Shown here: positions 1-64,000 of the stretch, one piece after another
Numbering within the stretch: the stretch's first letter is position 1
Layout of the letters: each line of letters begins with the position of its first letter
NCBI GenBank assembly: GCA_028278545.1
Contig: JANQED010000128.1
Coordinates: 11,561 to 75,560 of the forward strand
Source: Anaerolineales bacterium
GTDB taxonomy: Bacteria; Chloroflexota; Anaerolineae; Anaerolineales; UBA11858
Direction of reading: 5' to 3'
Length of the DNA stretch: 64,000 nucleotides
Translations under genes and position numbers: made by a program
The notes under the pieces: model-generated
What the model saw: only the letters and a program-made list of their open reading frames with translations
The model's database searches: none
Told to the model about the DNA's origin: nothing

Positions 1-782
1 TCTCGTGCTGCACGCAGTACGCCGATGGCCATGCGATCATTTTGAGCAAAGATAGCTGTGGGGGGGGAAGGTAGCTTGATTAACTGCTGGAGAGCTTGAT
101 ATCCCGAAGTAGCTGCCCAATCTCCAGCGATAACCAGACTGGGGTCTGGGTTGATACTGTTATCCTGGAGGGCTTTCTCGTATCCTGAGCAGCGGTCTTG
201 GGAGCAATCCTCTACCATCGGCCCAGTGATCGTGGCAACTCGACGGTGACCCAGTTCAATCAAATGCTGGGTGGCCTGGCGAGCCGCACCGACATCGTCC
301 AAGGCTACCGAGCTGACTGTATCCCTCTTGCGTGGGCGCGCACCCACGAATACCGTTGGAGCACCAGGGGGCAGCAGATTGTGTCGGCCATCAGCATATG
401 GGTTGATGACAAACAATCCCTCGGCTCTGCGACTGGTGAACAACTCCTCTACCAGACGTGAAAACTCCTCTTCCGTGGGCGCGGAAGAGGCGATTAAGAA
501 GTAATCATGCTTGCGGACTTCTGCCTTAGCTCCTTCGATAATGCTGGCAAAGTTAAAGTCGGTCAAGTTGGGAGAGATGCAAGCTAATGTGCATGTACGC
601 CCCCGGGCCATGGAGCGGGCGATGGCGTTTGGACTATACCCCAGTTCCTCGATAGCAGCTTCGACCAGTGCACGCGTTTCCGGGCGGACGCGCTCGCTGT
701 TGTTGATCACGCGCGAAACAGTCTGGTGAGATACGCCAACGTGTGCTGCTACATCTCGGATGGTTACTTTGGAACGAACCAA
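1..782 (-). CDS. LacI-family transcriptional regulator (3' end runs off the window)
   Basis: Not in the ORF track. Manual minus-strand translation from TTG at 782 gives MVRSKVTIRDVAAHVGVSHQTVSRVIN...LGYSPNAIARSM (LacI HTH and hinge), then HLIELGHRRVATITGP and PTAIFAQNDRMAIG. GAGG RBS upstream. Confidence 0.93.
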   Translation of the reverse strand, partial: MVRSKVTIRDVAAHVGVSHQTVSRVINNSERVRPETRALVEAAIEELGYSPNAIARSMARGRTCTLACISPNLTDFNFASIIEGAKAEVRKHDYFLIASSAPTEEEFSRLVEELFTSRRAEGLFVINPYADGRHNLLPPGAPTVFVGARPRKRDTVSSVALDDVGAARQATQHLIELGHRRVATITGPMVEDCSQDRCSGYEKALQDNSINPDPSLVIAGDWAATSGYQALQQLIKLPSPPTAIFAQNDRMAIGVLRAAR

Positions 783-811
783 AAGGACCGCCTCTAGTTA
801 CAAACGAAGTG

Positions 812-839
812 ATGTTACCGATCACGTGACCGGTAACAT
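812..839. promoter_or_regulatory. Palindromic LacI-type operator, probably autoregulatory
   Basis: ATGTTACCGATCACGTGACCGGTAACAT is a 28-bp inverted repeat with one mismatched pair, 30 bp upstream of the LacI start. It contains two overlapping CG-centred 14-mers. Confidence 0.7.
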
Positions 840-923
840 ACATCATAGCGATTCTTTTCGCCCCTGTCAAGCGCGTTGTGATTAAAGTCACTATGGAATT
901 GTGAGAACTATTAGGATATCGCA

Positions 924-952
924 GTAGAGACGCCCCACCGGAGCGTCTCTAC
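924..952. repeat. GTAG-type REP-like palindrome
   Basis: GTAGAGACGC-N9-GCGTCTCTAC, a perfect 10-bp stem beginning with GTAG, just downstream of the peptidase stop. Confidence 0.55.
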
Positions 953-961
953 AAAAGAAAT

Positions 962-2968
962 CTATTTTAGGTATTTATCCATCCAGCGCAGGATGTGGTT
1001 CAGGCGGACAATGCGCCTGTCGGTGCGGCCCTGACGGGAGAGACCGTGGGGCTCTTCGGGGAAGCGCACCATCTCGGTATCGACCCCCAGGGTCTTCAAC
1101 GCTATAAAAGCCTGCTCTCCCTGTTCAATGGGGCAGCGGTGATCGTGCTCACTGTGGATGATCAGCGTAGGCGTTTGGGCGTTGCCGATGTAAGCCAGCG
1201 GTGAGTGTTTCCAAACCTTTTCCAGGTCTTCCCAGGGCGGTTTATCCCCTAACACTTGCTGAAAGATCCAGTTCAGGTCGCTGGTGCCCCACATACTGAC
1301 GAAATTGCTGACCACACGTTGAGCCGCAGCAGCCTTGAACTGGTGGGTGTGGCCGATCATCCACAAGGTCATATAGCCGCCGTAGCTGCCGCCGGTGACT
1401 CCCATGCGCTCGTGGTCGATATATGGCTGTGCGGCCATATGGTCAGCCCAGAGCATCAGGTCGGCATAGTCGGCATTGCCCCAGTCCCCCCAGATGGCCT
1501 TGGCATGTTCTTCACCATATCCCTGTCCCCCGCGCGGATTGCTGAAGTAGACCACATAGCCTTGCGCCGCCAGGTAGTAGAACTCGTGCATGAAGAACTC
1601 GCCGTACTGCGCCAGCGGCCCACCATGGATTTCGAGGATGGAGGGATATCTTTGGGAAGAGTCGAAGCCTGGGGGCTTCAGAATCCAACCCTGAAGAGCG
1701 TTGTTGTCCCGCCCTTCGAACCAAACCTCCTCAACCTGGCCGAGGTCCACCACACCTAACCAGGCGTTGGTACGCGTGATCTGGCGGGATTCCCCGTCCC
1801 CGAGATGGTGCACGAAAACCTGCCCGGGGTCTTGCATCGTTCCAAAGAAATAAGCCATCGTGCTGTGGCCGCGGTCGAAATTATACCCGCCGACCACGCC
1901 TTTCTCTTCGATCACGGTCTGCAAATTTTCGCCCCGCACGTCGATTGTCATCAACTGCCCGCAGCCGTGTTTGCTGACCTGGAAATAGATTGTCTGGCTG
2001 TCAGGTGACCAGGTTGGGGGAAGCGCCAGTGCGCCGCCAATGTTTAAATCGTTGAGCGTGGCATTCTCGATGCTGAAATCCAGCTCCTGGGTCAAGTTCT
2101 CAGATGGGGCCGATCCGTCGAAGGGGACTACCCACAAATCGGTGTTTTGCCACCACTGGTCGTGGCCCCGCTGGGCAAAATAGGCAATCCACTTCCCGTC
2201 AGGGGAAACGCGCGGCAGTTGGGTATTGCGCCCGGGAGTTTCGATCACTCGTAGTTCGCCCCCGTTAGCGGAGACGATGACCAGATCGTTGTCACCATAG
2301 GTCAAGTCGGGGTCAGCGTTGCGGTTGGACTGGAAGACGATCCATTTCCCATCCGGCGACCAGGTGGGCTCGGCTTCGTCGAAAACTGGATGATCGGTGA
2401 GCTGTGAGGCCTGCCCGCTTTCGATGTCTACTGTCCAGATGTGCCAGCGTTCCTTAGGTAAGAAGCCATACCCATCGAATTTGTAATAAGCGCGGTCGTA
2501 GTGCCGCTGGACGATGCCCAATTTTTTCTTGGTCTCGTCTTCTTCTCGCTCGATGGCTTCGGCGTCCTTCGCCCGGAATTGGAGGACGATTTTCGAGCCA
2601 TCTGGAGACCATTCGTAAGCTCCAAATTCTCCTTTTAGATCGGTTATGGGACGGGCTTCGCCACCCTTTGTGGGGATCAAATATAGCTGGGGCTGTTTTT
2701 CATCCCCGCGGTTTGAGATGAAAGCGATTTGCGATCCGTTCGGTGACCATTTTGGATGATTGTCTCCCTGGTCTCCATAAGTGAACTGTTGTGGTTCACC
2801 CCCGTCGGCAGGGGCGATCCACAGGTTGCTGTATTTCTTTTCGGAAAGAGGATCGACACGTTGTTGGGCATAGATTACCTGATCCCCATTTGGTGATATC
2901 TGCGGGCTTGAGATTAGCTCGAACTTATATAGGTCTTCTGCGGTGATCGTGCGTTTCTTGTTCGTCAT
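962..2968 (-). CDS. S9 family peptidase (acylaminoacyl/dipeptidyl peptidase) with N-terminal beta-propeller
   Basis: WSPDG repeats, IHGGP, nucleophile motif GGSYGG, D in HDHRCP, catalytic H in EPHGLSR. Confidence 0.93.
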   Translation of the reverse strand: MTNKKRTITAEDLYKFELISSPQISPNGDQVIYAQQRVDPLSEKKYSNLWIAPADGGEPQQFTYGDQGDNHPKWSPNGSQIAFISNRGDEKQPQLYLIPTKGGEARPITDLKGEFGAYEWSPDGSKIVLQFRAKDAEAIEREEDETKKKLGIVQRHYDRAYYKFDGYGFLPKERWHIWTVDIESGQASQLTDHPVFDEAEPTWSPDGKWIVFQSNRNADPDLTYGDNDLVIVSANGGELRVIETPGRNTQLPRVSPDGKWIAYFAQRGHDQWWQNTDLWVVPFDGSAPSENLTQELDFSIENATLNDLNIGGALALPPTWSPDSQTIYFQVSKHGCGQLMTIDVRGENLQTVIEEKGVVGGYNFDRGHSTMAYFFGTMQDPGQVFVHHLGDGESRQITRTNAWLGVVDLGQVEEVWFEGRDNNALQGWILKPPGFDSSQRYPSILEIHGGPLAQYGEFFMHEFYYLAAQGYVVYFSNPRGGQGYGEEHAKAIWGDWGNADYADLMLWADHMAAQPYIDHERMGVTGGSYGGYMTLWMIGHTHQFKAAAAQRVVSNFVSMWGTSDLNWIFQQVLGDKPPWEDLEKVWKHSPLAYIGNAQTPTLIIHSEHDHRCPIEQGEQAFIALKTLGVDTEMVRFPEEPHGLSRQGRTDRRIVRLNHILRWMDKYLK

Positions 2969-3019
2969 TGTGCTCCTAATTTGATGGTAGAGGCGCGTCT
3001 GGACGCTGCATGTTCGTCG

Positions 3020-4399
3020 TTACCCAATCGGCTCGAATTGGGCAGTGAAGTGACGCAGCAGTTCTGGGGCGTAGGTGATACGATAGCCGCGGATTCGCTC
3101 TTGGCGTGCTTTGATTTTCTCGAATGTCTTGACAATATAATCCATGTGAGCCTGGGTATATACCCGGCGGGGGATTGCCAGCCGGACCAGCTCCATTTTG
3201 GGGTGGATCGTCTCGCCAGTACTTGGGTCTGGATAAGCAAAGGCCACTGATCCCAGTTCCACGCCGCGGATGCCCCCTTCTAAATATAGCTCGACGGCCA
3301 GGGATTGGCCGGGGAAATCCGCCGGGGGGATGTGGGCGAGCAGGCTCCCCGCGTCGATATACACAGCATGACCTCCGGGGGGTTCGACGATAGGGATGCC
3401 TACCTCCAGCAGCTTCTTGCCTAAGTAGGCTGTCTGGCCCAGCCGGTAGGCCAGGTAATCCTCGTCCAGGCCTTCCCGCAGTCCGGTGGCGATGGCGTCC
3501 AGGTCGCGGCCAGCCAAGCCGCCGTAGGTGGGGAATCCCTCCCGCAAGATCAGCTCATTTTTCACTTTCTGGAAGAGTCCTTCATCGTTCATAGCCAAAA
3601 AACCGCCAATGTTGACGATGGCGTCTTTCTTGGCGCTCATCGTGGCCCCGTCAGCCAGGGCGAAGGTCTCCTGGGCGATCTCTAAGGTGGTCTTGTTCTC
3701 GTAACCCGGCTCGCGCAGTTTGATGAAGTAGGCGTTCTCGGCGAAACGGCAGGCGTCGATGAAGAAGGGGATTTCGTATTCTTTGTAAACATCCGCCACG
3801 GCTTTGAGATTCTCCATCGAGACCGGCTGGCCGCCCCCGGCGTTGTTGGTGATGGTGATCATGCCGAAGGGGACCTTATCCACGCCCACTTCTTCGATGA
3901 AGGCGCGCAGCTTGTCGATATCCATATTGCCCTTGAAGGGGTGGCGGTTGCCGGGATCGAAAGCCTCGTCGATGACCAGGTTGGTGGGGCGGCCGCCGCG
4001 GGCGCGGATATTGCCCTCGGTGGTGTCGAAGTGCATGTTGGAGGGGATATATTCCCCCTCCCCTAGTGCCACCGCGCAGAGGATGTTCTCCGCCGCGCGC
4101 CCCTGGTGGGTGGGGACGAAAAAGCGGAAGCCAAATATCTCTCGCATGGCCTCCGCTAATCTGAAATAAGAGTTTGCTCCGGCGTAAGATTCATCCCCTT
4201 CCATCATGGCCGACCACTGGTGCTGGCTCATCGCGCCCGTCCCGGAGTCGGTCAGCAGATCGATGAAGATCTCCTCGGCGCGCAGCCCGAAGACGTTATA
4301 GTTGGCCCGCTTCAGCGCCGCCTCGCGCGTCTGCCGGTCGATCATTTTGATCGGTTCTACCATTTTGATGCGGAAGGGTTCAGGGGGGTAATTGACCAT
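3020..4399 (-). CDS. tnaA: Tryptophanase (PLP beta-eliminating lyase)
   Basis: PEPFRIKMVE, IDLLTDSGT, THQGRAAE, PLP lysine motif MSAKKD. C-terminal LRHFTA has His (tryptophanase-like) rather than Phe (tyrosine phenol-lyase). Confidence 0.82.
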   Translation of the reverse strand: MVNYPPEPFRIKMVEPIKMIDRQTREAALKRANYNVFGLRAEEIFIDLLTDSGTGAMSQHQWSAMMEGDESYAGANSYFRLAEAMREIFGFRFFVPTHQGRAAENILCAVALGEGEYIPSNMHFDTTEGNIRARGGRPTNLVIDEAFDPGNRHPFKGNMDIDKLRAFIEEVGVDKVPFGMITITNNAGGGQPVSMENLKAVADVYKEYEIPFFIDACRFAENAYFIKLREPGYENKTTLEIAQETFALADGATMSAKKDAIVNIGGFLAMNDEGLFQKVKNELILREGFPTYGGLAGRDLDAIATGLREGLDEDYLAYRLGQTAYLGKKLLEVGIPIVEPPGGHAVYIDAGSLLAHIPPADFPGQSLAVELYLEGGIRGVELGSVAFAYPDPSTGETIHPKMELVRLAIPRRVYTQAHMDYIVKTFEKIKARQERIRGYRITYAPELLRHFTAQFEPIG

Positions 4400-4594
4400 T
4401 CACTGCCTCCATGAGTCTCTTTGTGGGACCTGGGCGCTACTTGCGCCTACGCTCATCAGTTTAACATGCTTCGGGAGTGATTCCAAGGGATAAAGCGCGG
4501 GGACGGCGAAATGGTATACTGGTATCGGATTTTCCAATGACCCATTTACCGATTCGCTGGATCGCTGACTCGCAGATTCGTTGACTCAAACCCT

Positions 4595-5236
4595 ATGCTT
4601 GAAATCATCTCCTTCACCCTCGGACCTGCCTTTACCAACGCCTACCTGATCGCTGACCCGGAGACCCGGGAAGCCGCCGTCATCGACCCGGCCTGGGATG
4701 GTCACAAAATCCTGGCCGAAGCCCAAAAACGGGATTGGCGCATTGCTCACCTTTGGTACACTCATGCCCATTTCGACCATTTTGGTGGCGCGGCTGGCGT
4801 GGCGGATGGCTGCGACCCCCTTCCGATGGTCGCGCTGCATCCTGACGATTACCCCCTCTGGCGTATGAAGGGCGGTGCCCAGTTCTTCGGCCTCAACCTG
4901 GATGATCCCGGCCCTGAACCGACGATTGATCTGGCGCACGGTCAGGTTCTGACGTTGGGGAGCAACCAATTTCAGGTGCGCTACGCTCCCGGGCATACCG
5001 CGGGGCACGTGATGTTCTACTGCGAGGCTGAAGAAGTCCTTTTCAGCGGGGATGTGGTTTTCAAGCAGAGCATCGGGCGCACCGACCTGCCCGGCGGGAG
5101 CTATGAAACCTTACTAAACAGCATCCGCGAGCAGGTGCTCACGCTGCCCGATGAAACGCGCATTTTGTCAGGTCACATGGGTGAGACCACGGTGGGGGAG
5201 GAGCGGCGCTCAAACCCGTTTTTGCTGCACGGGTGA
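4595..5236 (+). CDS. MBL-fold metallo-hydrolase (glyoxalase II-like)
   Basis: THAHFDH, PGHTAGH, FSGD, IGRTDLPGG, SGH...E...NPFL motifs. Confidence 0.92.
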   Translation: MLEIISFTLGPAFTNAYLIADPETREAAVIDPAWDGHKILAEAQKRDWRIAHLWYTHAHFDHFGGAAGVADGCDPLPMVALHPDDYPLWRMKGGAQFFGLNLDDPGPEPTIDLAHGQVLTLGSNQFQVRYAPGHTAGHVMFYCEAEEVLFSGDVVFKQSIGRTDLPGGSYETLLNSIREQVLTLPDETRILSGHMGETTVGEERRSNPFLLHG

Positions 5237-5297
5237 TAGCAAAACCCTCCTCACCAGCCTGGCAAGGAGGGATTCTTCGACAGGAGCATTCACCGCT

Positions 5298-5355
5298 ACC
5301 TGTTACCTTGTATACTTGTCTACCTCTTTGTCCCCTAACCCCTAACCCCTAACCC
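5298..5355. repeat. Short tandem octamer/heptamer repeats
   Basis: CTTGTATA-CTTGTCTA followed by (CCCCTAA)x3, between convergent genes. Confidence 0.6.
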
Positions 5356-5363
5356 GTCCCCCC

Positions 5364-6887
5364 CTACTTCGCATAATCCACTGCCCGCGTCTCCCGGATC
5401 ACCGTCACCTTGATCTGCCCTGGATACTGCATGGTCTCCTCGATCTGCTTGGAGATATCGCGCGCCAGTTGGATGGAGGCCAGATCATCGATATCTTCGG
5501 GTTGGACGAAGATGCGCACCTCGCGGCCGGCCTGCAGGGCATAGGTTTCTTTGACGCCTTCGTAGGTGTTGGCTATCTCTTCTAAGGCGCGTACCCGCTT
5601 CAGGTACTGCTCCAGGCTTTCGCGCCGCGCCCCGGGCCGCGCCCCAGAAATGGCATCGGCGGCCTCCACGATGACCGCTTCTACGCTCTCTTGTTCCGCT
5701 TCATGATGGTGAGAAGCGATGGCGTTGACCACTCTAGGATTGACTCCATAGCGCTTGACAAACTCCGCCCCGATCTGAGCGTGGGTGCCCTCCACGTTGT
5801 GATCCATGGCTTTGCCCAGGTCATGCAACAGTGCACCGGCCTTGGCGACTTCCACATCGGCGTCTAATTCGGCCGCAATGACCGCCGCCAGCTTGGCCGT
5901 CTCCACGGCGTGCGCCAGTTGGTTCTGCCCGTATGAGGTGCGGAATTTGAGGCGTCCCAACTTCTTGGTGATCTCCTTGTGCAGGCCCGGCACCCCGGCC
6001 TCGAAAGCGGCTTCCTCTCCCGCTTCGCGGATCACGCGCTCGACTTCTTTGCCCTCTTTCTTGACGATCTTTTCGATGTGCGCTGGGTGAATGCGCCCGT
6101 CCAGGACCAGCCTTTCCATCGAACGGCGGGCGACCTCGCGCCGCACAGGGTCGAAAGATGAAATGGTCACGGCTTCAGGCGTGTCATCGACGATCACATC
6201 TACGCCGGCAGCGCGCTCAAAGGAGTGGATATTGCGCCCATTGCGCCCGATGATGCGCCCTTTCATGTCGTCGGATGGCAGGGTGACATTTGAGGAGGTC
6301 ACTTCCACCACGTGTTCCGAGGCCACCCGTTGGATAGCATCTGCCACCAACTTGCGGGCGCGGCGTTCCCCTTCGTCCTGGGCCTCAGCCTCGATTTGCC
6401 GGATGATGCGCGCCATATCATCGCGAGCTTCCTTTTCCACATCTTTCAGCAAATAATCGCGGGCCTCGTCGCTGCTCAATTTGGCGATCTGCTCGAGTTT
6501 TTCCCTGGCCTCAGTCTCCATTCTTTCGAGTTCATTCCCCTTGCGATCCAGCGCGCTCTGTCGTTTATTGAGCGACTGTTCTCGCTTCTCCAGGCGTTCG
6601 GCGCGGACGTCCATTTGGTCATGGCGGCGCTGCAGGCGGTCTTCCGAACGCGAGACCTCTGCCCGGCGACGGGAGATCTCTCCTTCTGCTTCTTCGCGGG
6701 CCTTGAGCATCTCATCTTTGGCCTGGAGTTTGATTTCCCGGGCCTCTTCTTTAGCGTCCAGCAGGATTCTGTCGCCCTCTTCTTTTAGCTTTAAATTTGT
6801 TTGCCGGACTTGGAATGTCTTCAAGAAAAAGCCGATGGCGGTGCCTAAAATTGCGGCTACAATGATGATTCCAATTTGAAAGTCCAT
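5364..6887 (-). CDS. rny: Ribonuclease Y
   Basis: N-terminal TM helix, coiled coil, KH motif [15 protein letters not shown] motif [21 protein letters not shown]. Confidence 0.97.
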
Positions 6888-7008
6888 TTTTATACCTCGT
6901 TTCCAGGTTTATGATCGTGATTTTGGAGGAAGCGTTCTTACTGATTGCCGGGTAAATGCTGCTTGAACGCTTCCCGGGCCGGGATGTCCGCCTTCTGGCT
7001 TTGGGGTG

Positions 7009-7647
7009 TCACCCGGCCCCTGCGTTGTCTTGTTCCTCGGCCCAAACTCGTTCAACCACACTGGCTGTGATCGCATAATTGAATCCACGACGGGTCAAGA
7101 AACCTGATAATTTTTTCCGAAATTCGGGCCAATCCAGTTTAAGGTACTTGCGGGCGTTCTTCCTGGCGGCCCGGTAGGCGAGTTCCTCCTCGTCTATTTC
7201 CTGGAGGGCCTCGTCGATGATTTCCTGATCGACGCCTTTTTGGCGCAGCTCACTTCGCAATGCCCGCCGACCGCGAGGCCGAAACGTCGAGCGGTTTTCG
7301 ACCCAGGTGTTGGCGAATTGGCGATCATCCACCAAGTTGTTGCGGCGCAGGCGCTCTAACACCTCTTCGATGGTGCCTTCTGGTGTATCGTGTTTGTTCA
7401 GGTTCCGGCGAATCTCGGCTTCGGTGCGTACCCGATAGCTGAGGAAGTGCAAAGCCCGGTGATAGGCCTTCTCGTCGGCCTCGGCCTGCTTGAGCTGACG
7501 GATCTTCTCTTCGTCGAGCTCCTGCCCAACTTGCAGCCAGGCAGCCACTACCCGGTAAAGCCCAAAGGCGTATTCATCGTCCAGATACACGCTGACCCGC
7601 TCAGGGTCCCGTTTTTGGGCTTTCAACGCCGTGATCTTCTTTGCCAT
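7009..7647 (-). CDS. recX: Regulatory protein RecX
   Basis: ALHFLSYRVRTEAEI, DDRQFA..WV, ELRQKGV, LTRRGF; downstream of recA. Start reset to the ATG at 7647 because the longer ORF runs through a terminator. Confidence 0.92.
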   Translation of the reverse strand: MAKKITALKAQKRDPERVSVYLDDEYAFGLYRVVAAWLQVGQELDEEKIRQLKQAEADEKAYHRALHFLSYRVRTEAEIRRNLNKHDTPEGTIEEVLERLRRNNLVDDRQFANTWVENRSTFRPRGRRALRSELRQKGVDQEIIDEALQEIDEEELAYRAARKNARKYLKLDWPEFRKKLSGFLTRRGFNYAITASVVERVWAEEQDNAGAG

Positions 7648-7652
7648 GCTCC

Positions 7653-7692
7653 AAAAAAATAAAAATGCCGTGGCAAATCTCCAAGCCACGGC
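7653..7692 (-). terminator. Intrinsic terminator/attenuator immediately before recX
   Basis: Minus strand GCCGTGGC-N10-GCCACGGC followed by ATTTTTATTTTTTT. Confidence 0.75.
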
Positions 7693-7705
7693 TGCGCGCC
7701 TTATC

Positions 7706-7892
7706 TCTCTGGATCTCAGTTTTGTATGATGCTTTTTGCCGCCAGGTATTGAATCGATAACCTGGGTTGATAAATATGCTAAGCGAAAGCGGCCCTTTGG
7801 TTTCCTTGTTTAACTGCTTGTATTCCTGTTCAAGTGACTAATCATAACCTGAGGGCTGAATCCATACGGTATTACGTTATCTGAGATCTAGT
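7706..7892. ncRNA. Candidate structured RNA (6S-like long hairpin)
   Basis: ~180-nt segment closed by GATCTCAG/CTGAGATC, with nested helices (ATGATG/CGTTAT, TGCCG/CGGTA) flanking a possible central bubble. No convincing ORF; near rny. Folded by eye only. Confidence 0.4.
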
Positions 7893-8022
7893 TTCAAAGC
7901 CATGGCCGCGCGCAAGATAAAAGAATGGAATGAAACTCGCGCGGCGAGAAGATTTGAATGGGACTCACCGGAGTACTCGGGTGAGTTCATTCTAGCCGAA
8001 CGATGTGTTCGGCAGTCCAGTG

Positions 8023-9033
8023 TCAATGTTCGAGCGGCATCAGCGGGGGCGGGAGCAGTTCTCCGCGAAGGTTCGCTTCGATCTCCTCTGCCAGTTCCCA
8101 GTTTTGGTGCAGGAATTCTTTGGCGTTTTCGCGCCCCTGCGCGATCCTCTGGTCACCATACGAGTAGTACGAGCCCCGTTTGCTGATGATCTCCATTTCA
8201 GTGGCTAAATCGAGCAAGTCACCTGCTTTGGAGATGCCTTCATTATACATGATGTCAAATTCCGCCGTCTGGAACGGCGGAGCGACCTTATTCTTGACCA
8301 CGCGCACCCGTGTGCGGTTGCCAACAACTTCCGAACCGACCTTGATGCTCTGGACACGGCGCACATCCAGACGCACAGAGGCGTAGAATTTGAGCGCCTG
8401 TCCGCCAGTGGTGGTCTCCGGGTTGCCATAGACCACGCCGATCTTCTGGCGGAGCTGATTGGTGAAGATCACCGCCGTGTTGGCCTGTTTGATGGCCCCG
8501 GAGAGTTTGCGTAGCGCCTGGGACATCAGGCGGGCCATCAAGCCCATATGGGCGTCGCCCATGTCTCCTTCAAGTTCGGCCCGGGGCACTAAGGCGGCCA
8601 CCGAATCGATCACCACCACGTCCACCGCGCCGGAGCGCACCAATGTTTCCGTGATCTCCAAAGCCTGCTCGCCCATATCGGGCTGGGAAATGAGCAGGTT
8701 TTCCACATCAACACCGCATGCATCGGCATAAACCGGGTCCAGGGCGTGCTCCATATCGATGAAAGCCGCTGTGCCGCCCAGTTTCTGGGCCTCGGCGACG
8801 ATGTGCTGGGTGATGGTCGTTTTTCCGGAGGATTCGGGGCCATAGATTTCTGTCACGCGGCCCCGGGGGATGCCGCCCACACCAAGAGCGATATCCAGGG
8901 AGAGGGAGCCTGTCGGGATGGCGTCCACCGTCAGGTGACGCGCGTCACCCAGTCGCATGATGATCCCCTCTCCAAATCTTTTGGTGATATCACCTAGAGC
9001 ATTGTTCAGCGCAGCTTGCTTCTCTTCGCTCAC
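8023..9033 (-). CDS. recA: Recombinase RecA
   Basis: [53 protein letters not shown]. Confidence 0.99.
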
Positions 9034-9310
9034 GGTGTAGATTTCTCCTTATTAACCAAGTGTTAACAGTTTAACATGATTGCCTTGATAATGGAAGCCC
9101 CCGGGGATTCTCGCCAAATTTGGGTTGCGAAAGGCATATTTTCATCGGCGGATGGATGAATCAGGTCATGTTTCCGTTTCTTTGGGTGACAAACGCAACT
9201 GTGTGTCTCGATAACTTTTGGCAAAATAGGGGGTTACAGGTATATGTCAAAGCATAGGTTCAGGTTTCGAATACCAGCCTGGGAACCTGTCCTAAAAGGA
9301 GTTTGAATTG

Positions 9311-11569
9311 ATGAGCCGAATCACTCGTGAAGACGCCCTTGAATATCACCGTCTTAACGGTAAGCCGGGCAAAATTGCCATCCTGCCCACAAAGCCGCTG
9401 CATACCCAGCGCGATCTCTCTCTGGCCTATTCTCCCGGTGTGGCGATCCCCGTTTTGGAGATCGCCGATGACCCCAATCTCGCTTACGAGTACACCTCCA
9501 GAGGCAACCTAGTCGCGGTGGTCTCCAATGGTACCGCCATCCTGGGTTTGGGGGATCGGGGTGCCCTGGCCTCGAAGCCGGTCATGGAAGGCAAGGGCGT
9601 GCTCTTCAAAGCCTTTTCCGATATTGATGTGTTCGACATCGAGGTGGATACCCATGACCCTGATGAGCTGATCCGGGTGGTGGCGGCGATTGCGCCCACC
9701 TTTGGTGGTATCAATCTCGAAGATATCAAAGCCCCAGAGTGCTTCTACATCGAGGAGACGCTGAAAGAGATGCTGGACATCCCCGTTTTCCACGATGATC
9801 AGCACGGCACGGCGATCATCTCTTCAGCGGGCTTGTTGAACAGTTTGGAGATCGTTGGCAAAGATATCAGCGAAATCAGGATCGCCATCTCCGGGGCGGG
9901 CGCTTCGGCGATCTCCTGCGCAGACCTGGCGGTTCAGTTGGGCGTGAAACGTGAGAACATCTTGATGGTGGACAGCCGCGGCGTGATTTACAAAGGACGG
10001 GAGGGGCTGAATAAGTACAAAGAGCGCTTTGCCCCCGAGACGGATGCCCGCACCCTGGCGGATGCGGTGCGCGGCGCTGATGTGTTCTACGGCCTCTCTG
10101 TGGCCGATGTGCTCACGCCTGAGATGGTCAAGACCATGGCCGAACAGCCGATCATCTTCGCCATGGCGAACCCTGATCCCGAGATCAAATATGAGTTGGC
10201 CAAGGAAGTCCGCCCCGATGCCATTGTGGCGACTGGCCGTTCGGATTATCCCAACCAGGTCAACAATGTCCTGGGCTTCCCCTTCATTTTCCGGGGGGCG
10301 CTGGATGTGCGCGCCAGCGCCATCAACGATGAGATGAAACTGGCCGCTGCTCATTCCCTGGCTGCCCTGACCAAAGAGGATGTGCCGGACAGTGTGTTAC
10401 GTGCGTACAACGTCGATAGTATGAAGCTGGGGCCGGAATATATCATCCCCAAACCGCTGGACGCGCGCGTATTGATCTGGGAGGCTCCCGCGGTGGCTAA
10501 AGCGGCCATGGAAACGGGGGTTGCCCGCAGGGAGATCGATCTCGATGAGTATCGCGAACAGCTCGCTTACCGACAGGGGATGGGCCAGCGGGTGCGCCAC
10601 TTCATCATGAACAAAGCCAAAGCCGCTTCACCGAAGAAGCGCGTCGTCTTCGCAGAGGGCGAGGAGGACAAGATCATGCGCGCCGCTGCCCAGGTGGAAG
10701 AAGAGGGCATCGGCATCCCAATTCTGGTCGGCCGTCCTGAGATCATTCAGGAGAGAGTCGAGGCTTTGGGGTTGCGCTGCTGCCCTCAGATTGTCAATCC
10801 CCGCACGTTCGATCGCCTGGATGAATATGCCCAGGCTTTCTATGAACTGCGCCAGCGCAAGGGAGTCACCACCGGTGATGCGGCTGATCTGATAAAGGAG
10901 CCTAATGTCTTTGGCCCGATGATGGTCAAAATGGGTGATGCGGATGCCTTCGTTTCCGGCCTGACTTACCAGTACCCCGAAGTTTTGCGCCCGGCGTTGC
11001 AGATTCACCACACCCGCCCCGGCGCAGACAAAGCCGCCGCCGCATATATCATGGTGGTGGACGACCGGGTGTACATCTTTGCCGATGCAACCGTGAACAT
11101 CGAGCCATCTCCCGACGATCTGGCGGAGATCGCCTGCCTGGCGGCGGATTTAGCGCAGCAGTTGGAAATAGAACCGCGCGTCGCGCTGCTTTCCTTCTCC
11201 AATTTCGGTAGCACGCCGCATCCTTTGACGGCCAAGATGCAAAAGGCGCTGAAGTTGATCCGCGCCAAGAACCCCGGTCTGGTGGTCGATGGTGAGATGC
11301 AGGCTGATACAGCGGTGGTCCCCGAGATCATCGACGAGCGTTTCCCCTTCAGCCAGGTGAAGGATGCCAACGTGCTCATCTTCCCCTCGCTGGAAGCCGC
11401 CAATGTGGCTTATAAGCTGTTGGCTCGCCTTGGTGGGGCGATGGCGATTGGCCCCATCCTGCTCGGTGTTGGCGCTTCCGTGCATGTTTTGCAGACTGGC
11501 GACGAGGTGCGCGATATCGTCAATATTGCCGGCGTGGCCGTCATGGATGCTCTGAGTCGGGAAGAATAA
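9311..11569 (+). CDS. maeB: NADP-dependent malic enzyme with phosphotransacetylase-like domain
   Basis: [51 protein letters not shown]; C-terminal PTA domain with DGEMQAD. Confidence 0.96.
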
Positions 11570-11590
11570 ACCGTGTTAGGTATTTGAGCA

Positions 11591-11632
11591 AGGAACCGTG
11601 TTCCGCTCTTCGGGCGCGGGGACGCGGTTCCT
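11591..11632. repeat. Intergenic palindrome (REP-like or terminator)
   Basis: AGGAACCGTGTTCCGC...GCGGGGACGCGGTTCCT long imperfect stem after the maeB stop. Confidence 0.45.
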
Positions 11633-11739
11633 GCATTTATGGTAGGATTCGGGGGTGCAAAAGCCAATATTCCTGTTATCCGTGTCCAATCTTCCTATCG
11701 ATTTACTGAGGAACAGCGTTTTGTGGTGGAGGGTAGATT

Positions 11740-12234
11740 TTGACTGACGTAACCCGGATTTGTTTCGTTTGTTTAGGCAATATCGTGCGCAGCCCGCTGG
11801 CGGAGAATATGTTCCGTCATCTGGCCGAGCAGGCCAAACTTGCCCATAAGTATGACGTCGATTCGGCGGGCACCTCGTCCTGGCATGTAGGCGAAAAACC
11901 AGACCGACGCATGAGGCGGGTCGCTGCCGGCCATGGTTTCAGCTATTCTGGCCGAGCGCGGCAGTTCAAGCGCGACGACTTCGAGAAGTTTGACTTGGTC
12001 ATCGCCATGGACTCGGATAACCGCTCGAATCTATCACGGCTGGCGCGCACCGAGGGGGAGAGGGCCAAGATCCACCTGATGCGCGAATTCGATCCTCAGG
12101 GAAACCCCACCGCGCCGGTCCCCGATCCTTATTATGGTGGCATCGATGGCTTTGAGGAAGCCTTCCAAATCGTCAAACGCTCGTGCCAGGGGTTGTTGGA
12201 TGCCCTGGAGGACGGACAGGTATTGAAAAAGTAG
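11740..12234 (+). CDS. Low-molecular-weight protein-tyrosine phosphatase
   Basis: P-loop FVCLGNIVRSP, DSAGT, VPDPYYG. Confidence 0.93.
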   Translation: MTDVTRICFVCLGNIVRSPLAENMFRHLAEQAKLAHKYDVDSAGTSSWHVGEKPDRRMRRVAAGHGFSYSGRARQFKRDDFEKFDLVIAMDSDNRSNLSRLARTEGERAKIHLMREFDPQGNPTAPVPDPYYGGIDGFEEAFQIVKRSCQGLLDALEDGQVLKK

Positions 12235-12306
12235 GCCGGGCAAATAAGGTTGCCCACTTGCTACTTGTCTACTTGTTTCCTTTATTCCCACGTATCCCCT
12301 CCCCCG

Positions 12307-13158
12307 ATGATCCCAGAACCTGTTCAAACCTGGCTAACTGAAAATGGATATGGCAGGGTGGCTTCTTCCCATGCTGTTGGCGGCGGCTGCATCAATAACG
12401 GCATGATGCTGGAAACCACATCGGGGAGCTCCTTTTTCCTGAAGACCAATCGCAGCACGCCCCCGGATATGTTTGCCAGAGAAATGGACGGGCTGTTGGC
12501 CTTACAGGTGGAAGGTGGCCCTGTTGTCCCTCAGCCATATCTCTATGGGAATAACTTCATCTTGATGGAGGACTTATCTCCCGCCCCGCCTTACAGCGAC
12601 TACTGGCCTGAATTCGGTCGCCGCTTGGCGGCGCTGCATCTTCACACCAACGCACAGTTTGGTTTTGCCCATGATAACTACATTGGCAGCACCCCTCAGC
12701 CCAACGCATGGACGGATGACGGCTATGCCTTCTTCGCCGAGCGGCGTTTTTCTTATATGACCCGCCTGGCTCGCGAGCGCGGCCTCATCGGCGCGGGAGA
12801 TGCCGGCGCGGTGGAGCATCTCGCTACCAAGTTGCCTGATCTGATCCCTGCGCAACCGGCAGCGCTCATTCATGGGGATTTGTGGAGCGGTAACGCCATC
12901 TCGGATTCCCTCGGTGCCCCGGCGATCATTGATCCGGCGGCGCATTTCGGTTGGGCCGAAGCCGAGTTGGCCATGACGACATTGTTTGGCTCTTTCCCCC
13001 CGGCCTTCTACCAGGCTTATGAAGAAGTGCGCCCCTTGGAGCCAGGTTACCGTTCTCGTTTTCCTATCTATAACCTCTATCACCTGCTTAATCATCTCAA
13101 CATCTTTGGACGCAGCTACTTGTGGCAGGTACAATCGATCATCCGCCAATTTGCCTGA
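12307..13158 (+). CDS. Fructosamine/ketosamine-3-kinase family protein
   Basis: VGGGCIN, FGFAHDNYIGSTPQ, LIHGDLWSGN, IDPA, LYHLLNHLN. Start moved to the ATG at 12307 because the upstream extension is repeat-derived. Confidence 0.92.
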   Translation: MIPEPVQTWLTENGYGRVASSHAVGGGCINNGMMLETTSGSSFFLKTNRSTPPDMFAREMDGLLALQVEGGPVVPQPYLYGNNFILMEDLSPAPPYSDYWPEFGRRLAALHLHTNAQFGFAHDNYIGSTPQPNAWTDDGYAFFAERRFSYMTRLARERGLIGAGDAGAVEHLATKLPDLIPAQPAALIHGDLWSGNAISDSLGAPAIIDPAAHFGWAEAELAMTTLFGSFPPAFYQAYEEVRPLEPGYRSRFPIYNLYHLLNHLNIFGRSYLWQVQSIIRQFA

Positions 13159-13218
13159 ATTCCCCACTCGTCCGCGTTTGCCAATGGCCCGCCTTTGGTG
13201 CTCGTGGTTTGGATCAAT

Positions 13219-14406
13219 ATGTCAATAAACGCCATTCGCTTCGAACACATCCAGGTCAAAGATCTGCATGAATTTGCCGAACGAGTTTTGGGGAACTCGA
13301 AAAAAGGTCAATTCGTGCCCATCACCCTGCAGCGTGCCATTGCTCATGCCAACAACCCCTACGCGTCCAAAAATGATGTTGGCCTGTTGGTGGCTATCGA
13401 TGAAGATGACGAAGTGGTGGGCTATTTCGGTATTTTGCCCCTGCTGCTGCGCAACGGGGATGATTATTTCAAAGTCAACTGGTTCACCACCTGGTCGGTG
13501 TCCTCCAAAGTGCGCGGGATGGGAGTCGGCGCCCAGCTCATGAGCGAGGCGCTCGGCCTCAATCAGGATTACTTGATCGTGGGCAGCGTCCATGCCCGGC
13601 GGGTGTGCCGCAAATATGGCTTCTGGGAGCGCCAGCCCCTGACCTATTTTTGGCTGGACACCACGGGTATGGGACATCTCAACCCACTGGTCTGGCTGCG
13701 GCGCGGCTATCGCAAGCTGATGTACCTGTTGCGGATTCGCAGGGAAGTCAAATTGAAGACTCCCTTCATTGAACGCCTGGACGGTTGGGTTGGGCCGGTT
13801 CTAAAGAGATTCTTCTATCTCCTGATCAGCGGCCCCCAAAGCAAAGTTTTAGCGAATATCCGCTTTCGGGAAGTGGACCGTATCCAAAGGGAACCGGCGG
13901 CGCAGGCCCACCGCTCGTCGGTCGAACTGCACCGCGGGGTGGATGCGGTCAATTGGATGCTCCAATACCCCTGGGTGGTCGAGTCTGGTCATTCCATCAC
14001 CGAGGAGATGGATTATTTCTTCAGCGATGCCCGCCCGATGTATCGCCTCATTGCTGTGGAAGTCGCCTCTCCCGAGGATGAATACAAGGGCTTTGTGGTT
14101 TTCTCGATCACCCAAAAGGGCCATAAGTTCATGCTGAAGACTTTGGATTACCACTTTGCTAATCCCTCCGATCGACGCTATGTGCTGGCTTTGGCGGTAC
14201 ACTACGGGCGCGATTTTCTGGCGGATACCATCGAAATCCCGCAGGAAGTTGCTGGGGATTTGCGTCCCCGTCTGATTGCTAAACTGCTTTTGCACAAGAA
14301 AGAACGCATCTATCAATGCAAGCCCAGGGATGATCACAGTCCCCTGGCGCAATGTTGGGAAGATATCACCCTGAAACTCGTCGATGGCGATATGGCCTTT
14401 TCATGA
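13219..14406 (+). CDS. GNAT-family N-acetyltransferase domain protein
   Basis: VVGYFGILP...WSVSSKVRGMGVGAQLM (GNAT motif A); long C-terminal region of unknown fold. Confidence 0.65.
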   Translation: MSINAIRFEHIQVKDLHEFAERVLGNSKKGQFVPITLQRAIAHANNPYASKNDVGLLVAIDEDDEVVGYFGILPLLLRNGDDYFKVNWFTTWSVSSKVRGMGVGAQLMSEALGLNQDYLIVGSVHARRVCRKYGFWERQPLTYFWLDTTGMGHLNPLVWLRRGYRKLMYLLRIRREVKLKTPFIERLDGWVGPVLKRFFYLLISGPQSKVLANIRFREVDRIQREPAAQAHRSSVELHRGVDAVNWMLQYPWVVESGHSITEEMDYFFSDARPMYRLIAVEVASPEDEYKGFVVFSITQKGHKFMLKTLDYHFANPSDRRYVLALAVHYGRDFLADTIEIPQEVAGDLRPRLIAKLLLHKKERIYQCKPRDDHSPLAQCWEDITLKLVDGDMAFS

Positions 14407-14574
14407 GCGCTTGCCGTGGGCCTAAGTGATAGTGGCTTTAGAAGCTGCTACAAGCTCCAATTTTGCCCATCTGGCTGAGGAATCCGGCGTCCTGACGTCG
14501 GGGTTGCGGCTAAAGCAACTTATACGAGAAAATCTCGCGAGTCTTTATCAAACAATTATTTTTAAGCAGAAGTG

Positions 14575-15606
14575 ATGAAGAAAATCCTTACCTGGTTGCT
14601 TGAGAGATTAGCCAGATTAATCCCTCTTTGGCTCTATCCTTTGTTCGTGCGCAGAGCAAGCATCGATTTCTTCTACCATGCGGTCTCTGATGAGCCCATG
14701 GAGCATGCCCGTCACCTCTATCCCGTCGTCCCGGTGGCGCAATTCGAAGAGGCCCTGCTTTTTCTCAAGGAGCGCTATCAATTTATTTCCTACGCCCGCC
14801 TCCATGCCGCCCGTATCAGCGGGGAAGCGCTGCCTGCCAATGCTGTTCACCTCTCTTTTGACGATGGTTTTCAGGAATGTTTTTCAGTAGTGCGGCCGAT
14901 CTTGATGGACTATTCAATCCCCTGCACCTTCTTCCTCACCACCGATTGGATTGATAACCGCGCCATGTTTTATCGCAACAAAATATCCTTGTGCATCGAC
15001 CGTCTCAGGGCCGATCCCTCGACGCTGCCCAGGCTGGGCTCGTTGACGCCCGGCGACCTGACACTGGAAGCGACGATCGGATGGCTGAAAGAGCTGCGCC
15101 TGCCGGATGAAGATGTAATTAACCAGGTTTGCCGCCAATTGGCTGTGGATTGGGAGAAATTCCTCTGTGAAAGCCAACCCTACCTGACCACTTCACAGGT
15201 TCAGCAGATGACCGCCGAAGGGTTTACCATCGGTGCGCATACCAAAACCCACCGCAAGCTGAGAGATTTGTCGGATGCCGAGATCGAGGAAGAGATTGTC
15301 GAATCTTGCCGGGAAGTCCAGGGGATCACCGGCCAGGAGATCGTGCCTTTTTCCTTCCCCCATTCGGCCTTCGGCATTGACCGCGGTTTGTTGTTCTCAA
15401 TTCGGGTGCGCTATCCCTTTGTTGGCTTGTTGTTCGATACCAAGGGGGTCAGGAAAGATGATAGCTTCATGGTCAACCGCGTCTGGGCCGAGCGGCCGCT
15501 GACACCCGAACGTGTACTACATCCCTTGCCTCAAGTGCTGCACAATGCCTACCAGGAAGCCTGGGTGGATGAAGTAATGGGGCTAGCCAGGAGAATCAAG
15601 ACCTAA
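14575..15606 (+). CDS. Polysaccharide deacetylase family protein (CE4)
   Basis: FYHAV, LSFDDGF, TFFL, IGAHTKTH, FSFP motifs. Confidence 0.88.
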   Translation: MKKILTWLLERLARLIPLWLYPLFVRRASIDFFYHAVSDEPMEHARHLYPVVPVAQFEEALLFLKERYQFISYARLHAARISGEALPANAVHLSFDDGFQECFSVVRPILMDYSIPCTFFLTTDWIDNRAMFYRNKISLCIDRLRADPSTLPRLGSLTPGDLTLEATIGWLKELRLPDEDVINQVCRQLAVDWEKFLCESQPYLTTSQVQQMTAEGFTIGAHTKTHRKLRDLSDAEIEEEIVESCREVQGITGQEIVPFSFPHSAFGIDRGLLFSIRVRYPFVGLLFDTKGVRKDDSFMVNRVWAERPLTPERVLHPLPQVLHNAYQEAWVDEVMGLARRIKT

Positions 15607-15808
15607 ACCCGCTTTGACCCAAGCTGGTAATCATCGTCCGGTTTATTGGCAATCCTTATCTTCCCAGGGCTAATTGGACGAAAACGAACCTGTGATGTGA
15701 AATAGTTCTTTAATAGGGCTTAACCCAAATTTGTGAAATCCTATATCTACCTGGCGGGCGATCTTCGGTAGAATGTTGATTACTGGTAAGGCGGAGCGCA
15801 TTTCATTG

Positions 15809-16816
15809 ATGCAGACAATCCACAAAGCTCACAATTCTCCCTCATCTTCCCATGGTATTTTGCTCTTAAACACCGGTACGCCGGACGCGCCAACGCCCTC
15901 AGGGGTGCGCAGGTTCCTGGCTCAAATGCTCTCAGACCGGCGGGTGATCGATTATCCACGCTGGTTGTGGTTGCCGTTGCTTTATGGGGTAATCCTGAAC
16001 GTCAGGCCACAGCGCTCTGCGCGGCTGTATCAACGTATTTGGAGCCCCGATGGCTCCCCCTTACTCACGCTGACCCGCAGTTTATGCGACAAATTGCGGG
16101 CAGCACTGGCAGCACATTCCTTAGGGTCGGTACATGTTGAGTTTGCCATGCGTTATGGCAATCCATCCATTCCCGACGTTTTGGCCTTATTTCAGCGATC
16201 TGGGATTGAGCGTTTTGTCATCCTGCCGCTTTTCCCGCAGTATTCAGGCACCACAACCGGCACCATCCTTGAGCAGGTTTTTGAAACCTTTGATTCTTGG
16301 CGCTGGATGCCTGAGATCAGAGTCATCAACGATTATCACGATCATCCCGCGTATATTAATGCCCTGGTTGAAAGCATTTGTTCTAGTCAGAATGACCACG
16401 CTGGAAAATGGTTGTTCTCTTTTCATGGGATTCCCCAACGATATGTGAGGGCTGGTGATCCTTATCCTGCCCAGTGCCAGCGGACAGCTTCCCTTATGGC
16501 GGAGAAACTTGGCCTGGAACCGGAGCGGTGGCAGGTGGCCTTTCAGTCTCGTTTTGGCCCCGAGGAGTGGACTCAGCCGTATACTGATCGGGTATTGGGG
16601 TCTTGGGGAGAAGCTGGAGTGTCCGGCTTAAGGGTGATTTGCCCCGGCTTTGCGGTGGATTGCTTGGAAACGTTGGATGAAATAAACCATGAAGGACGAA
16701 GGACTTTTCAGAACTCGGGTGGTGGGGCTTTTGAGTACGTTCCCGCTCTGAACGACACTACCGGTCATGTCCAGGCGTTGACGGAGATCATCCTTCAATC
16801 GGGAAACAATCTCTGA
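15809..16816 (+). CDS. hemH: Ferrochelatase
   Basis: LLNTGTP, FAMRYGNPSI, PLFPQYS, FSFHGIP, FQSRFGP, PGFAVDCLETLDEI. Start could be 15773. Confidence 0.95.
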   Translation: MQTIHKAHNSPSSSHGILLLNTGTPDAPTPSGVRRFLAQMLSDRRVIDYPRWLWLPLLYGVILNVRPQRSARLYQRIWSPDGSPLLTLTRSLCDKLRAALAAHSLGSVHVEFAMRYGNPSIPDVLALFQRSGIERFVILPLFPQYSGTTTGTILEQVFETFDSWRWMPEIRVINDYHDHPAYINALVESICSSQNDHAGKWLFSFHGIPQRYVRAGDPYPAQCQRTASLMAEKLGLEPERWQVAFQSRFGPEEWTQPYTDRVLGSWGEAGVSGLRVICPGFAVDCLETLDEINHEGRRTFQNSGGGAFEYVPALNDTTGHVQALTEIILQSGNNL

Positions 16817-16957
16817 TTGCCTGAAAAGCCTTTAAAGGGGGTGAATCTAGGGGCATATCGTTGGGTAGGGGGGTGATTAAGCTCGATTCGCCTAATTTCT
16901 TCTCTTCAGTAGGCGAAAACCTGCATTGCAAAGAGCTATCAAATCGGACAATTTCAC

Positions 16958-16986
16958 TTGCATTTTAGCGAGATTTCGTATATACT
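16958..16986 (+). promoter_or_regulatory. Sigma70-type promoter of the dcw cluster
   Basis: TTGCAT-N17-TATACT upstream of mraZ. Confidence 0.75.
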
Positions 16987-16995
16987 GTGTTCAAT

Positions 16996-17031
16996 TATGG
17001 GGCAAAGTGGATTAAAGTGGTATAAAATGGG
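16996..17031 (+). promoter_or_regulatory. MraZ binding repeats
   Basis: TGG recurs four times at a 10-nt period (ATGG-GGCAAAGTGG-ATTAAAGTGG-TATAAAATGG) just downstream of the -10, as known for mraZ promoters. Confidence 0.8.
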
Positions 17032-17082
17032 TGCCGACGCCGGGTCTTCCGGCGTTCTGCTCTTAACAATGGTATAGAACAT

Positions 17083-17511
17083 ATGTTTCTTGGACAGTAC
17101 CGCCACACGCTTGATGAGAAAGGCCGTTTGACGATCCCGGCACGCTTTCGCGCGGGATTGTCGGGAGGAGCATACCTGACTCAGGGCTTTGATCATAACT
17201 TGCGCTTGCTGACCGAGACAGCGTTTGGAGCGATCTACGAAAGACTCAGCCAAATGAAAACCACTGATCCCACCGCCCGTGAGTTACGCCGACTCATTTT
17301 CGCTACCGCCACCCAGGTCGAGCTTGATCGGGTGGGGCGGATACTCATTCCTCAGTTTCTGCGTGACGTCGCCAGCCTAGAGAGTGATGCTGTCATCGTT
17401 GGTGTTGGTGAAGCGATCGAAGTATGGTCTACAGCAGCCTGGGAGGGGCAAGTTACACGATTGGGTGATGTGGACGCCAATTCCCAGCGATTTGCGGAGT
17501 TAGACCTGTAA
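17083..17511 (+). CDS. mraZ: Transcriptional regulator MraZ
   Basis: MFLGQYRHTLDEKGRLTIP and LDRVGRILIP repeats. Confidence 0.97.
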   Translation: MFLGQYRHTLDEKGRLTIPARFRAGLSGGAYLTQGFDHNLRLLTETAFGAIYERLSQMKTTDPTARELRRLIFATATQVELDRVGRILIPQFLRDVASLESDAVIVGVGEAIEVWSTAAWEGQVTRLGDVDANSQRFAELDL

Positions 17512-17566
17512 CGGGCGATGATCGATCGGTTGATCGGACGATTGAAATTGCCCGAACGATGCTGTC

Positions 17567-18478
17567 ATGCACGAACCTGTACTTTACCAAGAAATTATAC
17601 ACGCATTATGCCCCCATGACGGCAATTTCTATGTCGATGGTACGGTAGGCTCAGGCGGCCATGCCTGGGGGATTCTAGAGGCCAGTTCACCCCATGGCAA
17701 ATTATTAGGGCTGGATTTAGATCCCCAGGCGTTGGATCTTGCCAGAGAAAGGTTGTCGCCTTTTGACGATCGCGTGACTTTGGTGCGAGCATCCTACACG
17801 ACGTTAGGCGTGCAGCTCGAAGCCCTGGGCTGGGATTCTGTTCAGGGCATCCTGCTTGACCTGGGTGTCTCCTCCATGCAGCTCGATTCGCCAGAGCGTG
17901 GCTTTTCCTTTCGCTCGGATGGGCCACTAGACATGCGCTTTAACCCTCAGGCTGAGATGAATGCATCGGATTTGGTCAATGAGTTGCCTGAGGGCGAGTT
18001 GGCGAACTTGATCTACCGTTTTGGGGAAGAACGACATTCCCGGCAAGTGGCGCGGGCCATTGTGTCTGCCCGGCCATTGCATACTACTGGAGAACTAAAA
18101 GAGGTTGTTTCAAAGGCAGTAGGCAGAAAGCAATCTCGAGTTCACCCGGCGACGCGCACGTTTCAGGCACTGCGCATCGCTACGAATAAAGAATTGGAAG
18201 CAGTAAAAGATGTCTTGCCTGAAGCGGTGGCCGCGTTGTCCCCCGGTGGCCGCTTGGCAGTGATTTCCTTCCATTCGTTGGAAGATCGGATCGTGAAACA
18301 CTTCTTCAGACAGGAGAGTGTGGATTGTATATGCCCGCCCGAGCAACCGCTTTGCACGTGCGGTCATCGGGCCACATTGAAGTTGATCACTCGTAAACCG
18401 CTCCGGCCCGGGCAAGCCGAAATCGATGCTAATCCTCGAGCACGGAGCGCCCGTCTCAGGGTGGTCGAAAAGTTGTAA
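17567..18478 (+). CDS. rsmH: 16S rRNA m4C1402 methyltransferase
   Basis: HEPVL, DGTVGSGGH, DLGVSSMQLD, HPATRTFQALRI, ISFHSLEDRIVK, NPRARSARLR. Confidence 0.98.
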   Translation: MHEPVLYQEIIHALCPHDGNFYVDGTVGSGGHAWGILEASSPHGKLLGLDLDPQALDLARERLSPFDDRVTLVRASYTTLGVQLEALGWDSVQGILLDLGVSSMQLDSPERGFSFRSDGPLDMRFNPQAEMNASDLVNELPEGELANLIYRFGEERHSRQVARAIVSARPLHTTGELKEVVSKAVGRKQSRVHPATRTFQALRIATNKELEAVKDVLPEAVAALSPGGRLAVISFHSLEDRIVKHFFRQESVDCICPPEQPLCTCGHRATLKLITRKPLRPGQAEIDANPRARSARLRVVEKL

Positions 18479-18575
18479 GCGGGCATGAGACTTGCAAGGT
18501 AAATAACGAGTTTTTTACTGGTAAATTGATGCTCGTGCACAAAGCGCAATTTGCTGAAAACTGTCTAAAATAACG

Positions 18576-19055
18576 ATGGATCGTGTACTCGATTTCACTC
18601 AGGCTTATTCACAAACCCCTTGGCGAAAGCAAGTTCAAGGGATTGGTATCTTTTTAATTGCGCTGGTCGTGATGCTCATGGCTGCCAGTGTTTTCGTTAG
18701 TGTTACCGCCCAAACAGCAGCCTTAGGCAAGGAAATCCAACGATATCGCCAAAACATCGAAACCTTGGAGTTCGAGATTGCTAATATGGAATCCCAATTG
18801 GCTATATTGACTTCGACATCCGTGATGAAACGACGCGCCATAGAGCTGGGGTTCCGTTCGGCTACGTCCGAAGAGATTACTTATATCAACGTGCCTGGGT
18901 ACACGGGCCGCGATCATATCGAGTTGGCTGAACCAGCCCAGCCCGTCGTAAGCACTACATTAGTTCTATCCCCTAGATACACGCAGTCATGGGTAGATTG
19001 GCTGTCCCAGCAATTTCGGGCTCCGCTTATCCCCCTGGCAGAAGTAGAACCATGA
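18576..19055 (+). CDS. FtsL-like cell division protein
   Basis: Single TM followed by coiled coil ending RAIELGF; position between rsmH and the PBP. Confidence 0.65.
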   Translation: MDRVLDFTQAYSQTPWRKQVQGIGIFLIALVVMLMAASVFVSVTAQTAALGKEIQRYRQNIETLEFEIANMESQLAILTSTSVMKRRAIELGFRSATSEEITYINVPGYTGRDHIELAEPAQPVVSTTLVLSPRYTQSWVDWLSQQFRAPLIPLAEVEP

Positions 19056-20809
19056 ACGAAAAGCATAGTTTGCGCTACGCCAGCATGGGCCTGACGTTCG
19101 CTTTTGTAGGATTTGCGATCATCTTTCGGTTGTTCCAACTCCAGGTTGGATCACCTAATCAAGATATCCAGGTTTATGAAGCGATTGATGGCAAAGAATG
19201 GGTTACCCTGACTCCTGCTCGCGGGGATATCTACGACCGCCATGGCCGTTTGATGGCCGGCAGTCAGTTGATTTATGAAGTGGCTATTGAATTGTACGAA
19301 GTGCTGAACCCTGCCACCATTGCATTGGTCACCAGTGTGGAGCTGGGGCTTGATTATCACGAGGTTCTCCTCCAGGCAAGCCAGAGCCCAGCAGATGCGC
19401 CCTCTACACATATCACCTTAAACTACTTCGTACCCTATGAAAAAGCGCAAGAGCTGTTGGACTTACAAAAGGCATTGGATAAAGACCCAGTCAAAGCAGG
19501 GAAGAGCGCCGATGGCAAGTTGCACAGCTTGTCAGGATTGGTCGTTACCCCACGTTTGGATCGAAGCTACCCGGAAGGGGATCTGGCCTCCAATGTGTTG
19601 GGATTAGTCGATAAAGAAGGCAAAAGCCATAACGGGGTCGAAGAAAAACTCCAATGGCTCTTATCTGGTGTGGAGAAGCAAGAGATCGTCTCTACCAATC
19701 CATATCTTGCCATGGACCTGCCGGAAATCTCTGATGGTGCGAGTTTGATCCTGACCATTGACCGTGAAATCCAAGATGCTGTTGAAGAGATCTTGGATAT
19801 CCATGTGAAAAAGACGGGCTCATATGCGGGCAGCATCATCGTTATGCATCCTCGCACCGGTGAGATTTTAGCCATGGCCTCGGTGCCGCGCATGGACCTA
19901 AGCGGTGAATGGAATGTTGGCGAGACATACCAGGAGGGTCATGCCTTCAATATGGCTATAGACGGGTATGAGCCAGGTTCAGTTTTCAAGATCATCACCA
20001 TGGCCGCGGCATTGGATTCTGGCGTGGCCACACCAGATACGCCATTCACGGATACCGGGGGCCTCAATGTGGAAGGCTGGACTATCCGCAACTGGGATGG
20101 CGGTGCCTGGGGCCCTCAGACGATGACGACTTGCATGGAACATTCCTTGAATGTCTGCCTTGCTTATATTTCCACAGAGTTGCTGGGTCAGACTCGTTTT
20201 TACGACTATGTAAAAGCATTCCAGTTTGGCCGGCCTACCGGTATCGAGTTGGCCCGGGAGTATCCCGGTCATGTTCGTTTCAACAATGAAGATAACTGGC
20301 ATCTGATCGACCTGGCTACCAACTCCTTTGGGCAAGGGATCGAGGTAACACCGTTGCAGATGTTGAGGGCTGTTTCCGCAGTAGCCAATGATGGCAAGAT
20401 GGTTACGCCGCATATATTGAAGGCGGTTGTAAACCGCGGACACCAATACGCGATTGCGCCCGAGGTGGCTGGGGCGCCGATTTCCGCTGAGACCGCCCAT
20501 ACATTGTCAGAGATGTTGGCCCAAATTGTCGAAAGTGAGTCCTACACTGAAATGCCTGACAACATTCGCGTGGCAGGCAAAACCGGCACAGCGACAATTT
20601 ATAACAGCAATTTTACGAATGCCTCTTTTGTGGGGTGGGGCCCAGTTGATGATCCGCAATTTATGGTCTACGTCTGGTTGAATAAGCCTACCGTATCCCA
20701 ATGGGCTTCATTGATGGCCTCGCCTGTCTTTGTTGATGTGGTGGAGCGGTTAATTGTCTTGATGGATATCCCCCCCGACCACGTGCGCCTGAGCATGGCT
20801 GCCGAGTAG
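19052..20809 (+). CDS. ftsI: Class B penicillin-binding protein (FtsI-like)
   Basis: PARGDIYDRHG, RSYPEG, EPGSVFK (SxxK), SLN, KTG. ATGA overlap with the upstream gene. Confidence 0.9.
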   Translation: MNEKHSLRYASMGLTFAFVGFAIIFRLFQLQVGSPNQDIQVYEAIDGKEWVTLTPARGDIYDRHGRLMAGSQLIYEVAIELYEVLNPATIALVTSVELGLDYHEVLLQASQSPADAPSTHITLNYFVPYEKAQELLDLQKALDKDPVKAGKSADGKLHSLSGLVVTPRLDRSYPEGDLASNVLGLVDKEGKSHNGVEEKLQWLLSGVEKQEIVSTNPYLAMDLPEISDGASLILTIDREIQDAVEEILDIHVKKTGSYAGSIIVMHPRTGEILAMASVPRMDLSGEWNVGETYQEGHAFNMAIDGYEPGSVFKIITMAAALDSGVATPDTPFTDTGGLNVEGWTIRNWDGGAWGPQTMTTCMEHSLNVCLAYISTELLGQTRFYDYVKAFQFGRPTGIELAREYPGHVRFNNEDNWHLIDLATNSFGQGIEVTPLQMLRAVSAVANDGKMVTPHILKAVVNRGHQYAIAPEVAGAPISAETAHTLSEMLAQIVESESYTEMPDNIRVAGKTGTATIYNSNFTNASFVGWGPVDDPQFMVYVWLNKPTVSQWASLMASPVFVDVVERLIVLMDIPPDHVRLSMAAE

Positions 20810-20820
20810 TGTGAGGTCAA

Positions 20821-22242
20821 ATGCTGACTTTAGCTGATGTGCTAAACGCTCTCATCGAACAACGGCCTGAATGGGCGAATCAGGTGATCACTGATGCCGT
20901 GGTGGACTCGCGCCAGGTTATCCCCGGCGCGCTTTTTGTGGCAATGCCTGGTGAACAGGTCGATGGTCACAATTACATAGCAGATGCCTTTGATCGAGGG
21001 GCCAGCTTTGCCTTCGTGCAGCAAGATTTGCCAGAAGGAATCCCGGTGCTGGATTTGCGAGGCAGTCCGCGACTTGAACAGTCGTCTATCCCCGAGGTTC
21101 CTTTTGCCCTGCGGGTAGAAGATACGCTAACAGCATTACAGCAGGCCGCGGGCAGTTGGCGCCGCCAATTGGACCTGCGGGTGATTGGCATCACCGGCAG
21201 TGTCGGTAAATCGACCACCAAGGAATTGGTTGCCTCTGTACTTGATCAGCGTTACAGCACCTTGAAAAACCCGGGCAACTTGAACAATGAGATCGGCCTG
21301 CCGCTCACACTGCTGCGCTTGAGCGCCGGACATCGCCGGGCCGTGCTGGAGATGGGCCTCTACGTACCGGGTGAAATCGCCTTCCTGTGTGATTTGGCGC
21401 AACCTCATATGGGGGTGATCACAAATGTGGGCACCGTGCATGCTGAACGGGCCGGTTCTCAAGAAGCTATTGCTCGTGGAAAGGCTGAACTGGTAGAGGC
21501 TTTGCCGCCAGCGCCTGAGGGAGTGGCGATCCTCAATTACGACGATCCGCTGGTGAGAGGCATGGCCGAGAAGACCGAGGCTCGGGTCTTTTATTACGGC
21601 CTGGACCCTCAGGCGGATTTATGGGCTGATCAGGTTGAAGGCCTGGGATTGGATGGGATTCGTTTCCGCTTGCATTACCGCGGTGAAACCCTCCATTTGC
21701 GAATTCCGTTGATCGGTCGTCATTCTGTTCACACCGCTCTCCGGGCAGCGGCTGTGGGTTTGAACGATGGTCTTTCCTGGCAAGAGATCATCAAAGGCTT
21801 GCGCTCAGGGCACACCCAACTACGCCTGGTAGCCGTGCGCGCTGAAGGCGGCGCTTTGTTGTTGGATGATACCTACAACGCCTCCCCACAATCTTCATTG
21901 GCGGCTTTGAATATGCTGGACGAGATGGACGGGCGTAAGGTGGCTGTCTTGGGAGATATGCTCGAACTGGGGCCTTATGAGAAAGAAGGCCACTGGAAAG
22001 TGGGTTTGCGCGCTGCCGAGGTCGCTGATGTTCTGATAACCATTGGTGATCGAAGCCGACAGATAGCCATAGCGGCACGAAGAGCCGGATTTCCAATGAA
22101 TAAGATTACGGAATTTGAGAACAGCAAACAAGCTATCGAGCATTTGCAAGGTCGCTTGGATGAAGATGATGTCGTGTTGGTGAAGGGTTCTCGTGGTATG
22201 CAAATGGACCGCATTGTGGCTACGCTGGAGGCGCGTCAATGA
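20821..22242 (+). CDS. murF: UDP-MurNAc-tripeptide--D-Ala-D-Ala ligase
   Basis: DSRQV, ITGSVGKSTTKE, NNEIGLP, DDTYNASP, LGDMLELG, VKGSRG. Confidence 0.97.
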   Translation: MLTLADVLNALIEQRPEWANQVITDAVVDSRQVIPGALFVAMPGEQVDGHNYIADAFDRGASFAFVQQDLPEGIPVLDLRGSPRLEQSSIPEVPFALRVEDTLTALQQAAGSWRRQLDLRVIGITGSVGKSTTKELVASVLDQRYSTLKNPGNLNNEIGLPLTLLRLSAGHRRAVLEMGLYVPGEIAFLCDLAQPHMGVITNVGTVHAERAGSQEAIARGKAELVEALPPAPEGVAILNYDDPLVRGMAEKTEARVFYYGLDPQADLWADQVEGLGLDGIRFRLHYRGETLHLRIPLIGRHSVHTALRAAAVGLNDGLSWQEIIKGLRSGHTQLRLVAVRAEGGALLLDDTYNASPQSSLAALNMLDEMDGRKVAVLGDMLELGPYEKEGHWKVGLRAAEVADVLITIGDRSRQIAIAARRAGFPMNKITEFENSKQAIEHLQGRLDEDDVVLVKGSRGMQMDRIVATLEARQ

Positions 22243-23249
22243 CCCAAACCACCCTCGCTTTGGCGTTAGCTGGGTTCAGTTTCTTATTGACAGTGATTTG
22301 GGGACCGCCCTTATTGCGTATTTTGAGGAACTTCAAAATTGGTGAGATGATTCGCATGGATGGCCCCGAGCGGCACTTCTCCAAGCTCGGTACCCCAACG
22401 ATGGGCGGCGTGATGATCGTATTGCCTGTGGCACTGATCACCATTTTGCTCAATGCTGCCTCATTGATTGGCCCTACTGAAGTTCTGGGGAGTTCGGTTT
22501 TGCTGCCTCTAGGGGTGTTGGTGCTGTTCTCATTGATTGGCGTGGTTGATGATTGGCAAGGCCTGCGAGGTCTGCGCCATGGGGAAGGAATGCGTGCAAG
22601 TACGAAGTTCCTCTTGCAAACGATTGTAGCATTTGGAGCATCCTACGGGCTTTATCATTTTCTCGATGCACCGCACCTCTATATGCCCGGCTTCAATATC
22701 GATTTCAGGGTCGGTCTGTGGTATTTCCCGATCGCGATGTTTCTGATTGTTGGATTTTCGAACGCAGTTAACCTGGCTGATGGTTTAGATGGCCTGGCTG
22801 GACTTATCTCAGCCACCGCTTTTGTGGCTTATGGCGGTATTGCTGTTCTGCAAGGACAAGAGTTTTTAGCACGTTTCTGCTTTACCTTGGTGGGTGCGAT
22901 CTTTGGGTTTTTGTGGTTCAACGTCCACCCGGCGCAATTATTTATGGGCGATACGGGCGCCCTAGGATTGGGCGCGACATTGGCCGTGGTGGCCCTGATG
23001 ACTGGTCAGTGGGCAGTTCTGCCCATTATCGCGATCATCCCGGTGAGTATTACGTTGAGCGTGATCATCCAAACGGGCTATTTCAAGATCACCAAGCGTC
23101 TCCACGGCGAAGGTCGTCGGGTGTTCAAAATGGCCCCTCTGCAGCATCACTTCGAGCTCTCTGGTTGGAGTGAGACGCAAGTGGTGCAGCGTTTCTGGTT
23201 GATTAGCCTGATGGCGGCGATGATCGGGGTGGCGCTTTCGGTGGCGTGA
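22239..23249 (+). CDS. mraY: Phospho-MurNAc-pentapeptide transferase
   Basis: KLGTPTMGG, NAVNLADGLDGLA, FMGDTG, APLQHHFE. Confidence 0.97.
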   Translation: MTQTTLALALAGFSFLLTVIWGPPLLRILRNFKIGEMIRMDGPERHFSKLGTPTMGGVMIVLPVALITILLNAASLIGPTEVLGSSVLLPLGVLVLFSLIGVVDDWQGLRGLRHGEGMRASTKFLLQTIVAFGASYGLYHFLDAPHLYMPGFNIDFRVGLWYFPIAMFLIVGFSNAVNLADGLDGLAGLISATAFVAYGGIAVLQGQEFLARFCFTLVGAIFGFLWFNVHPAQLFMGDTGALGLGATLAVVALMTGQWAVLPIIAIIPVSITLSVIIQTGYFKITKRLHGEGRRVFKMAPLQHHFELSGWSETQVVQRFWLISLMAAMIGVALSVA

Positions 23250-24649
23250 TGAAGAAAATGGATTGGAACGGTCAACGAGTGCTGATTATCGGCGCGGCCC
23301 GCCAAGGGACAGCCCTGGCGAGCTATTTAGCCATGCATGGTGCAAAGGTTGTGCTGAATGATCAGCGCGAGGCCAATGATCTCGCTTCGGAACGTCGATC
23401 GCTGGCAGATTTGCCTGTTGAATGGGTTCTAGGAGGTCATCCTCTGGAATTGCTGGATGATATCGATCTGGTCTGTGTCTCAGGTGGTGTGCCATTGATG
23501 TTGCCTCTGATCGTTGAAGCCCGATCTCGCGGGATTCCGCTGTCGAATGATTCACAGATATTCCTCGATTCTGCCCCCTGCAAGGTGATCGGCATTACGG
23601 GTTCAGCGGGGAAGAGCACCACGACTTCATTGGTTGGTCAAATATTGGAGGAGGCGCTCGACATTCGACAGTCTACCTTCAACCGTATATGGGTGGGCGG
23701 CAATATCGGGAATCCATTGATTGCCAATGTGGATGAAATGACTCCCGACGATGTGGTGGTGATGGAACTGTCCAGCTTCCAACTGGAATTGATGAGCTGC
23801 TCCCCAGATGTGGCTGTGGTGCTCAACGTGACCCCCAACCACCTAGACCGCCATGGCACGATGGAGGCTTATACGGCGGCAAAAGCCCGAATTTTGGATT
23901 TCCAAGGGCCTGAGGATACGGCCGTTTTGGGGCATGATGACCCCGGAGCCTGGGGTTTAGCGGACTCCGTTCGGGGTGATCTGTTCACCTTTGGGGAGAC
24001 GCGGCCACCCAAAGGTCGGCCTGGCACTTTCCCGCACGAGGGCTGGGTCACGCTTTGGGATCGAGAATCCCCCCAAAAAGTGCTTCCCATAGATGCCGTT
24101 CGTCTGCGAGGAGAGCACAATTTGTTGAATGTTTTGGCAGCCTGTGCCATTGCCGCGGCTGTTGATGTCCCCACCGATGCCATGAGAGCCGGTGTAGAAG
24201 AGTTCCCAGGCGTTCCCCATCGCTTGGAATTCATCCGTTCTTGGGGCGGCGCAGACTGGTACAACGACTCGATTGCCACTGCCCCGGAACGTGCCATTGC
24301 GGCGATCCGCTCATTTTACGAACCCCTAGTGCTTTTGGCGGGCGGACGGGATAAAGACCTCCCCTGGGATGGCCTGGCGGCTTTGGTGCGCCAGCGAGTA
24401 GATCACTTAATTATCTTTGGTGAGGCCGCGGAGATTATTTCTCAGGCCCTTGACGCTGCGGGCCCTGCGGAACGCCCTTATTCGATCTCCGTATGCCGGG
24501 GTTTGGAGGAAGCGGTACGAACCGCTGCGGAGACCGTCGAACCTGGAGATGTGGTGCTGTTGGCCCCTGGTGGAACGAGTTTTGATGAGTTCAAAGATTT
24601 TGCTGAACGTGGAGAATGCTTTAGGAAATGGGTCAAAGAGTTAGCCTAG
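23246..24649 (+). CDS. murD: UDP-MurNAc-L-Ala--D-Glu ligase
   Basis: ITGSAGKSTT, GGNIG, ELSSFQL, NHLDRH, HRLE, NDSIAT, SFDEFKDFAERG. Confidence 0.97.
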   Translation: MMKKMDWNGQRVLIIGAARQGTALASYLAMHGAKVVLNDQREANDLASERRSLADLPVEWVLGGHPLELLDDIDLVCVSGGVPLMLPLIVEARSRGIPLSNDSQIFLDSAPCKVIGITGSAGKSTTTSLVGQILEEALDIRQSTFNRIWVGGNIGNPLIANVDEMTPDDVVVMELSSFQLELMSCSPDVAVVLNVTPNHLDRHGTMEAYTAAKARILDFQGPEDTAVLGHDDPGAWGLADSVRGDLFTFGETRPPKGRPGTFPHEGWVTLWDRESPQKVLPIDAVRLRGEHNLLNVLAACAIAAAVDVPTDAMRAGVEEFPGVPHRLEFIRSWGGADWYNDSIATAPERAIAAIRSFYEPLVLLAGGRDKDLPWDGLAALVRQRVDHLIIFGEAAEIISQALDAAGPAERPYSISVCRGLEEAVRTAAETVEPGDVVLLAPGGTSFDEFKDFAERGECFRKWVKELA

Positions 24650-25899
24650 CCACTCGCCGTCAGACAGATCGTTCTGAGACGGCCTGGCCGTCGCCTCGGC
24701 TGAATATCGATGTGCCGCTGATCCTGGTGATGCTCACCTTGATTGGGTTTGGTCTGTTAATGATGCACTCTGCCAGTTGGAATCCTTCATTGCAGTTGAC
24801 AAGAAGTGAAACTGACATCGGCTCGCCGACTTATCTGTTTTACCGGCAGATACGTTGGCTGGGGGTGGGATTCCTGGCCTTGATTGTTCTGACCTGGGTG
24901 GATTATCACTATTGGCATTATCTTTCGATTGGTGCGATGGCGCTCACCCTGGCAGCGTTGGGCGGTGTGCTGATTTTTGGTGAGACAGTTGATGATGTCA
25001 CACGCAGCTTCCACGAGGGGTCGGTTCAGCCATCGGAGCTGGCGAAATTTGTGATCGTGATTTACCTATCGGTTTGGTTGTACGCCAAGCGGGATCAACT
25101 GTCAGATATAGGCTATGGATTATTCCCTCTCGCTGCTATCGTCGGGATCACTTTCGGTTTGATCATGCGTCAACCTGATTTGAGCGCGGCGGGAATGGTG
25201 ATGATTCTCGGCGGCCTGATGTATTTCCTGGCGGGAAGTGATGCAAAACAGACCGCGCTCTTATCCTTGATAGCAGGGCTGGCAGGTTACCTGGTCTTGC
25301 GCTTCAACCCCACTGATAACGACCGTGTGGCGTTTTTCAAGCAGGGATGGAACGATGTCCTGTCATCATCGGATCATGTCAAGCACTCGCTGGTGGCGTT
25401 CGTACGCGGCGAGTGGTTTGGCGTGGGCATCGGCCATGGCACATCTAAACTGACGACTTTGCCTTTCCCCCACACGGATAGCGTTTTCGCCGTCGTCGGT
25501 GAGGAAACCGGGGTGGTGGGTGCCTCGATCTTGGTGATACTGTACGCTGTGCTGTTCTGGCGCGGCCTGGTCATCGCCAATCGTGCTCCTGATGGACTGG
25601 GAGCCCTTCTGGCCGTCGGGTTGACTTTGTGGATCACCCTGGAAGCCTTCATGAATATGGCATCGCTGCTTGGCCTGATGCCCTTTGCTGGCAACACCCT
25701 GCCGTTTTTTAGCATCGGTGGCTCCAACCTGGTGACAACGATGGCAGCGTTGGGCATCGTTTTGAATGTGTCGCGTTTGTCTGAACGCAAGCAAGTAGAA
25801 GAATCACGGAGGACTTTTGGTGCGATTGTTGATCTGCGCGGGCGGTACCGGCGGCGGCGTGTATCCCGCCCTCGCCGTTCTCGAAGCACTCGCCGCTGA
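24628..25899 (+). CDS. ftsW: SEDS peptidoglycan glycosyltransferase FtsW
   Basis: QPSELAK, QPDL, HTDSVFAVVGEETG, LPFFSIGGS; multiple TM segments. Confidence 0.93.
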   Translation: MGQRVSLATRRQTDRSETAWPSPRLNIDVPLILVMLTLIGFGLLMMHSASWNPSLQLTRSETDIGSPTYLFYRQIRWLGVGFLALIVLTWVDYHYWHYLSIGAMALTLAALGGVLIFGETVDDVTRSFHEGSVQPSELAKFVIVIYLSVWLYAKRDQLSDIGYGLFPLAAIVGITFGLIMRQPDLSAAGMVMILGGLMYFLAGSDAKQTALLSLIAGLAGYLVLRFNPTDNDRVAFFKQGWNDVLSSSDHVKHSLVAFVRGEWFGVGIGHGTSKLTTLPFPHTDSVFAVVGEETGVVGASILVILYAVLFWRGLVIANRAPDGLGALLAVGLTLWITLEAFMNMASLLGLMPFAGNTLPFFSIGGSNLVTTMAALGIVLNVSRLSERKQVEESRRTFGAIVDLRGRYRRRRVSRPRRSRSTRR

Positions 25900-26920
25900 C
25901 CATGACGATTTGGATGTTCTATGGGTAGGCAGTGAAGGCGGCATGGAGGCTGACTTGGTAGCTCAAACAGATGTACCATTCGAGACCATCTCAGCGGCTG
26001 GCGTGCATGGTGTGGGTTTACGAGCCTTGCCAGGCAACCTGTTTCGACTGGTGCGAGGGTTCTTCTCTGCCCAAAAACTATTGCGCCGCTTTCGTCCTGA
26101 GGTGATGTTCTTTACTGGAGGTTATGTAGCAGTGCCCATGGCTTTAGCCGGATTGCGAATCCCTTCGGTTCTCTATATTCCAGACATAGAACCGGGACTA
26201 GCCTTGAAGACGTTAGCGCGTTTTGCAGATCGTATTGCTGTGACAGCTGAGGATTCGCGCCGATATTTCTCCAAACGAAAGGATATCATCGTCTCCGGAT
26301 ATCCCACCCGTCGAGCGCTTCGTTCCTGGGATCGTGGGCAAGCCCAAGAGGCCCTGAGTCTACAGCCTGACATGCCGACATTATTGGTATTTGGCGGTAG
26401 CAAAGGGGCGCGCTCGATTAATCGCGCTTTGTTCCTGGCTTTGCCCGAATTGTTGGCTGAAATGCAGATTGTTCATATTACCGGTGCGTTGAATTGGCCA
26501 GAAGTTGAGCAAGTCCGCCGGAAACTTTCTCCGGCACAGCTTGAACGGTATCATCCTTATGCATATTTGCACGAAGAGATGGGCGCGGCCTTCAAGGCTG
26601 CCGACTTGGTGCTTTCTCGGGCTGGCGCTTCCAGCCTGGGTGAGCTGCCTCTTTTTGGACTGCCAGCAATTCTAGTGCCTTATCCTTACGCCTGGCGCTA
26701 TCAGAAGGTCAATGCCGAATACCTGATGCGGCACGGAGCCGCCATAATGGTGCAGGATGCCGAACTGCCGGAGAAGATCGTCCCGCTGGTATGTGATCTG
26801 ATGCGAGATGAGCAGCGACGTGCTCGAATGAGCGCAGCAATGCGGTCGTTGAGCAAGCCTGAAGCAGCAGCATCTATCGGGCGTGCGTTGGTCGAACAGG
26901 CTGGAGCTAATGCAATTTGA
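25817..26920 (+). CDS. murG: Lipid II GlcNAc transferase
   Basis: AGGTGGGVYPA, TGGYV, FGGSKGA, SRAGAS, Q..NA. Confidence 0.95.
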   Translation: MVRLLICAGGTGGGVYPALAVLEALAADHDDLDVLWVGSEGGMEADLVAQTDVPFETISAAGVHGVGLRALPGNLFRLVRGFFSAQKLLRRFRPEVMFFTGGYVAVPMALAGLRIPSVLYIPDIEPGLALKTLARFADRIAVTAEDSRRYFSKRKDIIVSGYPTRRALRSWDRGQAQEALSLQPDMPTLLVFGGSKGARSINRALFLALPELLAEMQIVHITGALNWPEVEQVRRKLSPAQLERYHPYAYLHEEMGAAFKAADLVLSRAGASSLGELPLFGLPAILVPYPYAWRYQKVNAEYLMRHGAAIMVQDAELPEKIVPLVCDLMRDEQRRARMSAAMRSLSKPEAAASIGRALVEQAGANAI

Positions 26921-26930
26921 GGATTGAACA

Positions 26931-27581
26931 ATGATCAGTTTGACGGTCGTCTTTTTCATTTTTGTGTTCTTCTTCGCCCTGATCGGGGGATTACGGGGTT
27001 GGGGCAAGGAAGTACTGGTCACTTTCAGCGTGGTGCTGACCTTGTTCATAGTTTTGGTTTTTGAGAGGTTCAGTGGCGGTATCGTGAGTCCATTCGTGAA
27101 ATTGGATAAACAATATGGCTATGTTGCTCAGGATGAGGTAGCTGATACAGATATATTCGTCCTCCCTCCTGAAGAGATTGGCCCTTTCAACGACCTTGAT
27201 GCTGCGGCACAAAACGATTATCAACGCCAGTTTTGGATTAGGACCATCGTTTTGCTCGTGTTGGTGTTTTTCGGATACCAGACAGTAACCTTGACGCGTT
27301 TGGGCAATAATGACAGAAGGGGAAAGATCCAAGACTTCTTGCTAGGGTTGTTACTCGGGGCCTTAAATGGGTATTTCATCATCGGCACTATCTGGTCTTA
27401 TATGCATTCAGCTCATTACCCATTTGCCCCGTTTATTACTGCTCCCAATGACACGGACCCCTTGATTGCCACGGCCAAAACGCTGATCAACATCTTGCCG
27501 CCTTTTTGGCTGGGCACGACACCGGTGATCTTCATTGCTATTGGGTTATGCTTTTTGTTTGTATTGGTGGTGCTTATTTGA
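26931..27581 (+). CDS. CvpA-like membrane protein
   Basis: GGLRGWGKE near the N-terminus and LGLLLGALNG resemble CvpA-family motifs; 4-5 TM helices. Confidence 0.55.
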   Translation: MISLTVVFFIFVFFFALIGGLRGWGKEVLVTFSVVLTLFIVLVFERFSGGIVSPFVKLDKQYGYVAQDEVADTDIFVLPPEEIGPFNDLDAAAQNDYQRQFWIRTIVLLVLVFFGYQTVTLTRLGNNDRRGKIQDFLLGLLLGALNGYFIIGTIWSYMHSAHYPFAPFITAPNDTDPLIATAKTLINILPPFWLGTTPVIFIAIGLCFLFVLVVLI

Positions 27582-28960
27582 GGCAGCACGTGCATTTCGT
27601 TGGGATTGGTGGAACAGGCCTGTCGGCCATTGCCCGGGTGTTGCTCGAGCGCGGACACACGGTCAGTGGTTCAGATCAGGAGTATTCCCCCTTGGCACAG
27701 GCTGTCGAGGCTGCTGGGGCCGAAGTCTTTGTGGGCCACCAGGCTTCGAATGTGAACGGCGCAGATTTAGTTATCCGTTCCTCGGCGGTGCCAGAGGATA
27801 ATCCTGAAGTTCAGGCAGCCCTTGCCGCGGGCGTTCCTGTGCTCAAACGGGATGAGTATCTCGGTAGCTTGATGGAAGGGCAGGTTGGTATTGCGGTGGC
27901 AGGTTCCCACGGCAAAACCACCACGACAGCCATGCTGGCCTGGGTGCTCAGCGCACTCGATCAAGACCCATCGTTTATCGTCGGCGGTGTGGTTTCAAAT
28001 TTGGGTATTAATGCCCATGCTGGCAAAGGTGATGCCTTTGTGATCGAGGCAGACGAATATGATTATATGTTCTTGGGATTGAAGCCCCAAATCGCGGTGA
28101 TTACAAACGTGGAACACGATCACCCTGATATGTTTCCCACCGCTGAGGTGTTTCAGCAGGCTTTCCTGGATTTTGTGAGGGTTCTGCCGCCCGATGGCGT
28201 GCTTGTGGCTTGTGGAGACGACCCCGGAGCCTCCGACATAATGGCTGAGGCGATTGATTTAGGTTGCCGCGTGGTGAGCTATGGTTGCGGATCAACAAGC
28301 TTCGATTACTACGCTGCAAAGTTGAGTCTCAACGATCTGGGCTGCTTTGATTTCGATGTGTTCCGTGCTGGTGAGCATTTGACCCAAGTTTCTTTACAAG
28401 TGCCCGGTGATCACAATGTGAGCAACGCTCTGGCAACTTTAGCAGTAATCGATCAACTTGCGCTGCCGGTGAAGGATGCCGCTGGGGCATTGGGAGAATT
28501 CCTTGGGGTTGGCCGCCGATTTCAAGTGCTCGGAGAGGCTGCTGGTGTGACGCTAATCGACGACTATGCCCATCACCCCACCGAGATAAAGGCGACCTTA
28601 GCTGCTGCCAAGGCGCGCTATCCAGATCGCTTAGTTTGGGCAGTCTGGCAGCCGCATACATATACTCGTACCAAGACCTTTTTCGATGAGTTTGCCACGG
28701 CTTTTGGTGATGCGGATGTTGTGCTGGCGACTGAAGTGTATCGCTCCCGCGAAGCCTATGACCCGGATTTTTCGGCTGAGCAGGTTGTAAGGGCCATGAA
28801 TCATCCTAATGCCCACTTTTCCGGTTCCTTAGGCGATACAACCGCTTACTTGTTGGATAACCTACACCCGGGTGATGTGGTGCTTATGCTCTCCGCTGGG
28901 GATGCAACTCAAATCACCCAAGATGTGTTGGCTTCGTTATTGGATGATCGGAAAACATAA
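27578..28960 (+). CDS. murC: UDP-MurNAc--L-Ala ligase
   Basis: HFVGIGGTGLS, GSHGKTTTT, EADEYD, DHPD, RRF, DDYAHHPTEI, WQPH. Start set at TTG 27578, overlapping the upstream stop. Confidence 0.96.
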   Translation: MRQHVHFVGIGGTGLSAIARVLLERGHTVSGSDQEYSPLAQAVEAAGAEVFVGHQASNVNGADLVIRSSAVPEDNPEVQAALAAGVPVLKRDEYLGSLMEGQVGIAVAGSHGKTTTTAMLAWVLSALDQDPSFIVGGVVSNLGINAHAGKGDAFVIEADEYDYMFLGLKPQIAVITNVEHDHPDMFPTAEVFQQAFLDFVRVLPPDGVLVACGDDPGASDIMAEAIDLGCRVVSYGCGSTSFDYYAAKLSLNDLGCFDFDVFRAGEHLTQVSLQVPGDHNVSNALATLAVIDQLALPVKDAAGALGEFLGVGRRFQVLGEAAGVTLIDDYAHHPTEIKATLAAAKARYPDRLVWAVWQPHTYTRTKTFFDEFATAFGDADVVLATEVYRSREAYDPDFSAEQVVRAMNHPNAHFSGSLGDTTAYLLDNLHPGDVVLMLSAGDATQITQDVLASLLDDRKT

Positions 28961-28986
28961 CTTTGGATCGTGAATGAGGACGCTCG

Positions 28987-29169
28987 ATGAACAAAACCAA
29001 ACAAAGTATTCAAGCCCAGACCATGATCTTGTCAACATTGCGCTTAGATAGCCAATCACAGCCACCGCATAAATTGGTGCGCGTGAGCCGTAAACGCGGA
29101 AATCAATTGGACGCGTTGGTTACCGAGGAAACGGTATCCAAAACCATAAAGCGGATAAGAGTGCTGTAA
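28987..29169 (+). CDS. Small hypothetical protein (60 aa)
   Basis: ATG ORF with a GAGGA RBS that fills the murC-murB gap; no recognisable motif. Confidence 0.4.
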   Translation: MNKTKQSIQAQTMILSTLRLDSQSQPPHKLVRVSRKRGNQLDALVTEETVSKTIKRIRVL

Positions 29170-29178
29170 CTGCATGCC

Positions 29179-30123
29179 ATGATTCCTACGACCACCCTGC
29201 CATTTGAAATCCTGCGCTCCGTTTTTGGCGAGAACATGCAAACGGAAGTATCTTTGGCGCGCTATACAGCCGCCCGGGTAGGTGGTTCCGCGGAAGTGCT
29301 CGTTGATGTGAACTCGGTGGAAGAATTGGCTCATGCCGTGACAGAACTTTGGATGCTAGAAGTGCCCTTCTTTATTCTTGGTGGGGGATCGAATGTGCTG
29401 GTCAGTGATGCAGGTGTGCAGGGCGTGGTGGTTCTGAACCGGGCGCGTGAGATCAGTTTCGATCAGGGGAACGATTTCCCTACGGTTTGGGCGGGTTCGG
29501 GCACAAATCTGGGTAATCTGGCCCGGCGGACCGCTGCACGTGGGCTGTCGGGCCTGGAATGGGCCGCAGGGATACCTGGAACGGTCGGAGGTGCTGTTTT
29601 TGGCAACGCCGGTGCGCATGGCGGTGAGGTGGCCGGTTGCCTGGTGATGGCAGAAATCTTGCATCGAGATGGGAATACAGAGAAATGGTCTGCTGATGAG
29701 ATGGGATACGCCTATCGATCCAGCCGCTTGAAGCGTGAGCGATTGGCCGCGACGATCTTGTCGGCGCGATTTGCTTTGGAACATGGTTCTCCCGAGGAAA
29801 TTCAGCAGAAGATGGATGAATTCGTTGCATTCCGCCATCGAACGCAGCCCCCTGGGGCTAGCATGGGCTCCATGTTCAAAAATCCCCCTGGGGATTATGC
29901 CGGGCGCTTGATCGAAGAGGCTGGCCTTAAAGGCACCCAGGTTGGTGAAGCGGAGATCAGCCAACTGCATGCCAATTTCTTCATAAACCATGGTGATGCT
30001 GCGGCGGAGGATATTTTCGCCTTGATTAAATTGACTCGTGAGACCGTGGCCGAGAAATGTGGCGTGGAGCTGGAACTTGAAATTGAATTGGTTGGAGACT
30101 GGCAGGCAGATATTGGATTGTGA
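29179..30123 (+). CDS. murB: UDP-N-acetylenolpyruvoylglucosamine reductase
   Basis: LGGGSNVL, GLEWAAGIPGTVGG, NAGAHG, YRSS, GSMFKNP, HANF. Confidence 0.97.
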   Translation: MIPTTTLPFEILRSVFGENMQTEVSLARYTAARVGGSAEVLVDVNSVEELAHAVTELWMLEVPFFILGGGSNVLVSDAGVQGVVVLNRAREISFDQGNDFPTVWAGSGTNLGNLARRTAARGLSGLEWAAGIPGTVGGAVFGNAGAHGGEVAGCLVMAEILHRDGNTEKWSADEMGYAYRSSRLKRERLAATILSARFALEHGSPEEIQQKMDEFVAFRHRTQPPGASMGSMFKNPPGDYAGRLIEEAGLKGTQVGEAEISQLHANFFINHGDAAAEDIFALIKLTRETVAEKCGVELELEIELVGDWQADIGL

Positions 30124-30133
30124 TGACAGGTAA

Positions 30134-31246
30134 ATGGATCGTAAATTGAAGGTTGGCGTGATTTTTGGTGGTCGGTCTGGGGAGCATGAGGTCTCCTTGA
30201 TGTCCGCGCGTTCTGTTTTGGACGCGCTCGATGCGGATAGATACCAGATCACAGAGATCGGCATCACTCACGATGGAACCTGGCTGGTTGGGGAGGACGT
30301 GCTGGCGTGCTTCCTGTCAGGAGAGGTCGATCACCTAACCCCGGTGACGCTGCTGCCCGACCCAACCCGCAGCGGGATTTATGCTATCCGTGACAGTGAT
30401 CGCGGCGAAGCCATACAGCATCTGCAGGACTTCGATGTTCTCTTCCCTGTTTTACACGGTACTTTCGGTGAAGATGGCACCTTGCAAGGGTTGTTTGAGA
30501 TGGCTGATGTAGCCTACGTTGGCGCAGGTGTTTTGGGCGCCTCTGTAGGGATGGATAAAGGCGTTTTCAAGGCCGTAATGCAGGCCAATGCGATCCCGGT
30601 TGTGGACGGCATCATCGTGCTGCGCCGCGAGCTTGAAACCGGGATGGATGATGTGCTTGACCGTGTCGAAGCTATGGCTGACTATCCCGTTTTCATCAAG
30701 CCGGCTAATATGGGCTCTTCCGTCGGCGTAAGCAAGTCTAAGAATCGCTCGGATTTGCTCGAAGGGCTGATGGAGGCGGCGCGCTTTGACCGGCGAGTGT
30801 TGGTCGAGGCAGGAATCAACGCTCGTGAAATAGAGATCAGTGTGTTGGGCAATGATGACCCTAAGGCCTCCATTCCTGGCGAGATACGCCCGGCGGCGGA
30901 ATTCTATTCCTATGATGCCAAATATCACGATGACCGCTCGGAGGCCCTTATCCCCGCAGATATCCCTGCTGAGACTGCTGAGGAAATGCGAACGACCGCC
31001 GTGCGAGCTTATCAGGCTATAGATTGCGCGGGGATGGCACGGGTTGACTTTTTATTAGATAAGGATAGCGGTGAGTTCTATCTCAATGAACTGAACACCA
31101 TCCCTGGGTTCACCCAGATCAGCATGTATCCCAAGCTATGGGAAGCTACTGGATTGCCTTACCCAGAATTAGTTGACCGTCTGATCGAGTTAGCCTTGGA
31201 GCGACGCGCCGAGCGCGACCGCACTGAATGGCGTTATGAGCGTTAG
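30134..31246 (+). CDS. ddl: D-alanine--D-alanine ligase
   Basis: FGGRSGEHEVSL, LHGTFGEDG, GSSVG, FYSYDAKY (Tyr-type omega loop), NELNTIPGFT. Confidence 0.97.
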   Translation: MDRKLKVGVIFGGRSGEHEVSLMSARSVLDALDADRYQITEIGITHDGTWLVGEDVLACFLSGEVDHLTPVTLLPDPTRSGIYAIRDSDRGEAIQHLQDFDVLFPVLHGTFGEDGTLQGLFEMADVAYVGAGVLGASVGMDKGVFKAVMQANAIPVVDGIIVLRRELETGMDDVLDRVEAMADYPVFIKPANMGSSVGVSKSKNRSDLLEGLMEAARFDRRVLVEAGINAREIEISVLGNDDPKASIPGEIRPAAEFYSYDAKYHDDRSEALIPADIPAETAEEMRTTAVRAYQAIDCAGMARVDFLLDKDSGEFYLNELNTIPGFTQISMYPKLWEATGLPYPELVDRLIELALERRAERDRTEWRYER

Positions 31247-31249
31247 GAG

Positions 31250-32248
31250 ATGACGAAGAGGAGACAGCCCCCAAACCGTTCTGATAGGGTCCGGGACAGA
31301 CGCCGGAGCAGCAAACCCTCTGCGCCCAAGCGGCGGCGCAAGCAGAGCAATGTTGAGCGCGGGAATCCCCCGGTGATGGTGCGCGGCACAAAGTCTACCA
31401 GCGCAGCAAAGCGACCCAAAAAGCGAACCAGACGCGTCAAACGTCGCTTTGATATCGCTCTCCCAACCCCAGGCGTGGAGGTGCGTTTGCCAGCTATCCC
31501 CTCGATCCGGCTGGGTTGGCGGTTGCTTTCCTTTTTACTGGTATTGTTGCTATCGGCAGTTTTGTACTATATGTACAATTCGCCAACCTACCGGATAACC
31601 GATGTGCAGATCGATGGGCTGGTTCGTCTTTCGGCTGATACGATCAACCGTTCGTTGCTGATTTACAACAAGCCAATCTTCATGATCGAACCGGAAGTGT
31701 TGGCAGATCAAATTATCAGCACCTATCCTGGTGTTGTATCAGCCTCAGTGTGGACGGGTTTCCCCGCCAGAGTCGAGGTGATGGTTGAGGAAAGAGAGCC
31801 TGTAGTGGCCTGGGAACTGGGTACGGAGACCCAATGGGTAGATGCCCAAGGGATGTCCTTCCCCAAGCGCGGGGAGGCGGAAAACCTGGTTTGGGTTGTC
31901 GCATCCTCCCCCCCCCCCGCCCCGATCGTCCTGGAGGATGAGTCCACAACGGAAGGAGATGAATCTCTGAAGGCGTTCATGTCATCTGAGATGGTCGAGT
32001 CGATCTTAGCTTTGAGCGGGAATGCCCCAGAGGGCGTCCCGATTGTATTCGATGATCGGCACGGTTTTGGATGGCGTGACCCAGGTGGCTGGGATGTGTA
32101 TTTCGGTACGTCTGCGGCGGATGCCGACATGACGATGAAACTATCTGTCTATGATGCCGTAGTTCGACGTCTGAGCACGGATGGGATACGTCCAGCCATC
32201 ATTAGTGTGGAGTATTTGCATGCCCCATATTACCGTATGGAGCGTTGA
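31250..32248 (+). CDS. ftsQ: Cell division protein FtsQ/DivIB
   Basis: Basic N-terminal tail, one TM, POTRA-like region, FPARVEVMVEEREPV; upstream of ftsA. Confidence 0.8.
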   Translation: MTKRRQPPNRSDRVRDRRRSSKPSAPKRRRKQSNVERGNPPVMVRGTKSTSAAKRPKKRTRRVKRRFDIALPTPGVEVRLPAIPSIRLGWRLLSFLLVLLLSAVLYYMYNSPTYRITDVQIDGLVRLSADTINRSLLIYNKPIFMIEPEVLADQIISTYPGVVSASVWTGFPARVEVMVEEREPVVAWELGTETQWVDAQGMSFPKRGEAENLVWVVASSPPPAPIVLEDESTTEGDESLKAFMSSEMVESILALSGNAPEGVPIVFDDRHGFGWRDPGGWDVYFGTSAADADMTMKLSVYDAVVRRLSTDGIRPAIISVEYLHAPYYRMER

Positions 32249-33495
32249 TGATTATGGATGAGCCTGTAATTGTTGGTATTGATGTTGGCACGACCAAAGT
32301 ATGCACTTTGGTTGCTCGTCTGGAGAGCGACCAACAGTTGCGTATTTTGGGTGTGGGTATAGAGCCTGCCAAAGGAATGCGAAAAGGCACAGTGGTCGAT
32401 ATGACGGCGGCTGGGCAGGCTATCGCCCGCTCGATTGAGAAAGCTGAACGCACATCGGGCTTAGAGATCGAATCTGCTTTGGTGAGTATGGCGGGTGCAC
32501 ACGTCTCTTCGGAGAACAGCCGAGGGGTGGCGGGCGTTTCAAGCCGGACGATTGATGACGAGGATGTCATCCGGGTGGTGGAGGCCGCCAGAGCGGTGAC
32601 CATCCCTCACAACCGCGAGATGATCCATGTCATCCAGCGGGGCTTCGTTGTCGATGGACAGGGCGGCATTCGCAATCCGGTTGGCATGCATGGTTACCGC
32701 CTGGAAGTAGAAACCCACGTGATCACTGCATCGGCGGCCACTGTGGAGAATCTGCGGCAGGCGGTTGCGGCTGCGGGTGTGCGCGCCAGCCAGTTTGTGC
32801 TCAACCCCCTTGCTTCCGCCGAAGTTGTGCTCTCTGAGACGGAGCGGGAGATGGGTGTGGTGGTTTGCGATATCGGCGGCGGTACCACGGATATGGCCGT
32901 TTATATCGAAGGCGATGTGTGGCACACGATGGTGTTGGGCATCGGCGGCAACCATATCACTTCGGATATCGCCCACGGGCTGCACCTGCCGGTGAACCAC
33001 GCAGAAGAAATCAAATTGCAGCACGGCTATGCCCTCGAAAAGCATGTTGATGCCGAGGAGGCTTTCTATATAAACCCCTTTGGAGAAGAGAACCCGGTGT
33101 CCATCAACCGCAAGGAGCTGTCTCATATCATCGAAGCCCGCGTCGAGGAGATCTTTAGCCTGGTGATGCAGGAGATCAAACGCTCTGGTTATGACAGCTT
33201 GTTGCCTGCCGGGATGGTTTTGACCGGAGGGGTCAGCGCTTTGCCGGGTATTCGCCAGTTAGCCAAACAGGTGCTGGGTATGCCGGTGCGGGTTGCCCAG
33301 CCGGAAGGCTTGATCGGCATGGTGGATCAATTAGATTCTCCCGCATATGCAACCAGCGTAGGTTTGCTGCGGTGGGCCATATTGATGAGCGATTTTGTCA
33401 AAACCTTCGACCTGCGTCGTGCACGCCCGCCTCGGGTAAGCAGCGAAGTCGATTGGAAGAAGATGAGAGGTTGGCTGCGGCGATTGTTGCCGTAG
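32245..33495 (+). CDS. ftsA: Cell division protein FtsA
   Basis: IDVGTTKV, DIGGGTTD, GGNHITSDIA, AEEIK, VLTGG; C-terminal amphipathic helix. Exact start uncertain (32245-32254). Confidence 0.97.
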   Translation: MMIMDEPVIVGIDVGTTKVCTLVARLESDQQLRILGVGIEPAKGMRKGTVVDMTAAGQAIARSIEKAERTSGLEIESALVSMAGAHVSSENSRGVAGVSSRTIDDEDVIRVVEAARAVTIPHNREMIHVIQRGFVVDGQGGIRNPVGMHGYRLEVETHVITASAATVENLRQAVAAAGVRASQFVLNPLASAEVVLSETEREMGVVVCDIGGGTTDMAVYIEGDVWHTMVLGIGGNHITSDIAHGLHLPVNHAEEIKLQHGYALEKHVDAEEAFYINPFGEENPVSINRKELSHIIEARVEEIFSLVMQEIKRSGYDSLLPAGMVLTGGVSALPGIRQLAKQVLGMPVRVAQPEGLIGMVDQLDSPAYATSVGLLRWAILMSDFVKTFDLRRARPPRVSSEVDWKKMRGWLRRLLP

Positions 33496-33639
33496 ATAGT
33501 TTAAGGAAATTAATGTGTCTGGTTTTAAGACGTTTGGTAAAATGGGTGAATCCTTGTGTAAATTTCTTTTGACGCCGGAAAACGAGCATGTTTGTGCGCA
33601 AAGGAGATTTTCTAAGGATGAATCGAGGAGGATTCAATA

Positions 33640-34743
33640 ATGCATACAATGAATCAACCAGAGTCATTTGCTCGCATTAAAGTGGTTGGTGTAGGCGGTG
33701 GAGGCTGCAATGCCGTCGATCGAATGATCGAAGAGGGCTTGCAAGGCGTTGAATTCATCGCGGTCAATACGGATGCCCAGGCGTTGGCACTCTCGCACGC
33801 CACAACCCGCGTTCGTATTGGTGATAAACTGACGCGCGGCCTGGGTTCAGGCGGCGATCCCGAAATTGGGCGCAAAGCCGCGGAGGAGTCGGCTGAAGAA
33901 CTCTACAATGTGCTCAAAGGCTCGGATATGGTCTTTGTCACCGCGGGGATTGGCGGAGGTACGGGGACGGGTGCCTCTCCGGTCATTTCTCAGATTGCCC
34001 GTGAGATCGGCGCGCTGACGATTGGCGTGGTCACGCGTCCTTTCACCTTCGAGGGTGCTCGCCGCATCAAGTCAGCGGAAGTGGGCATCACTGGGCTCAA
34101 GGAGCACGCCGACACCTTGATCGTCATTCCTAATGACCGCCTGCTGCAAATCGTCGATAAGCGTTCATCTTTGCAGGAAGCCTTCAAGGTCGCTGATGAC
34201 GTTCTGCGTCAGGGCATCCAGGGTATCTCAGAGTTGATCACCATTCCTGGTTTGATCAACCTTGACTTTGCGGATGTGCGGACGATCATGTCAGAAGGTG
34301 GGGCTGCTTTGATGGCTGTCGGTATGGCAGCGGGTGATGACCGCGCTCGCGATGCTGCTGAGCAGGCTATCTCCAGCCAACTGCTCGATATAACCATCGA
34401 TGGCGCTCGCGGGATTCTGTTCAACGTGACTGGCGGGCAAGGGTTGACGCTCTTCGAAGTCAACCAGGCGGCTGCCATTATCAAAGAGACCGCTCATCCT
34501 GATGTCAACCTGATTTTCGGCGCCGTGATCGACCCCGACATGGGAGAGAATTTGCGCATAACCGTTATTGCCACGGGTTTTGAAAGGTCTGGTATGCCGC
34601 GCAATATCATGGAGCGCGCTCTTCGGCCACCTGAGGTCACTCCAGCGAAAAGTGAGGAAGGCGAGTTCAAGCCGCGTACCTTGAATACAGAAGACCTGGA
34701 TATCCCCACATTTTTGAGGAACCGAGTCCGGTCCGATAGTTAG
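33640..34743 (+). CDS. ftsZ: Cell division protein FtsZ
   Basis: [32 protein letters not shown]-terminal LDIPTFLR. Confidence 0.99.
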
Positions 34744-34807
34744 TTTTCCAGTTAAAAAAGTAGAGATAGCCGGCCCTCCTCCTGGTCATCTCTAGTTATC
34801 TGTATAG

Positions 34808-34850
34808 CCAGGCTCCCCGCTAATGCTTTCGGGCGGGGAGCTTGGGTTTT
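34808..34850 (+). terminator. Intrinsic terminator after ftsZ
   Basis: CCAGGCTCCCCGC...GCGGGGAGCTTGG followed by GTTTT. Confidence 0.65.
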
Positions 34851-34958
34851 GCCCCCGGTCTCCCCTCGGGCATTGATTGTCCTGAATGCCCGAATCACGC
34901 CACAGTGCTTCCTTTTCTTAAAGATTTAAATATTTTAAGGTATTCGCACTAAGGTCGC

Positions 34959-34987
34959 TTGCATATATAGATCAAGCGTGCTAAAAT
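34959..34987 (+). promoter_or_regulatory. Promoter of nrdR-nrdJ
   Basis: TTGCAT-N17-TAAAAT with extended -10 TG. Confidence 0.7.
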
Positions 34988-35001
34988 GGTCACTCCCAAA
35001 A

Positions 35002-35048
35002 CCGCTACATGTGAGGATTTCGGGTGGTGGTACCCCCAAATATGGGGG
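35002..35048. promoter_or_regulatory. Tandem NrdR boxes
   Basis: CCGCTACATGTGAGGA (35002) and CCCCCAAATATGGGGG (35033), 31 bp apart, resembling acaCwAtATaTwGtgt. Confidence 0.7.
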
Positions 35049-35066
35049 TTCCCTAAGGATGATTTT

Positions 35067-35519
35067 ATGCTGTGTCCTTATTGCCAGAATGCGCGTTCAC
35101 GAGTAATCGATACCACAAAAGATAAGCGTGGGGGTGTACGCCGTCGTCGAGAGTGTCTTAAATGCGGGCAGCGTTTCAGCTCTTATGAGCGTCCGATTCT
35201 GGCAACACCCTTACTCATTAAAGAAGATGGTACCCGGGAAGAGTTCGACCGGGAGAAGCTCTTGCGGGGCATTCAAATCTCGTGTGCGAAACGGCCCGTC
35301 TCCGCGGCTGATATCCAGCGGTTATCGGGGGAGATAGAAGCGTCTTTGCAGGCTTTGGGGAAAGCAGAGGTATCTTCACGGGTGGTGGGGGATATGGTTA
35401 TCGCTGGTTTGAAAGAATTAGATCATATAGCATATATCCGTTACGCGATTGTTTATTTGGGGTTAGATGATCTAGCCTCTATTCGCAAAGAAATCGATCG
35501 TTTGCTCGAGGCGAGCTAA
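35067..35519 (+). CDS. nrdR: Transcriptional repressor NrdR
   Basis: MLCPYC, RRRRECLKCGQRFSSYE, ATP cone, AYIRYA. Start reset to 35067. Confidence 0.97.
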   Translation: MLCPYCQNARSRVIDTTKDKRGGVRRRRECLKCGQRFSSYERPILATPLLIKEDGTREEFDREKLLRGIQISCAKRPVSAADIQRLSGEIEASLQALGKAEVSSRVVGDMVIAGLKELDHIAYIRYAIVYLGLDDLASIRKEIDRLLEAS

Positions 35520-35585
35520 TCGAATGGGGTTTCATCAGTGGGGTATCGTTTCGCCATGTTTTTATTATCGTCGCAGGAGTGATTA

Positions 35586-38159
35586 ATGGTTTTAAAAGAT
35601 GTGAACACAGAACAAATACCTTCGTTGCCAGAAGACGCACGCCAGGTGGATCTGTCGGAAAACGCATATCAGGTGTTTAGGCGGCGTTACATGCGTCGAG
35701 ACAAGCATGGGCAACCGGCTGAGACGATCGAAGGTACTTTCTGGCGAGTGGCTTGTCATATCGCAGCTGCTGAAGGAGGATGGGGTGAAGATACCTCTGA
35801 GGTGGCGCGCCGGTTTTATGATCTGCTTGTCGAAAAACGATTTCTGCCAAACTCCCCCACCTTCACTGGCGCGGGGACGCCTCTAGGACAATTGGCTGCC
35901 TGTTTTGTGCTGCCCCTCAGCGATGATATGGGGCGCTGGCATGATGGTATTTTCCAAACCCTGCGCAATGCAGCTTTGATTCAGCAAACGGGTGGCGGGA
36001 ATGGTTTTTCATTCTCGCGCCTGCGACCAGCGGGATCCTTCATCAAGACCTCTGCCGGAAAAGCGACCGGCCCGGTGGGGTTCTTGAGTGTTTACGATAA
36101 AGCATTCGGGGAGATCGCCCAGGGCGGTACGCGCCGAGGGGCGAATATGGCCGTCTTGCGGGTAGATCATCCCGATATTGAAGATTTCATCACCTGTAAG
36201 ACCGATGAAAACGCCATCACAAACTTTAACATCTCTGTGGGGATCACAGATGCCTTTATGCAAGCCGTCGAAGATGACGATTTGTGGGAATTGCGCTTCC
36301 CAGACATCGATCATCCGGATTATCGCAAGTATAGCGGGACGATTGAGCAAGCTGAAGCGGATGGTATACCGATCAAAATCTATAGACGCGTGCGAGCTAG
36401 GGATTTGTTCGATAAGATCGTCGCGCAGGCCCATCATAATGGCGAGCCGGGAGTGCTCTTTTTAGATGCTGCCAACCGCGCTAATCCTGTTCCGCAATTG
36501 TATGCTTTAGAGGCCACAAATCCGTGCGGCGAGCAATTTCTAGGCCCTTATGAGAATTGCTGCCTGGGCTCGGTCAATCTGGCTCAGCACATGGGACCTG
36601 ATAATTCTGTCGATTGGTTGAAGCTGCGGACTTCAGTTGAGTTGGCGACGCGTTTCCTGGATGGTGTTGTCGATGCCAACGCTTATGTCCCTGATGTACC
36701 GGAGTTGAGAGAAGCTGCTCTCAATGCCCGGAGGATTGGATTGGGCATCATGGGCTTGGCAGATTTGATGTACCACATTGGCATCCGGTATGGTTCTTCT
36801 GAAGGGCAGGAGTTCGCAGCCCAGGTAATGGAGTTTGTGCGCTATTACGCGATGCGTACCAGTATCGATCTGGCGAAAACAAGCGGCGCGTTCCCGGCAA
36901 TCTCAGGGAGCATTTACGACCCGACCGATATGACCTGGGAGCCGCCTTCATCGATCGTGCCATACCGGATGGATTGGGGCCGTCCACAGTTGGATTGGGA
37001 TGAGATCGTTAAAGGAATTCAGCAATATGGCATTCGCAATGCGGCTCAGACTACCATTGCGCCTACGGGCACCATTGCCACAGTAGCTGGCTGTGAAGGT
37101 TACGGCTGCGAGCCGGTCTTTGCGTTGGCTTATATCCGTCATGTGGATGATGGTGGCGAGGATCTGGCACTTACTTACTCCAGCCCGTTGTTTGATGAGG
37201 CCTTGGTCGATGCTGGCTTGGATGAAGATGAGCGTCAGCAGATTATCGAGCAAGTATTGGAGAGCGGCACGTGCCAGAATGTGGAGATGGTGCCGGAACA
37301 CTTGCGTGACACCTTTGTGGTATCACAGGATATTTCGGCGGTAGAGCATGTTCAAATGCAGGCCGCCTTGCAGGCCTTCGTGGACAACAGTCTCTCTAAG
37401 ACGATCAATTTTCCTGAAGATGCTATGGAGGAAGATGTCGCCACGGCCTATAAATTGGCCTGGGAGTTAGGCTGTAAGGGGACAACAGTTTACGTCACCG
37501 GCTCACGCCATAAGGTCGTCTTGGAAACGCAAACTACGGCTATGGGGAAAGGAGATGGTGACAGAGCGATTGTCCCCCAGGCGGCTCATTTGACTCTTTG
37601 GCATGATACCAAGAAGCCACGCCCGCGCCGTTTGAAAGGGTACACCTATAATGTCAACACGCCATTAGGCAAAGCCTTTGTGACCGTCAACGAGAATGGG
37701 GACGATCAGCCTTTTGAGGTGTTTATCACATCTGCCAAGGCCGGCTCGGACACTGCTGCGGTCTCAGAAGCGATTGGCCGTTTGCTCTCTTACACATTGA
37801 GATTGGCATCCCCCATTGCTCCGCGCGAGCGGCTGTACGAGATTGTGCTACAGCTCTCGGGGATTGGCGGCGGACGCCCCTTGGGGTTTGGCCCCAACCG
37901 GGTGCGCTCCTTACCCGATGGCGTCTCTCAGGCTTTGCGCGAGTACCTGGATCACTCCCTCGATGAGTACGCCTGGCGTGAAGTCGACCGCGACAACGGG
38001 CAGCCTGATGAACCTTTTGGATTGCCCCACGATGGCTTAGATGACTCTCTCCAAGGGTCTTTTGAAATCGGAGATTTATGCCCGGATTGTGGGCAGGCAG
38101 CCTTGGTCAACGAGGAAGGCTGTAGGAAATGTTACGCCTGTGGGTACAGTGAATGCTGA
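35586..38159 (+). CDS. nrdJ: Adenosylcobalamin-dependent (class II) ribonucleotide reductase with C-terminal TSCPD-like/Zn-ribbon region
   Basis: FLPNSPT, LAACFV, RRGANM, TNPCGEQ, IAPTGT, SKTIN; C-terminal CPDC...CYACGYSEC; no beta subunit nearby. Confidence 0.93.
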
Positions 38160-38430
38160 AGAACCTTTAGGCATCCGGTTTGCTTTCTTAAGGCAGATAC
38201 ACCACATTCTCTGATATTTGGCTCGACGTCTGTCTCTGGTGTGGCACCTTTGACTTGTATTACCGCGCCCGGTGAGTCTACTCTTCAAACTTGTTAGGTC
38301 ATGATTTAAATAATTTGGTATCATTTAACAATTATGCGAATACTCACATCATGTTTTATCGTTGGAAAGGGGGATTTCCCGAAAAGAAATATGATACTTT
38401 AGAAAATTCATCTGCTCACAACAAAGAATA

Positions 38431-40245
38431 ATGAACAGGCTCGCGCTACTCCATTTAACCCCCTACATCGTTTCAATGCTGATTTCGTTAGGCGTGTACG
38501 CCTATACCTGGCGCCGCCGGGAGGTAGCTGGTGCAGCAGCCTTTTCGTGGTTTGTATTGTCGGAAATATTGTACACGCTGGTCTATGCTTTGGAGTTGGT
38601 CAGCAATAGCCTGGACGGAAAGCTTTTTTGGGGGAATTTGCGCTTTGTCACTACGGTTCTTGGCCCCTTAGTTCTATTGAATTTTGCGATCACTTTTACG
38701 CGTCGAAAACTAGGCCATCCTCGAAGGGTTTGGACACCGCTACTGATTGTGTCATTGTCCTTTATTCTAATCCTTTATACAGATAAGTATCACCACCTGG
38801 TTTATCCCGTGGGATCGATTGCGCTCGGAGAACCCTTTTCTCCATTGGTTTATGAATACACGCCAGTTGCCTGGCTCTTCATTCTCTATGGCTATACTGT
38901 GGGGTTTTTGGGTATTTTGCTTTTGATTTCCAGGTTGATCAGTGCTCGAAAGCTCTTTCGCCCCCAGATGATAGCTGTCGTTCTGGGCATCTTGATGCCG
39001 CTTGCCGGTGTTCCGATTGCCCTGACTGGTGTGCAAATATTCGGTCTGTTGGACCCGACGTATGTTGCTTCGTCAATTGGGAGTATCATCATCGCAATGG
39101 GATTGTTCCGGTATCGATTGTTTGATATCGTGCCCGTTGCCCGGGATATGCTCGTCGAGAGTATGCAGGATGCTGTATTTGTGCTCGATACTCGAAATCG
39201 CCTCATCGATGCTAACCCTGCGGCATTGGCATACCTGAACAACGCCGAGATGGAAGTGTTAGGTCGATCAGCCGAAGAGGTGATCCCTGATTGGGATAGT
39301 TTGGTGCACAAGTATCGCGATGTTCAAAATGGCACCTTTGAGACTTTTGTGGGTGAAGGGGTTGAACGCGCTGTTTTATCGTTTAAAATCACCGAACTCT
39401 TGAATGATAAGGGAAGCTCCGCCGGCCATTTGGTCGTCGTTCAGGATGTCACAGAGCAGAAACGCGCTGAGCAAGAAATCAGGAGCAGCAATCGGAAATT
39501 AGAGGCCCTCAATGTTGAGCTAGAAAAAGCTAACGAACATCTGCGGAAGCTCGGCCAGGTGAGAGACGAGTTTTTCGGCAATGTCTCCCATGAACTGCGT
39601 ACACCTATTACCAATATCAAACTACACCATGACTTAATCGAACTGCAACCAGAGCGCTCAGAAGAGTTTTTAGAGACTTTGTCCCGCGAGACGGATCGCT
39701 TGTCTAATCTCATAGAGAGATTATTGATGCTATCTCGTTTCGATCAGGGGATAACGAAATTCGAGCCGAGCGCCTTTGACCTTGAAACCCTGGCCCAAGA
39801 ATACCTGGCGGATCGTCTGGCACTGGCGGAGTCCAGGGGGTTAACACTGAGTGTTTCAGATGTGTCGGATGGTGCCGTTGTGTGTGCAGACCGTGATCTT
39901 GTTGGTCAAGTTTTGAGCATACTTTTGACAAACGCGCTGAATTACACGCCAGAGGGCGGCAATGTGCTGATTAACATCCTTGAGCGTGAAGATGGCCCTC
40001 GCAAATGGGTCGGATTCAGTGTCAAAGACTCAGGTATTGGCATTTCTCCAGAAGATCAGAAACGACTCTTTTCGCGCTTCTTCAGAGGCAATGTGGGCCG
40101 TAAATCGGGGATTTCGGGAACGGGGTTGGGGTTGTCAATAGCCAAAGAGATCATCGATCGGCATGGTGGAACGATAAAGGTCGAGAGTGAGGGCATCCCG
40201 GGGGAAGGTTCAACCTTTAGTGTTTGGTTACCCTTAGAAAGTTGA
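38431..40245 (+). CDS. Sensor histidine kinase (N-terminal 7TM, PAS, HisKA, HATPase)
   Basis: Seven hydrophobic segments, LFDIVPVARD, PAS (NPAA), H-box VSHELRTP, NALNYT, DSGIGI, GTGLGL. Confidence 0.93.
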   Translation: MNRLALLHLTPYIVSMLISLGVYAYTWRRREVAGAAAFSWFVLSEILYTLVYALELVSNSLDGKLFWGNLRFVTTVLGPLVLLNFAITFTRRKLGHPRRVWTPLLIVSLSFILILYTDKYHHLVYPVGSIALGEPFSPLVYEYTPVAWLFILYGYTVGFLGILLLISRLISARKLFRPQMIAVVLGILMPLAGVPIALTGVQIFGLLDPTYVASSIGSIIIAMGLFRYRLFDIVPVARDMLVESMQDAVFVLDTRNRLIDANPAALAYLNNAEMEVLGRSAEEVIPDWDSLVHKYRDVQNGTFETFVGEGVERAVLSFKITELLNDKGSSAGHLVVVQDVTEQKRAEQEIRSSNRKLEALNVELEKANEHLRKLGQVRDEFFGNVSHELRTPITNIKLHHDLIELQPERSEEFLETLSRETDRLSNLIERLLMLSRFDQGITKFEPSAFDLETLAQEYLADRLALAESRGLTLSVSDVSDGAVVCADRDLVGQVLSILLTNALNYTPEGGNVLINILEREDGPRKWVGFSVKDSGIGISPEDQKRLFSRFFRGNVGRKSGISGTGLGLSIAKEIIDRHGGTIKVESEGIPGEGSTFSVWLPLES

Positions 40246-40450
40246 TTCGCAATCGTACAGGTTATATGTTGGGGTGGGGCCAGCGGATTGGGATCGGCAG
40301 CCAAGCCTAAATCCACGTGTGAGCATCCCGTCAGGGATTACGATAACTTGACATTCACTTCCTTGCGCCAAATATTGGGCGCTGGCCTTTTGGGTGGGAG
40401 GGGTATAATCCCAGGTTGATAACGATCCCTGAAAAATTCGGGAGGGTAGA

Positions 40451-41212
40451 ATGGCAAACACCACCATCGAACTGATGCACGAGCACGGTTCTGTACGATC
40501 CTACAAATCTGATCCGGTGCCACGGGAGATGATTGAAACCATCGTTGCCGCGGGACAGCGCGCTTCGACATCATTCAATTTCCAGATGTACAGCGTCATT
40601 GCCACTATGGACGATGAGAAACGCACACAATTCATGGCGTTGTGTGGAGGGCAGAAGCATATCGGACAGGCGCCAGTTTTTTTGACATGGTGTGCAGACC
40701 TCAGCCGCTTAGCGCGTGTTAGCGACGTGCAAGGTTATACCCATGAAGCTGGGTATATGGAAAATCTGCTGCTTGCGGTTGTGGATGTTTCCCTGATAAT
40801 GCAAAATGCCGCATTATCTGCTGAATCCCTCGGGCTGGGCTTCTGCTATATCGGGGCCATCCGTAATAGCCCACAAGAAGTGATTGATTTATTGGCCTTG
40901 CCTGAGCTGGTCTTTCCAATATGTGGCATGACCTTGGGCTGGCCTGAAAACCCGCCGCGCATCCGCCCGCGATTGCCTCTTGAGGCGGTGCTCCATTGGG
41001 AGGCGTATGATATCAACGATAGAGAATCCCTTGAGGCTTACGATCGTGAGATGATCGCGACAGGCATTTACAGAGGACGCCAGGTATCCGCCGGTAAGGA
41101 TAAGCCTGAAACCCGCTATGGGTGGATGGAACACTCTGCTCGCCGCGCCTCCAAGGTTCTCCGTCCGCACCTTCGGGAAGCATTACTAAATGCGGGTTTT
41201 GAGATGAAGTAA
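40451..41212 (+). CDS. NADPH-dependent nitroreductase/flavin reductase (NfsA/NfrA family)
   Basis: HGSVRSY, ASTSFNFQ, GQKHI, AESLGLGFCYIGAIRN, RPRLP. Confidence 0.9.
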   Translation: MANTTIELMHEHGSVRSYKSDPVPREMIETIVAAGQRASTSFNFQMYSVIATMDDEKRTQFMALCGGQKHIGQAPVFLTWCADLSRLARVSDVQGYTHEAGYMENLLLAVVDVSLIMQNAALSAESLGLGFCYIGAIRNSPQEVIDLLALPELVFPICGMTLGWPENPPRIRPRLPLEAVLHWEAYDINDRESLEAYDREMIATGIYRGRQVSAGKDKPETRYGWMEHSARRASKVLRPHLREALLNAGFEMK

Positions 41213-41223
41213 ACCAGGTTTCG

Positions 41224-41382
41224 ATGAATCTACGCCACATTGAAGAAGCAGCATTGAACGCCTGGCTGGCAATGAAACAGATCCTCTTCGATGGCTGGGT
41301 ATTACGGTTTTCTGGGGGACACAACAAACTCGGCTCTCGTGATTCTTACCGCTATTGGTATCGCGCCCCGGAGTCCATGTGA
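41224..41382 (+). pseudogene. Truncated GNAT-family acetyltransferase N-terminal fragment
   Basis: Manual translation MNLRHIEEAALNAWLAMKQILFDGWVLRFSGGHNK... recalls the E..ALNAWP...DGWLLRF..G.T.RANS start of a GNAT family; it stops after 52 codons. Confidence 0.6.
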
Positions 41383-42602
41383 CGAGCCCTTCTTGGCAGC
41401 GTACACTATGGATTCTTTTCTTTGCCCAGTTGATGACCGCCGTGGGCTTTTCGAGTATTTTCCCTTTTCTCCCCCTTTATGTAAAATCCCTCGGCTCTTC
41501 CACGGGTATGAGCGTTGAATTGCTTTCGGGGTTGGTGTTCTCTGGCCAGGCGTTCACCATGATGATTGCTTCCCCGGTCTGGGGCGTGTTAGCCGACCGT
41601 TACGGCCGTAAGTTGATGGTAGAGCGGGCATTGTTCGGCGGTGCTTTGCTGCTTCTTTTGATGGCCTTTGTCCGCACTGCGGAGGAATTGGTCATCGTCA
41701 GGGCCGTTCAGGGTCTGATCACCGGGTCGGTGGCCGCGGCCAGTGCCCTGATCGCCGCGCAAGCGCCGCGCCGGCGAATGGGCTATGCTATGGGAGTACT
41801 GCAAGTAGGTTTGGGCGCAGGCATTGCCATCGGCCCATTGATCGGTGGGGCGATCGCCGATGTGTATGGCTACAGCACTTCATTCTATGTGCCCGCCGTG
41901 CTTCTTTTTGTGGCCGGTCTATTGGTATTGGTTGGAGTTCAAGAGCAGTTCATTCGCCCGACAAACGAAGCTAGCGGATATCGCAGTTTGTTGGGCCAAT
42001 GGCGTACCCTTCTTCTAACCCGGGGCATCCTGATGACTCTCTCAATGCGCTTCATGACCAGTTTAGGTCGTATGACCCTTGTGCCGCTGGTTCCATTTTT
42101 TGTCGAAGAACTGATGAGCAATGCCGAGGCCTTGAACACCTTCACCGGTTTGGTGATCGGCATAACCTCCGCGACCACAACATTGAGTTCCATTTTCTTG
42201 GGCAGGCTTGGGGATCGTATTGGGCACCGGTTGGTGTTGATCGTCAGTATGCTGTCAGCGGCTGGTTTGTACGCGGTGCAGAGTTTGATCACAGCGGGAT
42301 GGCAGTTGTTATTATTTCAGGCGCTGGTTGGGATAGCTGTTGGAGGCATAATCCCCATGATCAGTGCCCTGTTAGCCCATTTCATCCAAAATAGCGAAGT
42401 GGGTGCGGTCTATGGATTGGATAATTCTATCAACGCCGCCGGTCGTGCGGTGGCCCCGATGGTCGGAGCTCTGGTCGCCAATCGCTATGGGGTAAGGTCC
42501 ACGTTCATCGCCACAGGTCTTATCTTTTTGGTGGCCTGGTTCTTGGCGATCTGGCGGCTGCCTGAGACTGAGCGCGAGTCTCCGATGGAACAGAATGTCT
42601 GA
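41379..42602 (+). CDS. MFS transporter (MdtG/DHA1-like efflux)
   Basis: PFLPLYV, SPVWGVLADRYGRK, GPLIGG, GRLGDRIG; about 12 TM. Confidence 0.9.
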   Translation: MTSPSWQRTLWILFFAQLMTAVGFSSIFPFLPLYVKSLGSSTGMSVELLSGLVFSGQAFTMMIASPVWGVLADRYGRKLMVERALFGGALLLLLMAFVRTAEELVIVRAVQGLITGSVAAASALIAAQAPRRRMGYAMGVLQVGLGAGIAIGPLIGGAIADVYGYSTSFYVPAVLLFVAGLLVLVGVQEQFIRPTNEASGYRSLLGQWRTLLLTRGILMTLSMRFMTSLGRMTLVPLVPFFVEELMSNAEALNTFTGLVIGITSATTTLSSIFLGRLGDRIGHRLVLIVSMLSAAGLYAVQSLITAGWQLLLFQALVGIAVGGIIPMISALLAHFIQNSEVGAVYGLDNSINAAGRAVAPMVGALVANRYGVRSTFIATGLIFLVAWFLAIWRLPETERESPMEQNV

Positions 42603-42682
42603 TGCTATAATCCTACATGCGCAGCTCATGCTCAAATCATCCTTTCCAGTCTGGTTGAGACCCTAATAAAAGGAGAACGTCC

Positions 42683-43330
42683 ATGGCAAAACATCTGGTT
42701 CTGGTCGCCGGGAACATCGGCGCTGGAAAAACATCGCTGACGGAACGATTGGGAGACCGCTTGGGTTGGCGCACGGCATTTGAGTCTGTCGCTGATAACC
42801 CCTATCTATCTGATTTCTATGACGATATGGGAAAATGGTCCTTCCACTTACAGGTTTTCTTCCTCGGTCACCGGGCAGACCAGCACATTGATCTGGCTCA
42901 TGACCCCCAATCAACCATCGCGGACCGCAGCATCTACGAAGATGCGTATATCTTCGCCCGGGCCTTGCATCACCTGGGCAACCTCTCTGAGCGGGACTAT
43001 CTGGCGTATCGCCGCCTCTTCGAAATCGTCACCGATAGCCTGCCTTCTCCTGATCTGTTGATCCACCTCAAAGCCCCGGTATCGGTGTTGATGGAGCGCA
43101 TTGGGCGTCGCGGCCGCAAGATGGAAAGCGGTATTACCGATGAATATCTCAGCCTGTTAGAGTCCTTTTATGATGACTGGATCGATACGTTTGACATCTG
43201 CCCTGTTTTGACCATCCGCTCCGATGATCTGGATTTTGTCCACAAGAAGGGACACCTTGATGTTGTCGTGCAGCGCATTCAGGATAAGTTAGCTGGCAAG
43301 GAGGTAATTGTCTTCCCCGAGAATGGCTGA
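42683..43330 (+). CDS. Deoxynucleoside kinase
   Basis: AGNIGAGKTS, NPYL..FY, DRSIYED, RIGRRGR. Confidence 0.93.
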   Translation: MAKHLVLVAGNIGAGKTSLTERLGDRLGWRTAFESVADNPYLSDFYDDMGKWSFHLQVFFLGHRADQHIDLAHDPQSTIADRSIYEDAYIFARALHHLGNLSERDYLAYRRLFEIVTDSLPSPDLLIHLKAPVSVLMERIGRRGRKMESGITDEYLSLLESFYDDWIDTFDICPVLTIRSDDLDFVHKKGHLDVVVQRIQDKLAGKEVIVFPENG

Positions 43331-43357
43331 TTTTGCCGGTATTTGGCGTGTTTCTAC

Positions 43358-43398
43358 GACCTCCCGGTGGATCAATTCCCCGGGAGGTCTCTTTTTTT
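43358..43398 (+). terminator. Intrinsic terminator
   Basis: GACCTCCCGG...CCGGGAGGTC followed by TCTTTTTTT. Confidence 0.85.
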
Positions 43399-43483
43399 AC
43401 CGGGATTTTACAAAGTGTTAGAGTTGTGTTGATCTCCGCCAGTTATCTTTAATGTCGTAGAAGATGATTTACGGAGGTTCAAA

Positions 43484-44569
43484 ATGACTAAAAGACTATC
43501 CATCCCCTTATTGATCGCCATCTTATCTGCAATGCTGATGAGCAGCATGGCCCTGGCAGCCGAGGATACGCCTCAAGGCCGCGGGCAGAGCATGTATGGT
43601 GAGATCGTCGCTGTCGCTGTTGACGGTTTTACCGTACAGAATCAGGCTGGTGAGCAGGTTACTTATCTCATTGATGAGAAAACCAGCTACAGGTCTTCAG
43701 AGATCGAGGAGCCGGGTCTCTCGGATTTGCAGGTTGGCGGCAAAGTGGCTGTTTTTGCACCAGGAAGGCCCCCAGAGAGTCCGACAGCTCGCCTGGTGAT
43801 CTTGCTGCCCGATGATTTCGACCCCAGCCAATGGGCGGGCGTTCGGGCACGCGGTGAAATCGTCGCGGTTGACCTGGATGCGGGCAGCTTCGTCCTGCAA
43901 ACCAATTCCGGCGAGGAACGGCCCTTTTTGGTTGACGACACAACCCGATACTTCGGTCAGTTATCAGGCTTGCGTGATTTGCAGAGTGGTTGGGAAGCTG
44001 GTGTCGGTGGCGTGGAGACCGATGATGGCGACCTGTTAGCTAAATTCGTCATTGGTGTCGATATTCAGAACGCCAAAATCCACGCTGGTACGATCACCGG
44101 GGTGATCCCTAGCGCGGGAACATTCACCCTGCAAACTCGCCAGGGTGAAGAATGGACCGTCGCTGTAGATGAAAACACCCGTTACAACAGCAGGGCTGGC
44201 GAAATTGCCGGCCTTGATGATCTGGTTCCAGATATGGTGGCGATGGTCTATGGTTCCCCTCAAGATGAGGGTGTTTTCCTGGCAAAACGCGTCATTGCTG
44301 TAGATGTCGAAGACCTGCCCAACTACGATGTAAAGGCCTTTGGTCAAATTACCGCTGTTAGCGAAGATTCGTTCACCATCCAACCCCGTAACGGTGATGA
44401 AAGGACCTTCTTGGTTGACGAAGAAACCAGCTTTCGCGCCCGCGAGGGCGAAGTGAATGGTTTAGATGATCTGGAAGACGGCATGTTTGCCCTTGTGGGT
44501 GCGTACGAAACGGAAGATGGGCAGTTGCTCGCTAAACTGATCTTCGTGAGAGCGCCTCAGACCCCCTAA
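43484..44569 (+). CDS. Secreted protein with four DUF5666-like repeats
   Basis: Signal peptide ending ALA; four ~80-aa repeats GxIxAV...F.....G.E....VDE.T.Y....L.DL..G..v.V.....A. Confidence 0.7.
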   Translation: MTKRLSIPLLIAILSAMLMSSMALAAEDTPQGRGQSMYGEIVAVAVDGFTVQNQAGEQVTYLIDEKTSYRSSEIEEPGLSDLQVGGKVAVFAPGRPPESPTARLVILLPDDFDPSQWAGVRARGEIVAVDLDAGSFVLQTNSGEERPFLVDDTTRYFGQLSGLRDLQSGWEAGVGGVETDDGDLLAKFVIGVDIQNAKIHAGTITGVIPSAGTFTLQTRQGEEWTVAVDENTRYNSRAGEIAGLDDLVPDMVAMVYGSPQDEGVFLAKRVIAVDVEDLPNYDVKAFGQITAVSEDSFTIQPRNGDERTFLVDEETSFRAREGEVNGLDDLEDGMFALVGAYETEDGQLLAKLIFVRAPQTP

Positions 44570-44683
44570 GTGCATTGTTAGGTTTTAAGAAGTTCAACTT
44601 CTTGCTAATTTTCTGGAGATATAGTGCAGATCAAAGAAGTTGAACTTCTAGATGGGTGTGTAGTGTTAGCTTTGCAGGGCACT
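44569..44683. mobile_element. MITE/REPIN-like element, copy 1
   Basis: Similar to 54920-55036 at both ends; internal AGAAGTTCAACTTCT / AGAAGTTGAACTTCT pair; AGTG...CACT termini. Confidence 0.6.
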
Positions 44684-44693
44684 CAGGCTGCGA

Positions 44694-45692
44694 TTACATA
44701 ACAAATTGCTTTAGGATCGTATCGACGATCAAGCCCAATAAGAACCAGCTTCCAAAGCGCTTGTTATGGTGAAATGCTGCTGCGACGAAGTAATTGGGCC
44801 ACACGTCTGGGTAATCATCGGGTTTCTCTGCCGGCTTGGGGGCCTGGAACATGGGCCAAATCTCCAAAAATACTTTCACATTTAGAGCCACGATCAACAT
44901 AAACGGTGTGAAAAAGCCTGTTGCAATCAGATAGAAGGTGAAAAGATACTGGAAGATCAGCATTCCCATGACAGTGAAACGAGATATTTTCTCGCCAAGG
45001 ACGACAGGCAGTGTGCGGATATTCTTGTCCCTGTCTACCTGGTACTTGTCGATGTGTTTGCCGAAGATCACCCCGGTAACTCCTAAGGCGTAGGGTAAAC
45101 TGGCGATCACCACGTTCCAGTCCCACCCACCTGCGATCACATAGTAGCCGCCACCGATCATCAACGGCCCCCATACGATAAGGACGGCGATTTCCCCCAG
45201 GGCGATATATTTCAGCGGCCAGGTGTAAAATAATACGAAGAAAGCCCCTAATCCCATGAACCACAGCGTCGACTCGCCGCGCAGGAAGATCAAAGCCACC
45301 CCGCAGGCCGCGGCCAACAACCCAGTTACCGCGGCATAGGTCAGCAGCCCTCTTTTGTCCAACAGCCCATGAACCAAGGGTTGCAGCCCGTATTGGGAGC
45401 GGTAATAGTTGTCTTGATCGACACCACGGGTGAAATCGGTGTAGTCATTGAGCAGGTTGTTGGTGGCATGGGCCAGGATCAGCCCAAGGGTAACCAGAAC
45501 CCACAACCCCAGATCGAAATTTCCCGCTCGATAAGCAAACATCCCCGCCAGCGCAGCCGAGAGGAAGGTCATGACTAACACGGCTGCACGAGTGGCGATC
45601 AACCACTTCGAAACGATATCGAGTTCCTCCCACTCCGCTTTACTAATGCGGGGGATGACGCGCAAGGCGTTTCGCCACATCGCAATATTCAT
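44694..45692 (-). CDS. menA: UbiA-family prenyltransferase (MenA-like)
   Basis: ATR, NNLLNDYTDFTRGVD, YTWPLKYIALGE, D...D....RTLPV.LG. Confidence 0.75.
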   Translation of the reverse strand: MNIAMWRNALRVIPRISKAEWEELDIVSKWLIATRAAVLVMTFLSAALAGMFAYRAGNFDLGLWVLVTLGLILAHATNNLLNDYTDFTRGVDQDNYYRSQYGLQPLVHGLLDKRGLLTYAAVTGLLAAACGVALIFLRGESTLWFMGLGAFFVLFYTWPLKYIALGEIAVLIVWGPLMIGGGYYVIAGGWDWNVVIASLPYALGVTGVIFGKHIDKYQVDRDKNIRTLPVVLGEKISRFTVMGMLIFQYLFTFYLIATGFFTPFMLIVALNVKVFLEIWPMFQAPKPAEKPDDYPDVWPNYFVAAAFHHNKRFGSWFLLGLIVDTILKQFVM

Positions 45693-45788
45693 AACGCACT
45701 CCTGAATTAATTAGATAAAATGCGTCGGAATTATACTATGGTCTTTGATTAATGAAAGAATGGGTAGTAGAGCAACTCAGGCCAATTC

Positions 45789-46997
45789 TCAGCCTAGAGT
45801 GTCGATCACCTCGTGCAATATCTGGCTGACGATTTCAACCTGTTCTTCCGTCATCACGCCTGAAAAAGGAATCGCGAGTCCGCGGCGGCCTAAATCTTCC
45901 GTGATGGGGAAGTCGCCCTCTTTATACCCAAAGCGTTCGACCATATATGGCTGCAAGTGAATGGGGATGAAATAGGGCCGGCTGGGGATGCCGCGTTCTT
46001 TAAGCCCCTCGGCGACTCGAAAGCGGTCGATTCCGGGAGCGAGCCGAATCACATAGACGAACCAGCTCATGCGCGTTGTGTCAGGAATAACTTTCGGTGT
46101 TTCAACACCGGGTATCTCATCCAGCCGCTCTTGGTACCAATTGGCGACTTGTTCCCGTTTGGTGAGGAGTTCATCGAGGCGGCTCATCTGCACGCGCCCA
46201 AGAGCAGCGCTCATCTCGTCAATGCGATAGTTGTAGCCCAAATAAGTGTGTTGCAGCCAGGTATCGCCGGGGGAGCGCCCCTGATTTCGCAGTGCGCACA
46301 TGATATCAGCGGCCTCATCATCGTCGGTGACGATAATTGCCCCTTCTCCGGTGGTGATCTGCTTGTTGGGGTAGAAGGCAAATACGCCATAATCGCCCAG
46401 GGTCCCCGCGGGACGTTTCTTGTACTCAGCACCGATTGCTTCGCAAGAATCCTCGATGACCGTGAGATCGAACTCTCGAGCAGTTTCGAGGATAGGGTCC
46501 ATATCCGCCGGTTGCCCAAAGACATCTACAGGAAGGATTGCTTTCAGTTGCGCCTCTGGGGATGCTCCTTTCCGGGGAAGCCATTTTCGGTTTGCCAAAT
46601 CCCCAGCGGTCAAGTCCTTCGCCGCTTGGTGAACCTGCTGGGGATCGATATTGCCTGTCAGAGGGTCTATATCTACAAATATAGGCACAGCACGCTCAAA
46701 CAGCAGCACATTCGCCGATGCAACAAATGAGAACGGCGTGGTGATCACCAGGTCACCGTCTTTGATATCTGCGGCATGAACACACAAATGCAGACCGGCG
46801 GTTCCTGAGCTGACTGCAATGGCATGTCGGCTACCGATATGATTTCGAACGGCGTCTTCGAAGCCTAGTGTCTCTCCCCCCATGCTCAGGCGCGTGGTTT
46901 CCAAGACGGCTTGAACGGCCTCTTGCTCGGTTTCTGTCAGGTCAGGGGCTGACATTGGCACAAGGGGGAAGGCGTTGGAGGGGTTTGTTTTCTTCAA
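45789..46997 (-). CDS. DegT/DnrJ/EryC1/StrS sugar aminotransferase
   Basis: AVSSGTAGLHL, TPFSFVAS, IEDSCEAIG, PLP lysine in FYPNKQITTGEG, GYNYR. Confidence 0.95.
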   Translation of the reverse strand: MKKTNPSNAFPLVPMSAPDLTETEQEAVQAVLETTRLSMGGETLGFEDAVRNHIGSRHAIAVSSGTAGLHLCVHAADIKDGDLVITTPFSFVASANVLLFERAVPIFVDIDPLTGNIDPQQVHQAAKDLTAGDLANRKWLPRKGASPEAQLKAILPVDVFGQPADMDPILETAREFDLTVIEDSCEAIGAEYKKRPAGTLGDYGVFAFYPNKQITTGEGAIIVTDDDEAADIMCALRNQGRSPGDTWLQHTYLGYNYRIDEMSAALGRVQMSRLDELLTKREQVANWYQERLDEIPGVETPKVIPDTTRMSWFVYVIRLAPGIDRFRVAEGLKERGIPSRPYFIPIHLQPYMVERFGYKEGDFPITEDLGRRGLAIPFSGVMTEEQVEIVSQILHEVIDTLG

Positions 46998-47132
46998 ATG
47001 GGAACCTTCTCTACACGTATGAAATCATAGCGCGTCGTGATTGACGGCGGCTGGAGGTTGAAAGGGGAGTTGCGGTCAACCAATTACGGCAGGAATCATA
47101 CCATAACAACCCATATGATAGAATCTCTCAGT

Positions 47133-47747
47133 ATGTTTCTCCCAGCGGATGTTCCCTTGTCGAAGCGCATCTTCGATTTATCCTTGACCATACCGGGTTT
47201 GATCCTCATTTCACCACTTTTAGCGGTCGTGGCTATTCTACTGCGACTCTTCCATGGTAAACCTGTCTTATTTAGCCAGGTGAGGCCTGGCTATCGAGGT
47301 GAGTTGTTCGCAGTATATAAGTTTCGCACCATGACCGACCGCCGCGATGATGCTGGAAATCTGCTCCCAGACGAGCAGCGCTTGACCAGGTTGGGGCGTT
47401 TTTTGCGGGGTACCAGTCTGGATGAGTTGCCGGAGTTATTCAATGTGTTGCGCGGTGAGATGAGCCTGGTAGGGCCGCGCCCTTTGTTGGTGCAATACCT
47501 GGAGCGTTACTCTCCTGAGCAAGCACGCCGCCACGATGTACTTCCAGGGATCACAGGTTGGGCGCAAATCAATGGCCGCAATGTGCTTTCTTGGGAAGAT
47601 AAGTTCCGCCTAGATGTCTGGTATGTTGATCACTGGTCTTTATGGTTGGATATCAAAATTCTGGCATTGACCTTCTGGAAAGTGATCAAGCGCGAGGGGA
47701 TCAGCCAGCCCGGTCATGCAACGGCGGAAGAATTTATGGGAAATTAG
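47133..47747 (+). CDS. Bacterial sugar transferase (PglC-like monotopic phosphoglycosyl transferase)
   Basis: KRIFD, KFRTM, SLDELPEL.NVL.GEMSLVGPRP, PGITGWAQING. Start placed at ATG 47133 (47115 is an alternative). Confidence 0.93.
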   Translation: MFLPADVPLSKRIFDLSLTIPGLILISPLLAVVAILLRLFHGKPVLFSQVRPGYRGELFAVYKFRTMTDRRDDAGNLLPDEQRLTRLGRFLRGTSLDELPELFNVLRGEMSLVGPRPLLVQYLERYSPEQARRHDVLPGITGWAQINGRNVLSWEDKFRLDVWYVDHWSLWLDIKILALTFWKVIKREGISQPGHATAEEFMGN

Positions 47748-47829
47748 GTAAAAGCGAAAGGCAGAAGGTGGGAGACTAATTGCCGTCGGCTAGACACTGA
47801 TCCCTATCAACCTGCCGCTAAAGACAAAC

Positions 47830-48726
47830 ATGAATTATATCGGTGAGATCGCTGCTCTGGCCACATCGTTGGCCTTTTCTTTTGGTTCGACTTTTCTGAC
47901 CCTTGGCGGACGCCGCGTTGGCTCGATGGTGCTCAATCGCACGCGCTTGCTGCTGGCGATCCTGTTCCTCGGCGTGACTCATTGGGCCACGTTGGGCATC
48001 CCCCTGCCGTTCCAGGCTGAACCCCGTCGCTGGCTGTGGCTGGGTCTATCCGGCATCGTCGGTTTGGTGCTGGGGGATATCTTTCTTCTCCAGGCTTTCG
48101 TGTGGATTGGGCCGCGCCTTTCGATGTTGATGATGAGTTTGGCTCCAATCTTCGCCGCCTTCCTGGCCTGGATATTTCTCGGTGAGCGCATGGTGTGGGG
48201 GCAGATTGTTGGTGTCGTCTTCACCGTGACGGGGGTGGCATGGGTAGTGCTAGAGCGCAACGGCAACAAGAAAGTTGCTAACCCCCATTTCGCCCGCGGC
48301 ATCCTCTATGGGCTGGGTGGTGCGATTGGTCAGGCAGCCGGGCTGGTGCTGGCGAAGAACGGCCTGGGCGGCGACTTCTCGCCCATCTCAGCCAACCTCA
48401 TCCGCATGATCACGGCGGCATTGGTCTTGTGGGTGATTACCTTGATCCAGCATCAGGTCAAAGCGACTGTGTTGACTTTGCATCGTAATCGCCGTGGGAT
48501 GCTGCATATTCTGTTGGGCTCGTTTTTTGGGCCTTTCCTGGGTGTCTCGCTTTCGATGTTGGCGATTCAACATGCCGAGATGGGCGTAGCCAGCACGCTG
48601 ATGGCCTTGCCTCCGGTCTTTTTGCTTCCTATAAGCTATGTTGTCTTCAAGGAGCGCTACGGCTGGGGAGCCATCCTGGGCACTTTTGTCGCTACCGCGG
48701 GTGTTGCGGTGCTGTTTCTGGTATGA
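47830..48726 (+). CDS. DMT/EamA family transporter
   Basis: About 10 TM in two repeats; LSGIVGLVLGD, LAPIFAAFLAWIFLGE. Confidence 0.9.
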   Translation: MNYIGEIAALATSLAFSFGSTFLTLGGRRVGSMVLNRTRLLLAILFLGVTHWATLGIPLPFQAEPRRWLWLGLSGIVGLVLGDIFLLQAFVWIGPRLSMLMMSLAPIFAAFLAWIFLGERMVWGQIVGVVFTVTGVAWVVLERNGNKKVANPHFARGILYGLGGAIGQAAGLVLAKNGLGGDFSPISANLIRMITAALVLWVITLIQHQVKATVLTLHRNRRGMLHILLGSFFGPFLGVSLSMLAIQHAEMGVASTLMALPPVFLLPISYVVFKERYGWGAILGTFVATAGVAVLFLV

Positions 48727-48771
48727 ACTGTGTTGGGGATCGTGGATTTCATACAGTATAATTCTCCCGCA

Positions 48772-50715
48772 ATGACGGATTCAAACGATCTTTACCGCCA
48801 GCTTTACCGCATCCGCCGCTTCGAGGAGACGGTCTTAGATAACTTCTCTAAGGGAGTGTTTTTTGGGACGACGCACACGTATTTAGGGCAGGAAGCCAAT
48901 GCAGTTGGCGTGCTGGCGCATCTGCAGGATGGCGAGATCGTTTTCAGCAATCACCGCTGCCATGGGCATTTTTTGGCCTATGGCGGTGATATGCGCGCGC
49001 TTTTTGCCGAATTGATGGGCAAGTCCACAGGGGTTTGCGGCGGGCGGGGGGGCTCTCAACATCTGCACTGGCAGAACTTCTATTCCAACGGCGTGCAGGG
49101 CGGCATCCTGCCTGTCGCTGCGGGCATGGCGCTGGCCGAAAAACGGAGGCAGAGCGGCAAACTTGTCATTGCCTTTTTGGGTGACGGCACATTCGGTGAA
49201 GGCGTGCTCTATGAGGCGCTCAACATGGCTTCGTTGTGGGAGGCGCCGATTTTGTTTGTAGTCGAGGATAACCGCATTGCCCAGACGACGCCGGTAGAAC
49301 TGGCCCTGGCCGGGTCGATAACCTCCCGGTGCATGGCCTTTGATATCCCTGCGGTTGAAATCGATTCCAGTGGCGTGTTGGAGGTCTCGTCGCATGCAGA
49401 GCGGTTATTGGATGAAATCCGACTTCAAGGTGGTCCGCGGGCTTTGGTCGTACATACCTGTCGGTTTGGGCCTCATTCCAAAGGGGATGACACGCGAGAC
49501 CCTGCGGTGGTTGCCGCCTTCAGGCGCGAACGTGATCCCCTGATGATCCATGCACCCCGCCTTGACCCGGAGGCGCGCGCCGCCATCGAAGCTGAAGTCA
49601 ACCTTGAAGTGGAAACGGCCTTTGCCCAGGCGATGGATGATCCATGGCCGGTCGCTGATTGGCAGCCGTCCGTGCAAACGACCCAACATCAACCATCAAC
49701 ATCCAGCGACCAACCTAGCGTGCTTAAATCTCTCAACGCCGCCCTTCATCAGGCCCTTTCCAAAGATGATGGTTTCGTTGTATTGGGTGAAGATATCCTG
49801 GATCCTTACGGGGGAGCGTTCAAGGTCACTCAGGGGCTCTCAGAAGCGTTTCCTGAGCGTGTTTTGACCACCCCTATCTCTGAAGCGGGCATCGTCGGTG
49901 TGGCGGCTGGGATGGCTTTACGCGGCCTGAGGCCGGTTGTGGAGATCATGTTTGGGGATTTCGTCACCCTGATCGCCGACCAGGTGATCAATCATGTTGC
50001 CAAGTTCCGCTGGATGTACAACGATCAGGTGCGAGTCCCCTTGGTGATCCGCACGCCGATGGGCGGGCGGCGCGGTTATGGCCCCACCCACAGCCAGACG
50101 CTGGAGAAGCTCTTTTTGGGTGTGCCGGGCCTGCGCGTCGTAGCGCCTACGGCCTTGGGCGCCCCGGGTGATTTGCTGGCCCAGGCCATTATAGATGACG
50201 ACCCCGTTCTGTTTGTGGAGAATAAGCTGCTGTACCTGCAAAAACTTCACCACGGAGATGTTTTGAGCGATTTTGAACTGCACAGTCATTCAGTATCTGG
50301 CACATATGCGCCTACATACACCCTTTCGATGCGGGGAGCGCCCGCGCCGGGGCTGACCATCCTGGCTTATGGGTACATGGCTGAATTAGCCCGGCAAGCA
50401 GTGTTCCAACTGGCGTATGAGCATGAGATTTTTGCTGAGTTGGTCGTGCCGACGCAGCTTTCCCCCTTTGAAAATGATCCCATCAGCGCATCCATTGGGC
50501 GCACGCGCAGAGTATTGGCCGTGGAAGAGGGCACCCTGACCCTGGGCTGGGGCGCAGAAATCCTGGCTCGCGCATCTGAAGAGATGGGGACTAATTTGCT
50601 CGTTTCTCGGCGGGTAGCGGCACGGGATTTGCCCATTCCCGCCTCGGGTCCGCTGGAACAGGCGGTGCTTCCCGGCGTCGCCGATATTGTCGAGGCTGCC
50701 CGAAAGATGGTATAA
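48772..50715 (+). CDS. Fused 2-oxoacid dehydrogenase-type E1 alpha/beta (ThDP enzyme)
   Basis: Alpha: HTYLGQEA, NHRCHGH, GRGGSQH, ThDP motif GDG...EDN, RFGPHS. Beta: LGEDI, TPISEAG, VEIMFGDF, YGPTHSQ, VEEG. Confidence 0.92.
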   Translation: MTDSNDLYRQLYRIRRFEETVLDNFSKGVFFGTTHTYLGQEANAVGVLAHLQDGEIVFSNHRCHGHFLAYGGDMRALFAELMGKSTGVCGGRGGSQHLHWQNFYSNGVQGGILPVAAGMALAEKRRQSGKLVIAFLGDGTFGEGVLYEALNMASLWEAPILFVVEDNRIAQTTPVELALAGSITSRCMAFDIPAVEIDSSGVLEVSSHAERLLDEIRLQGGPRALVVHTCRFGPHSKGDDTRDPAVVAAFRRERDPLMIHAPRLDPEARAAIEAEVNLEVETAFAQAMDDPWPVADWQPSVQTTQHQPSTSSDQPSVLKSLNAALHQALSKDDGFVVLGEDILDPYGGAFKVTQGLSEAFPERVLTTPISEAGIVGVAAGMALRGLRPVVEIMFGDFVTLIADQVINHVAKFRWMYNDQVRVPLVIRTPMGGRRGYGPTHSQTLEKLFLGVPGLRVVAPTALGAPGDLLAQAIIDDDPVLFVENKLLYLQKLHHGDVLSDFELHSHSVSGTYAPTYTLSMRGAPAPGLTILAYGYMAELARQAVFQLAYEHEIFAELVVPTQLSPFENDPISASIGRTRRVLAVEEGTLTLGWGAEILARASEEMGTNLLVSRRVAARDLPIPASGPLEQAVLPGVADIVEAARKMV

Positions 50716-50815
50716 CATATGCGGCGGCTTGCTACGCTGAATATTCTGTTACTCGATTCCATTGTTGCTCCGGGAGTCGGAGGAGTCTTCATGAACGGAC
50801 GATTACCTTGAAAGG

Positions 50816-51949
50816 GTGGGGCAGGCTGAATTGGGCACACATAATTCCATAATCATCCCCCTGATCAACCCCAACGAACCCGAGGCCTTGCTGGCCGACT
50901 TGCATGTTGAAGATGGTCAGCGGGTTGCCGCGAACGAGTTGATCTGTACGCTGGAAACGACCAAATCTACGGCTGAGGTGTTGGCCGAGGGCGAGGGCTT
51001 TATCGTTGGGCTGCGTTTCAATGTCGGTGATACGGTGCGGGCCGGGGACATTCTGTGTTATCTGGCTGACTCGCCTGATGAGTTGCCCCAAGAAGCAGAA
51101 TCAACAGCGTTGGATGCCGGCAACCAGGTTGAAGGTGAGACCGAGGCTCCCCCTGAAGGGCTGCGCATCACCCAACCAGCGCTGAATCTGGCCCGGGAGC
51201 TAGGCGTCCCATTGGATGCATTTCCGATAGGCCCCCTCGTTACTGAGCAGATGGTCAGCGCGCGGGCGCGGGATCAGGAGGTCGCCTTCCAAGTCCCCAA
51301 GGGCGAGTTCGATCCCATGGCGATCATCATCTATGGCGGCGGTGGACATGGCAAGGCGCTGCTGGACTTATTAAGGGCCTTGGGCACTTACCGCATCGTG
51401 GGATTCGTGGACGATGGTCTTGCGGCTGGCGAGCAGATCATGGGGGCACCGGTCTTGGGCACCGGGGAGGTGCTGGGGGATTTGTTCGATCAAGGTGTGC
51501 GCTTGGCGGTCAACGCCGTGGGCGGCATTGGCGATGTGGCTGTGCGGGTGGAGGTCTTCCAACGCCTGGCGGAGAACGGCTTTAGCTGCCCGGCGGTGGC
51601 CCATCCAAGGGCCTATATAGAACCAGGCGCAACGTTAGCCCCGGGAGTGCAAGTATTCCCAAACGCTTATGTGGGCAGCGATGTCCGGGTTGGTTTTGGG
51701 AGTATTGTCAATACGGGGTCAATAATCTCGCACGATTGCACCTTGGGCAACTATGTCAATATATCCCCTGGAGCCATCCTGGCAGGGGAAGTCGCCGTAG
51801 GAGATGGCGCTCTGGTGGGGATGGGGGTGACGGTCAATTTGCGAGTTGAGATCGGCGCTGGTGCCCGCGTGGGGAATGGCGCAACGGTGATATCTGATGT
51901 GCCCGCCAATGGAGTGGTGCGTGCCGGAACGATCTGGCCGGATAGATAA
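50816..51949 (+). CDS. Fusion of lipoyl domain, peripheral-subunit-binding-like domain and PglD/NeuD-type sugar acyltransferase
   Basis: Lipoyl motif LETTKSTAEV...GDTVRAGDIL; ITQPALNLARELGV (PSBD-like); YGGGGHGK...GFVDD (PglD N-domain); hexapeptide repeats with NTGSIISHDC. Start uncertain. Confidence 0.85.
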   Translation: MGQAELGTHNSIIIPLINPNEPEALLADLHVEDGQRVAANELICTLETTKSTAEVLAEGEGFIVGLRFNVGDTVRAGDILCYLADSPDELPQEAESTALDAGNQVEGETEAPPEGLRITQPALNLARELGVPLDAFPIGPLVTEQMVSARARDQEVAFQVPKGEFDPMAIIIYGGGGHGKALLDLLRALGTYRIVGFVDDGLAAGEQIMGAPVLGTGEVLGDLFDQGVRLAVNAVGGIGDVAVRVEVFQRLAENGFSCPAVAHPRAYIEPGATLAPGVQVFPNAYVGSDVRVGFGSIVNTGSIISHDCTLGNYVNISPGAILAGEVAVGDGALVGMGVTVNLRVEIGAGARVGNGATVISDVPANGVVRAGTIWPDR

Positions 51950-52117
51950 GGGACCTCGGAAGCCAGGATTTGATCACTTTCTCCTGGTTTACGCTTGCCA
52001 ATTCTTTGGTATAATCTGCCCGCTGACTAGACCGGTCGGTGGCCAGAGAAAAATGGCTGCTGGCTTGGAGACCTGCTTTTAGTAGCAATAAAATGAATTA
52101 AGGAGATAGCAGACGTC

Positions 52118-52390
52118 ATGTCGCTAGAAAAAGAAGCTAAACAAAACCTGATTACTGAGTATTCGCGTCACGATAATGACACGGGTTCCCCAGAGGTCCA
52201 GGTCGCGATCTTAACGGAGCGCATTCAACAACTTACGGACCATCTGCGGACCCACAAACATGATGAATCTTCCCGACGAGGGTTGTTGAAAATGGTTGGG
52301 CGTCGGCGGCGACTGCTTAGATATCTTCGCCGTAAGGATTACCAGCGCTTTGTTGCCCTATCGACCCAGTTAGGTATTCGTAAAGTCTAG
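52118..52390 (+). CDS. rpsO: 30S ribosomal protein S15
   Basis: [35 protein letters not shown]. Confidence 0.99.
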
Positions 52391-52402
52391 TGTGAAATAT
52401 CG

Positions 52403-52438
52403 AAGTAGGTGGATCCGCAGGTCTCCATCTACTTTTTT
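52403..52438 (+). terminator. Intrinsic terminator after rpsO
   Basis: AAGTAGGTGGA...TCCATCTACTT with a T run. Confidence 0.75.
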
Positions 52439-52629
52439 GGGCGTAATTTATCGTACTTTCGTCTGTCTATCCGATAACAGTGTTTTGTGGATGTGCTTCG
52501 CACATTGCTTGCGTGCACATTCAGTTTTTATGAGCCCGCCCTTAGGTTGGGAATTGGGAGATGGAGATAACTCAATTCGTTGTCTAAAACTCCCAATCCC
52601 TAACCGGCGGGACAATGGTAGGAGGTACC

Positions 52630-54828
52630 ATGAAACCCGAAGTAAAACGTTATGAAGTATTGGTCGGCAGCAAGCCGCAGATTTTTGAGACCGGTCGATT
52701 GGCTGGTCAGGCTGGCGGTGCTGTGACTGTTGGATGCGGTGACGCCTTGGTTATGGGTGTTGCCACGATGAGTGCTGAGCCCCGTGAAGGGATCGATTTT
52801 CTACCCCTGACAGTGGATTACGAAGAGCGCATGTATGCTGGGGGCACGATCCCCGGCTCTTTTTTCCGTCGAGAGGGACGCCCCTCGGAGAATGCGATTC
52901 TGATTAACCGCCTTACAGACCGCCCCCTGCGGCCGCTCTTCCCCAAGGATTTACGTAATTCTGTGCAGGTGATCATGTACGCCTTTTCGGCGGACGACAT
53001 CACCCCGCTGGATATCCTGGCTATCAATGCGGCTTCCGCGGCTGTGACCATTTCGGATATCCCTTGGGACGGACCGGTTGGCGCCGTGCGCATTGGGCTG
53101 ATTGATGGTGAATTTGTGGTCAACCCCACCTACGATGAGATGGGCGCGTCAGACCTGGATTTACGGCTGGCCGGAACCCGAGATGCGGTGCTTATGGTGG
53201 AGTGTGGCGCGAATGAGCTGTCCGAAACGCAGATTATCGAGGCGGTGGAATTCGGTCACCAGGCCATGCAGCCAATCATCGAGACCTTCGAGAAAATGGC
53301 TCAGGAAGTTGGCAAGCCCAAACGGGAATATCCCTCTTTCGTTCTCGATGAGCAGTTCAAGAAGGATGTATTTGCGCGTGTGGAAGCTCCCCTGAATGAG
53401 CTGTTCGATCAAACCCTCCCTAAAGCGGAAGCTAAGCAGGCCATGCTGGCGTTCAAAGCGGATGTTATTGCTGAGTTCGCTGGTGAGGACGAGGCGCTGC
53501 TCAGTGATGCTAAAGAGGCCTTTGATGCCGCTCATAAAGCCGTTGTGCGCTCTCGCATCTTGAATGAGGGCACCAGGCCTGATGGCCGCGACTTCACCAC
53601 TGTGCGTCCGATCTGGTGCGATATCGACACCAGCTCGCGTGCTCATGGTACCGGTCTCTTCACACGTGGTGAAACCCAGGTGATGACCCTGGCTACTTTG
53701 GGAACGCCGCGTGACGCCCAAACGATGGACAACCTGACCCCGGTGGAAACCAAGCGCTATATCCACCACTACAATTTCCCACCCTTCTCCACCGGTGAAG
53801 CGCGCTTTTTGAGGGGCGCCTCAAGACGCGAGGTGGGTCACGGGGCTCTGGCAGAACGGGCGCTGCTGCCGATGATCCCAGATGAGAAAACATTTCCGTA
53901 CACCCTGCGTTTGGTGTCTGAAGTGTTGTCGTCCAACGGATCCTCGTCAATGGCCTCGGTTTGTGGTTCCACACTGGCGCTCATGGATACTGGTGTGCCC
54001 ATAAAAGCCCCCGTTTCGGGTGTGGCAATGGGCTTGGTAAAAGAGGGTGACCGTTACGCTATCCTGACCGACATCCAAGGTCTGGAAGATCACCTTGGCG
54101 ATATGGATTTCAAGGTGGCCGGGACCGATAATGGCGTCACTGCCTTGCAGATGGATATCAAGATCAAGGGTCTCACTGCCGAACTCATGGCTGAAGCCCT
54201 TGCGCAGGCTAAGGAAGCTCGCGCCCACATCTTGCGGCAGATGTTGGAAACCATCGCTGAGCCGCGTCCGGAATTAAAGCCCCACGTCCCGCGCATTGTG
54301 ACTGTTCAAATCCCTGAAGACAAGATCGGCGCGGTGATTGGCCCAGGCGGCAAGATCATCCGCGGTATTCAGGATGAGACGGGCGTTCAAATTGACATCG
54401 AAGAGGATGGCACCGTGTTCATCGCGTCCTCTGATGGCGAGGGAGCCCGCCTGGCCCGCGAGCAGATCGAACGGCTCACAGAAACCCCGGAAGTAGGCCG
54501 CATCTATACCGGGAAGGTCACCGGCATTCAGGATTTTGGTTGTTTTGTCGAGATCACCCCTGGTACAGATGGGCTAGTTCATATCTCTCAGCTTGACACA
54601 CAGCGCGTACAAAGCGTTGAAGATGTGGTCAAAAAGGACGATGAGATCACGGTTATGGTGACAGAAATCAACCAGCGCTCGGGAAAGATCCGCCTCTCAC
54701 GGCGGGCCGTACTCGAAGGCTGGACTGTGGAAGAAGCGATTGCCAGCGACCGCCCGGGAGGAGGGAAACGACGACCTTCGAAACGTCATTCCTCCAATCG
54801 GCGTGATCGCGGCCCAAGACGAGATTGA
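52630..54828 (+). CDS. pnp: Polyribonucleotide nucleotidyltransferase
   Basis: FFRREGRP, DRPLRPLFP, RREVGHG, SNGSSSMAS, GDMDFKVAGT, KH and S1 domains. Confidence 0.98.
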   Translation: MKPEVKRYEVLVGSKPQIFETGRLAGQAGGAVTVGCGDALVMGVATMSAEPREGIDFLPLTVDYEERMYAGGTIPGSFFRREGRPSENAILINRLTDRPLRPLFPKDLRNSVQVIMYAFSADDITPLDILAINAASAAVTISDIPWDGPVGAVRIGLIDGEFVVNPTYDEMGASDLDLRLAGTRDAVLMVECGANELSETQIIEAVEFGHQAMQPIIETFEKMAQEVGKPKREYPSFVLDEQFKKDVFARVEAPLNELFDQTLPKAEAKQAMLAFKADVIAEFAGEDEALLSDAKEAFDAAHKAVVRSRILNEGTRPDGRDFTTVRPIWCDIDTSSRAHGTGLFTRGETQVMTLATLGTPRDAQTMDNLTPVETKRYIHHYNFPPFSTGEARFLRGASRREVGHGALAERALLPMIPDEKTFPYTLRLVSEVLSSNGSSSMASVCGSTLALMDTGVPIKAPVSGVAMGLVKEGDRYAILTDIQGLEDHLGDMDFKVAGTDNGVTALQMDIKIKGLTAELMAEALAQAKEARAHILRQMLETIAEPRPELKPHVPRIVTVQIPEDKIGAVIGPGGKIIRGIQDETGVQIDIEEDGTVFIASSDGEGARLAREQIERLTETPEVGRIYTGKVTGIQDFGCFVEITPGTDGLVHISQLDTQRVQSVEDVVKKDDEITVMVTEINQRSGKIRLSRRAVLEGWTVEEAIASDRPGGGKRRPSKRHSSNRRDRGPRRD

Positions 54829-54864
54829 TACTTCATCCAAAGGAAGGGGGATCGCTGTGAAGAG

Positions 54865-54894
54865 AACAGGCTGCGAGCGTCGCAGCCTGTTTTT
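54865..54894 (+). terminator. Intrinsic terminator after pnp
   Basis: AACAGGCTGCGA...TCGCAGCCTGTTTTT. Confidence 0.85.
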
Positions 54895-54919
54895 GTACCG
54901 TGTTTCAGGCCGGTGACCT

Positions 54920-55036
54920 AGTGGATTGTCAGGTTTTAAGAAGTTCAACTTCTTTTAATTGCTTAAGGATGAAAGCAGATATGTAAAGAAGTTGAACTTC
55001 TAGATGAATTTACATGTATTAGCATTGCCGCGCACT
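54920..55036. mobile_element. MITE/REPIN-like element, copy 2
   Basis: Homologous to 44569-44683; bounded by CCTAGTG...CACTAGG. Confidence 0.6.
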
Positions 55037-55166
55037 AGGGAAGCTAGTGGTTGTTGTAACTTTTTGGTGATGGGTGCATCTAAATACTCGAAACAAGCCC
55101 AAATCGCTTGGTAAAATACTTGGGACTATTGTCGTCAGTACCCATTGAAAACAGTTGAGGCTTGAA

Positions 55167-56099
55167 ATGTCTGAAAATAATGTACACAAAATGATCATCA
55201 TTGGCTCAGGCCCTGCCGGGCTTGCCGCTGCATTGTATGCTTCCAGAGCCAATTTGGAACCGGTCGTGTTCACAGGTATGTTGCTGGGTGGACAGGTTGC
55301 CAATACGCATATTGTGGAGAATTATCCTGGGTTCCCAGATGGCATCAGCGGCCCGGATTTGGTCGAAGCCTTTAAGAAGCAGGCTGAACGGTTTGGTACG
55401 CGCATTGAATTCGACAACGTCACGGCACTCGATCTCTCGGAACGCCCCTTCAAAGTCACCACCTATGGAGGCGATCACTACGCCGAAACCTTGATTATTA
55501 CCACTGGCGCCAACCCGCGCAAATTGGAGATCCCTGGCGAGGAAGAGTTCACGGGTCGAGGAGTCTCTTATTGCGCGACCTGTGATGGTCATTTCTTCAC
55601 CGACAAAGATGTTGTTGTCGTGGGTGGCGGGGATAGCGCCATGGAAGAAGGGCTCTTCCTGACGCGCTATGCCAATTCTGTGACCGTGGTTCATCGCCGC
55701 GACGAACTGCGCGCCGGGAAGTTGATGCAGGAGCGGGCCTTCAACAACCCCAAGGTCGAGTTTATATGGGATACCGTGCTTACGGAAATCGAAGGAAATG
55801 GCGTTGTGCAGTCCGTTCGATTGCAGAACAAGAAGACGGGTGAAGAATCACGCTTCTCCACTGATGGGGCCTTCATCTTCATCGGCCATATCCCCAACAC
55901 TGAACTCTACGAGGGGCAGCTCGAGATGGATGAGTTAGGTTATCTTGTCGTAGACAAGTATATGCAAACCAATGTTCCCGGAGTCTATGCTGCTGGAGAG
56001 GTGGCGGATTCACATTTTCGTCAGGTGATCACCTCAGCAGGGATGGGAGCGGCCGCAGCCATGCAGACGACCCATTTCCTTGAAGAACAATCTAGTTAA
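55167..56099 (+). CDS. trxB: Thioredoxin reductase
   Basis: [43 protein letters not shown]. Confidence 0.97.
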
Positions 56100-56105
56100 C
56101 GATTT

Positions 56106-56140
56106 CACCCCCTGGCATTTCAAAGCCGGGGGGTGTTTTT
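56106..56140 (+). terminator. Intrinsic terminator after trxB
   Basis: CACCCCCTGGC...GCCGGGGGGTG followed by TTTTT. Confidence 0.8.
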
Positions 56141-56220
56141 ATATCTGGAAAAATCTGGTAAGAATAGTAGAATTGCATCGTTGTCATAAATATTTATCTC
56201 TCAACCTGGAGGAGGATTGA

Positions 56221-57153
56221 ATGAGCAAAAAAGTCTCGATTATTGGCGCCGGGATGACAGGATCGACAACAGCCCACTGGCTGGCGCAACGGGAAATAGC
56301 CGATCTTGTATTGGTAGATGTTGTCGAAGGGATGCCTGAGGGCAAGGCCCTGGATTTACTGGAGGCGATGCCAGTGATTGGCAAAGATGTCTCTATTACA
56401 GGTGCGGGAGGGGCTGGCTTCGAGGCTACGGCAGGCTCGGACATCATCGTTATCACTGCGGGATTGCCTCGCAAACCGGGCATGAGCCGCGATGATCTGC
56501 TGGCGGCGAATTCAGAGATTGTTGGCAAAGTTGCTGAGGAGACCATTAAGCTCTCCCCAGATGCAATTTATATCGTGTTGACGAATCCATTAGATGTGAT
56601 GACTTATCTTACCTGGAAGAAGACCGGACTGCCGCCGAACCGCGTCATCGGGCAGGCTGGCATTCTCGATTCAGCCCGCATGCGGGCCTTCGTTGCCCTG
56701 GCATTGAATGTCAGCGTGGAGAATATCAATTGCTACGTGTTGGGCGGTCATGGGGATTCTATGGTACCCCTCACCCGGCATTCCAATGTGGCCGGTGTGC
56801 CTCTGCACAAAACCATGTCAGCAGAGCTTCTGGATGGGATCGTCGAGCGCACCCGCAGCGGTGGAGGCGAGATCGTCAAACTGCTCAAGCAGGGGAGTGC
56901 CTATTATGCACCTTCTGCTGCCATCGCCCAGATGGTAGAGGCTATCCTGAAAGATAAGCAGCTCATCGTGCCGGCGGCGGTCTATATGCAGGGTGAATAC
57001 GGGCTGAAAGACATCTATTTTGGCGCTCCGGCCCAGCTTGGGGCCAACGGCGTTGAAAAGATCATTGAATATGATTTGAATGATGAAGAAATGGCCGCAC
57101 TCAAGCAATCTGCTGAAGGCGTGGCCGCCAACACCGCCAAGTTAGGGCTATAA
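56221..57153 (+). CDS. mdh: Malate dehydrogenase (LDH-like)
   Basis: IIGAG, GKALD, TAGLPRKPGMSRDDL, NPLD, LDSAR, GGHGD. Confidence 0.96.
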   Translation: MSKKVSIIGAGMTGSTTAHWLAQREIADLVLVDVVEGMPEGKALDLLEAMPVIGKDVSITGAGGAGFEATAGSDIIVITAGLPRKPGMSRDDLLAANSEIVGKVAEETIKLSPDAIYIVLTNPLDVMTYLTWKKTGLPPNRVIGQAGILDSARMRAFVALALNVSVENINCYVLGGHGDSMVPLTRHSNVAGVPLHKTMSAELLDGIVERTRSGGGEIVKLLKQGSAYYAPSAAIAQMVEAILKDKQLIVPAAVYMQGEYGLKDIYFGAPAQLGANGVEKIIEYDLNDEEMAALKQSAEGVAANTAKLGL

Positions 57154-57180
57154 AAGGACAGATTGATAGAAAGGATCGAG

Positions 57181-58485
57181 ATGATACTCAAGGAGAAGAT
57201 CGCTGCACAACTGCCAGAATGGCAGGAGCGGGTCGGTAAACTGGTCAAAGAAAATGGGGATGTTGTTGTTGGTGAGGTGAATGTCAGCCAGATTTATGGA
57301 GGTATGCGCGGCGCCAAAGTGCTGGTGACCGATATCTCTTACGTGGACCCCCAGGAGGGCATCCGTTTTCGTGGATACGCTATTCCCGAGCTCTTAGAAC
57401 TACTCCCAAAAGCCCAGGGTTCTGATTTCCCGCTTTCAGGGGGTCTCTATTATTTGCTGCTGATTGGCGAGATTCCTACCTATGCAGAAGCTATGTCAGT
57501 CGAGGAGGAATGGAAAAGCCGTGGCGAAGTGCCGTCATACGCTTTAGATGTGATCAGAGCGATGCCTGCTGATACGCACCCGATGACTCTGTTCTCGCAG
57601 GCCATTTTAGCGATGCAAAATGACTCTGTTTTCGCTAAGCGTTATCAGGTGGGTATGCAGAAAACGGAATATTGGGAAGCGATGTTAGAAGATGCTCTCA
57701 ATCTCACGGCCAAGCTGCCCGCCATCGCAGCGTTTATTTACCGGAAGAAGTTTGGTGACGGAGAGTTCGTTGCCCCTCGTGCAGACTTAGATTGGGCTGG
57801 TAACTTTGCGCATATGGTAGGCATCCCCACCCAGGCATACCAAGACCTTACCCGCTTATATTTCTTCCTGCACTCCGATCACGAAAGCGGTAACGCCAGC
57901 GCCCACGCGACCCATTTAGTAGCCTCCGCCCTTTCAGACGTGTATTATGCTTGTTCTGCCGGCATCAACGCTTTGGCGGGGCCTCTACATGGTTTGGCAA
58001 ACCAGATGAGTCTCAAATGGTTGCTGAGCGTTCGGGAGGAATTCGGCGGTCTGCCATCCGAGGAACAATTCGATAAATACTGTTGGGACACGCTGAATGC
58101 TGGGCAGGTGATCCCTGGGTATGGCCATGCCGTTCTGCGCCAGCCTGACCCCCGTTACACCGCCCAATTCAAATTTGGTCAGCAGTTTATGCAAGATGAT
58201 GAACTCTTCCAGTTGGTTGAGATGGCCTTTGAAGTGATCCCCAAGGTGCTTGGGGAAACGGGCAAAGTCAAGAATCCCTGGCCTAATGTGGACGCTGTCA
58301 GCGGAACGCTGCAATATCACTATGGTATACGCGAGTTCGATTTCTATACCGTGCTCTTTGGCGTCAGCCGCATCCTTGGGGTGACGGCCAATGCCGTTTG
58401 GGCGCGAGCCCTGGGGCAGCCCCTCGAACGACCGAAGTCGCTTACCACGCGAATGCTTGAAGAGATTGTTTCGCAGAAAAGATAA
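57181..58485 (+). CDS. gltA: Citrate (Si)-synthase, eukaryote-like type
   Basis: YGGMRG, EGIRFRG, HSDHESGNASAH, LAGPLHGLANQ, PGYGHAVLR..DPR, WPNVDA, ERPKS. Confidence 0.93.
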   Translation: MILKEKIAAQLPEWQERVGKLVKENGDVVVGEVNVSQIYGGMRGAKVLVTDISYVDPQEGIRFRGYAIPELLELLPKAQGSDFPLSGGLYYLLLIGEIPTYAEAMSVEEEWKSRGEVPSYALDVIRAMPADTHPMTLFSQAILAMQNDSVFAKRYQVGMQKTEYWEAMLEDALNLTAKLPAIAAFIYRKKFGDGEFVAPRADLDWAGNFAHMVGIPTQAYQDLTRLYFFLHSDHESGNASAHATHLVASALSDVYYACSAGINALAGPLHGLANQMSLKWLLSVREEFGGLPSEEQFDKYCWDTLNAGQVIPGYGHAVLRQPDPRYTAQFKFGQQFMQDDELFQLVEMAFEVIPKVLGETGKVKNPWPNVDAVSGTLQYHYGIREFDFYTVLFGVSRILGVTANAVWARALGQPLERPKSLTTRMLEEIVSQKR

Positions 58486-58498
58486 ACTGTCTCGAAAT

Positions 58499-58535
58499 TA
58501 AAAACGGCGGGTGATGCGAACCACCCGCCGTTTTT
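58499..58535. terminator. Bidirectional terminator
   Basis: AAAAACGGCGGGTG...CACCCGCCGTTTTT between convergent genes. Confidence 0.88.
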
Positions 58536-58550
58536 GGTTCTTGACTTTGT

Positions 58551-59705
58551 CTAAGGAGTCGGGGTCACCACTTGCGCCTCACCAGTCCAGGTGAAAACGC
58601 GCGTCATACTGGCTGCTCCGGCCGTATCCCAGATAGCCTCTCCGTTTTCATCAGTGCCGATCTGTCTGACAGGCATGATCCACCAGCGATACACATGAGG
58701 GGCGCTGGTAGCTGCTCGGAACGAGGCCGGAATGATGAATTTAGTGTCTTCCACGTAATCCAGGAGTTTACGGCCCTGGCCTTCGGTGATATCTTCAATG
58801 TTGACCGCGTAAGCTTCGTTCTCCCGCAGAGTGCCGACCGCGGCCCATTGTAGGGTGACAATATCATCTTCCAGGGTGAAATAAGAGCCATCGGCAGGCA
58901 GCAGCAGGTTCGGGGCCGGGTAGGGAGGTGGGGCCGTTGGTGTGAGCGTCGGCCCGGGGGTTGCTGCCCGTTCACACAAGGGGATGGTCAAATTCATCCC
59001 CGCGTAAACTGTGTTGTTGACCATGCCGTTATATTCCTTGATGGCATCCATCGGCACCGCGTAGTTCGTCGAAATACTGCTCAGCGTGTCGTTCTCTTGC
59101 ACGGTATAGATGACCTTCTCACAGGCAGCATAGGTCGCTTCTGGGCCGCTGAGCGTAGCTGTGGGGAAGGGGGTCGTTGTTGGTGTGGGATGGGGAATTA
59201 GCAGCTCTTGGCCATCGAACAGGGTAGCACAATCTGCTGGCAAGTTGTTGAGCCGCACGATGCTTTGCACCGAAATATCGAAAGCGACAGCGATGCCTCC
59301 ACACGTATCTCCTGATTTGACGATGTAAGTAAAGGGTGTCGGAGATGGTAGCGGAGTTGGGGTAGTGGTGGGGGTCGCTGGTGTGGGTGTCAGGGTGGGT
59401 GTCAGCGTCAGCGTCAAGGTTGGGGTTTGGGTAGGTTCGACTACGCGCCCGGTACGCTGTAAAGCGAAAAAGACCATCACTGCACCAATCGTCAGAAAGA
59501 CGGCCAAGAGACCAATAGCAGCAGGTAGGCTTAGGGTTATTTCCGGCATGCGGCTGCCGCGCAGTGCTCGCGACGATCTATCGGAGGTTTCCCCTTTTTC
59601 TGCCAGTTCGCTCCCGCAAACCAGGCAACGCGTCGCATCCTGACTGAGTCGAGTGCCGCAAGTCGGGCAAAGTTTTGTTGAAGTCGCTGAATTTTCAGTG
59701 GTCAT
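58551..59705 (-). CDS. Membrane-anchored double-LysM protein with N-terminal Zn ribbon
   Basis: CPTCG...CLVCG, one TM, Thr/Pro linkers, YIVKSGDTC and YTVQENDTL LysM motifs. Confidence 0.87.
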   Translation of the reverse strand: MTTENSATSTKLCPTCGTRLSQDATRCLVCGSELAEKGETSDRSSRALRGSRMPEITLSLPAAIGLLAVFLTIGAVMVFFALQRTGRVVEPTQTPTLTLTLTPTLTPTPATPTTTPTPLPSPTPFTYIVKSGDTCGGIAVAFDISVQSIVRLNNLPADCATLFDGQELLIPHPTPTTTPFPTATLSGPEATYAACEKVIYTVQENDTLSSISTNYAVPMDAIKEYNGMVNNTVYAGMNLTIPLCERAATPGPTLTPTAPPPYPAPNLLLPADGSYFTLEDDIVTLQWAAVGTLRENEAYAVNIEDITEGQGRKLLDYVEDTKFIIPASFRAATSAPHVYRWWIMPVRQIGTDENGEAIWDTAGAASMTRVFTWTGEAQVVTPTP

Positions 59706-59876
59706 AAGCAGATTTGGGTTTTGAAAGCGTAGTGCCAGCTTCCAGACAGCGGCGATGATTATACCAGCCTTTTTTAAGCCCTGCGAATCGACTTTGGGCC
59801 TGCTGCAATGGATGAGAAACGGCTGTCTGCAAGGGATTTTCAGTCAATTCTTGTCAAACGTATTTCACGTTTAACA

Positions 59877-60890
59877 CTAAACATCCCTTTTTAGCAACTG
59901 GTTAGCCAACTCGGCCAGGGCTTGCCCCGCGTCACCTTGCGGATCGGCGTCTTCAAGGGACTGGAGGGCGCTCGAGGTCAATCGTTCCGCTTCGTCTTGG
60001 GTGAAGGCCCGCCCACCCTCGGCTTCAAGCTGTTTGGCAATCTCGGGCACTTCCCCCTGTGTGACTGGGCCTTGTCGCCAACGCTTTGCAAAAGCCCCAT
60101 TTTTCTCTAATCCATACAAAACTGGCAGTGTCTTCTTGCCCTCGACCAGGTCGCTGGCTACCGATTTGCCTGTGAGATCGGTGTTTCCCCAAATGCCAAG
60201 GTAATCATCCAGGGCTTGAAAAGCCAACCCCAGGTCGCGTCCGAAATTCCTGTAGAAGTTGCGCGTCTCGTTATCCACATCAGCCACCAGCGCACCCAGT
60301 TCTGTGCAAGCAGCCAGCAGGGCGCCGGTTTTCCCCGCTACCATGGGCCAGTAATCTTCGATGGCTAGATCGGTTTTTTCTTCATAAGCGATATCTAGAT
60401 ATTGCCCCTGGGTGAGATGCAAACAGGTTTGTTGAAGCAGGTGAGTTGCTTGCAAGGCGATGATCGGGGAGGTGGTTTTTTTCAATCCCATCACCGCTAA
60501 ATGTGCCAGGGTGAACATAGTATCGCCGGCGTTGATGGCCTGTGCCAGGCCCCATATCTTCCACACAGTGGGCCGGCCACGCCGCAAAGGGCTGTTATCC
60601 TCGATGTCATCATGGATCAAGGAAAAATTGTGCACCAGTTCGACAGCCGCGGCGGCGGGCAAGGCATTTACCCACTCTCCTCCCGCGGAAGCCGTTGAAA
60701 GCAGCACCAGCAGTGGGCGCACGCGTTTGCCGCGCGCTTTTGGCCCAGCGCCTTCCCCCTCCCAGCCCATATGGTAAGTCGTCATCTCGTGCAAACCCTG
60801 GTAATGAGGCTCCCTGGCAGTTTTGACGACTTGTTGAAGTTCCGATTCAATCGCCGGGAGGCATTGATCGATGAAGTTTTGAAGTGCCAT
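59877..60890 (-). CDS. Polyprenyl diphosphate synthase (GGPP synthase-like)
   Basis: GKRVRP, FSLIHDDIED, RRGRPT, GQYLD, KTG, FQALDD, DLVEGKKT. Confidence 0.94.
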   Translation of the reverse strand: MALQNFIDQCLPAIESELQQVVKTAREPHYQGLHEMTTYHMGWEGEGAGPKARGKRVRPLLVLLSTASAGGEWVNALPAAAAVELVHNFSLIHDDIEDNSPLRRGRPTVWKIWGLAQAINAGDTMFTLAHLAVMGLKKTTSPIIALQATHLLQQTCLHLTQGQYLDIAYEEKTDLAIEDYWPMVAGKTGALLAACTELGALVADVDNETRNFYRNFGRDLGLAFQALDDYLGIWGNTDLTGKSVASDLVEGKKTLPVLYGLEKNGAFAKRWRQGPVTQGEVPEIAKQLEAEGGRAFTQDEAERLTSSALQSLEDADPQGDAGQALAELANQLLKRDV

Positions 60891-60898
60891 ATATGAGG

Positions 60899-61933
60899 TT
60901 AGATATTCTGTTTTGTGAGAGGCTTGTTTCGAAGTTCTTCCAGGTTACCCGCCCCCACAGCAAACATGGTTACCTGGATTTCACGTGCGACCTCGTGAAT
61001 GGCCAGGATTGTGTCATCCAACGAGCGTGTCGCCGCTTTGAGGAATGGCCCTGCCATGCCGCCTAGGGTGGCCCCCAGAGCAATGCACTTGGCGATATCC
61101 AGGCCGGTGCGCAGCCCCCCCGAGGCGAAAATGGGGGAGTCGGGCGCTGTTCTGCGAACCATGACGATAGAATCTGCCGTGGGGATGCCCCAATCGGGGA
61201 AAGCGGCTGCCAGACGCGCTTGACTTTCATTTTGAGCGCGATGCATCTCCACCTGGGCCCAGGAGGTACCTCCCGCCCCGGCAACATCAATGGCGGCAAT
61301 ACCCGCGTTGATGAGTTGACGGGCGGTTTGCTCCGAGATGCCCCAGCCCACCTCTTTGGCGATCACCGGAATGGTGAGATTGTCGCATACTCCTTCGATC
61401 TTCTTCAATAAACCCGCAAAATTGGTGTCCCCTTCGGGCTGCAGGGCCTCTTGTAAGGGGTTCAAATGCAAGATCAGCGCGTCAGCTTCGATCATATCCA
61501 CCGCGCGCTGGCACTGGTCTACACCATACCCGTAATTGAGCTGGATCGCTCCCAAATTTGCCAAAAGCAGGATATCTGGGGCCACATCTCTGACTTTGAA
61601 GGTGACAGCCAGATCAGGATGCTCGATGGCGGCGCGCTGGGAGCCTAAGCCCATGGCTATACCGGTCTCTTGAGCGGCCTGTGCCAGGGTACGGTTGATC
61701 TCACCTGCTTCATCCGTTCCCCCGGTCATGGATGAGATCAGAATGGGCGCCGCCATCGAACGGTCGAAGACTGAAAGACTCAGGTCCACTTCTTCCAGAT
61801 TTAATTCAGGCAAAGCTTGGTGGATGAAATGAAAACGTTCCAGCCCCGTGGTCAAGCCGGAACGTACATCTTCATCCAAATTTATGCGAATGTGATCTGC
61901 CTTTCTGGCACTTGTAGGCGTAACTTTTGGCAT
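60899..61933 (-). CDS. fni: Type 2 isopentenyl-diphosphate isomerase
   Basis: RKADHI, SSMTGG, GSQR, HLNPLQE..QPEGD, KEVGWG, GAGGTSW. Confidence 0.97.
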
Positions 61934-61960
61934 TGATCAGTGTTCCTTAGGTGTGAGGCT

Positions 61961-62025
61961 ATCTTACCAGCCTGATTCTGGACTGTCAACTCAGCTTGAC
62001 AGGAGCGAGAATTGGGCTGTAAAAT
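61961..62025. promoter_or_regulatory. Back-to-back divergent sigma70 promoters (fni / acpP)
   Basis: Minus strand: TTGACA(61989-61984)-N17-TAAGAT. Plus strand: TTGACA(61996-62001)-N18-TAAAAT. Confidence 0.75.
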
Positions 62026-62095
62026 TGCCCGGATTACTCAAAAAATTGGCCAAAAACGAAAACTGGCTGAAAACTAAACCCGAGGAGGATCTCCC

Positions 62096-62332
62096 ATGAG
62101 TGAAGAAGTACTCGAGAAAGTAAAAGGAATCATTGCTGAATTGTTGGACATCGACGCTGGTGAAATCACGGCCGAATCTCGCTTCCGCGAGGACCTGGAA
62201 GCCGACTCCCTCGACTTGGTCGAGCTGATTATGGAGTTTGAAGAGGCCTTTGGCAGCGAAATTTCCGACGAAGATGCCCAGAAGATCACTACTGTTGGTG
62301 AGGCAGTTAAATACGTCTCAGAACGGATGTAG
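62096..62332 (+). CDS. acpP: Acyl carrier protein
   Basis: [21 protein letters not shown]; GAGGAGG RBS. Confidence 0.97.
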
Positions 62333-62366
62333 CATTTAGTTCTGATTTTACTTTCATCCCAAGATG

Positions 62367-62394
62367 AAGCGCAGTCGAGTACTGCGCTTTTTTT
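62367..62394 (+). terminator. Intrinsic terminator after acpP
   Basis: AAGCGCAGT-CGAGT-ACTGCGCTTTTTTT. Confidence 0.85.
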
Positions 62395-62633
62395 GTTTGA
62401 TTGCATTCGGATTGTCTCTCTTGGGTGTTGGGCAACCGCCCAAATACTTGTGGGTGAATGTGATCAGGCCACTTCGTTTGCAAGTGTTACACTGTCAGTA
62501 CTGCCATTCTCCACAATGCAGGGCTTTGTGATTGTATCCGCTTCGCAAGTTCTATCGTTCAATAAGACAACTTTATCAAAGTTCATTGAAGTGTCTCGGA
62601 TTTTTGGGAGAACTTAGCGCTTCTTGTCAAGCC

Positions 62634-62662
62634 TTGTCGAGATAAAGTTGATTAATTACAAT
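62634..62662 (+). promoter_or_regulatory. Promoter of the glycan operon
   Basis: TTGTCG-N17-TACAAT. Confidence 0.6.
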
Positions 62663-62708
62663 ACATGGCGATCTTGAAATATTAGCACCTGAAAAAAAGG
62701 CATTCTTT

Positions 62709-63218
62709 ATGGCGTCGCATTGGTATGTGATCCGCAGCAAACCGAGAAAAGAAGATATCGTTTGGCGACAATTACAGGCGCGAGGGCTTGAGAACTATTA
62801 TCCGCGTATTAGAGTGCATCCTGTCAACCCCCGGGCGCGCAAAGTGAAACCGTATTTCCCAGGTTATTTGTTTGTGCATGTTGATTTAGAAGACTTGGGT
62901 CTCTCGACATTCCAATGGATGCCTCATACTCTGGGCTTTGTCTCATTTGATGGGGAACCAGCCCCGGTACCTGGTCACATCGTTCAAGGATTGCAAAAGC
63001 GAATCCAAGAGATCAACGAAGCCGGGGGTGAAGTGTTTGATGGCCTGGAACGGGGCGATAAAGTCCGTATCCACGATGGGCCGTTTTCAGGGTATGAGGC
63101 GGTGTTTGATACCAGGCTGCCCGGCGAGGAGCGGGTTCGAGTTTTACTGAGGCTGATCAATGATAAGCGCCAGGTTCCCGTGGATTTGCAGGCTGGACAG
63201 ATACGTAAGTTGAAGTGA
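62709..63218 (+). CDS. Specialised NusG paralog (RfaH/UpxY-like antiterminator)
   Basis: WYVIRSKPRKE, PYFPGYLFV (NGN domain), GDKVRIHDGPFSG (KOW); first gene of a sugar operon. Confidence 0.9.
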   Translation: MASHWYVIRSKPRKEDIVWRQLQARGLENYYPRIRVHPVNPRARKVKPYFPGYLFVHVDLEDLGLSTFQWMPHTLGFVSFDGEPAPVPGHIVQGLQKRIQEINEAGGEVFDGLERGDKVRIHDGPFSGYEAVFDTRLPGEERVRVLLRLINDKRQVPVDLQAGQIRKLK

Positions 63219-63228
63219 CCATTGCAAT

Positions 63229-63927
63229 ATGAAAGTTCTCGCTGTGATCCCAGCCCGGGGCGGTTCGAAAAGTATCCCCCACAAGAATATTGTGTCTGTA
63301 GGGGGGAAACCATTGATTGCCTGGACAATTGAGGAAGCCCAAAGATCGAAACATATTGACCGGTTGATCGTCTCTACCGATAGCGATCAAATCGCTGAGA
63401 TTGCAGTTGAATATGGCGCTGAAGTGCCCTTCAAGAGACCCGCAGAACTTGCCGCCGATGATACACCGGGGATCGAGCCGATCATTCACGCTGTGCGTTG
63501 GCTGGAAGAGAATCAAGAATATAAACCGGATTGTGTGATGTGTTTGACGCCAACGTCCCCTCTGCGTTCATCGGCTGATATCGATATCGTGGTTGAACTG
63601 ATGGATCAGAAGGGAACAGATGCAGTTGTTAGCGTGGTATTGGCCAAGCATCACCCATATTGGATGAAGTCGATAAGCTCTACGGGGTTTATGCTTGATT
63701 TTCTTGCTCAAGAAGACTTTATCCCCAGGCGACAGGAATTACCACCTGTTTATGCGCTGAATGGCTCGATATACCTGGCTAGGCGAGAGATCTTGCTTGA
63801 GAAACGAACTTGGTATACATCGAAAACCTATGCTTATGTCATGCCTGAAGATCGATCTATCGACATAGATTCCCAATGGGATTTGAAGTTGGCAACGCTG
63901 ATGATGCAGGACAGGATCGGTCAATGA
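63229..63927 (+). CDS. neuA: Acylneuraminate (nonulosonate) cytidylyltransferase
   Basis: IPARGGSKSIPHKN, VSTD, RPAELA.D, PTSPLR, RQ, NGSIY, SIDID. Confidence 0.93.
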   Translation: MKVLAVIPARGGSKSIPHKNIVSVGGKPLIAWTIEEAQRSKHIDRLIVSTDSDQIAEIAVEYGAEVPFKRPAELAADDTPGIEPIIHAVRWLEENQEYKPDCVMCLTPTSPLRSSADIDIVVELMDQKGTDAVVSVVLAKHHPYWMKSISSTGFMLDFLAQEDFIPRRQELPPVYALNGSIYLARREILLEKRTWYTSKTYAYVMPEDRSIDIDSQWDLKLATLMMQDRIGQ

Positions 63928-64000
63928 AGGCAATTTCGATAGGGAATAGATTGGTGGGTGCTGGACATCCCTGTTTTGTGATCGCCGAAGCTGGTGTGAA
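63924..64000 (+). CDS. neuB: N-acylneuraminate/nonulosonate synthase, 5' fragment
   Basis: Manual translation MKAISIGNRLVGAGHPCFVIAEAGV; ATGA overlap with the neuA stop. Confidence 0.85.
   Translation, partial: MKAISIGNRLVGAGHPCFVIAEAGV

Follow-up and report, generated by a model that had tools for sequence, protein, structure and literature searches.

LpxA and LpxD are beta-helix acyltransferases fed by a carrier protein and not by CoA; the carrier is a free phosphopantetheinyl ACP bearing long chains. Diacetylbacillosamine-type sugars are known from the Pgl route of Campylobacter and Neisseria, and Bacillus EpsCNML provides a further route of this type. The well-known routes to N-glycolyl sugars, those of Neu5Gc and mycobacterial muramic acid, use oxygenases. 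Glycolyl units also arise in cassettes of the Qnc, Ren, and Scl type, which, according to the portions of the sources available to us, turn a ketose phosphate into an activated glycolyl unit (PMC6335953; PMC13249901). In the available part of the latter paper, RenH and RenI are assigned to glycolyl supply by homology with Qcn7 and Qcn9 (PMC13249901). A literature search found no description of the cassette considered here, in which an E1 is paired with a lipoyl-PglD fusion.

Gene content and the conserved two-gene core

In the window, that is, the whole analyzed stretch of 64,000 nucleotides, five contiguous ORFs occupy positions 45789..51949. The first-pass annotation placed them there and regarded them as one glycan initiation module; the ORFs are real and contiguous, while the idea of one fixed module did not survive comparison with other genomes. 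The run is flanked on the left by a gene for a UbiA-family prenyltransferase (labeled "menA" in that annotation) and on the right by what we take to be the gene for ribosomal protein S15. The first gene (45789..46997, minus strand) encodes a DegT/DnrJ PLP sugar aminotransferase of 402 aa (PF01041, E 4e-106). Divergent from it is the gene for a PglC-type small monotopic phosphoglycosyl transferase (47115..47747, plus strand, 210 aa; PF02397), whose ORF can be extended in the 5' direction to GTG 47037. The plus strand further carries an EamA/DMT transporter (47830..48726, 298 aa; PF00892), a fused ThDP-dependent E1 with alpha (aa ∼1–295) and beta (aa ∼313–647) parts in one frame (48772..50715; PF00676, PF02779, PF02780), its ORF opening at GTG 48730, and a lipoyl-docking-PglD fusion of 377 aa (50816..51949; PF00364, PglD_N, and hexapeptide repeats). 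The domain order, Lys50, His306, the loss of the G-x-P-A turn, the E1 clade, and the gene linkage described below are read directly from the sequence.

As the full-length fusion is encoded in 36 of the 61 genomes searched, including the source genome (in one of the 36 it is split over two frames), and 430 of the 441 GTDB pattern matches encode a relative, this architecture is not due to chance. The ESM Atlas also contains automatically named clusters with the same architecture. No match to the fusion was found in E. coli genomes, and none that spanned 80% of the query turned up in plasmids. Of the 36 relatives' loci, 31 have E1 beta upstream of the fusion, the remaining five having at most 2.5 kb of upstream sequence, and E1 is beside or near the fusion in 72 of 80 GTDB loci from many phyla. 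A cassette-type E1 occurs in 35 of the 36 genomes with the fusion and in none of the 24 genomes without it. The conserved core is comprised of two genes, the fused E1 alpha-beta and the lipoyl-docking-PglD fusion.

Synteny of all five genes, which the first-pass annotation had suggested checking, was found in exact order at only one of the 36 relatives' loci. As the EamA gene is also independent, we rejected the five genes as a fixed module. Of the 36 genomes with the fusion, 12 lack EamA, while 12 of the 24 fusion-free ones have it, and none of the 80 distant loci does; within the genus, it accompanies PglC. It is likely a bystander that does not track the module, so that the earlier view of the transporter as a module member with an unexplained role is not upheld by co-occurrence. 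PglC, on the other hand, adjoins the cassette in 12 of the 36 relatives' loci, in several families and at most 5.4 kb upstream of the fusion, and in 21 of the 80 distant loci. In a Clostridiales operon (locus L132), the genes for PglF, DegT, PglC, E1, LplA, the fusion, and E3 form a single run, and both this operon and that of locus L131 include LplA and an E3-like gene. Cultured carriers of the cassette include Anaerocolumna xylanovorans DSM 12503 (L131) and Lujinxingia vulgaris (L125 and L133). A chance gathering of five genes with no common pathway would account for the rarity of the exact order and for the independent EamA; it is very improbable given the near-universal pairing of E1 with the fusion and the recurrence of the PglC link across phyla. 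As an explanation, chance holds for EamA, while for E1, the fusion, and PglC it is already largely refuted.

The fused E1, the lipoyl arm, and the acyltransferase domain

The fused E1 keeps the fold and domains of the PDH type. However, its alpha part scores 230 bits with TIGR03182 (PDH), the cut-off being 394, it belongs to another clade in trees, and a separate true PDH (452 bits with the same model) is encoded on contig C49 of the source genome; we therefore rejected its identification as PDH. Among 745 plasmid records, the best match of the E1 is RenH (42.7%, 516 bits), with the next matches from outside such clusters reaching at most 381 bits. In trees with an outgroup free of transketolases and of lipoyl-free sugar-branching E1s, 31 cassette E1s and four E1s from natural-product clusters separate from 18 other E1s as one clade (FastTree support 0.954 with 53 rows, SH-aLRT 96.6 with 37 of them). 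The members of this RenH clade have common motifs, e.g., HSK[GS]DD and RGYG[PA]THSQ. The role of RenH is itself assigned by homology, and the three actinobacterial E1s of the clade are uncharacterized.

Since the E1 falls in the RenH-type clade, the acyl group it makes is suggested to be glycolyl, which we hold to be moderately probable. This agrees with, and gives a candidate name to, the specially made acyl group that the first-pass annotation had left unnamed. The same lipoyl relay could instead start from a 2-oxo acid such as pyruvate and deliver acetyl or some other acyl, with diacetyl-bacillosamine or a different N-acyl form as the product. Such an origin would suit the PDH-type fold and domains, the substrate is not readable from the clade alone, and five genomes (80–100% complete) have PglC, DegT, and PglF and lack the fusion. 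Still, we consider it unlikely, as the E1 is far below the PDH cut-off and outside the group of PDH and acetoin-type enzymes, and a second acetyl route, costly and hard to explain, would add little to a genome that already has its own PDH, as well as a stand-alone NeuD.

The lipoyl domain of the fusion (aa ∼10–85, 50843..51070, plus strand; PF00364) is modeled with pLDDT above 90. Its Lys50 (codon 50963–50965) sits in an ETTK motif and is invariant in 34 fusions. Four of the five top scores with the lipoyl profile belong to RenI and three E2s from actinobacterial clusters. A role as a biotin carrier is unlikely, as the ETTK/ETSK motif is that of RenI and the top profile matches are lipoyl domains of the E2 type. 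Downstream lies a helical pair resembling a peripheral-subunit-binding domain (aa ∼112–156, 51149..51283, plus strand), absent from the first-pass annotation and recognized by two helices in the model and by profile. Pfam E3_binding did not detect this pair; its profile matches E2 binding domains, best in Ren/Qnc-like E2s. The helical domain is predicted to dock on E1 beta: the complex model scores 0.67, the best control 0.00, and the score mark is reached by 116 of 157 solved pairs versus 2 of 215 mismatched ones, although this pass may reflect likeness to solved E1-PSBD complexes. Agreement between runs was at least 95%, and the partner pLDDT at least 82. The E1 very probably acylates the lipoyl arm of the fusion.

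The C-terminal part of the fusion (aa ∼169–377, 51320..51949, plus strand) is a PglD/PerB-type N-acyltransferase domain, scoring 180 bits with TIGR03570 (cut-off 161) and also matching PF17836 and PF00132. Its sequence and fold matches in PDB are PerB, PglB-ATD, and PglD, with PerB giving the best fold matches and LpxA and LpxD among the weaker ones. The domain has a GGGGH loop, and His306 (codon 51731–51733), invariant in the fusions, aligns with PerB H141. The residue before the catalytic histidine is Ser in the fusion and Glu in most stand-alone enzymes sampled. The C-terminal G-x-P-A turn, with its CoA-linked cis-proline, is missing from this fusion; it is present in one of 107 fusion representatives, versus 20 of 21 stand-alone enzymes, and in 10 of 351 fusions of a larger set. 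In the accessible part of one study, this turn is described as changing shape upon CoA binding (PMC9271549). The AlphaFold model of the fusion has pTM 0.47 and a C-terminus with pLDDT below 50, so the CoA site is not readable from it.

A Pfam scan found no classical E2 catalytic domain in the fusion, and neither the five genes nor their immediate neighbors provide an ACP or NRPS/PKS context. Since the E2 catalytic core is missing, no acyl-CoA product is expected. Based on these features, it is likely that the acyl group would pass from the lipoyl arm to the sugar directly, without CoA. It is quite improbable that the relay makes an unusual acyl group and hands it from lipoyl to CoA and then to the sugar, the beta-helix domain still binding CoA. 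The GMG turn, whose CoA contacts are with pantetheine and adenine, is indeed retained in 104 of the 107 representatives, and the few fusions with G-x-P-A would fit such a detour; yet no E2 catalytic domain is there to move the acyl group to CoA, and 106 of the 107 representatives lack the G-x-P-A turn. Databases name the fusion an ordinary acetyltransferase, which is probably a misleading label.

The sugar acceptor and the proposed route

The best PDB match of the PglC-type enzyme is N,N'-diacetylbacillosaminyl-1-phosphate transferase (Campylobacter PglC; E 9e-65, 221 bits, compared to 130 bits with WbaP). DegT likely makes a UDP-4-amino sugar; its best PDB match is perosamine synthase (238 bits), whereas entry 4ztc, which we take to be PglE, gives 142 bits. 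The 4,6-dehydratase absent from the window, PglF/CapD, was sought elsewhere, as the first-pass annotation had advised, and a gene of this type encoding 650 aa was found on contig C191 (323975–325924) of the source genome. Genes for PglC, DegT-type, and PglF enzymes occur in 34, 34, and 33 of the 36 genomes with the fusion, and in 5, 5, and 9 of the 24 without it, counts that overstate co-occurrence because the genomes compared are kin and not independent. A DegT orthologue or a chimera of the PglF N-terminal part with DegT is present in 34 of the 36; DegT adjoins PglF in locus L217 and is fused to the N-terminal part of PglF in eight genomes. The earlier proposal of a bacillosamine-type first sugar is thus strengthened by the PglC match, the PglF on C191, co-occurrence, and locus L132, and weakened by DegT being nearer to perosamine synthase than to PglE. 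The bacillosamine precursor that the PglC of the locus uses is, in our view, reasonably likely to be the acceptor here.

In other phyla, the cassette is found within legionaminic-acid or dTDP-sugar clusters, and hence its acceptor varies. The cassette might therefore glycolylate another amino sugar here as well, either a GDP-sugar of the perosamine type or a precursor of legionaminic acid, with the link to PglC being historical. The FemAB/GNAT-type gene that follows PglF in the source genome and its relatives could then acylate the bacillosamine amine instead of the cassette; a FemAB-like gene follows PglF in seven of the relatives' PglF loci fetched. The DegT match to perosamine synthase, the fold matches of the transferase to PerB, the legionaminic-type cluster that holds the cassette in locus L127, and the location of E1-fusion and DegT-PglC-EamA on separate contigs in most genomes of the same genus are all in line with this. 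It seems rather doubtful nonetheless, given that PglC recurs beside the cassette in relatives' and distant loci alike, that DegT adjoins or is fused to PglF, and that the L132 cassette lies inside a PglF-DegT-PglC operon. A stand-alone NeuD-type acetyltransferase of the normal kind is encoded 5 kb beyond the window end; it is an unlikely partner of the PglC of the locus, as it sits inside a legionaminic-type cluster.

We tentatively propose, at somewhat less than an even chance for the reading as a whole, a CoA-free N-glycolylation of a UDP-4-amino sugar by a relay of E1 and the lipoyl-PglD fusion. The UDP-amino sugar acceptor would come from the PglF encoded elsewhere and the neighboring DegT. 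From a ketose phosphate, the E1 would cleave off a glycolyl unit of two carbons and, with the helical domain docked on E1 beta, load it on the lipoyl arm, which would hand it to the sugar's 4-amino group without CoA. The arm would be re-oxidized by a housekeeping E3; no E3 was found in the source genome. The product would be UDP-2-acetamido-4-glycolamido-2,4,6-trideoxyglucose, to be loaded on undecaprenyl phosphate by the PglC-type enzyme. The glycan so started may be a polysaccharide, either wall-linked or on the surface, instead of an STT3 N-glycan. The oligosaccharyltransferase that the first-pass annotation had proposed looking for did not appear: no match to STT3/PglB (PF02516) was found in the source genome, which is 85% complete, leaving a protein N-glycan unsupported. 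The genome contains two LCP ligases, along with five matches of the Wzy_C type.

Significance and comparison with described systems

If true, the proposed reading would name a specific surface sugar for an abundant, mostly uncultured order with poorly known envelope chemistry, and the cassette would rank in Anaerolineales as a core trait passed on largely by inheritance. It would provide a thioester route to N-glycolyl sugars, workable in anaerobes, in which a lipoyl arm feeds a beta-helix acyltransferase, and also a genome marker predicting such sugars and a means of producing them with two enzymes. On a wider scale, we cannot call it probable, although it is nearly so, that many phyla have an undescribed O2- and CoA-independent N-glycolyl route, in which the cassette replaces PglD, PerB, or LegH to yield N-glycolyl-bacillosamine, -perosamine, or -legionaminic acid. 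The cassette would then be a candidate source of reported N-glycolyl nonulosonic acids without assigned genes. In Tannerella forsythia UB4, a 350-Da, possibly N-glycolyl legionaminic acid has been reported, with no gene named in the available part of the paper, where the authors state that they are aware of no earlier bacterial description of a possible N-glycolyl modification (PMC5378307). The papers' text and supplements searched contain no description of the T. forsythia genes between BFO_1073 and BFO_1067, and Tannerella is not named among the 120 homologues listed or in 10 clusters.

The locus shares with the Pgl route a PglF-type dehydratase, DegT, a PglD-fold enzyme with a catalytic His, and the PglC type. 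It departs from that route in that its PglD carries a fused lipoyl arm, is without the CoA-linked turn, and comes with an E1 of its own; in addition, the PglF gene lies apart from the others, and STT3/PglB was not found. The fusion has in common with PerB, PglD, VioB, and NeuD/LegH a Rossmann N-domain with GGGGH, a left-handed beta-helix, a His followed by Asp, and the GMG turn, and differs from them by Ser before the His, the absence of G-x-P-A, and the N-terminal lipoyl and docking domains. Similar to PDH, acetoin DH, and BCKDH, there are E1 alpha and beta, lipoyl and docking domains, and an E3 that is probably shared, whereas the E1 scores under the PDH cut-off and belongs to a different clade, and no E2 catalytic core is present. 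By contrast with LpxA and LpxD, the carrier in the fusion is a tethered lipoyl domain. Finally, Qnc (QncN/QncL/QncM = Qcn7/Qcn9), RenH/RenI, and SclQ1-4 are alike in the RenH-clade ThDP E1 and the RenI-like lipoyl and docking domains. The cassette of the window has no adjacent ACP gene and lies in a glycan-synthesis context, and while the Qnc, Ren, and Scl cassettes end in a classical E2 acyltransferase that loads ACP for NRPS/PKS, here this place is taken by a PglD-type beta-helix enzyme.

The gene set and its conserved core

All five ORFs assigned to 45789-51949 by the first-pass annotation were borne out. They encode a DegT aminotransferase (45789-46997, minus strand) and, on the plus strand, a PglC-type transferase (47115-47747), an EamA protein (47830-48726), a fused E1alpha-beta (48772-50715) and a 377-aa fusion protein (50816-51949). 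In the fusion, a lipoyl domain with Lys50 and a short helical domain at aa ~112-156 precede the PglD/PerB-type transferase, which contains His306; the three are modelled as separate domains (AlphaFold, 23 sequences; mean pLDDT 80, pTM 0.47, C-terminus weak); the top fold matches of the model were PerB, Neisseria PglB-ATD, PglD, and lipoyl domains. A DUF5666 repeat protein (43484-44569, plus strand) adjoins the UbiA gene, a setting kept beside the module in several families.

The five genes had been read as one N-acyl-bacillosamine-type glycan initiation module, but fixed synteny did not hold: the exact order recurs once (L039) among 36 relatives' loci, and most same-genus genomes have DegT-PglC-EamA and E1-fusion on separate contigs. 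The fusion has E1 beta upstream of it in 31 of these loci, the other five having at most 2.5 kb of upstream sequence, and PglC within 5.4 kb on that side in 12. A GTDB scan yielded 441 pattern matches, 430 of them fusion relatives, from which we listed 80 loci spanning Chloroflexota, Bacteroidota, Bacillota, Myxococcota, Actinomycetota, Acidobacteriota, Proteobacteria, and other phyla. E1 was near the fusion in 72 of the 80 (four of the eight misses have less than 100 bp upstream), a close PglC was found in 21, a DegT likewise in 21, and EamA in none. The neighbours, scanned in a hand-picked subset, were mostly glycan genes (legionaminic, dTDP-sugar, Wzx, Wzm/Wzt). In a Clostridiales locus (L132, 7124-12417), PglF, DegT, a small hexapeptide protein, PglC, E1, LplA, the fusion, and E3 form a single run. 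In Anaerocolumna xylanovorans (L131, 8050-13420), E1 and the fusion are accompanied by LplA, an E3-like gene, and DegT. The cassette of these two Clostridia thus has a lipoate ligase and an E3-like gene of its own within the glycan operon. This linkage and the pattern of neighbours mean that the conserved unit is E1 plus fusion, inserted into amino-sugar pathways, and that EamA is likely a bystander. That the genes have gathered by chance is highly improbable.

Co-occurrence was scored in 61 genomes, the source genome and 60 relatives. The fusion is present at full length with at least 40% identity in 36 of them, once split over two frames; G046, with a divergent copy, was excluded from both this group and the 24 genomes without the fusion. 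Cassette-type E1 was found in 35/36 genomes with the fusion vs. 0/24 without it, PglC orthologues in 34/36 vs. 5/24, DegT, as an orthologue or as a PglF-N/DegT chimera, in 34/36 vs. 5/24, PglF in 33/36 vs. 9/24, and EamA in 24/36 vs. 12/24, counts that are not a statistical test, as the identity cut-offs were tallied by hand and the genomes are incomplete and related. PglC, DegT, and PglF track the cassette; EamA does not. Five genomes carry PglF, DegT, and PglC without the cassette.

Other proteins were seen at the E1 genes. In G024 the alpha and beta genes of E1 are separated by an inserted TPR-histidine kinase gene, and G029 has a similar protein in that position (L040:6993-8828, L056:6687-8525), and in G012 a 2187-aa RTX calcium-binding repeat protein is immediately upstream of E1 (L033:11771-18331, minus strand).

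The probable amino sugar and its glycan

The PglC-type transferase has the Campylobacter diacetylbacillosaminyl-phosphate transferase as its best solved relative (221 bits vs. 130 for WbaP). PglF is indeed absent from the window, and a 650-aa PglF is encoded on contig C191 of the same genome. The aminotransferase has perosamine synthase as its best solved relative, which counts against a simple PglE label, though in relatives genes of this DegT type adjoin PglF (L217) or are fused to its N-terminal part. An acceptor other than the bacillosamine-type sugar is accordingly an alternative, though we consider it unlikely.

The chimeras, ~630-700-aa proteins joining a PglF-like N-terminal part (CoA_binding_3) to a DegT aminotransferase, occur in eight genomes: G010 (L070:1725-3617, minus strand), G014 (L072:6578-8464, minus strand), G008 (L071), G018 (L073), and, as long DegT frames, G011, G012, G016, and G028. 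Searches of these eight detected nothing closely orthologous to the window's DegT.

Directly after PglF on C191 is a FemAB/GNAT-type gene (L081:8932-9957, minus strand), a position kept in seven relatives' loci. Its product could transfer an aminoacyl or acyl group to the same amino sugar, as a rival acylating enzyme.

An oligosaccharyltransferase was sought elsewhere, and no STT3 was found in the source assembly (85% complete), which has two LCP ligases and five Wzy_C-type matches; this favours a wall-linked or surface polysaccharide. A legionaminic-type cluster starts at the window's end (62709-63924) and continues on contig C165 (74000-83000, L021), with genes for NusG-like, CMP-synthetase, NeuB, ATP-grasp, HAD, NeuC, PIG-L deacetylase, stand-alone NeuD, CBS-nucleotidyltransferase, and dehydratase proteins. 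Judging by its ATP-grasp and PIG-L genes, this cluster may hold a further acyl swap.

Proposed acyl transfer from the lipoyl arm

We tentatively propose, as the leading reading, a chain from ketose phosphate through glycolyl-lipoyl to the C4 amine and on to undecaprenyl phosphate. ThDP of E1 would cleave a ketose phosphate, and E1 would reductively acylate the Lys50-lipoamide to a glycolyl thioester; the arm would swing over to the beta-helix site, where His306 would activate the C4 amine of the amino sugar; E3 would re-oxidise the arm, and PglC would load the product onto undecaprenyl phosphate.

Passage of the acyl group via a CoA intermediate seems rather improbable. Two turns of type I enzymes have been described: a conserved C-terminal G-x-P-A, where in most of them the proline shifts conformation upon CoA binding, and GMG, which touches pantetheine and adenine (PMC9271549, PMC8040287). 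G-x-P-A was present within the last 40 residues in 1/107 fusion representatives (from the query and 150 matches, selected by length 335-430 aa and lipoyl motif) vs. 20/21 stand-alone enzymes (25 rows from fetched loci, less four fusion fragments), and in 10/351 fusions of a wider set; GMG is retained in 104/107. The motif pattern fits, without proving, a pocket that may accept the lipoamide arm instead of CoA. The Ferruginibacter fusions (L112:9980-11098, L118:9980-11101) retain a C-terminal GNPA turn and precede another NeuD-type gene that stands alone; they offer an obvious comparison with respect to CoA use.

Two E1 beta copies with fusion residues 108-160 gave a complex score of 0.67 vs. 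0.00 for the best of three controls (runs agreeing at least 95%, partner pLDDT at least 82); the mark was attained by 116/157 solved and 2/215 mismatched pairs, counts that apply only roughly here. As similar complexes have already been solved, the predicted model expresses likeness to known complexes, not binding.

Besides the PDH operon, the source genome has lipA and a lipoate ligase. No E3 was found in its assembly (85% complete); this is probably an assembly gap, as 13/13 same-genus genomes have matches at E 1e-100 or better.

Relation to glycolyl-supplying cassettes

An acetyl or another acyl group from a 2-oxo acid is, like a different acceptor, an unlikely alternative to the glycolyl unit. 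On the PDH E1alpha model (cut-off 394), the window's E1 reaches 230 bits and the genome's own PDH (contig C49) 452 bits. The best match of this E1 among 745 plasmid records, RenH from the renieramycin cluster, reaches 42.7% across the full length (516 bits). Actinobacterial clusters come next, one of these loci (L085) being annotated as ACP-E1alpha-E1beta-E2 adjoining an NRPS. Published accounts describe RenH/RenI as similar to Qcn7/Qcn9, which turn ketosugars into a glycolic unit (PMC13249901), and SclQ1-4 and QncN/L/M as doing likewise (PMC6335953).

When trees were built from alpha and beta segments joined together, 31 cassette and four cluster E1s grouped in one clade, separate from 18 other E1s (FastTree 0.954, 53 rows), and the clade was recovered by IQ-TREE (SH-aLRT 96.6, stem 0.49; 37 rows, 16 having been dropped for speed). 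The natural-product-cluster E1s are nested within the cassette E1s. RenI and three actinobacterial E2s take four of the top five places on the fusion's lipoyl-domain profile, and three of this group score highest on the helical-domain profile. Therefore, judging from sequence, E1 and the lipoyl arm seem to share their origin with the Ren-type cassette, the catalytic domain alone having been swapped.

Full-text literature, with most subscription papers outside its coverage, yielded no description of E1 with a lipoyl-sugar-acyltransferase fusion; the components are known, the combination is not. A paper on Tannerella forsythia UB4 reports a 350-Da, possibly N-glycolyl legionaminic acid, and a PglD-like gene that needed an earlier start codon and resisted expression (PMC5378307). 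Compared with the Ren-type cassette, E1 and the arm are alike, while the catalytic domain differs.

Follow-up and report, generated by a model that had tools for sequence, protein, structure and literature searches.

In the DNA analysed here, a window of 64,000 nucleotides to which all coordinates refer, a gene for a fused E1 alpha/beta protein lies next to a gene for a protein that joins a lipoyl domain to a sugar acyltransferase. The E1 gene is located on the plus strand and ends at 50715; it begins either with a GTG codon at 48730 (661 aa) or with the ATG at 48772 (647 aa), the latter being the start of the database gene call. The gene for the fusion protein (377 aa) follows on the same strand from 50816 to 51949, with an alternative TTG start at 50831, and according to Pfam, NCBIfam and an AlphaFold2 model its product is composed of a lipoyl domain, a linker, a PSBD-like module, a PglD_N domain and a left-handed beta-helix. 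Only 4 nt upstream of the E1 gene ends the gene for an EamA-type transporter with 10 TM segments (47830..48726, plus strand; Pfam EamA), preceded by a gene for a small PglC-like polyprenyl-phosphate phosphoglycosyl transferase (PGT; 47037..47747, plus strand; Pfam Bac_transf, E 3e-65). On the minus strand lie genes for a DegT/PglE/PseC-type sugar 4-aminotransferase (45789..46997; Pfam DegT_DnrJ_EryC1, E 4e-106) and for a UbiA-family prenyltransferase that is MenA-like, with scores below the cut-offs (44694..45692; Pfam).

Some of this company recurs in other genomes. In 52 genome loci the fusion gene is flanked on either side by 3 kb or more; a DegT aminotransferase is encoded within 6 kb in 28 of them and a PglC-like transferase in 26, and the same holds for 9 and 6, respectively, of 18 metagenome loci. 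The UbiA-family prenyltransferase is found at this distance in 14/52 genome loci; it is often part of the same cluster, and its membership in the system is uncertain. EamA is encoded within 6 kb in 6/52 genome loci and gives a tblastn match (E <= 1e-10) in 9/79 related loci. In a locus with a GC content of 28%, the gene order is GT4, an unassigned ORF, GT4, E1, fusion, DegT, a Polysacc_synt_2 dehydratase and PGT: By its gene content, this is a PglF/E/D/C-type cassette, and the E1-fusion pair is often embedded in cassettes of this kind. An E3 gene is not part of the arrangement. As already stated in the first-pass annotation, the window holds no E3 gene, and the two Pyr_redox_dim matches in this genome sit on other contigs; among the window and 166 related loci, an E3-like gene near the fusion was detected once. 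Canonical E2s, E3-type genes and lipoate/biotin ligase-family genes are present in the genome of the window and in 5/5 near-complete relatives.

The E1 protein carries both halves of the enzyme in one chain. Numbered from the GTG at 48730, residues 1-320 correspond to the alpha and residues 321-661 to the beta part, with the Pfam domains E1_dh at 25-307 (E 6.7e-48), Transket_pyr at 329-502 and Transketolase_C at 541-653. In an alignment of 48 related sequences, the GDG at 151-153, Asn181, His249 and His454 are invariant, and this bears out the initial description of a fused E1 with an intact ThDP motif. Alignment with the E1 proteins of human, P. putida and T. thermophilus places His249 at the histidine of human E1 alpha (GHS) and His454 at the histidine of E1 beta (HSQ); the latter presumably takes part in the reductive acylation of lipoamide. 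Judged by these alignments, the ThDP/Mg ligands and both active-site histidines are retained, and all features of a heterotetramer-type (alpha/beta) E1, i. e. the three Pfam domains, the ThDP/Mg motif and the two active-site histidines, are present. Compared with the NCBIfam equivalogs, the protein missed every cut-off (230.4 vs 393.85 for PDH_E1_alph_y and 201 vs 321 for PRK09212, the E1 beta family).

The N-terminal half of the fusion protein looks like the corresponding part of an E2 subunit. The lipoyl domain (residues 10-85; 50843..51070, plus strand) is recognized by Pfam (Biotin_lipoyl at 24-83, E 7e-11) and by hhalign, and its predicted beta strands have pLDDT values of 93-98. Lys50 in the ETTK motif (codon 50963-50965), the putative lipoylation site, is invariant in 109/109 representatives of the fused family; the lipoyl domain with its ETTK lysine, first noticed by inspection, is confirmed. 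In the AlphaFold2 model (mean pLDDT 91.9), a beta-barrel at 10-84 is followed by a flexible linker (residues 86-116) that is predicted to be disordered at 96-106 (pLDDT <50), and by helices at 120-129 and 144-155. These helices belong to the PSBD-like module (residues 117-155; 51164..51280, plus strand), the second E2-type element that the first-pass annotation had proposed. A profile of the 109 family sequences aligns over 146 columns with the lipoyl domain and PSBD of a canonical E2 from the same genome (hhalign probability 98.6%, E 6.6e-16); the two PSBDs match column by column, with a loop that is 3 residues shorter in the fusion protein. The profile also matches residues 210-374 of the E. 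coli E2p chain (E 7e-34), and the E2 chains are matched through the PSBD. For this module the proposal stands only in part: The alignment and the two predicted helices support it, and Pfam E3_binding gave no match to the piece, even when it was searched in isolation at E = 10. Thus, among the four Pfam domains expected from the outset, Biotin_lipoyl, PglD_N (170-251, E 5e-13) and Hexapep (289-324) were found, in agreement with the predicted structure, and E3_binding was not. Canonical PSBDs possess conserved arginine residues that have a role in these domains; such residues are not evident in the consensus of the fused family.

The C-terminal half has the characteristics of a class I sugar N-acyltransferase (51320..51946, plus strand), with a PglD_N nucleotide-sugar lobe at 169-253 and a beta-helix at 254-377. 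The fusion protein exceeds the cut-off of NCBIfam TIGR03570 (NeuD/PglB/VioB; 180.1 bits, cut-off 160.8), and a Foldseek comparison superimposes the predicted structure of this half on PerB with a TM score of 0.89-0.90 and an rmsd of 1.1 A; further matches of fold and sequence are PglB-ATD, PglD and VioB (TM 0.85-0.90 for the whole group). For VioB, the catalytic His135, Asn128 and Arg72 have been described as conserved residues of class I sugar N-acetyltransferases (PMC9271549). The fused family has Arg244 in 109/109, Asn299 in 104/109 and His306 in 108/109 representatives, and Gly324 is conserved as well. His306 (codon 51731-51733), the residue in SHDC that had been picked out as catalytic, aligns with His141 of PerB, which is mutated in structure 4eaa (H141N). 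The genomic company of the fusion, i. e. a DegT aminotransferase, a 4,6-dehydratase and a PglC-type transferase, is also that of the PerB/PglD/PglB-ATD/VioB enzymes, but the fusion differs from them by about 165 additional N-terminal residues (lipoyl domain and PSBD) and by its E1 partner.

The CAT-fold core domain of E2 subunits, PF00198, gave no Pfam match in the fusion protein. Since a left-handed beta-helix makes up the C-terminal half instead, as the first-pass annotation had claimed, the protein is not an E2, even though it may resemble one up to the acyl-lipoyl step. By analogy with the E2s of the PDH/BCKDH type, with which it shares the N-terminal lipoyl domain with its lysine at a beta-turn, the flexible linker, the PSBD-like two-helix module and the E1 gene immediately upstream, the fusion is probably E2-like up to this stage; in contrast, it has a PglD-type beta-helix trimer in place of the CAT fold, a module missed by E3_binding, no linked E3, and a proposed acceptor that would be an amino sugar rather than CoA. 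One could imagine that the beta-helix takes the acyl group off the lipoyl arm and loads it onto CoA or a carrier protein, and that another enzyme decorates the sugar. For such an unconventional E2 there is a precedent in QncN/QncL/QncM: Here, and in SclQ1-4, repurposed ThDP-dependent E1-like enzymes of nonribosomal peptide pathways load a C2 (glycolicacyl) unit on a lipoyl domain, from which the acyltransferase QncL hands it to a non-CoA acceptor, the ACP QncM, according to the portion of the report considered here (PMC6335953). However, the Qnc transferase is an E2-type acyltransferase domain, which the fusion protein lacks according to Pfam, and its E1 is transketolase-like and obtains the unit from a ketose phosphate (PMC6335953), whereas the acceptor of the beta-helix enzyme is presumed to be a nucleotide sugar. 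With a full sugar N-acetyltransferase half, including the PglD_N lobe, Arg244, Asn299 and the catalytic histidine, we regard this possibility as very improbable.

The co-occurrence of the fusion with its E1 had been set beforehand as a check on the proposed partnership, and the pairing turned out to be strong. Of the 69 species loci with at least 2.3 kb of upstream sequence, 63 encode E1 beta directly upstream of the fusion and on the same strand. Distant members served as seeds for 58 metagenome loci; an E1 gene takes the same place in 56 of these, and in 22 of the 56 the E1 is only 34-45% identical to that of the window. A survey of 401 genomes from the same order gave 155 with the lipoyl module and 156 with the E1-beta ortholog: Both occur in 149, the module alone in 6, the E1 alone in 7 (13 with one partner only) and neither in 239. 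The sampled genomes are related, and these counts therefore overstate independence; a Fisher p-value calculated from the profile is no valid probability. In 24 genomes the acyltransferase has a close homolog that lacks the lipoyl module, and 21 of these genomes lack the E1, too. Similarly, in seven loci from a sample of the phylum, E1 lies upstream of 4/4 fused and 0/3 standalone genes, two of the latter having PGT directly upstream instead. Since the pairing holds at an E1 identity of 34-45% and breaks in the absence of the lipoyl module, it supports the idea that the E1 of the window serves the lipoyl domain of the fusion. There are exceptions. Three Anaerolineales fusions have no E1 directly upstream; for two of them an E1 with 68% identity is encoded elsewhere in the genome, the first of these fusions being located beside PGT and EamA and the second, on a shorter contig, beside EamA only. 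In one Anaerolineales genome with a fusion the best E1 is just 37% identical. Finally, three fusions from Actinomycetes (41% identical) have no dedicated E1 in the two genomes searched; in one of these, the gene following the nearest E1 (52-54% identical) codes for a lipoyl-domain protein that is probably a canonical E2. The family is large, with 532 representatives (threshold E <= 1e-30) among the sequences of a library clustered at 50% identity, and look-alike clusters carry the labels Pseudomonadota, Planctomycetota and Actinomycetota.

The same distribution bears on the idea that the E1 acts on the sugar itself. Pairs of proteins homologous to PDH E1 alpha and beta, Plm8/Plm9 and AviB1/AviB2, use pyruvate in nucleotide-sugar pathways and attach a two-carbon side chain obtained from it to deoxysugars (PMC4802897). 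As the cassette around the fusion has a step via a 4-keto sugar, the E1 might be a C-branching enzyme of this type that adds the two-carbon unit of pyruvate to an NDP-keto sugar, with a lipoyl domain that is vestigial or serves assembly. In the parts of that paper considered here, however, the side-chain system forming the C-C bond on the keto sugar consists of Plm8 and Plm9 only, no lipoyl partner is named, and the word lipoyl is absent from the text (PMC4802897). In contrast, across the genomes surveyed the E1 tracks the lipoyl module rather than the acyltransferase domain, Lys50 and His454 of the beta part are both invariant, and the DegT aminotransferase acts on the very same keto position. 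This makes C-branching by the E1 highly unlikely.

The more serious question is whether the acyl donor is acyl-CoA. Two elements are absolutely conserved in four CoA-using structures, a glycine beside the CoA pantothenate (the equivalent of Gly182) and a C-terminal Gly/Pro turn that shifts when CoA binds, as described in the sections of the source considered here (PMC9271549). The fusion protein of the window retains both (Gly353 and the G371...P375 turn), as do its clade and the lipoyl-less relatives, and it may thus still accept acyl-CoA. Across the representatives of the fused family, the glycine is kept in 29/109 and a G-x(1-3)-P turn in 22/109, and in distant members both elements are mostly lost, a difference from the PerB/PglD/PglB-ATD/VioB enzymes, with their acetyl-CoA donor; for the fused family, acyl-lipoyl is the proposed donor. 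The protein might nevertheless be an ordinary acyl-CoA-dependent enzyme of the PglD type whose lipoyl-PSBD part either docks beside the E1 and a canonical E2 core for acyl-CoA channelling, or serves a regulatory purpose, as a sensor for acetylation or the redox state in the lipoyl pool. Besides the retained CoA-linked elements, the canonical E2s and E3 present in every fusion genome examined and the Actinomycete fusions lacking a dedicated E1 fit this idea. On the other hand, the conserved loci encode a dedicated E1 that is not accompanied by a CAT-fold E2, an E1 discharges solely onto lipoyl and the only lipoyl domain encoded alongside is that of the fusion, an invariant Lys50 is not needed for mere docking, and most distant members have lost both CoA-linked elements. 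We therefore consider dependence on acyl-CoA unlikely.

We favour, if with reservations, the reading that the two genes encode a machine for lipoyl-dependent N-acylation of sugars, i. e. a complex like the 2-oxo-acid dehydrogenases in which a trimeric beta-helix acyltransferase of the PglD/PerB type has replaced the CAT-fold E2 core. The dedicated E1 would decarboxylate a 2-oxo acid, by default perhaps pyruvate, on ThDP. As the strict co-occurrence and the conserved catalytic residues suggest, it would then dock on the PSBD-like module and reductively acylate the lipoyl group on Lys50, and the lipoyl domain might swing on its linker of about 30 residues into the cleft that binds the pantetheine arm of acyl-CoA in PglD-type enzymes. 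There, an NDP-4-amino-4,6-dideoxy sugar, probably supplied by the DegT aminotransferase encoded nearby, would lose a proton from its 4-amino group to His306, a role assigned by homology, and the amine would attack the thioester. From the gene context, the N-acyl sugar may pass on to the PglC-like transferase, and the dihydrolipoyl arm would be reoxidized by an E3 encoded elsewhere. It is this direct hand-over of the acyl group to the amino sugar without CoA that we infer. The sequence of acylation by E1, transfer by the beta-helix domain and reoxidation by E3 in trans seems to us somewhat probable. In its favour weigh the four modules, the PSBD-like one among them, with conserved Lys50 and His306 and the active-site residues of the E1, the pairing of the genes, their phyletic profile, the control genomes without the lipoyl module, the cassette context, the E2, E3-type and ligase-family genes available in trans, and the loss of CoA-linked elements in most of the family. 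Against it weigh the retention of these elements in the fusion of the window, the E3_binding miss, the family consensus without the PSBD arginines, the lack of a linked E3, the Actinomycete cases and the genome with an E1 of 37% identity. Moreover, should the arm carry no more than acetyl, the advantage over acetyl-CoA is not evident, and this is also counted against the lipoyl-dependent reading.

In the literature searched, we found no description of a pair formed by an E1 and a lipoyl-armed sugar acyltransferase. If the proposed activity is real, it would extend the chemistry of the lipoyl swinging arm, whose acyl acceptors known so far are CoA and the ACP of the Qnc system, into glycan biosynthesis, and it would provide a CoA-independent way to amide formation on sugars. 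It would also explain E1 genes that are annotated as pyruvate or 2-oxoisovalerate dehydrogenase in polysaccharide loci without an adjoining E2, and correct the annotation of these genes as well as that of the fusion partner, which is now just a NeuD/EpsM acetyltransferase. Since the acyl group would be set by the E1, the system could yield unusual N-acyl sugars, and it could offer a compact means of enzymatic acylation that starts from cheap 2-oxo acids. It is tempting to go one step further, to an idea that may hold or fail with equal ease: the pair would represent a widespread undescribed minimal complex of an E1 and a trimeric beta-helix "E2 surrogate", in which the lipoyl arm moves the acyl group of a 2-oxo acid straight onto nucleotide amino sugars, free of any CoA thioester, and lineages whose E1 proteins are down to 34% identical may add different, possibly non-acetyl, N-acyl groups to bacillosamine-type sugars of the cell envelope. 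The conserved pairing of the acyltransferase with an E1 of its own suggests a bacterial route from 2-oxo acids straight to acylated amino sugars that has no need of acyl-CoA.

The protein encoded at 50816-51949 (plus strand, 377 residues) combines a lipoyl domain and a PSBD-like module with a complete sugar acyltransferase. Pfam places Biotin_lipoyl at residues 24-83 and PglD_N at 170-251, together with Hexapep, and the protein passes the NCBIfam NeuD/PglB/VioB model with 180.1 bits (cut-off 160.8). An AlphaFold2 model built on the family alignment (mean pLDDT 91.9) starts with a beta-barrel (10-84), continues through a disordered linker (96-106) and a pair of helices (120-129 and 144-155) and ends in a bilobal acyltransferase; its C-terminal half superposes on PerB with a TM score of 0.89-0.90 and an rmsd of 1.1 Å, and PglB-ATD, PglD and VioB superpose as well. 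Pfam, NCBIfam, AlphaFold2 and the fold matches thus bear out the lipoyl domain, the PglD_N domain with beta-helix and the fused E1 described in the first-pass annotation. The PSBD-like module of the fusion is backed by profile alignment and fold but not by any curated family model: alone among the four proposed families, Pfam E3_binding gave no match on the isolated piece, even at E = 10. The PSBD assignment therefore rests on profile alignments. A profile of 109 fused family members aligned over 146 columns with a canonical E2 encoded in the window's own genome (hhalign: 98.6% probability, E 6.6e-16), covering the lipoyl domain and, residue by residue, the PSBD of the E2, with a PSBD loop three residues shorter in the fusion family; residues 210-374 of E. 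coli E2p were also matched. Model score, fold and catalytic residues place the fusion in the NeuD/PglB/VioB family. Lacking the catalytic core that defines an E2, it is not one, although it probably behaves as an E2 would until the acyl-lipoyl step.

The residues expected of both halves are strongly conserved. Lys50 is invariant among 109 representatives with 28-55% identity to the window protein, and at least 90% of them keep Glu47, Ala122, His263, His306 and Asp307. The counterpart of His306 in PerB is the histidine mutated in entry 4eaa, and passages of PMC9271549 assign the histidine at this position the role of catalytic base in class I sugar N-acetyltransferases; Asn299 (104/109) and Arg244 (109/109) are the counterparts of a conserved Asn and Arg named there. 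The possibility that the fusion passes its acyl group to CoA or ACP, following the example of QncL/QncM, which according to passages of PMC6335953 transfer to ACP, conflicts with this complete nucleotide-sugar acyltransferase and seems very remote to us. In the E1, GDG151-153, Asn181, His249 and His454 are invariant across 48 relatives, His249 aligning with the histidine of the GHS motif in human E1 alpha and His454 with that of the HSQ motif in E1 beta subunits. Decarboxylation and the reductive acylation of lipoamide are the presumed roles of these two histidines. Family models do not assign a substrate to the E1, as every NCBIfam equivalog scores under its cut-off; human PDH E1 alpha comes nearest to its alpha half, and BCKDH beta to its beta half.

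A scan covering one genome per species yielded 79 loci with the fusion, 76 of them titled Chloroflexota-type (mostly Anaerolineales) and three Actinomycetes. Leaving aside ten loci with less than 2.3 kb upstream or a missing N-terminus, an E1 beta is encoded directly upstream on the same strand in 63 of 69 loci; the gap is below 200 nt in most of the 63, and alpha and beta are both visible in 57. In most loci alpha and beta are separate genes, and a single fused frame is found in 15/69, the near relatives of the window included: the alpha/beta fusion of the E1 is a local trait outside the definition of the system. The six loci lacking an adjacent E1 were pursued further, five at the level of the whole genome. 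In two Anaerolineales genomes a 68%-identical fused E1 lies on another contig, beside a PglC-like phosphoglycosyl transferase (PGT) and EamA in the first and beside EamA only in the second, where the contig is shorter; the fusion itself has been relocated beside a META-domain protein (L016:7008-7796 and L078:5906-6760, both minus strand). In one further genome the best E1 is only 37% identical. The other three loci are those of the Actinomycetes, with a fusion 41% identical to that of the window; the nearest E1 (52-54% identical) sits elsewhere in the two genomes searched, and the lipoyl-domain gene that follows it in the one genome examined probably encodes a canonical E2. A sulfotransferase-family gene occupies the place of the E1 just upstream of the fusion at L070:6961-7995 and L071:6952-7974.

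The same association is seen at the level of genomes. We searched 401 genomes of the order with three separate queries: the first 165 residues of the fusion (E <= 1e-15), the beta half of the E1 (E <= 1e-75) and the full-length fusion (E <= 1e-40). The cut-offs were picked to part orthologs from canonical E2 and E1. Of these genomes, 155 contain the lipoyl-PSBD module and 156 the E1; 149 have both, six the module alone, seven the E1 alone and 239 neither. As the genomes are related, no statistical test is valid here, yet the pattern is plain; it rests in part on G523, one of the 149, which is marked unpublished. Most of the genomes are metagenome-assembled, and that of the window is 84.87% complete.

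Outside the clade of the window, 60 distant members were aligned (family alignment A3) and metagenome contigs were then scanned. The full architecture is present in 79/80 metagenome loci, the remaining one holding the C-terminal half only. With 21 of the 79 set aside for an upstream flank shorter than 700 nt, the C-terminus of an E1 lies directly upstream in 56 of 58 loci, and 22 of these 56 E1s are only 34-45% identical to that of the window. The proposed co-occurrence of fusion and E1 is thus strongly supported, by 63/69 genome loci, 56/58 metagenome loci and 149 of 401 genomes with both as against 13 with one apart from the other. Seven of the metagenome loci, inspected individually, range from 28 to 69% G+C. 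One at 28% has the order GT4, unassigned ORF, GT4, E1, fusion, DegT aminotransferase, Polysacc_synt_2 dehydratase and PGT, which is the bacillosamine-type logic of dehydratase, aminotransferase, acyltransferase and PGT with an E1 added. A library clustered at 50% identity contains 532 representatives at E <= 1e-30, and 112 of the best 150 are 340-400 residues long; the best 120 matches in the 90% library all carry Biotin_lipoyl, PglD_N and Hexapep. Where names are given, the fusions are called NeuD/PglB/VioB acetyltransferase, EpsM or hypothetical, and the E1s pyruvate or 2-oxoisovalerate dehydrogenase. An even sample of the phylum gave full-length matches in 5/301 genomes, the window's own included, so that within the phylum the trait is concentrated in this order. 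Look-alike Biotin_lipoyl + Hexapep clusters in the ESM Atlas, which serve as leads only, come most commonly from Chloroflexota, Pseudomonadota, Planctomycetota and Actinomycetota. None of the 208 matching plasmid records covers at least 80% of the query, every match being to the acyltransferase half only.

The genes around the pair point to glycan synthesis. In the window they form a compact cluster, flanked by a cell-division/ribonucleotide-reductase region and by rpsO-pnp: a UbiA-family, MenA-like prenyltransferase (44694-45692, minus strand; below all NCBIfam cut-offs), a DegT-type sugar aminotransferase (45789-46997, minus strand), a small PGT (47037-47747, plus strand), an EamA transporter (47830-48726, plus strand) and the fused E1 (48730 or 48772 to 50715, plus strand; Pfam E1_dh, Transket_pyr and Transketolase_C), followed by the fusion. 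PglF-like and PseB-like dehydratases are encoded elsewhere in the genome. Among the loci flanked by 3 kb or more on both sides (52/79 genome and 18/80 metagenome loci), DegT lies within 6 kb in 28/52 and 9/18, and the PGT in 26/52 and 6/18, respectively; the glycan genes are thus less constant companions of the fusion than the E1. The UbiA gene recurs in 14/52 and the EamA gene in 6/52 genome loci, and a lipid-carrier or flippase role is a possibility for these two proteins. Adjoining the cluster, a secreted-looking 361-residue protein built of DUF5666 repeats is encoded at 43484-44569 (plus strand), with weak homologs (32-37% identical) near the cluster in loci L024, L025, L029 and L056. At 29179-38159, nrdR and a class II-type ribonucleotide reductase carrying a TSCPD domain come after an ordinary murB-ddl-ftsQ-ftsA-ftsZ block; this region is unrelated to the E1-fusion pair.

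Relatives of the acyltransferase half that lack the module provide a natural control. Twenty-four genomes contain such a close homolog, and 21 of them also lack the E1; of the remaining three, two have weak E1 matches only (about 1e-80), and in one the fusion is matched in part, over residues 77-375. By their labels, the 24 genomes fall in five families of the order. Because the two families that supply 17 of the 24 also hold genera with fusion and E1, the coupled loss or gain of module and E1 probably happened more than once. Among seven loci fetched, the E1 lies upstream in 4/4 with the fused and 0/3 with the standalone enzyme. The three standalone acyltransferases (L111:8372-8995, minus strand; L112:2481-3104, plus strand; L113:8265-8921, minus strand) are 53-60% identical, have neither module nor nearby E1, and seem to have reverted naturally to a plain PglD-type enzyme; in L111 and L112 a PGT gene is directly upstream. 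An E1 acting as a C-branching enzyme, like those of the paulomycin and avilamycin pathways treated in passages of PMC4802897, would leave unexplained why the E1 tracks the lipoyl module, and we regard such a role as highly improbable.

The acyl-donor site gives a less uniform picture. According to passages of PMC9271549, 16 residues are absolutely conserved in VioB, PerB, PglD and Pcryo_0637, among them a glycine with its C-alpha 3.3 Å from the pantothenate of CoA and a Gly/Pro turn at the C-terminus that shifts when CoA binds. The former position is Gly in 29/109 members of the fused family, with Asn, Tyr and His next in frequency, and a terminal G-x(1-3)-P is present in 22/109, many members ending about 15-16 residues past the invariant Asn354. 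These losses fit relaxed selection on CoA binding. Both features are, however, kept in the clade of the window and in ten lipoyl-less relatives, so that the donor-site evidence on acyl-CoA use is mixed. Judged by these residues, the window protein may use acyl-CoA, which would make the repeated loss of module and E1 easy to understand. A module that only tethers or regulates, with acyl-CoA still as the donor, would account for the retained CoA-site features as well as for the Actinomycete cases; it leaves both a dedicated E1 without an E2 and the invariant lysine unexplained, and we consider it unlikely. Asn354 was considered as a marker of the fused enzymes and discarded, being invariant in 109/109 fused but also in 10/10 standalone members; no signature dividing the two groups at the donor site was found. 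In the alignment of the 109 fused members (A1, positions 353-377), the CoA-using structures have Ala (PglB-ATD, PerB) or Gly (PglD) in the Asn354 column, and at the turn that passages of PMC9271549 describe, the VioB residue is Met183.

No E3 gene is present in the window, as the first-pass annotation had stated: tblastn with two E3s of related genomes against 166 related loci and the window returned a single match, a 31%-identical flavoprotein about 1 kb downstream of the fusion in one locus (L137:2142-3497), and a linkage of E3 to the system was rejected. An absence of ordinary lipoyl enzymes from genomes with the fusion would have linked E3 and lipoate ligase to the system, but three to four canonical E2 matches were found in 5/5. 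Genes for E3-type proteins and canonical E2s, along with two ligase-family genes, are present in the genome of the window and in each of five near-complete relatives, so that supply of these functions in trans is possible. The third PF00198 match of genome G000 (contig C189, 2899-3651; loci L082/L083) lies in a 298-residue frame without a detected lipoyl domain, a short E2-catalytic-like protein.

In alpha/beta E1 enzymes, the intermediate bound to ThDP is unloaded onto a lipoyl group. The sole lipoyl domain encoded with the E1 is that on the acyltransferase, no CAT-fold E2 lies beside the E1, and the E1 vanishes where the lipoyl module does. In the simplest and likeliest reading, the E1 would dock to the fusion and reductively acylate a lipoyl group carried by Lys50. 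Instead of an acyl-pantetheine arm, the cleft of the beta-helix trimer would then receive the acyl-dihydrolipoyl arm, which would transfer its acyl group directly; His306 would activate the 4-amino group of a putative nucleotide-sugar acceptor, and the reduced arm would be reoxidised by an E3. The nearest precedent is the Qnc system, in which a lipoyl arm delivers to something other than CoA. A full-text search, with subscription journals and supplements beyond its reach, found no published description of a lipoyl-PglD/NeuD fusion or of E1-dependent sugar N-acylation; PMC4875605, which has 'lipoyl' and 'NeuD' in a glycan context, was dismissed as a precedent, since 'lipoylation' in the passages concerned means fatty acylation. 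If the bypass of CoA is real, these bacteria would possess a new mode of glycan tailoring.

Follow-up and report, generated by a model that had tools for sequence, protein, structure and literature searches.

A question raised by this locus is why the gene of an E1-type ThDP enzyme lies beside that of a sugar N-acyltransferase carrying a lipoyl arm of its own, and which acyl group would be passed along this arm. The locus was found in a contig of an Anaerolineales bacterium, and "the window" denotes the whole stretch of 64,000 nucleotides that was analysed. Lipoyl swinging arms are known to supply acyl groups to CoA, and to an ACP in a few antibiotic pathways, and PglD-family sugar N-acyltransferases are known to draw on acyl-CoA; an E1 beside a lipoyl-armed sugar N-acyltransferase suggests a previously undescribed, CoA-free decoration of amino sugars. 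We regard N-glycolylation of a 4-amino-4,6-dideoxy sugar, by a relay independent of CoA, as the best reading of the genes, and judging from sequence we give it an even chance. In the libraries searched, we found no literature in which a lipoyl domain is connected with PglD, NeuD or bacillosamine; PMC4875605 was set aside as irrelevant because its "lipoylation" means fatty acylation. The genes concerned are as follows.

45789..46997, minus strand: DegT/PglE-type sugar aminotransferase, likely the maker of the 4-amino sugar acceptor (PF01041, 355.8 bits)
47037..47747, plus strand: small PglC-type polyprenyl-phosphate sugar-phosphate transferase (PF02397, 219.5 bits)
47830..48726, plus strand: EamA/DMT membrane protein (PF00892) between PglC and E1, whose membership in the system is uncertain
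48772..50715, plus strand: fused E1 alpha-beta ThDP enzyme of 647 aa (P0121; ATG at 48772, stop at 50715), of the RenH / BGC-cassette clade
50816..51949, plus strand: E2 analogue of 377 aa, consisting of a lipoyl domain, a putative docking linker and, C-terminally, a sugar N-acyltransferase of the PglD/NeuD LbH type (Biotin_lipoyl, PglD_N and Hexapep in Pfam)

The E1 is a fused alpha-beta chain, because matches to E1_dh (163.6 bits), Transket_pyr (109.8 bits) and Transketolase_C (56.2 bits), all exceeding the Pfam cut-off, lie on one ORF; its alpha half spans approximately residues 1–300 and its beta half residues 318–647. The catalytic residues are retained in both halves: H35, R62, D138, N167 and H235 of the alpha half align with human H63, R90, D167, N196 and H263, and the beta half keeps E371, F394, F397 and H440, of which E371 and H440 align with E59 and H128 of the Geobacillus stearothermophilus beta chain. 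The ThDP/Mg motif and the catalytic set (the alpha His pair, Arg, Asp and Asn; the beta Glu and His) are invariant among 22 aligned sequences of the family. This conservation bears on the main rival to the glycolyl relay, in which the same lipoyl arm would be used and E1 would decarboxylate pyruvate, giving an N-acetyl sugar such as diNAcBac without acetyl-CoA. All of the 2-oxoacid catalytic residues are in place, including the beta His that contacts the carboxylate and the oxo group of pyruvate in the G. stearothermophilus E1p; the protein belongs to the E1_dh family; its alpha half scores highest, among solved structures, against human PDH E1 alpha; and the nearest curated models are those of PDH E1 alpha (TIGR03182, 230.4 bits) and beta (PRK09212, 201 bits). 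Both of these scores, however, are far under the respective cut-offs of 393.85 and 321. Furthermore, three hydrophobic active-site positions of human E1 alpha have become polar in the window E1 (M124 to Q, V138 to Q and M200 to Q) and human L64 has become T, and these changes are common only to it and the glycolyl-cassette E1s. The same genome already holds two ordinary E1/E2 operons and a plain PglD paralogue, which also speaks against a pyruvate-fed role.

The earlier note on this DNA had claimed that the E1 departs from housekeeping PDH at four active-site loops, which are listed below.

49048..49062, plus strand, residues 93–97: GGSQH loop, with Gln for the Met of ordinary E1s, followed by a 3-residue deletion and an NGVQ turn
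49462..49491, plus strand, residues 231–240: RFGPHSKGDD, the catalytic alpha-His loop, with the clade-specific short form HSKGDDTR
49786..49830, plus strand, residues 339–353: GEDILDPYGGAFKVT, the start of the beta half, with a clade-specific 1-residue insertion and PYGGAFK
50065..50097, plus strand, residues 432–442: GRRGYGPTHSQ, the beta catalytic His loop containing H440, in which RGYGPTHSQ is clade-specific

The departure proved real: the core residues of the four motifs are unchanged across the 22 family members, whose identities range over 58–78%, and the motifs set the window E1 apart from the 11 non-clade E1s in the same alignment, which include the genome's own two, the Staphylococcus aureus PDH and one E1 each annotated as BCKDH and as acetoin-type. 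The four loops are at the same time the shared marks of a clade, whose full list reads GTTHT, SNHR.HGH, GGSQH with the deletion, GVQ, GDGT.GEG, IAQ(T/S), HSKGDDTR, PYGGAFK and RGYGPTHSQ. The indels among these marks are two deletions and one insertion; relative to the non-clade E1s we see the 3-residue deletion past GGSQH, the shorter HSKGDDTR loop and the 1-residue insertion preceding PYGGAFK. GGSQH by itself does not single out the clade, given that genome G287 has it in a canonical-type E1, and a Tyr-to-His change at the position of Y102-alpha of G. stearothermophilus was rejected as a clade mark, since His is also present in five non-clade E1s and in that of G287. The very short N-terminus that the earlier note had added to these marks did not hold up as one: 14 residues precede the first conserved helix, compared with 58 in the S. 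aureus PDH and 87 in BCKDH, but a Thermus thermophilus plasmid E1 (13) and a Clostridioides difficile E1 (18) are comparable, so that the feature is not distinctive.

A check set beforehand by the earlier note as a refuting test of its proposal that this E1 may donate a non-acetyl unit, such as glycolyl from a ketose phosphate, was the phylogeny of the two E1 halves. In both the alpha and the beta trees, 13 E1s of the window family, RenH and two actinomycete BGC E1s form one clade with support of 100 in each; its stem lengths are 1.34 and 1.19, respectively, and a quick tree of 39 rows recovers the same clade with support of 99. For both halves, the clade excludes the two ordinary E1s of the genome as well as the reference E1s of PDH, BCKDH and acetoin type. 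The window E1 thus joins RenH and does not group with the canonical E1s that were included, so that the central idea of the note survives the test it had set, and this placement away from every PDH-like reference is a further point against pyruvate as the donor. On the level of sequence the window E1 is not a housekeeping PDH E1, considering the scores under cut-off, the trees and the adjoining gene, which has no PF00198 domain.

RenH, which belongs to renieramycin biosynthesis and is encoded on a plasmid of Ca. Endohaliclona renieramycinifaciens, was the top match both for the alpha half (among 524 plasmid records) and for the whole E1 (among 737 plasmid records). It is likewise a fused E1 alpha-beta chain with all four motifs, and in BLASTP the window E1 has 43% identity to it over 654 aa (E 2e-180). 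The two actinomycete BGC E1s come from ACP-E1a-E1b-E2 cassettes in NRPS/PKS clusters. When genomes were scanned with the alpha-His loop as the pattern, the best 80 loci carrying clade marks had an adjacent E1b in 77 cases and an adjacent classical E2 in 75, and PglD lay beside E1 at none of these 80 actinomycete-type loci. None of the 80 bears the name of a species from which QncN, NapB or SclQ is known. The window family is the sister of the BGC E1s rather than nested within them (43–45% identity), and a change of substrate could have occurred between the two.

QncN/QncL/QncM of quinocarcin, NapB/NapD of naphthyridinomycin and SclQ1-4 of scleric acid are ThDP/lipoyl systems that convert ketose phosphates to glycolyl-S-ACP. 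The biochemistry of glycolyl-S-ACP formation by systems of the QncN/NapB type was reportedly worked out by Peng et al. in 2012. According to PMC6335953, the domain set of SclQ1-4 is the same, no more than residual scleric acid was made after their deletion, and feeding of glycolic acid brought scleric acid back to a similar level. PMC13249901 calls RenH/RenI homologous to Qcn7/Qcn9, which convert ketosugars to the glycolic unit, and the function of RenH itself is there assigned by homology only; taken together, the two papers assign to RenH/RenI and QncN/QncL the role of charging a lipoyl group with glycolyl drawn from ketose phosphates. In the alpha and beta trees, which contain 27 rows each, the antibiotic-cluster E1s are represented by RenH and the two actinomycete sequences; a Nonomuraea locus, whose ORF had been read out of frame and aligned as noise, was left out of both. 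The proposed link of the window E1 to QncN and NapB comes through statements in PMC6335953 and PMC13249901. In the window system, too, an E1-like ThDP enzyme and a lipoyl domain would act as an acyl relay; the E1 alpha, E1 beta and lipoyl parts are the same as in the QncN/NapB/SclQ type by the domain lists in PMC6335953, and the actinomycete cassettes of SclQ-like layout are in the clade of the window E1 and share its loop marks. The antibiotic systems differ in having an E2 catalytic domain and in passing glycolyl on to an ACP that serves an NRPS, whereas in the window a PglD-type N-acyltransferase replaces the E2 core and the ACP, in a context of glycan synthesis.

These assignments also bear on a second rival, which keeps the relay and replaces pyruvate by another 2-oxo acid; hydroxypyruvate would again yield a glycolyl group, and a different polar 2-oxo acid a different N-acyl group. 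The retained 2-oxoacid catalytic set, the clade-specific changes that would make the pocket more polar, and an E1 sequence in which no phosphate-binding site is visible are in its favor. The characterised relatives, however, are assigned ketose phosphate donors in PMC6335953 and PMC13249901, and the cluster has no gene for making an unusual 2-oxo acid; we consider this rival decidedly improbable. The case for pyruvate has one more point in its favor: in G287 a lipoyl-PglD fusion is paired with a canonical-type E1, within a Wzy/Wzz polysaccharide cluster, and acetyl is the natural guess there. The lipoyl-PglD architecture alone therefore does not imply a non-acetyl donor, and the earlier note's argument that plain acetylation would need no dedicated E1 loses weight accordingly. 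For the window E1 itself, having weighed these points, we think pyruvate an unlikely donor, though one to be taken seriously. G287 also suggests, as a parallel version with a canonical E1, a general design in which E1 chooses the acyl group.

The adjoining gene was examined in the same manner, and the parts of its product are given below.

50963..50965, plus strand: Lys50 of the ETTKS motif, presumably the residue that is lipoylated; invariant in the alignment, ETTK[S/A/T] being present in 120/120 relatives
51152..51256, plus strand, residues 113–147: conserved linker, LRITQPAL..LARELG..GPLVTE, alignable with the peripheral-subunit-binding domains (PSBDs) of RenI and ordinary E2s, its loop being shorter
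51320..51946, plus strand, residues 169–377: PglD-like N-acyltransferase domain, with the catalytic His306 at nt 51731–51733 placed by structure-relative alignments

The lipoyl domain matches PF00364 with 42.2 bits. Where it has ETTKS, the E2s beside clade E1s read ETSK in 67 of 74 and ETTKA and ESTKA in one each; all five ordinary lipoyl domains aligned (four E2s and a stand-alone T. thermophilus protein) read (T/N)DK, namely ETDK in three, ENDK in one and QNDK in one. In the linker, R117, I118, P121, A122 and T143 are invariant in the alignment, and a Pfam search with E up to 10 gave no match, E3_binding included. When the linker was modelled with two copies of the E1 beta half, the model, which puts it on the E1 C-terminal domain, gave an ipSAE of 0.69 against 0.01 for the best control, with a partner pLDDT of at least 76 and runs agreeing in 100% of contacts; this ipSAE mark is attained by 116 of 157 solved complexes and by 2 of 215 mismatched pairs. 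Because like complexes have already been solved, the model shows likeness and not binding. RenI, by comparison, has an N-terminal lipoyl domain (ETSK) and a short-loop linker aligning with that of the window, and differs in its C-terminal 2-oxoacid_dh catalytic domain, which takes the place of PglD.

In the fusion, Pfam gave no match to PF00198, the 2-oxoacid_dh E2 core, and PglD_N and Hexapep occupy its place; as predicted from sequence, the layout is E2-like with a PglD trimer replacing the catalytic core. The C-terminal 209 residues pass TIGR03570 (180.1 against a cut-off of 160.8), and the closest solved relatives are 4m98 (the acetyltransferase domain of Neisseria PglB), PerB 4ea7 and VioB 7txp; the domain also aligns with 3bss (PglD of Campylobacter jejuni). 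His306, invariant in the alignment, aligns with the catalytic His of PerB, at which the mutant entry differs, and of PglB. Enzymes of the PglD, PglB, PerB and VioB type take acetyl-CoA as the donor and stand alone, with a length of about 200 aa; the window fusion, unlike these, has an N-terminal lipoyl domain and a linker, with a dedicated E1 adjacent. The earlier note had pointed to the sequence SHD around the catalytic His, and to Asn where the second His would be, as fitting an altered donor. The residues are indeed present, but they are not tied to the donor: a plain PglD of G085, which has neither lipoyl domain nor clade E1, reads SHE with Asn, and the fused proteins of G175 and G226 retain the second His. 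The PglD domain is 61% identical to this plain G085 enzyme, and we found no residue change specific to arm-fed transfer between the fused forms and the latter.

The weakest rival, in which PglD simply uses acetyl-CoA and the lipoyl-linker module serves assembly, regulation or another acyl target, can draw on this likeness to the plain enzyme and on the lack of sugar genes beside the E1/fusion triad in 4 of 5 related genomes, but we judge it very improbable, because the lipoyl Lys is retained in every one of the 120 relatives, E1 adjoins the fusion in all five other genomes that have a full-length fusion (among 301 Chloroflexota genomes sampled), the cluster contains no ACP or E2 catalytic domain to accept the acyl group, and the layout of an E2 is copied with the PglD trimer where the core would be.

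We return to the glycolyl relay, which builds on the domains, the clade membership, the catalytic residues, the lipoyl Lys and the gene adjacency. E1, using ThDP, would draw a C2 glycolaldehyde unit, its most likely source being a ketose phosphate, as reported for QncN/QncL and NapB/NapD, and would oxidise it onto the lipoyl-Lys50 of the fusion, giving S-glycolyl-dihydrolipoyl. The linker would dock E1, and the PglD-type trimeric N-acyltransferase, standing in for the E2 core, would move the acyl group from its own swinging arm to a nucleotide-linked 4-amino-4,6-dideoxy hexose, at the 4-amino group, this sugar being the product of the PglE-like aminotransferase; the PglC-like enzyme would then pass the sugar phosphate to polyprenyl phosphate, and a dihydrolipoamide dehydrogenase with its gene elsewhere would re-oxidise the reduced arm. 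The donor substrate, the direct transfer from lipoyl arm to sugar and the acceptor sugar are predictions of this scheme, as is glycolyl as the acyl group, which is predicted by homology only. That a PDH-like machine has been rebuilt for glycan tailoring along this whole route, from ketose-phosphate C2 through glycolyl-lipoyl and the PglD trimer to a nucleotide-sugar amine, we propose tentatively, with slightly less than even confidence.

The surroundings of the two genes were checked for the remaining parts of the scheme. For the aminotransferase, the nearest NCBIfam models are PseC and LegC, both under cut-off. A PglF-type dehydratase is encoded on another contig of the same genome, and a PglC counterpart with 75% identity directly precedes the plain PglD in G085. 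The EamA gene is absent beside the E1/fusion pair in G076, G148, G175, G226 and G287. As to the lipoyl arm, the genome encodes a ligase domain of the LplA/LipB type (125 bits) as well as E3-like genes, with no single E3 ORF above the curated cut-off in this assembly, which is 85% complete. Among sequencing runs, only one is listed as containing the sequence, a DNA run from which the assembly may have been made, and no RNA run is listed. Among longer proteins, a search for E1-lipoyl-PglD triple fusions gave four matches, all of which are PglD joined to other sugar enzymes; this search is weak evidence.

Comparison with the heterotetrameric E1s of PDH and BCKDH (G. stearothermophilus, human and Pseudomonas putida) shows the same fold families, ThDP/Mg motif, His pair and beta Glu, and their E2s have the same order of lipoyl domain, docking domain and acyltransferase. 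The window system differs in its fused alpha and beta chains, its clade-specific loops and indels, the other fold of its core and its predicted acceptor, a sugar amine instead of CoA. NamH and CMAH provide routes to N-glycolyl sugars in which an N-acetyl group already present is hydroxylated; if the glycolyl reading is right, the end product is likewise an N-glycolyl amino sugar, and the glycolyl group of the window system would be assembled as a thioester and passed on intact.

If true, this would be the first lipoyl-dependent sugar N-acyltransferase, and N-glycolyl sugars would be formed with no CoA and without hydroxylating an N-acetyl group. The wiring of a lipoyl arm to PglD would give machines of the 2-oxoacid-dehydrogenase type a new class of acceptor, and glycan tailoring a new class of donor; the glycolyl-making E1 of antibiotic clusters would then have a second role, in cell-surface glycan synthesis of a large uncultured lineage. 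The glycolyl relay appears to be widespread in uncultured Anaerolineales, and more than 100 relatives, with identities of 57–78%, are annotated merely as "sugar acetyltransferase" or "alpha-ketoacid dehydrogenase".

The E1 gene at 48772-50715 (+) is a single 647-aa open reading frame, P0121, and because E1_dh, Transket_pyr and Transketolase_C domains all lie on it, the product was assigned as E1 alpha and E1 beta fused in one chain. An alternative GTG start at 48730 would add 14 residues, and relatives begin at the ATG. The four motifs pointed out in the earlier note (GGSQH, RFGPHSKGDD, the PYGGAFK region at the start of the beta half, and GRRGYGPTHSQ) were found in P0121 where it had placed them, and their cores are invariant across 22 family members (58-78% identity). 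Its observation is confirmed: the loops differ from those of ordinary E1s, and this departure involves no catalytic loss, because the catalytic residues of both halves are conserved despite the loop changes. With numbering read off the alignment, H63/R90/D167/N196/H263 of human PDH E1 alpha correspond to H35/R62/D138/N167/H235 of the window E1, and near the cofactor the substitutions from human to window are F61T, L64T, Y89H, M124Q, V138Q and M200Q, at positions that we take to line the active site of the human enzyme. The beta half, aligned with G. stearothermophilus E1p, retains the Glu, both Phe and the His described as contacting pyruvate in that enzyme (PMC2663715). The N-terminus, noted earlier as very short, proved ordinary, since the first helix is preceded by 14 residues here and by 13 and 18 in E1 alphas of two other bacteria.

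When 72,556 plasmid records were searched in translation, the top match was RenH, from the renieramycin gene cluster, whether the query was the alpha half (524 matching records) or the whole protein (737). RenH, likewise fused alpha to beta, is 673 aa long, with 43% identity to the window E1 over 654 residues and with nearly letter-identical versions of the four motifs; it is followed by RenI, which has a lipoyl domain and an E2 catalytic domain. The next-best plasmid matches were E1 alpha/beta pairs on actinomycete replicons, located within NRPS/PKS clusters, including an ACP-E1a-E1b-E2 cassette of Streptomyces sp. NBC_01136 and a KSIII-ACP-E1a-E1b-E2 cassette beside a type I PKS on S. cattleyicolor pSCAT. 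We constructed separate trees for the alpha and beta halves, each with 27 rows: the window E1, 12 of 119 listed relatives chosen across 57-78% identity, RenH, two actinomycete cassette E1s, the two ordinary E1s of the window's own genome (G000), S. aureus PDH, an annotated BCKDH E1, an annotated acetoin-type E1 and six further plasmid E1s; QncN, NapB, SclQ2 and a Nonomuraea ORF are left out of this set. In each tree RenH and the two cassette E1s grouped with the 13 window-family E1s in a single clade with support of 100/100, on stems of 1.34 (alpha) and 1.19 (beta) changes per column, and all other rows fell outside. The E1 argument of the earlier note holds, the E1 grouping with canonical PDH or BCKDH in neither half tree. 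A quick tree of 39 rows, including eight more genome-scan loci and the E1s of related genomes, gave the clade a support of 99.

This clade is marked in the alpha half by GTTHT, SNHR(C/G)HGH, GGSQH with three residues deleted after it, (N/T)G(V/I)Q, GDGT.GEG, IAQ(T/S) and HSKGDDTR in a loop that is shorter than usual, and in the beta half by PYGGAFK together with one inserted residue, by FGDF (one of the two cassette E1s has FADF instead) and by RGYGPTHSQ. GGSQH is present also in one canonical-type E1. A Tyr-to-His change was rejected as a mark because several ordinary E1s have the same His. When one genome per species was scanned with two of the marks, at least 600 stretches were obtained, 578 encoding relatives. 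The best 80 of these came almost all from actinomycetes, plus three MAGs of other phyla; an adjacent E1 beta was present at 77 of these 80 loci, a classical E2 at 75 and a recognisable ACP at 21, and PglD, PglE or PglC at none.

For this type of enzyme, the original biochemical paper reportedly describes conversion of a ketose phosphate to dihydroxyethyl-ThDP and then to a glycolyl-lipoyl intermediate. QncN, QncL and QncM are described as directing the making and attachment of a C2 glycolicacyl unit, and their homologues are SclQ2/3/4 (ThDP domain; Pyr plus TK_C; lipoyl plus acyltransferase), accompanied by the ACP SclQ1; according to the same source, deletion of sclQ1-4 left only residual scleric acid, and supplementation with glycolic acid brought production back to a similar level (PMC6335953). 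Qcn7/Qcn9 are stated to turn ketosugars into a glycolic unit via a two-component transketolase reaction, and RenH and RenI are named as their homologues (PMC13249901).

Genes of the small sugar cluster in the window, E1 and fusion included
45789-46997, minus strand: DegT/PglE-type aminotransferase, small sugar cluster
47037-47747, plus strand: small PglC-type phosphoglycosyl transferase, small sugar cluster
47830-48726, plus strand: EamA membrane protein, small sugar cluster
48772-50715, plus strand: fused E1 alpha-beta (E1_dh, Transket_pyr, Transketolase_C)
50816-51949, plus strand: 377-aa fusion in which a conserved linker joins a lipoyl domain to a sugar N-acyltransferase of PglD/NeuD type with hexapeptide repeats (TIGR03570 score 180.1, cut-off 160.8)

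The fusion gene is followed by rpsO and pnp, and the named sources of relatives, for the E1 and the fusion alike, are Anaerolineales or Chloroflexota MAGs. Immediately downstream of the aminotransferase, and on its strand, is a UbiA-family prenyltransferase gene (44694-45692, minus strand), MenA-like by NCBIfam with no score reaching cut-off. In the upstream part of the window, 29179-34743 is an ordinary division and cell-wall run (murB-like, ddl-like, ftsQ-like, ftsA-like and ftsZ-like ORFs, read from translations), after which comes a large ribonucleotide-reductase-like ORF (35586-38159).

The 377-aa neighbour has the domain order of an E2 with a different core, and nothing linking a lipoyl domain with PglD, NeuD or bacillosamine was found in the literature searched. 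Its lipoyl Lys, K50, lies within ETTK[S/A/T] in all 120 relatives. Among 74 E2s beside clade E1s at actinomycete loci, the motif is ETSK in 67, ETTKA in one and ESTKA in one, with five unmatched by the pattern, and 61 have an NxND start; the ordinary lipoyl domains aligned, from four E2s and a stand-alone T. thermophilus protein, have (T/N)DK in 5/5 (ETDK 3, ENDK 1, QNDK 1). On this pattern of ETTK/ETSK versus (T/N)DK, the lipoyl arm of the fusion appears to be related to that of the glycolyl-cassette E2s. Linker residues 113-147, which gave no match in a Pfam scan, are conserved and align, with a shorter loop, with the peripheral-subunit-binding domains (PSBDs) of ordinary E2s and RenI. A complex model of the linker with two E1 beta halves gave an ipSAE of 0.69 (best control 0.01), a mark that 116 of 157 solved complexes attained, as did 2 of 215 mismatched pairs; partner pLDDT was at least 76, and contacts, from linker 117, 119-122, 139-141 and 143-144 to E1 500, 520-524 and 548-552, agreed 100% between runs. 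Because E1-PSBD complexes have already been solved, we read this model as likeness, not as binding. At its C-terminal end the fusion can be aligned with PerB, VioB and the acetyltransferase domain of Neisseria PglB, and it retains the catalytic His. Substitutions near this His had been taken to fit an altered donor, and this argument fails: 119 of 120 close relatives (117 recognised by pattern and two by eye) have Asn at the second-His position, as does a plain PglD of another Chloroflexota genome (G085), and the fused proteins of two others (G175 and G226) carry His there.

Among 301 evenly drawn Chloroflexota genomes, the fusion protein was matched in 39 (at E 1e-20 or better) and in full length in only 6, the window's own included, and an E1 adjoins the full-length fusion in the other 5/5; any E1-like match was found in 79 of the 301, a tally that takes in the unpublished G227 and G038, which enter no other result. 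In four of the five genomes identities are 57-68%, with E1 alpha and beta as separate genes in G076, G148 and G175 and with the reading interrupted by one TGA at the alpha-beta junction in G226; the three examined (G076, G175 and G226) retain most or all clade marks. In the fifth genome, G287, the fusion has 30% identity and an ETDKV lipoyl motif, and is paired with a canonical-type E1 outside the clade; the locus also holds Wzy, Wzz, GT4, sulfotransferase, aminotransferase and PglC-like genes. The E1 there is split and the second His of the fusion is kept (L152, G287:C2:995000-1014000, about 7645-13616). This pairing points to a repeated origin, or a repeated re-pairing, of E1-fed sugar N-acylation. 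Since a lipoyl-PglD fusion goes here with an E1 outside the glycolyl clade, architecture alone is no argument for a non-acetyl donor; clade membership is. In G085, of the same order, a PglC gene (75% identical) is directly followed by the plain PglD gene (61% identical; L153, G085:C8, 8372-9654), with neither a lipoyl domain nor a clade E1; the locus resembles a version of the cluster lacking the E1, the lipoyl-linker module and EamA.

Observation covers only which parts are present, how they are related and that they are adjacent; the donor, the acyl group, the direct transfer from arm to sugar and the acceptor are inferred. The core interpretation, that the E1 may donate a non-acetyl unit to give an unusual N-acyl amino sugar, is supported by kinship and unproven. 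We give about an even chance to glycolyl from a ketose phosphate passing through a lipoyl-PglD relay. The E1 would make dihydroxyethyl-ThDP from the ketose phosphate (hydroxypyruvate being a less likely source) and, docked on the fusion protein, would oxidise the C2 unit onto its lipoyl arm; the PglD trimer would take glycolyl off the arm and place it on the 4-amino group of a 4-amino-4,6-dideoxy hexose linked to a nucleotide, PglC would load the sugar phosphate on the lipid carrier, and an E3 would re-oxidise the arm. Acetyl from pyruvate, against which clade membership would argue, is an unlikely acyl unit; another 2-oxo acid as donor is slightly more doubtful still, and an uncoupled role of the E1/lipoyl module takes the small remainder.

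As to genes that the glycolyl relay would draw on, G000 encodes a lipoate-ligase-type domain and, on another contig, a PglF-type dehydratase, together with two ordinary E1/E2 operons. Of its E3-like genes, one is apparently split between two frames and one is cut by a contig end. The former, the best dihydrolipoamide-dehydrogenase match (G000:C49:22129-23444), is spread over two neighbouring frames (model positions 2-365 in one, 371-448 in the other) and is a frameshift or assembly error; the latter, a second partial copy, ends at the end of contig C73. A plain PglD paralogue of about 220 aa (39% identical) lies 17 kb downstream of the fusion on the same contig (G000:C165:80260-80865; L154:5261-5866). 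A cytidylyltransferase-like gene (window 63229-63927) lies between the two, and because the paralogue is located beyond it, that region may form a cluster of its own for a nonulosonic acid or an amino sugar.

Other E1 systems were also met. A T. thermophilus plasmid (L017, 5998-8185) encodes an E1 alpha and E1 beta pair that shares about 40% identity with the window E1 and falls outside the clade; after it come a stand-alone lipoyl protein of 82 aa and a TRAP transporter, and no E2 catalytic domain is annotated. Plasmids of Leisingera (L020) and Rhodococcus (L021) carry cassettes of acsA, E1, E2 and ACP, the Leisingera E1 being fused; their E1s form a well-supported pair of their own beside the C49 E1 of G000, and they are a further E1/E2 system ending on an ACP. 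A 2.2-kb contig of G000 (G000:C158:2-1954) carries an open frame of 651 aa that is truncated by the contig start and matches E1_dh at model positions 121-294; it is one more fused E1-like gene, different in type.
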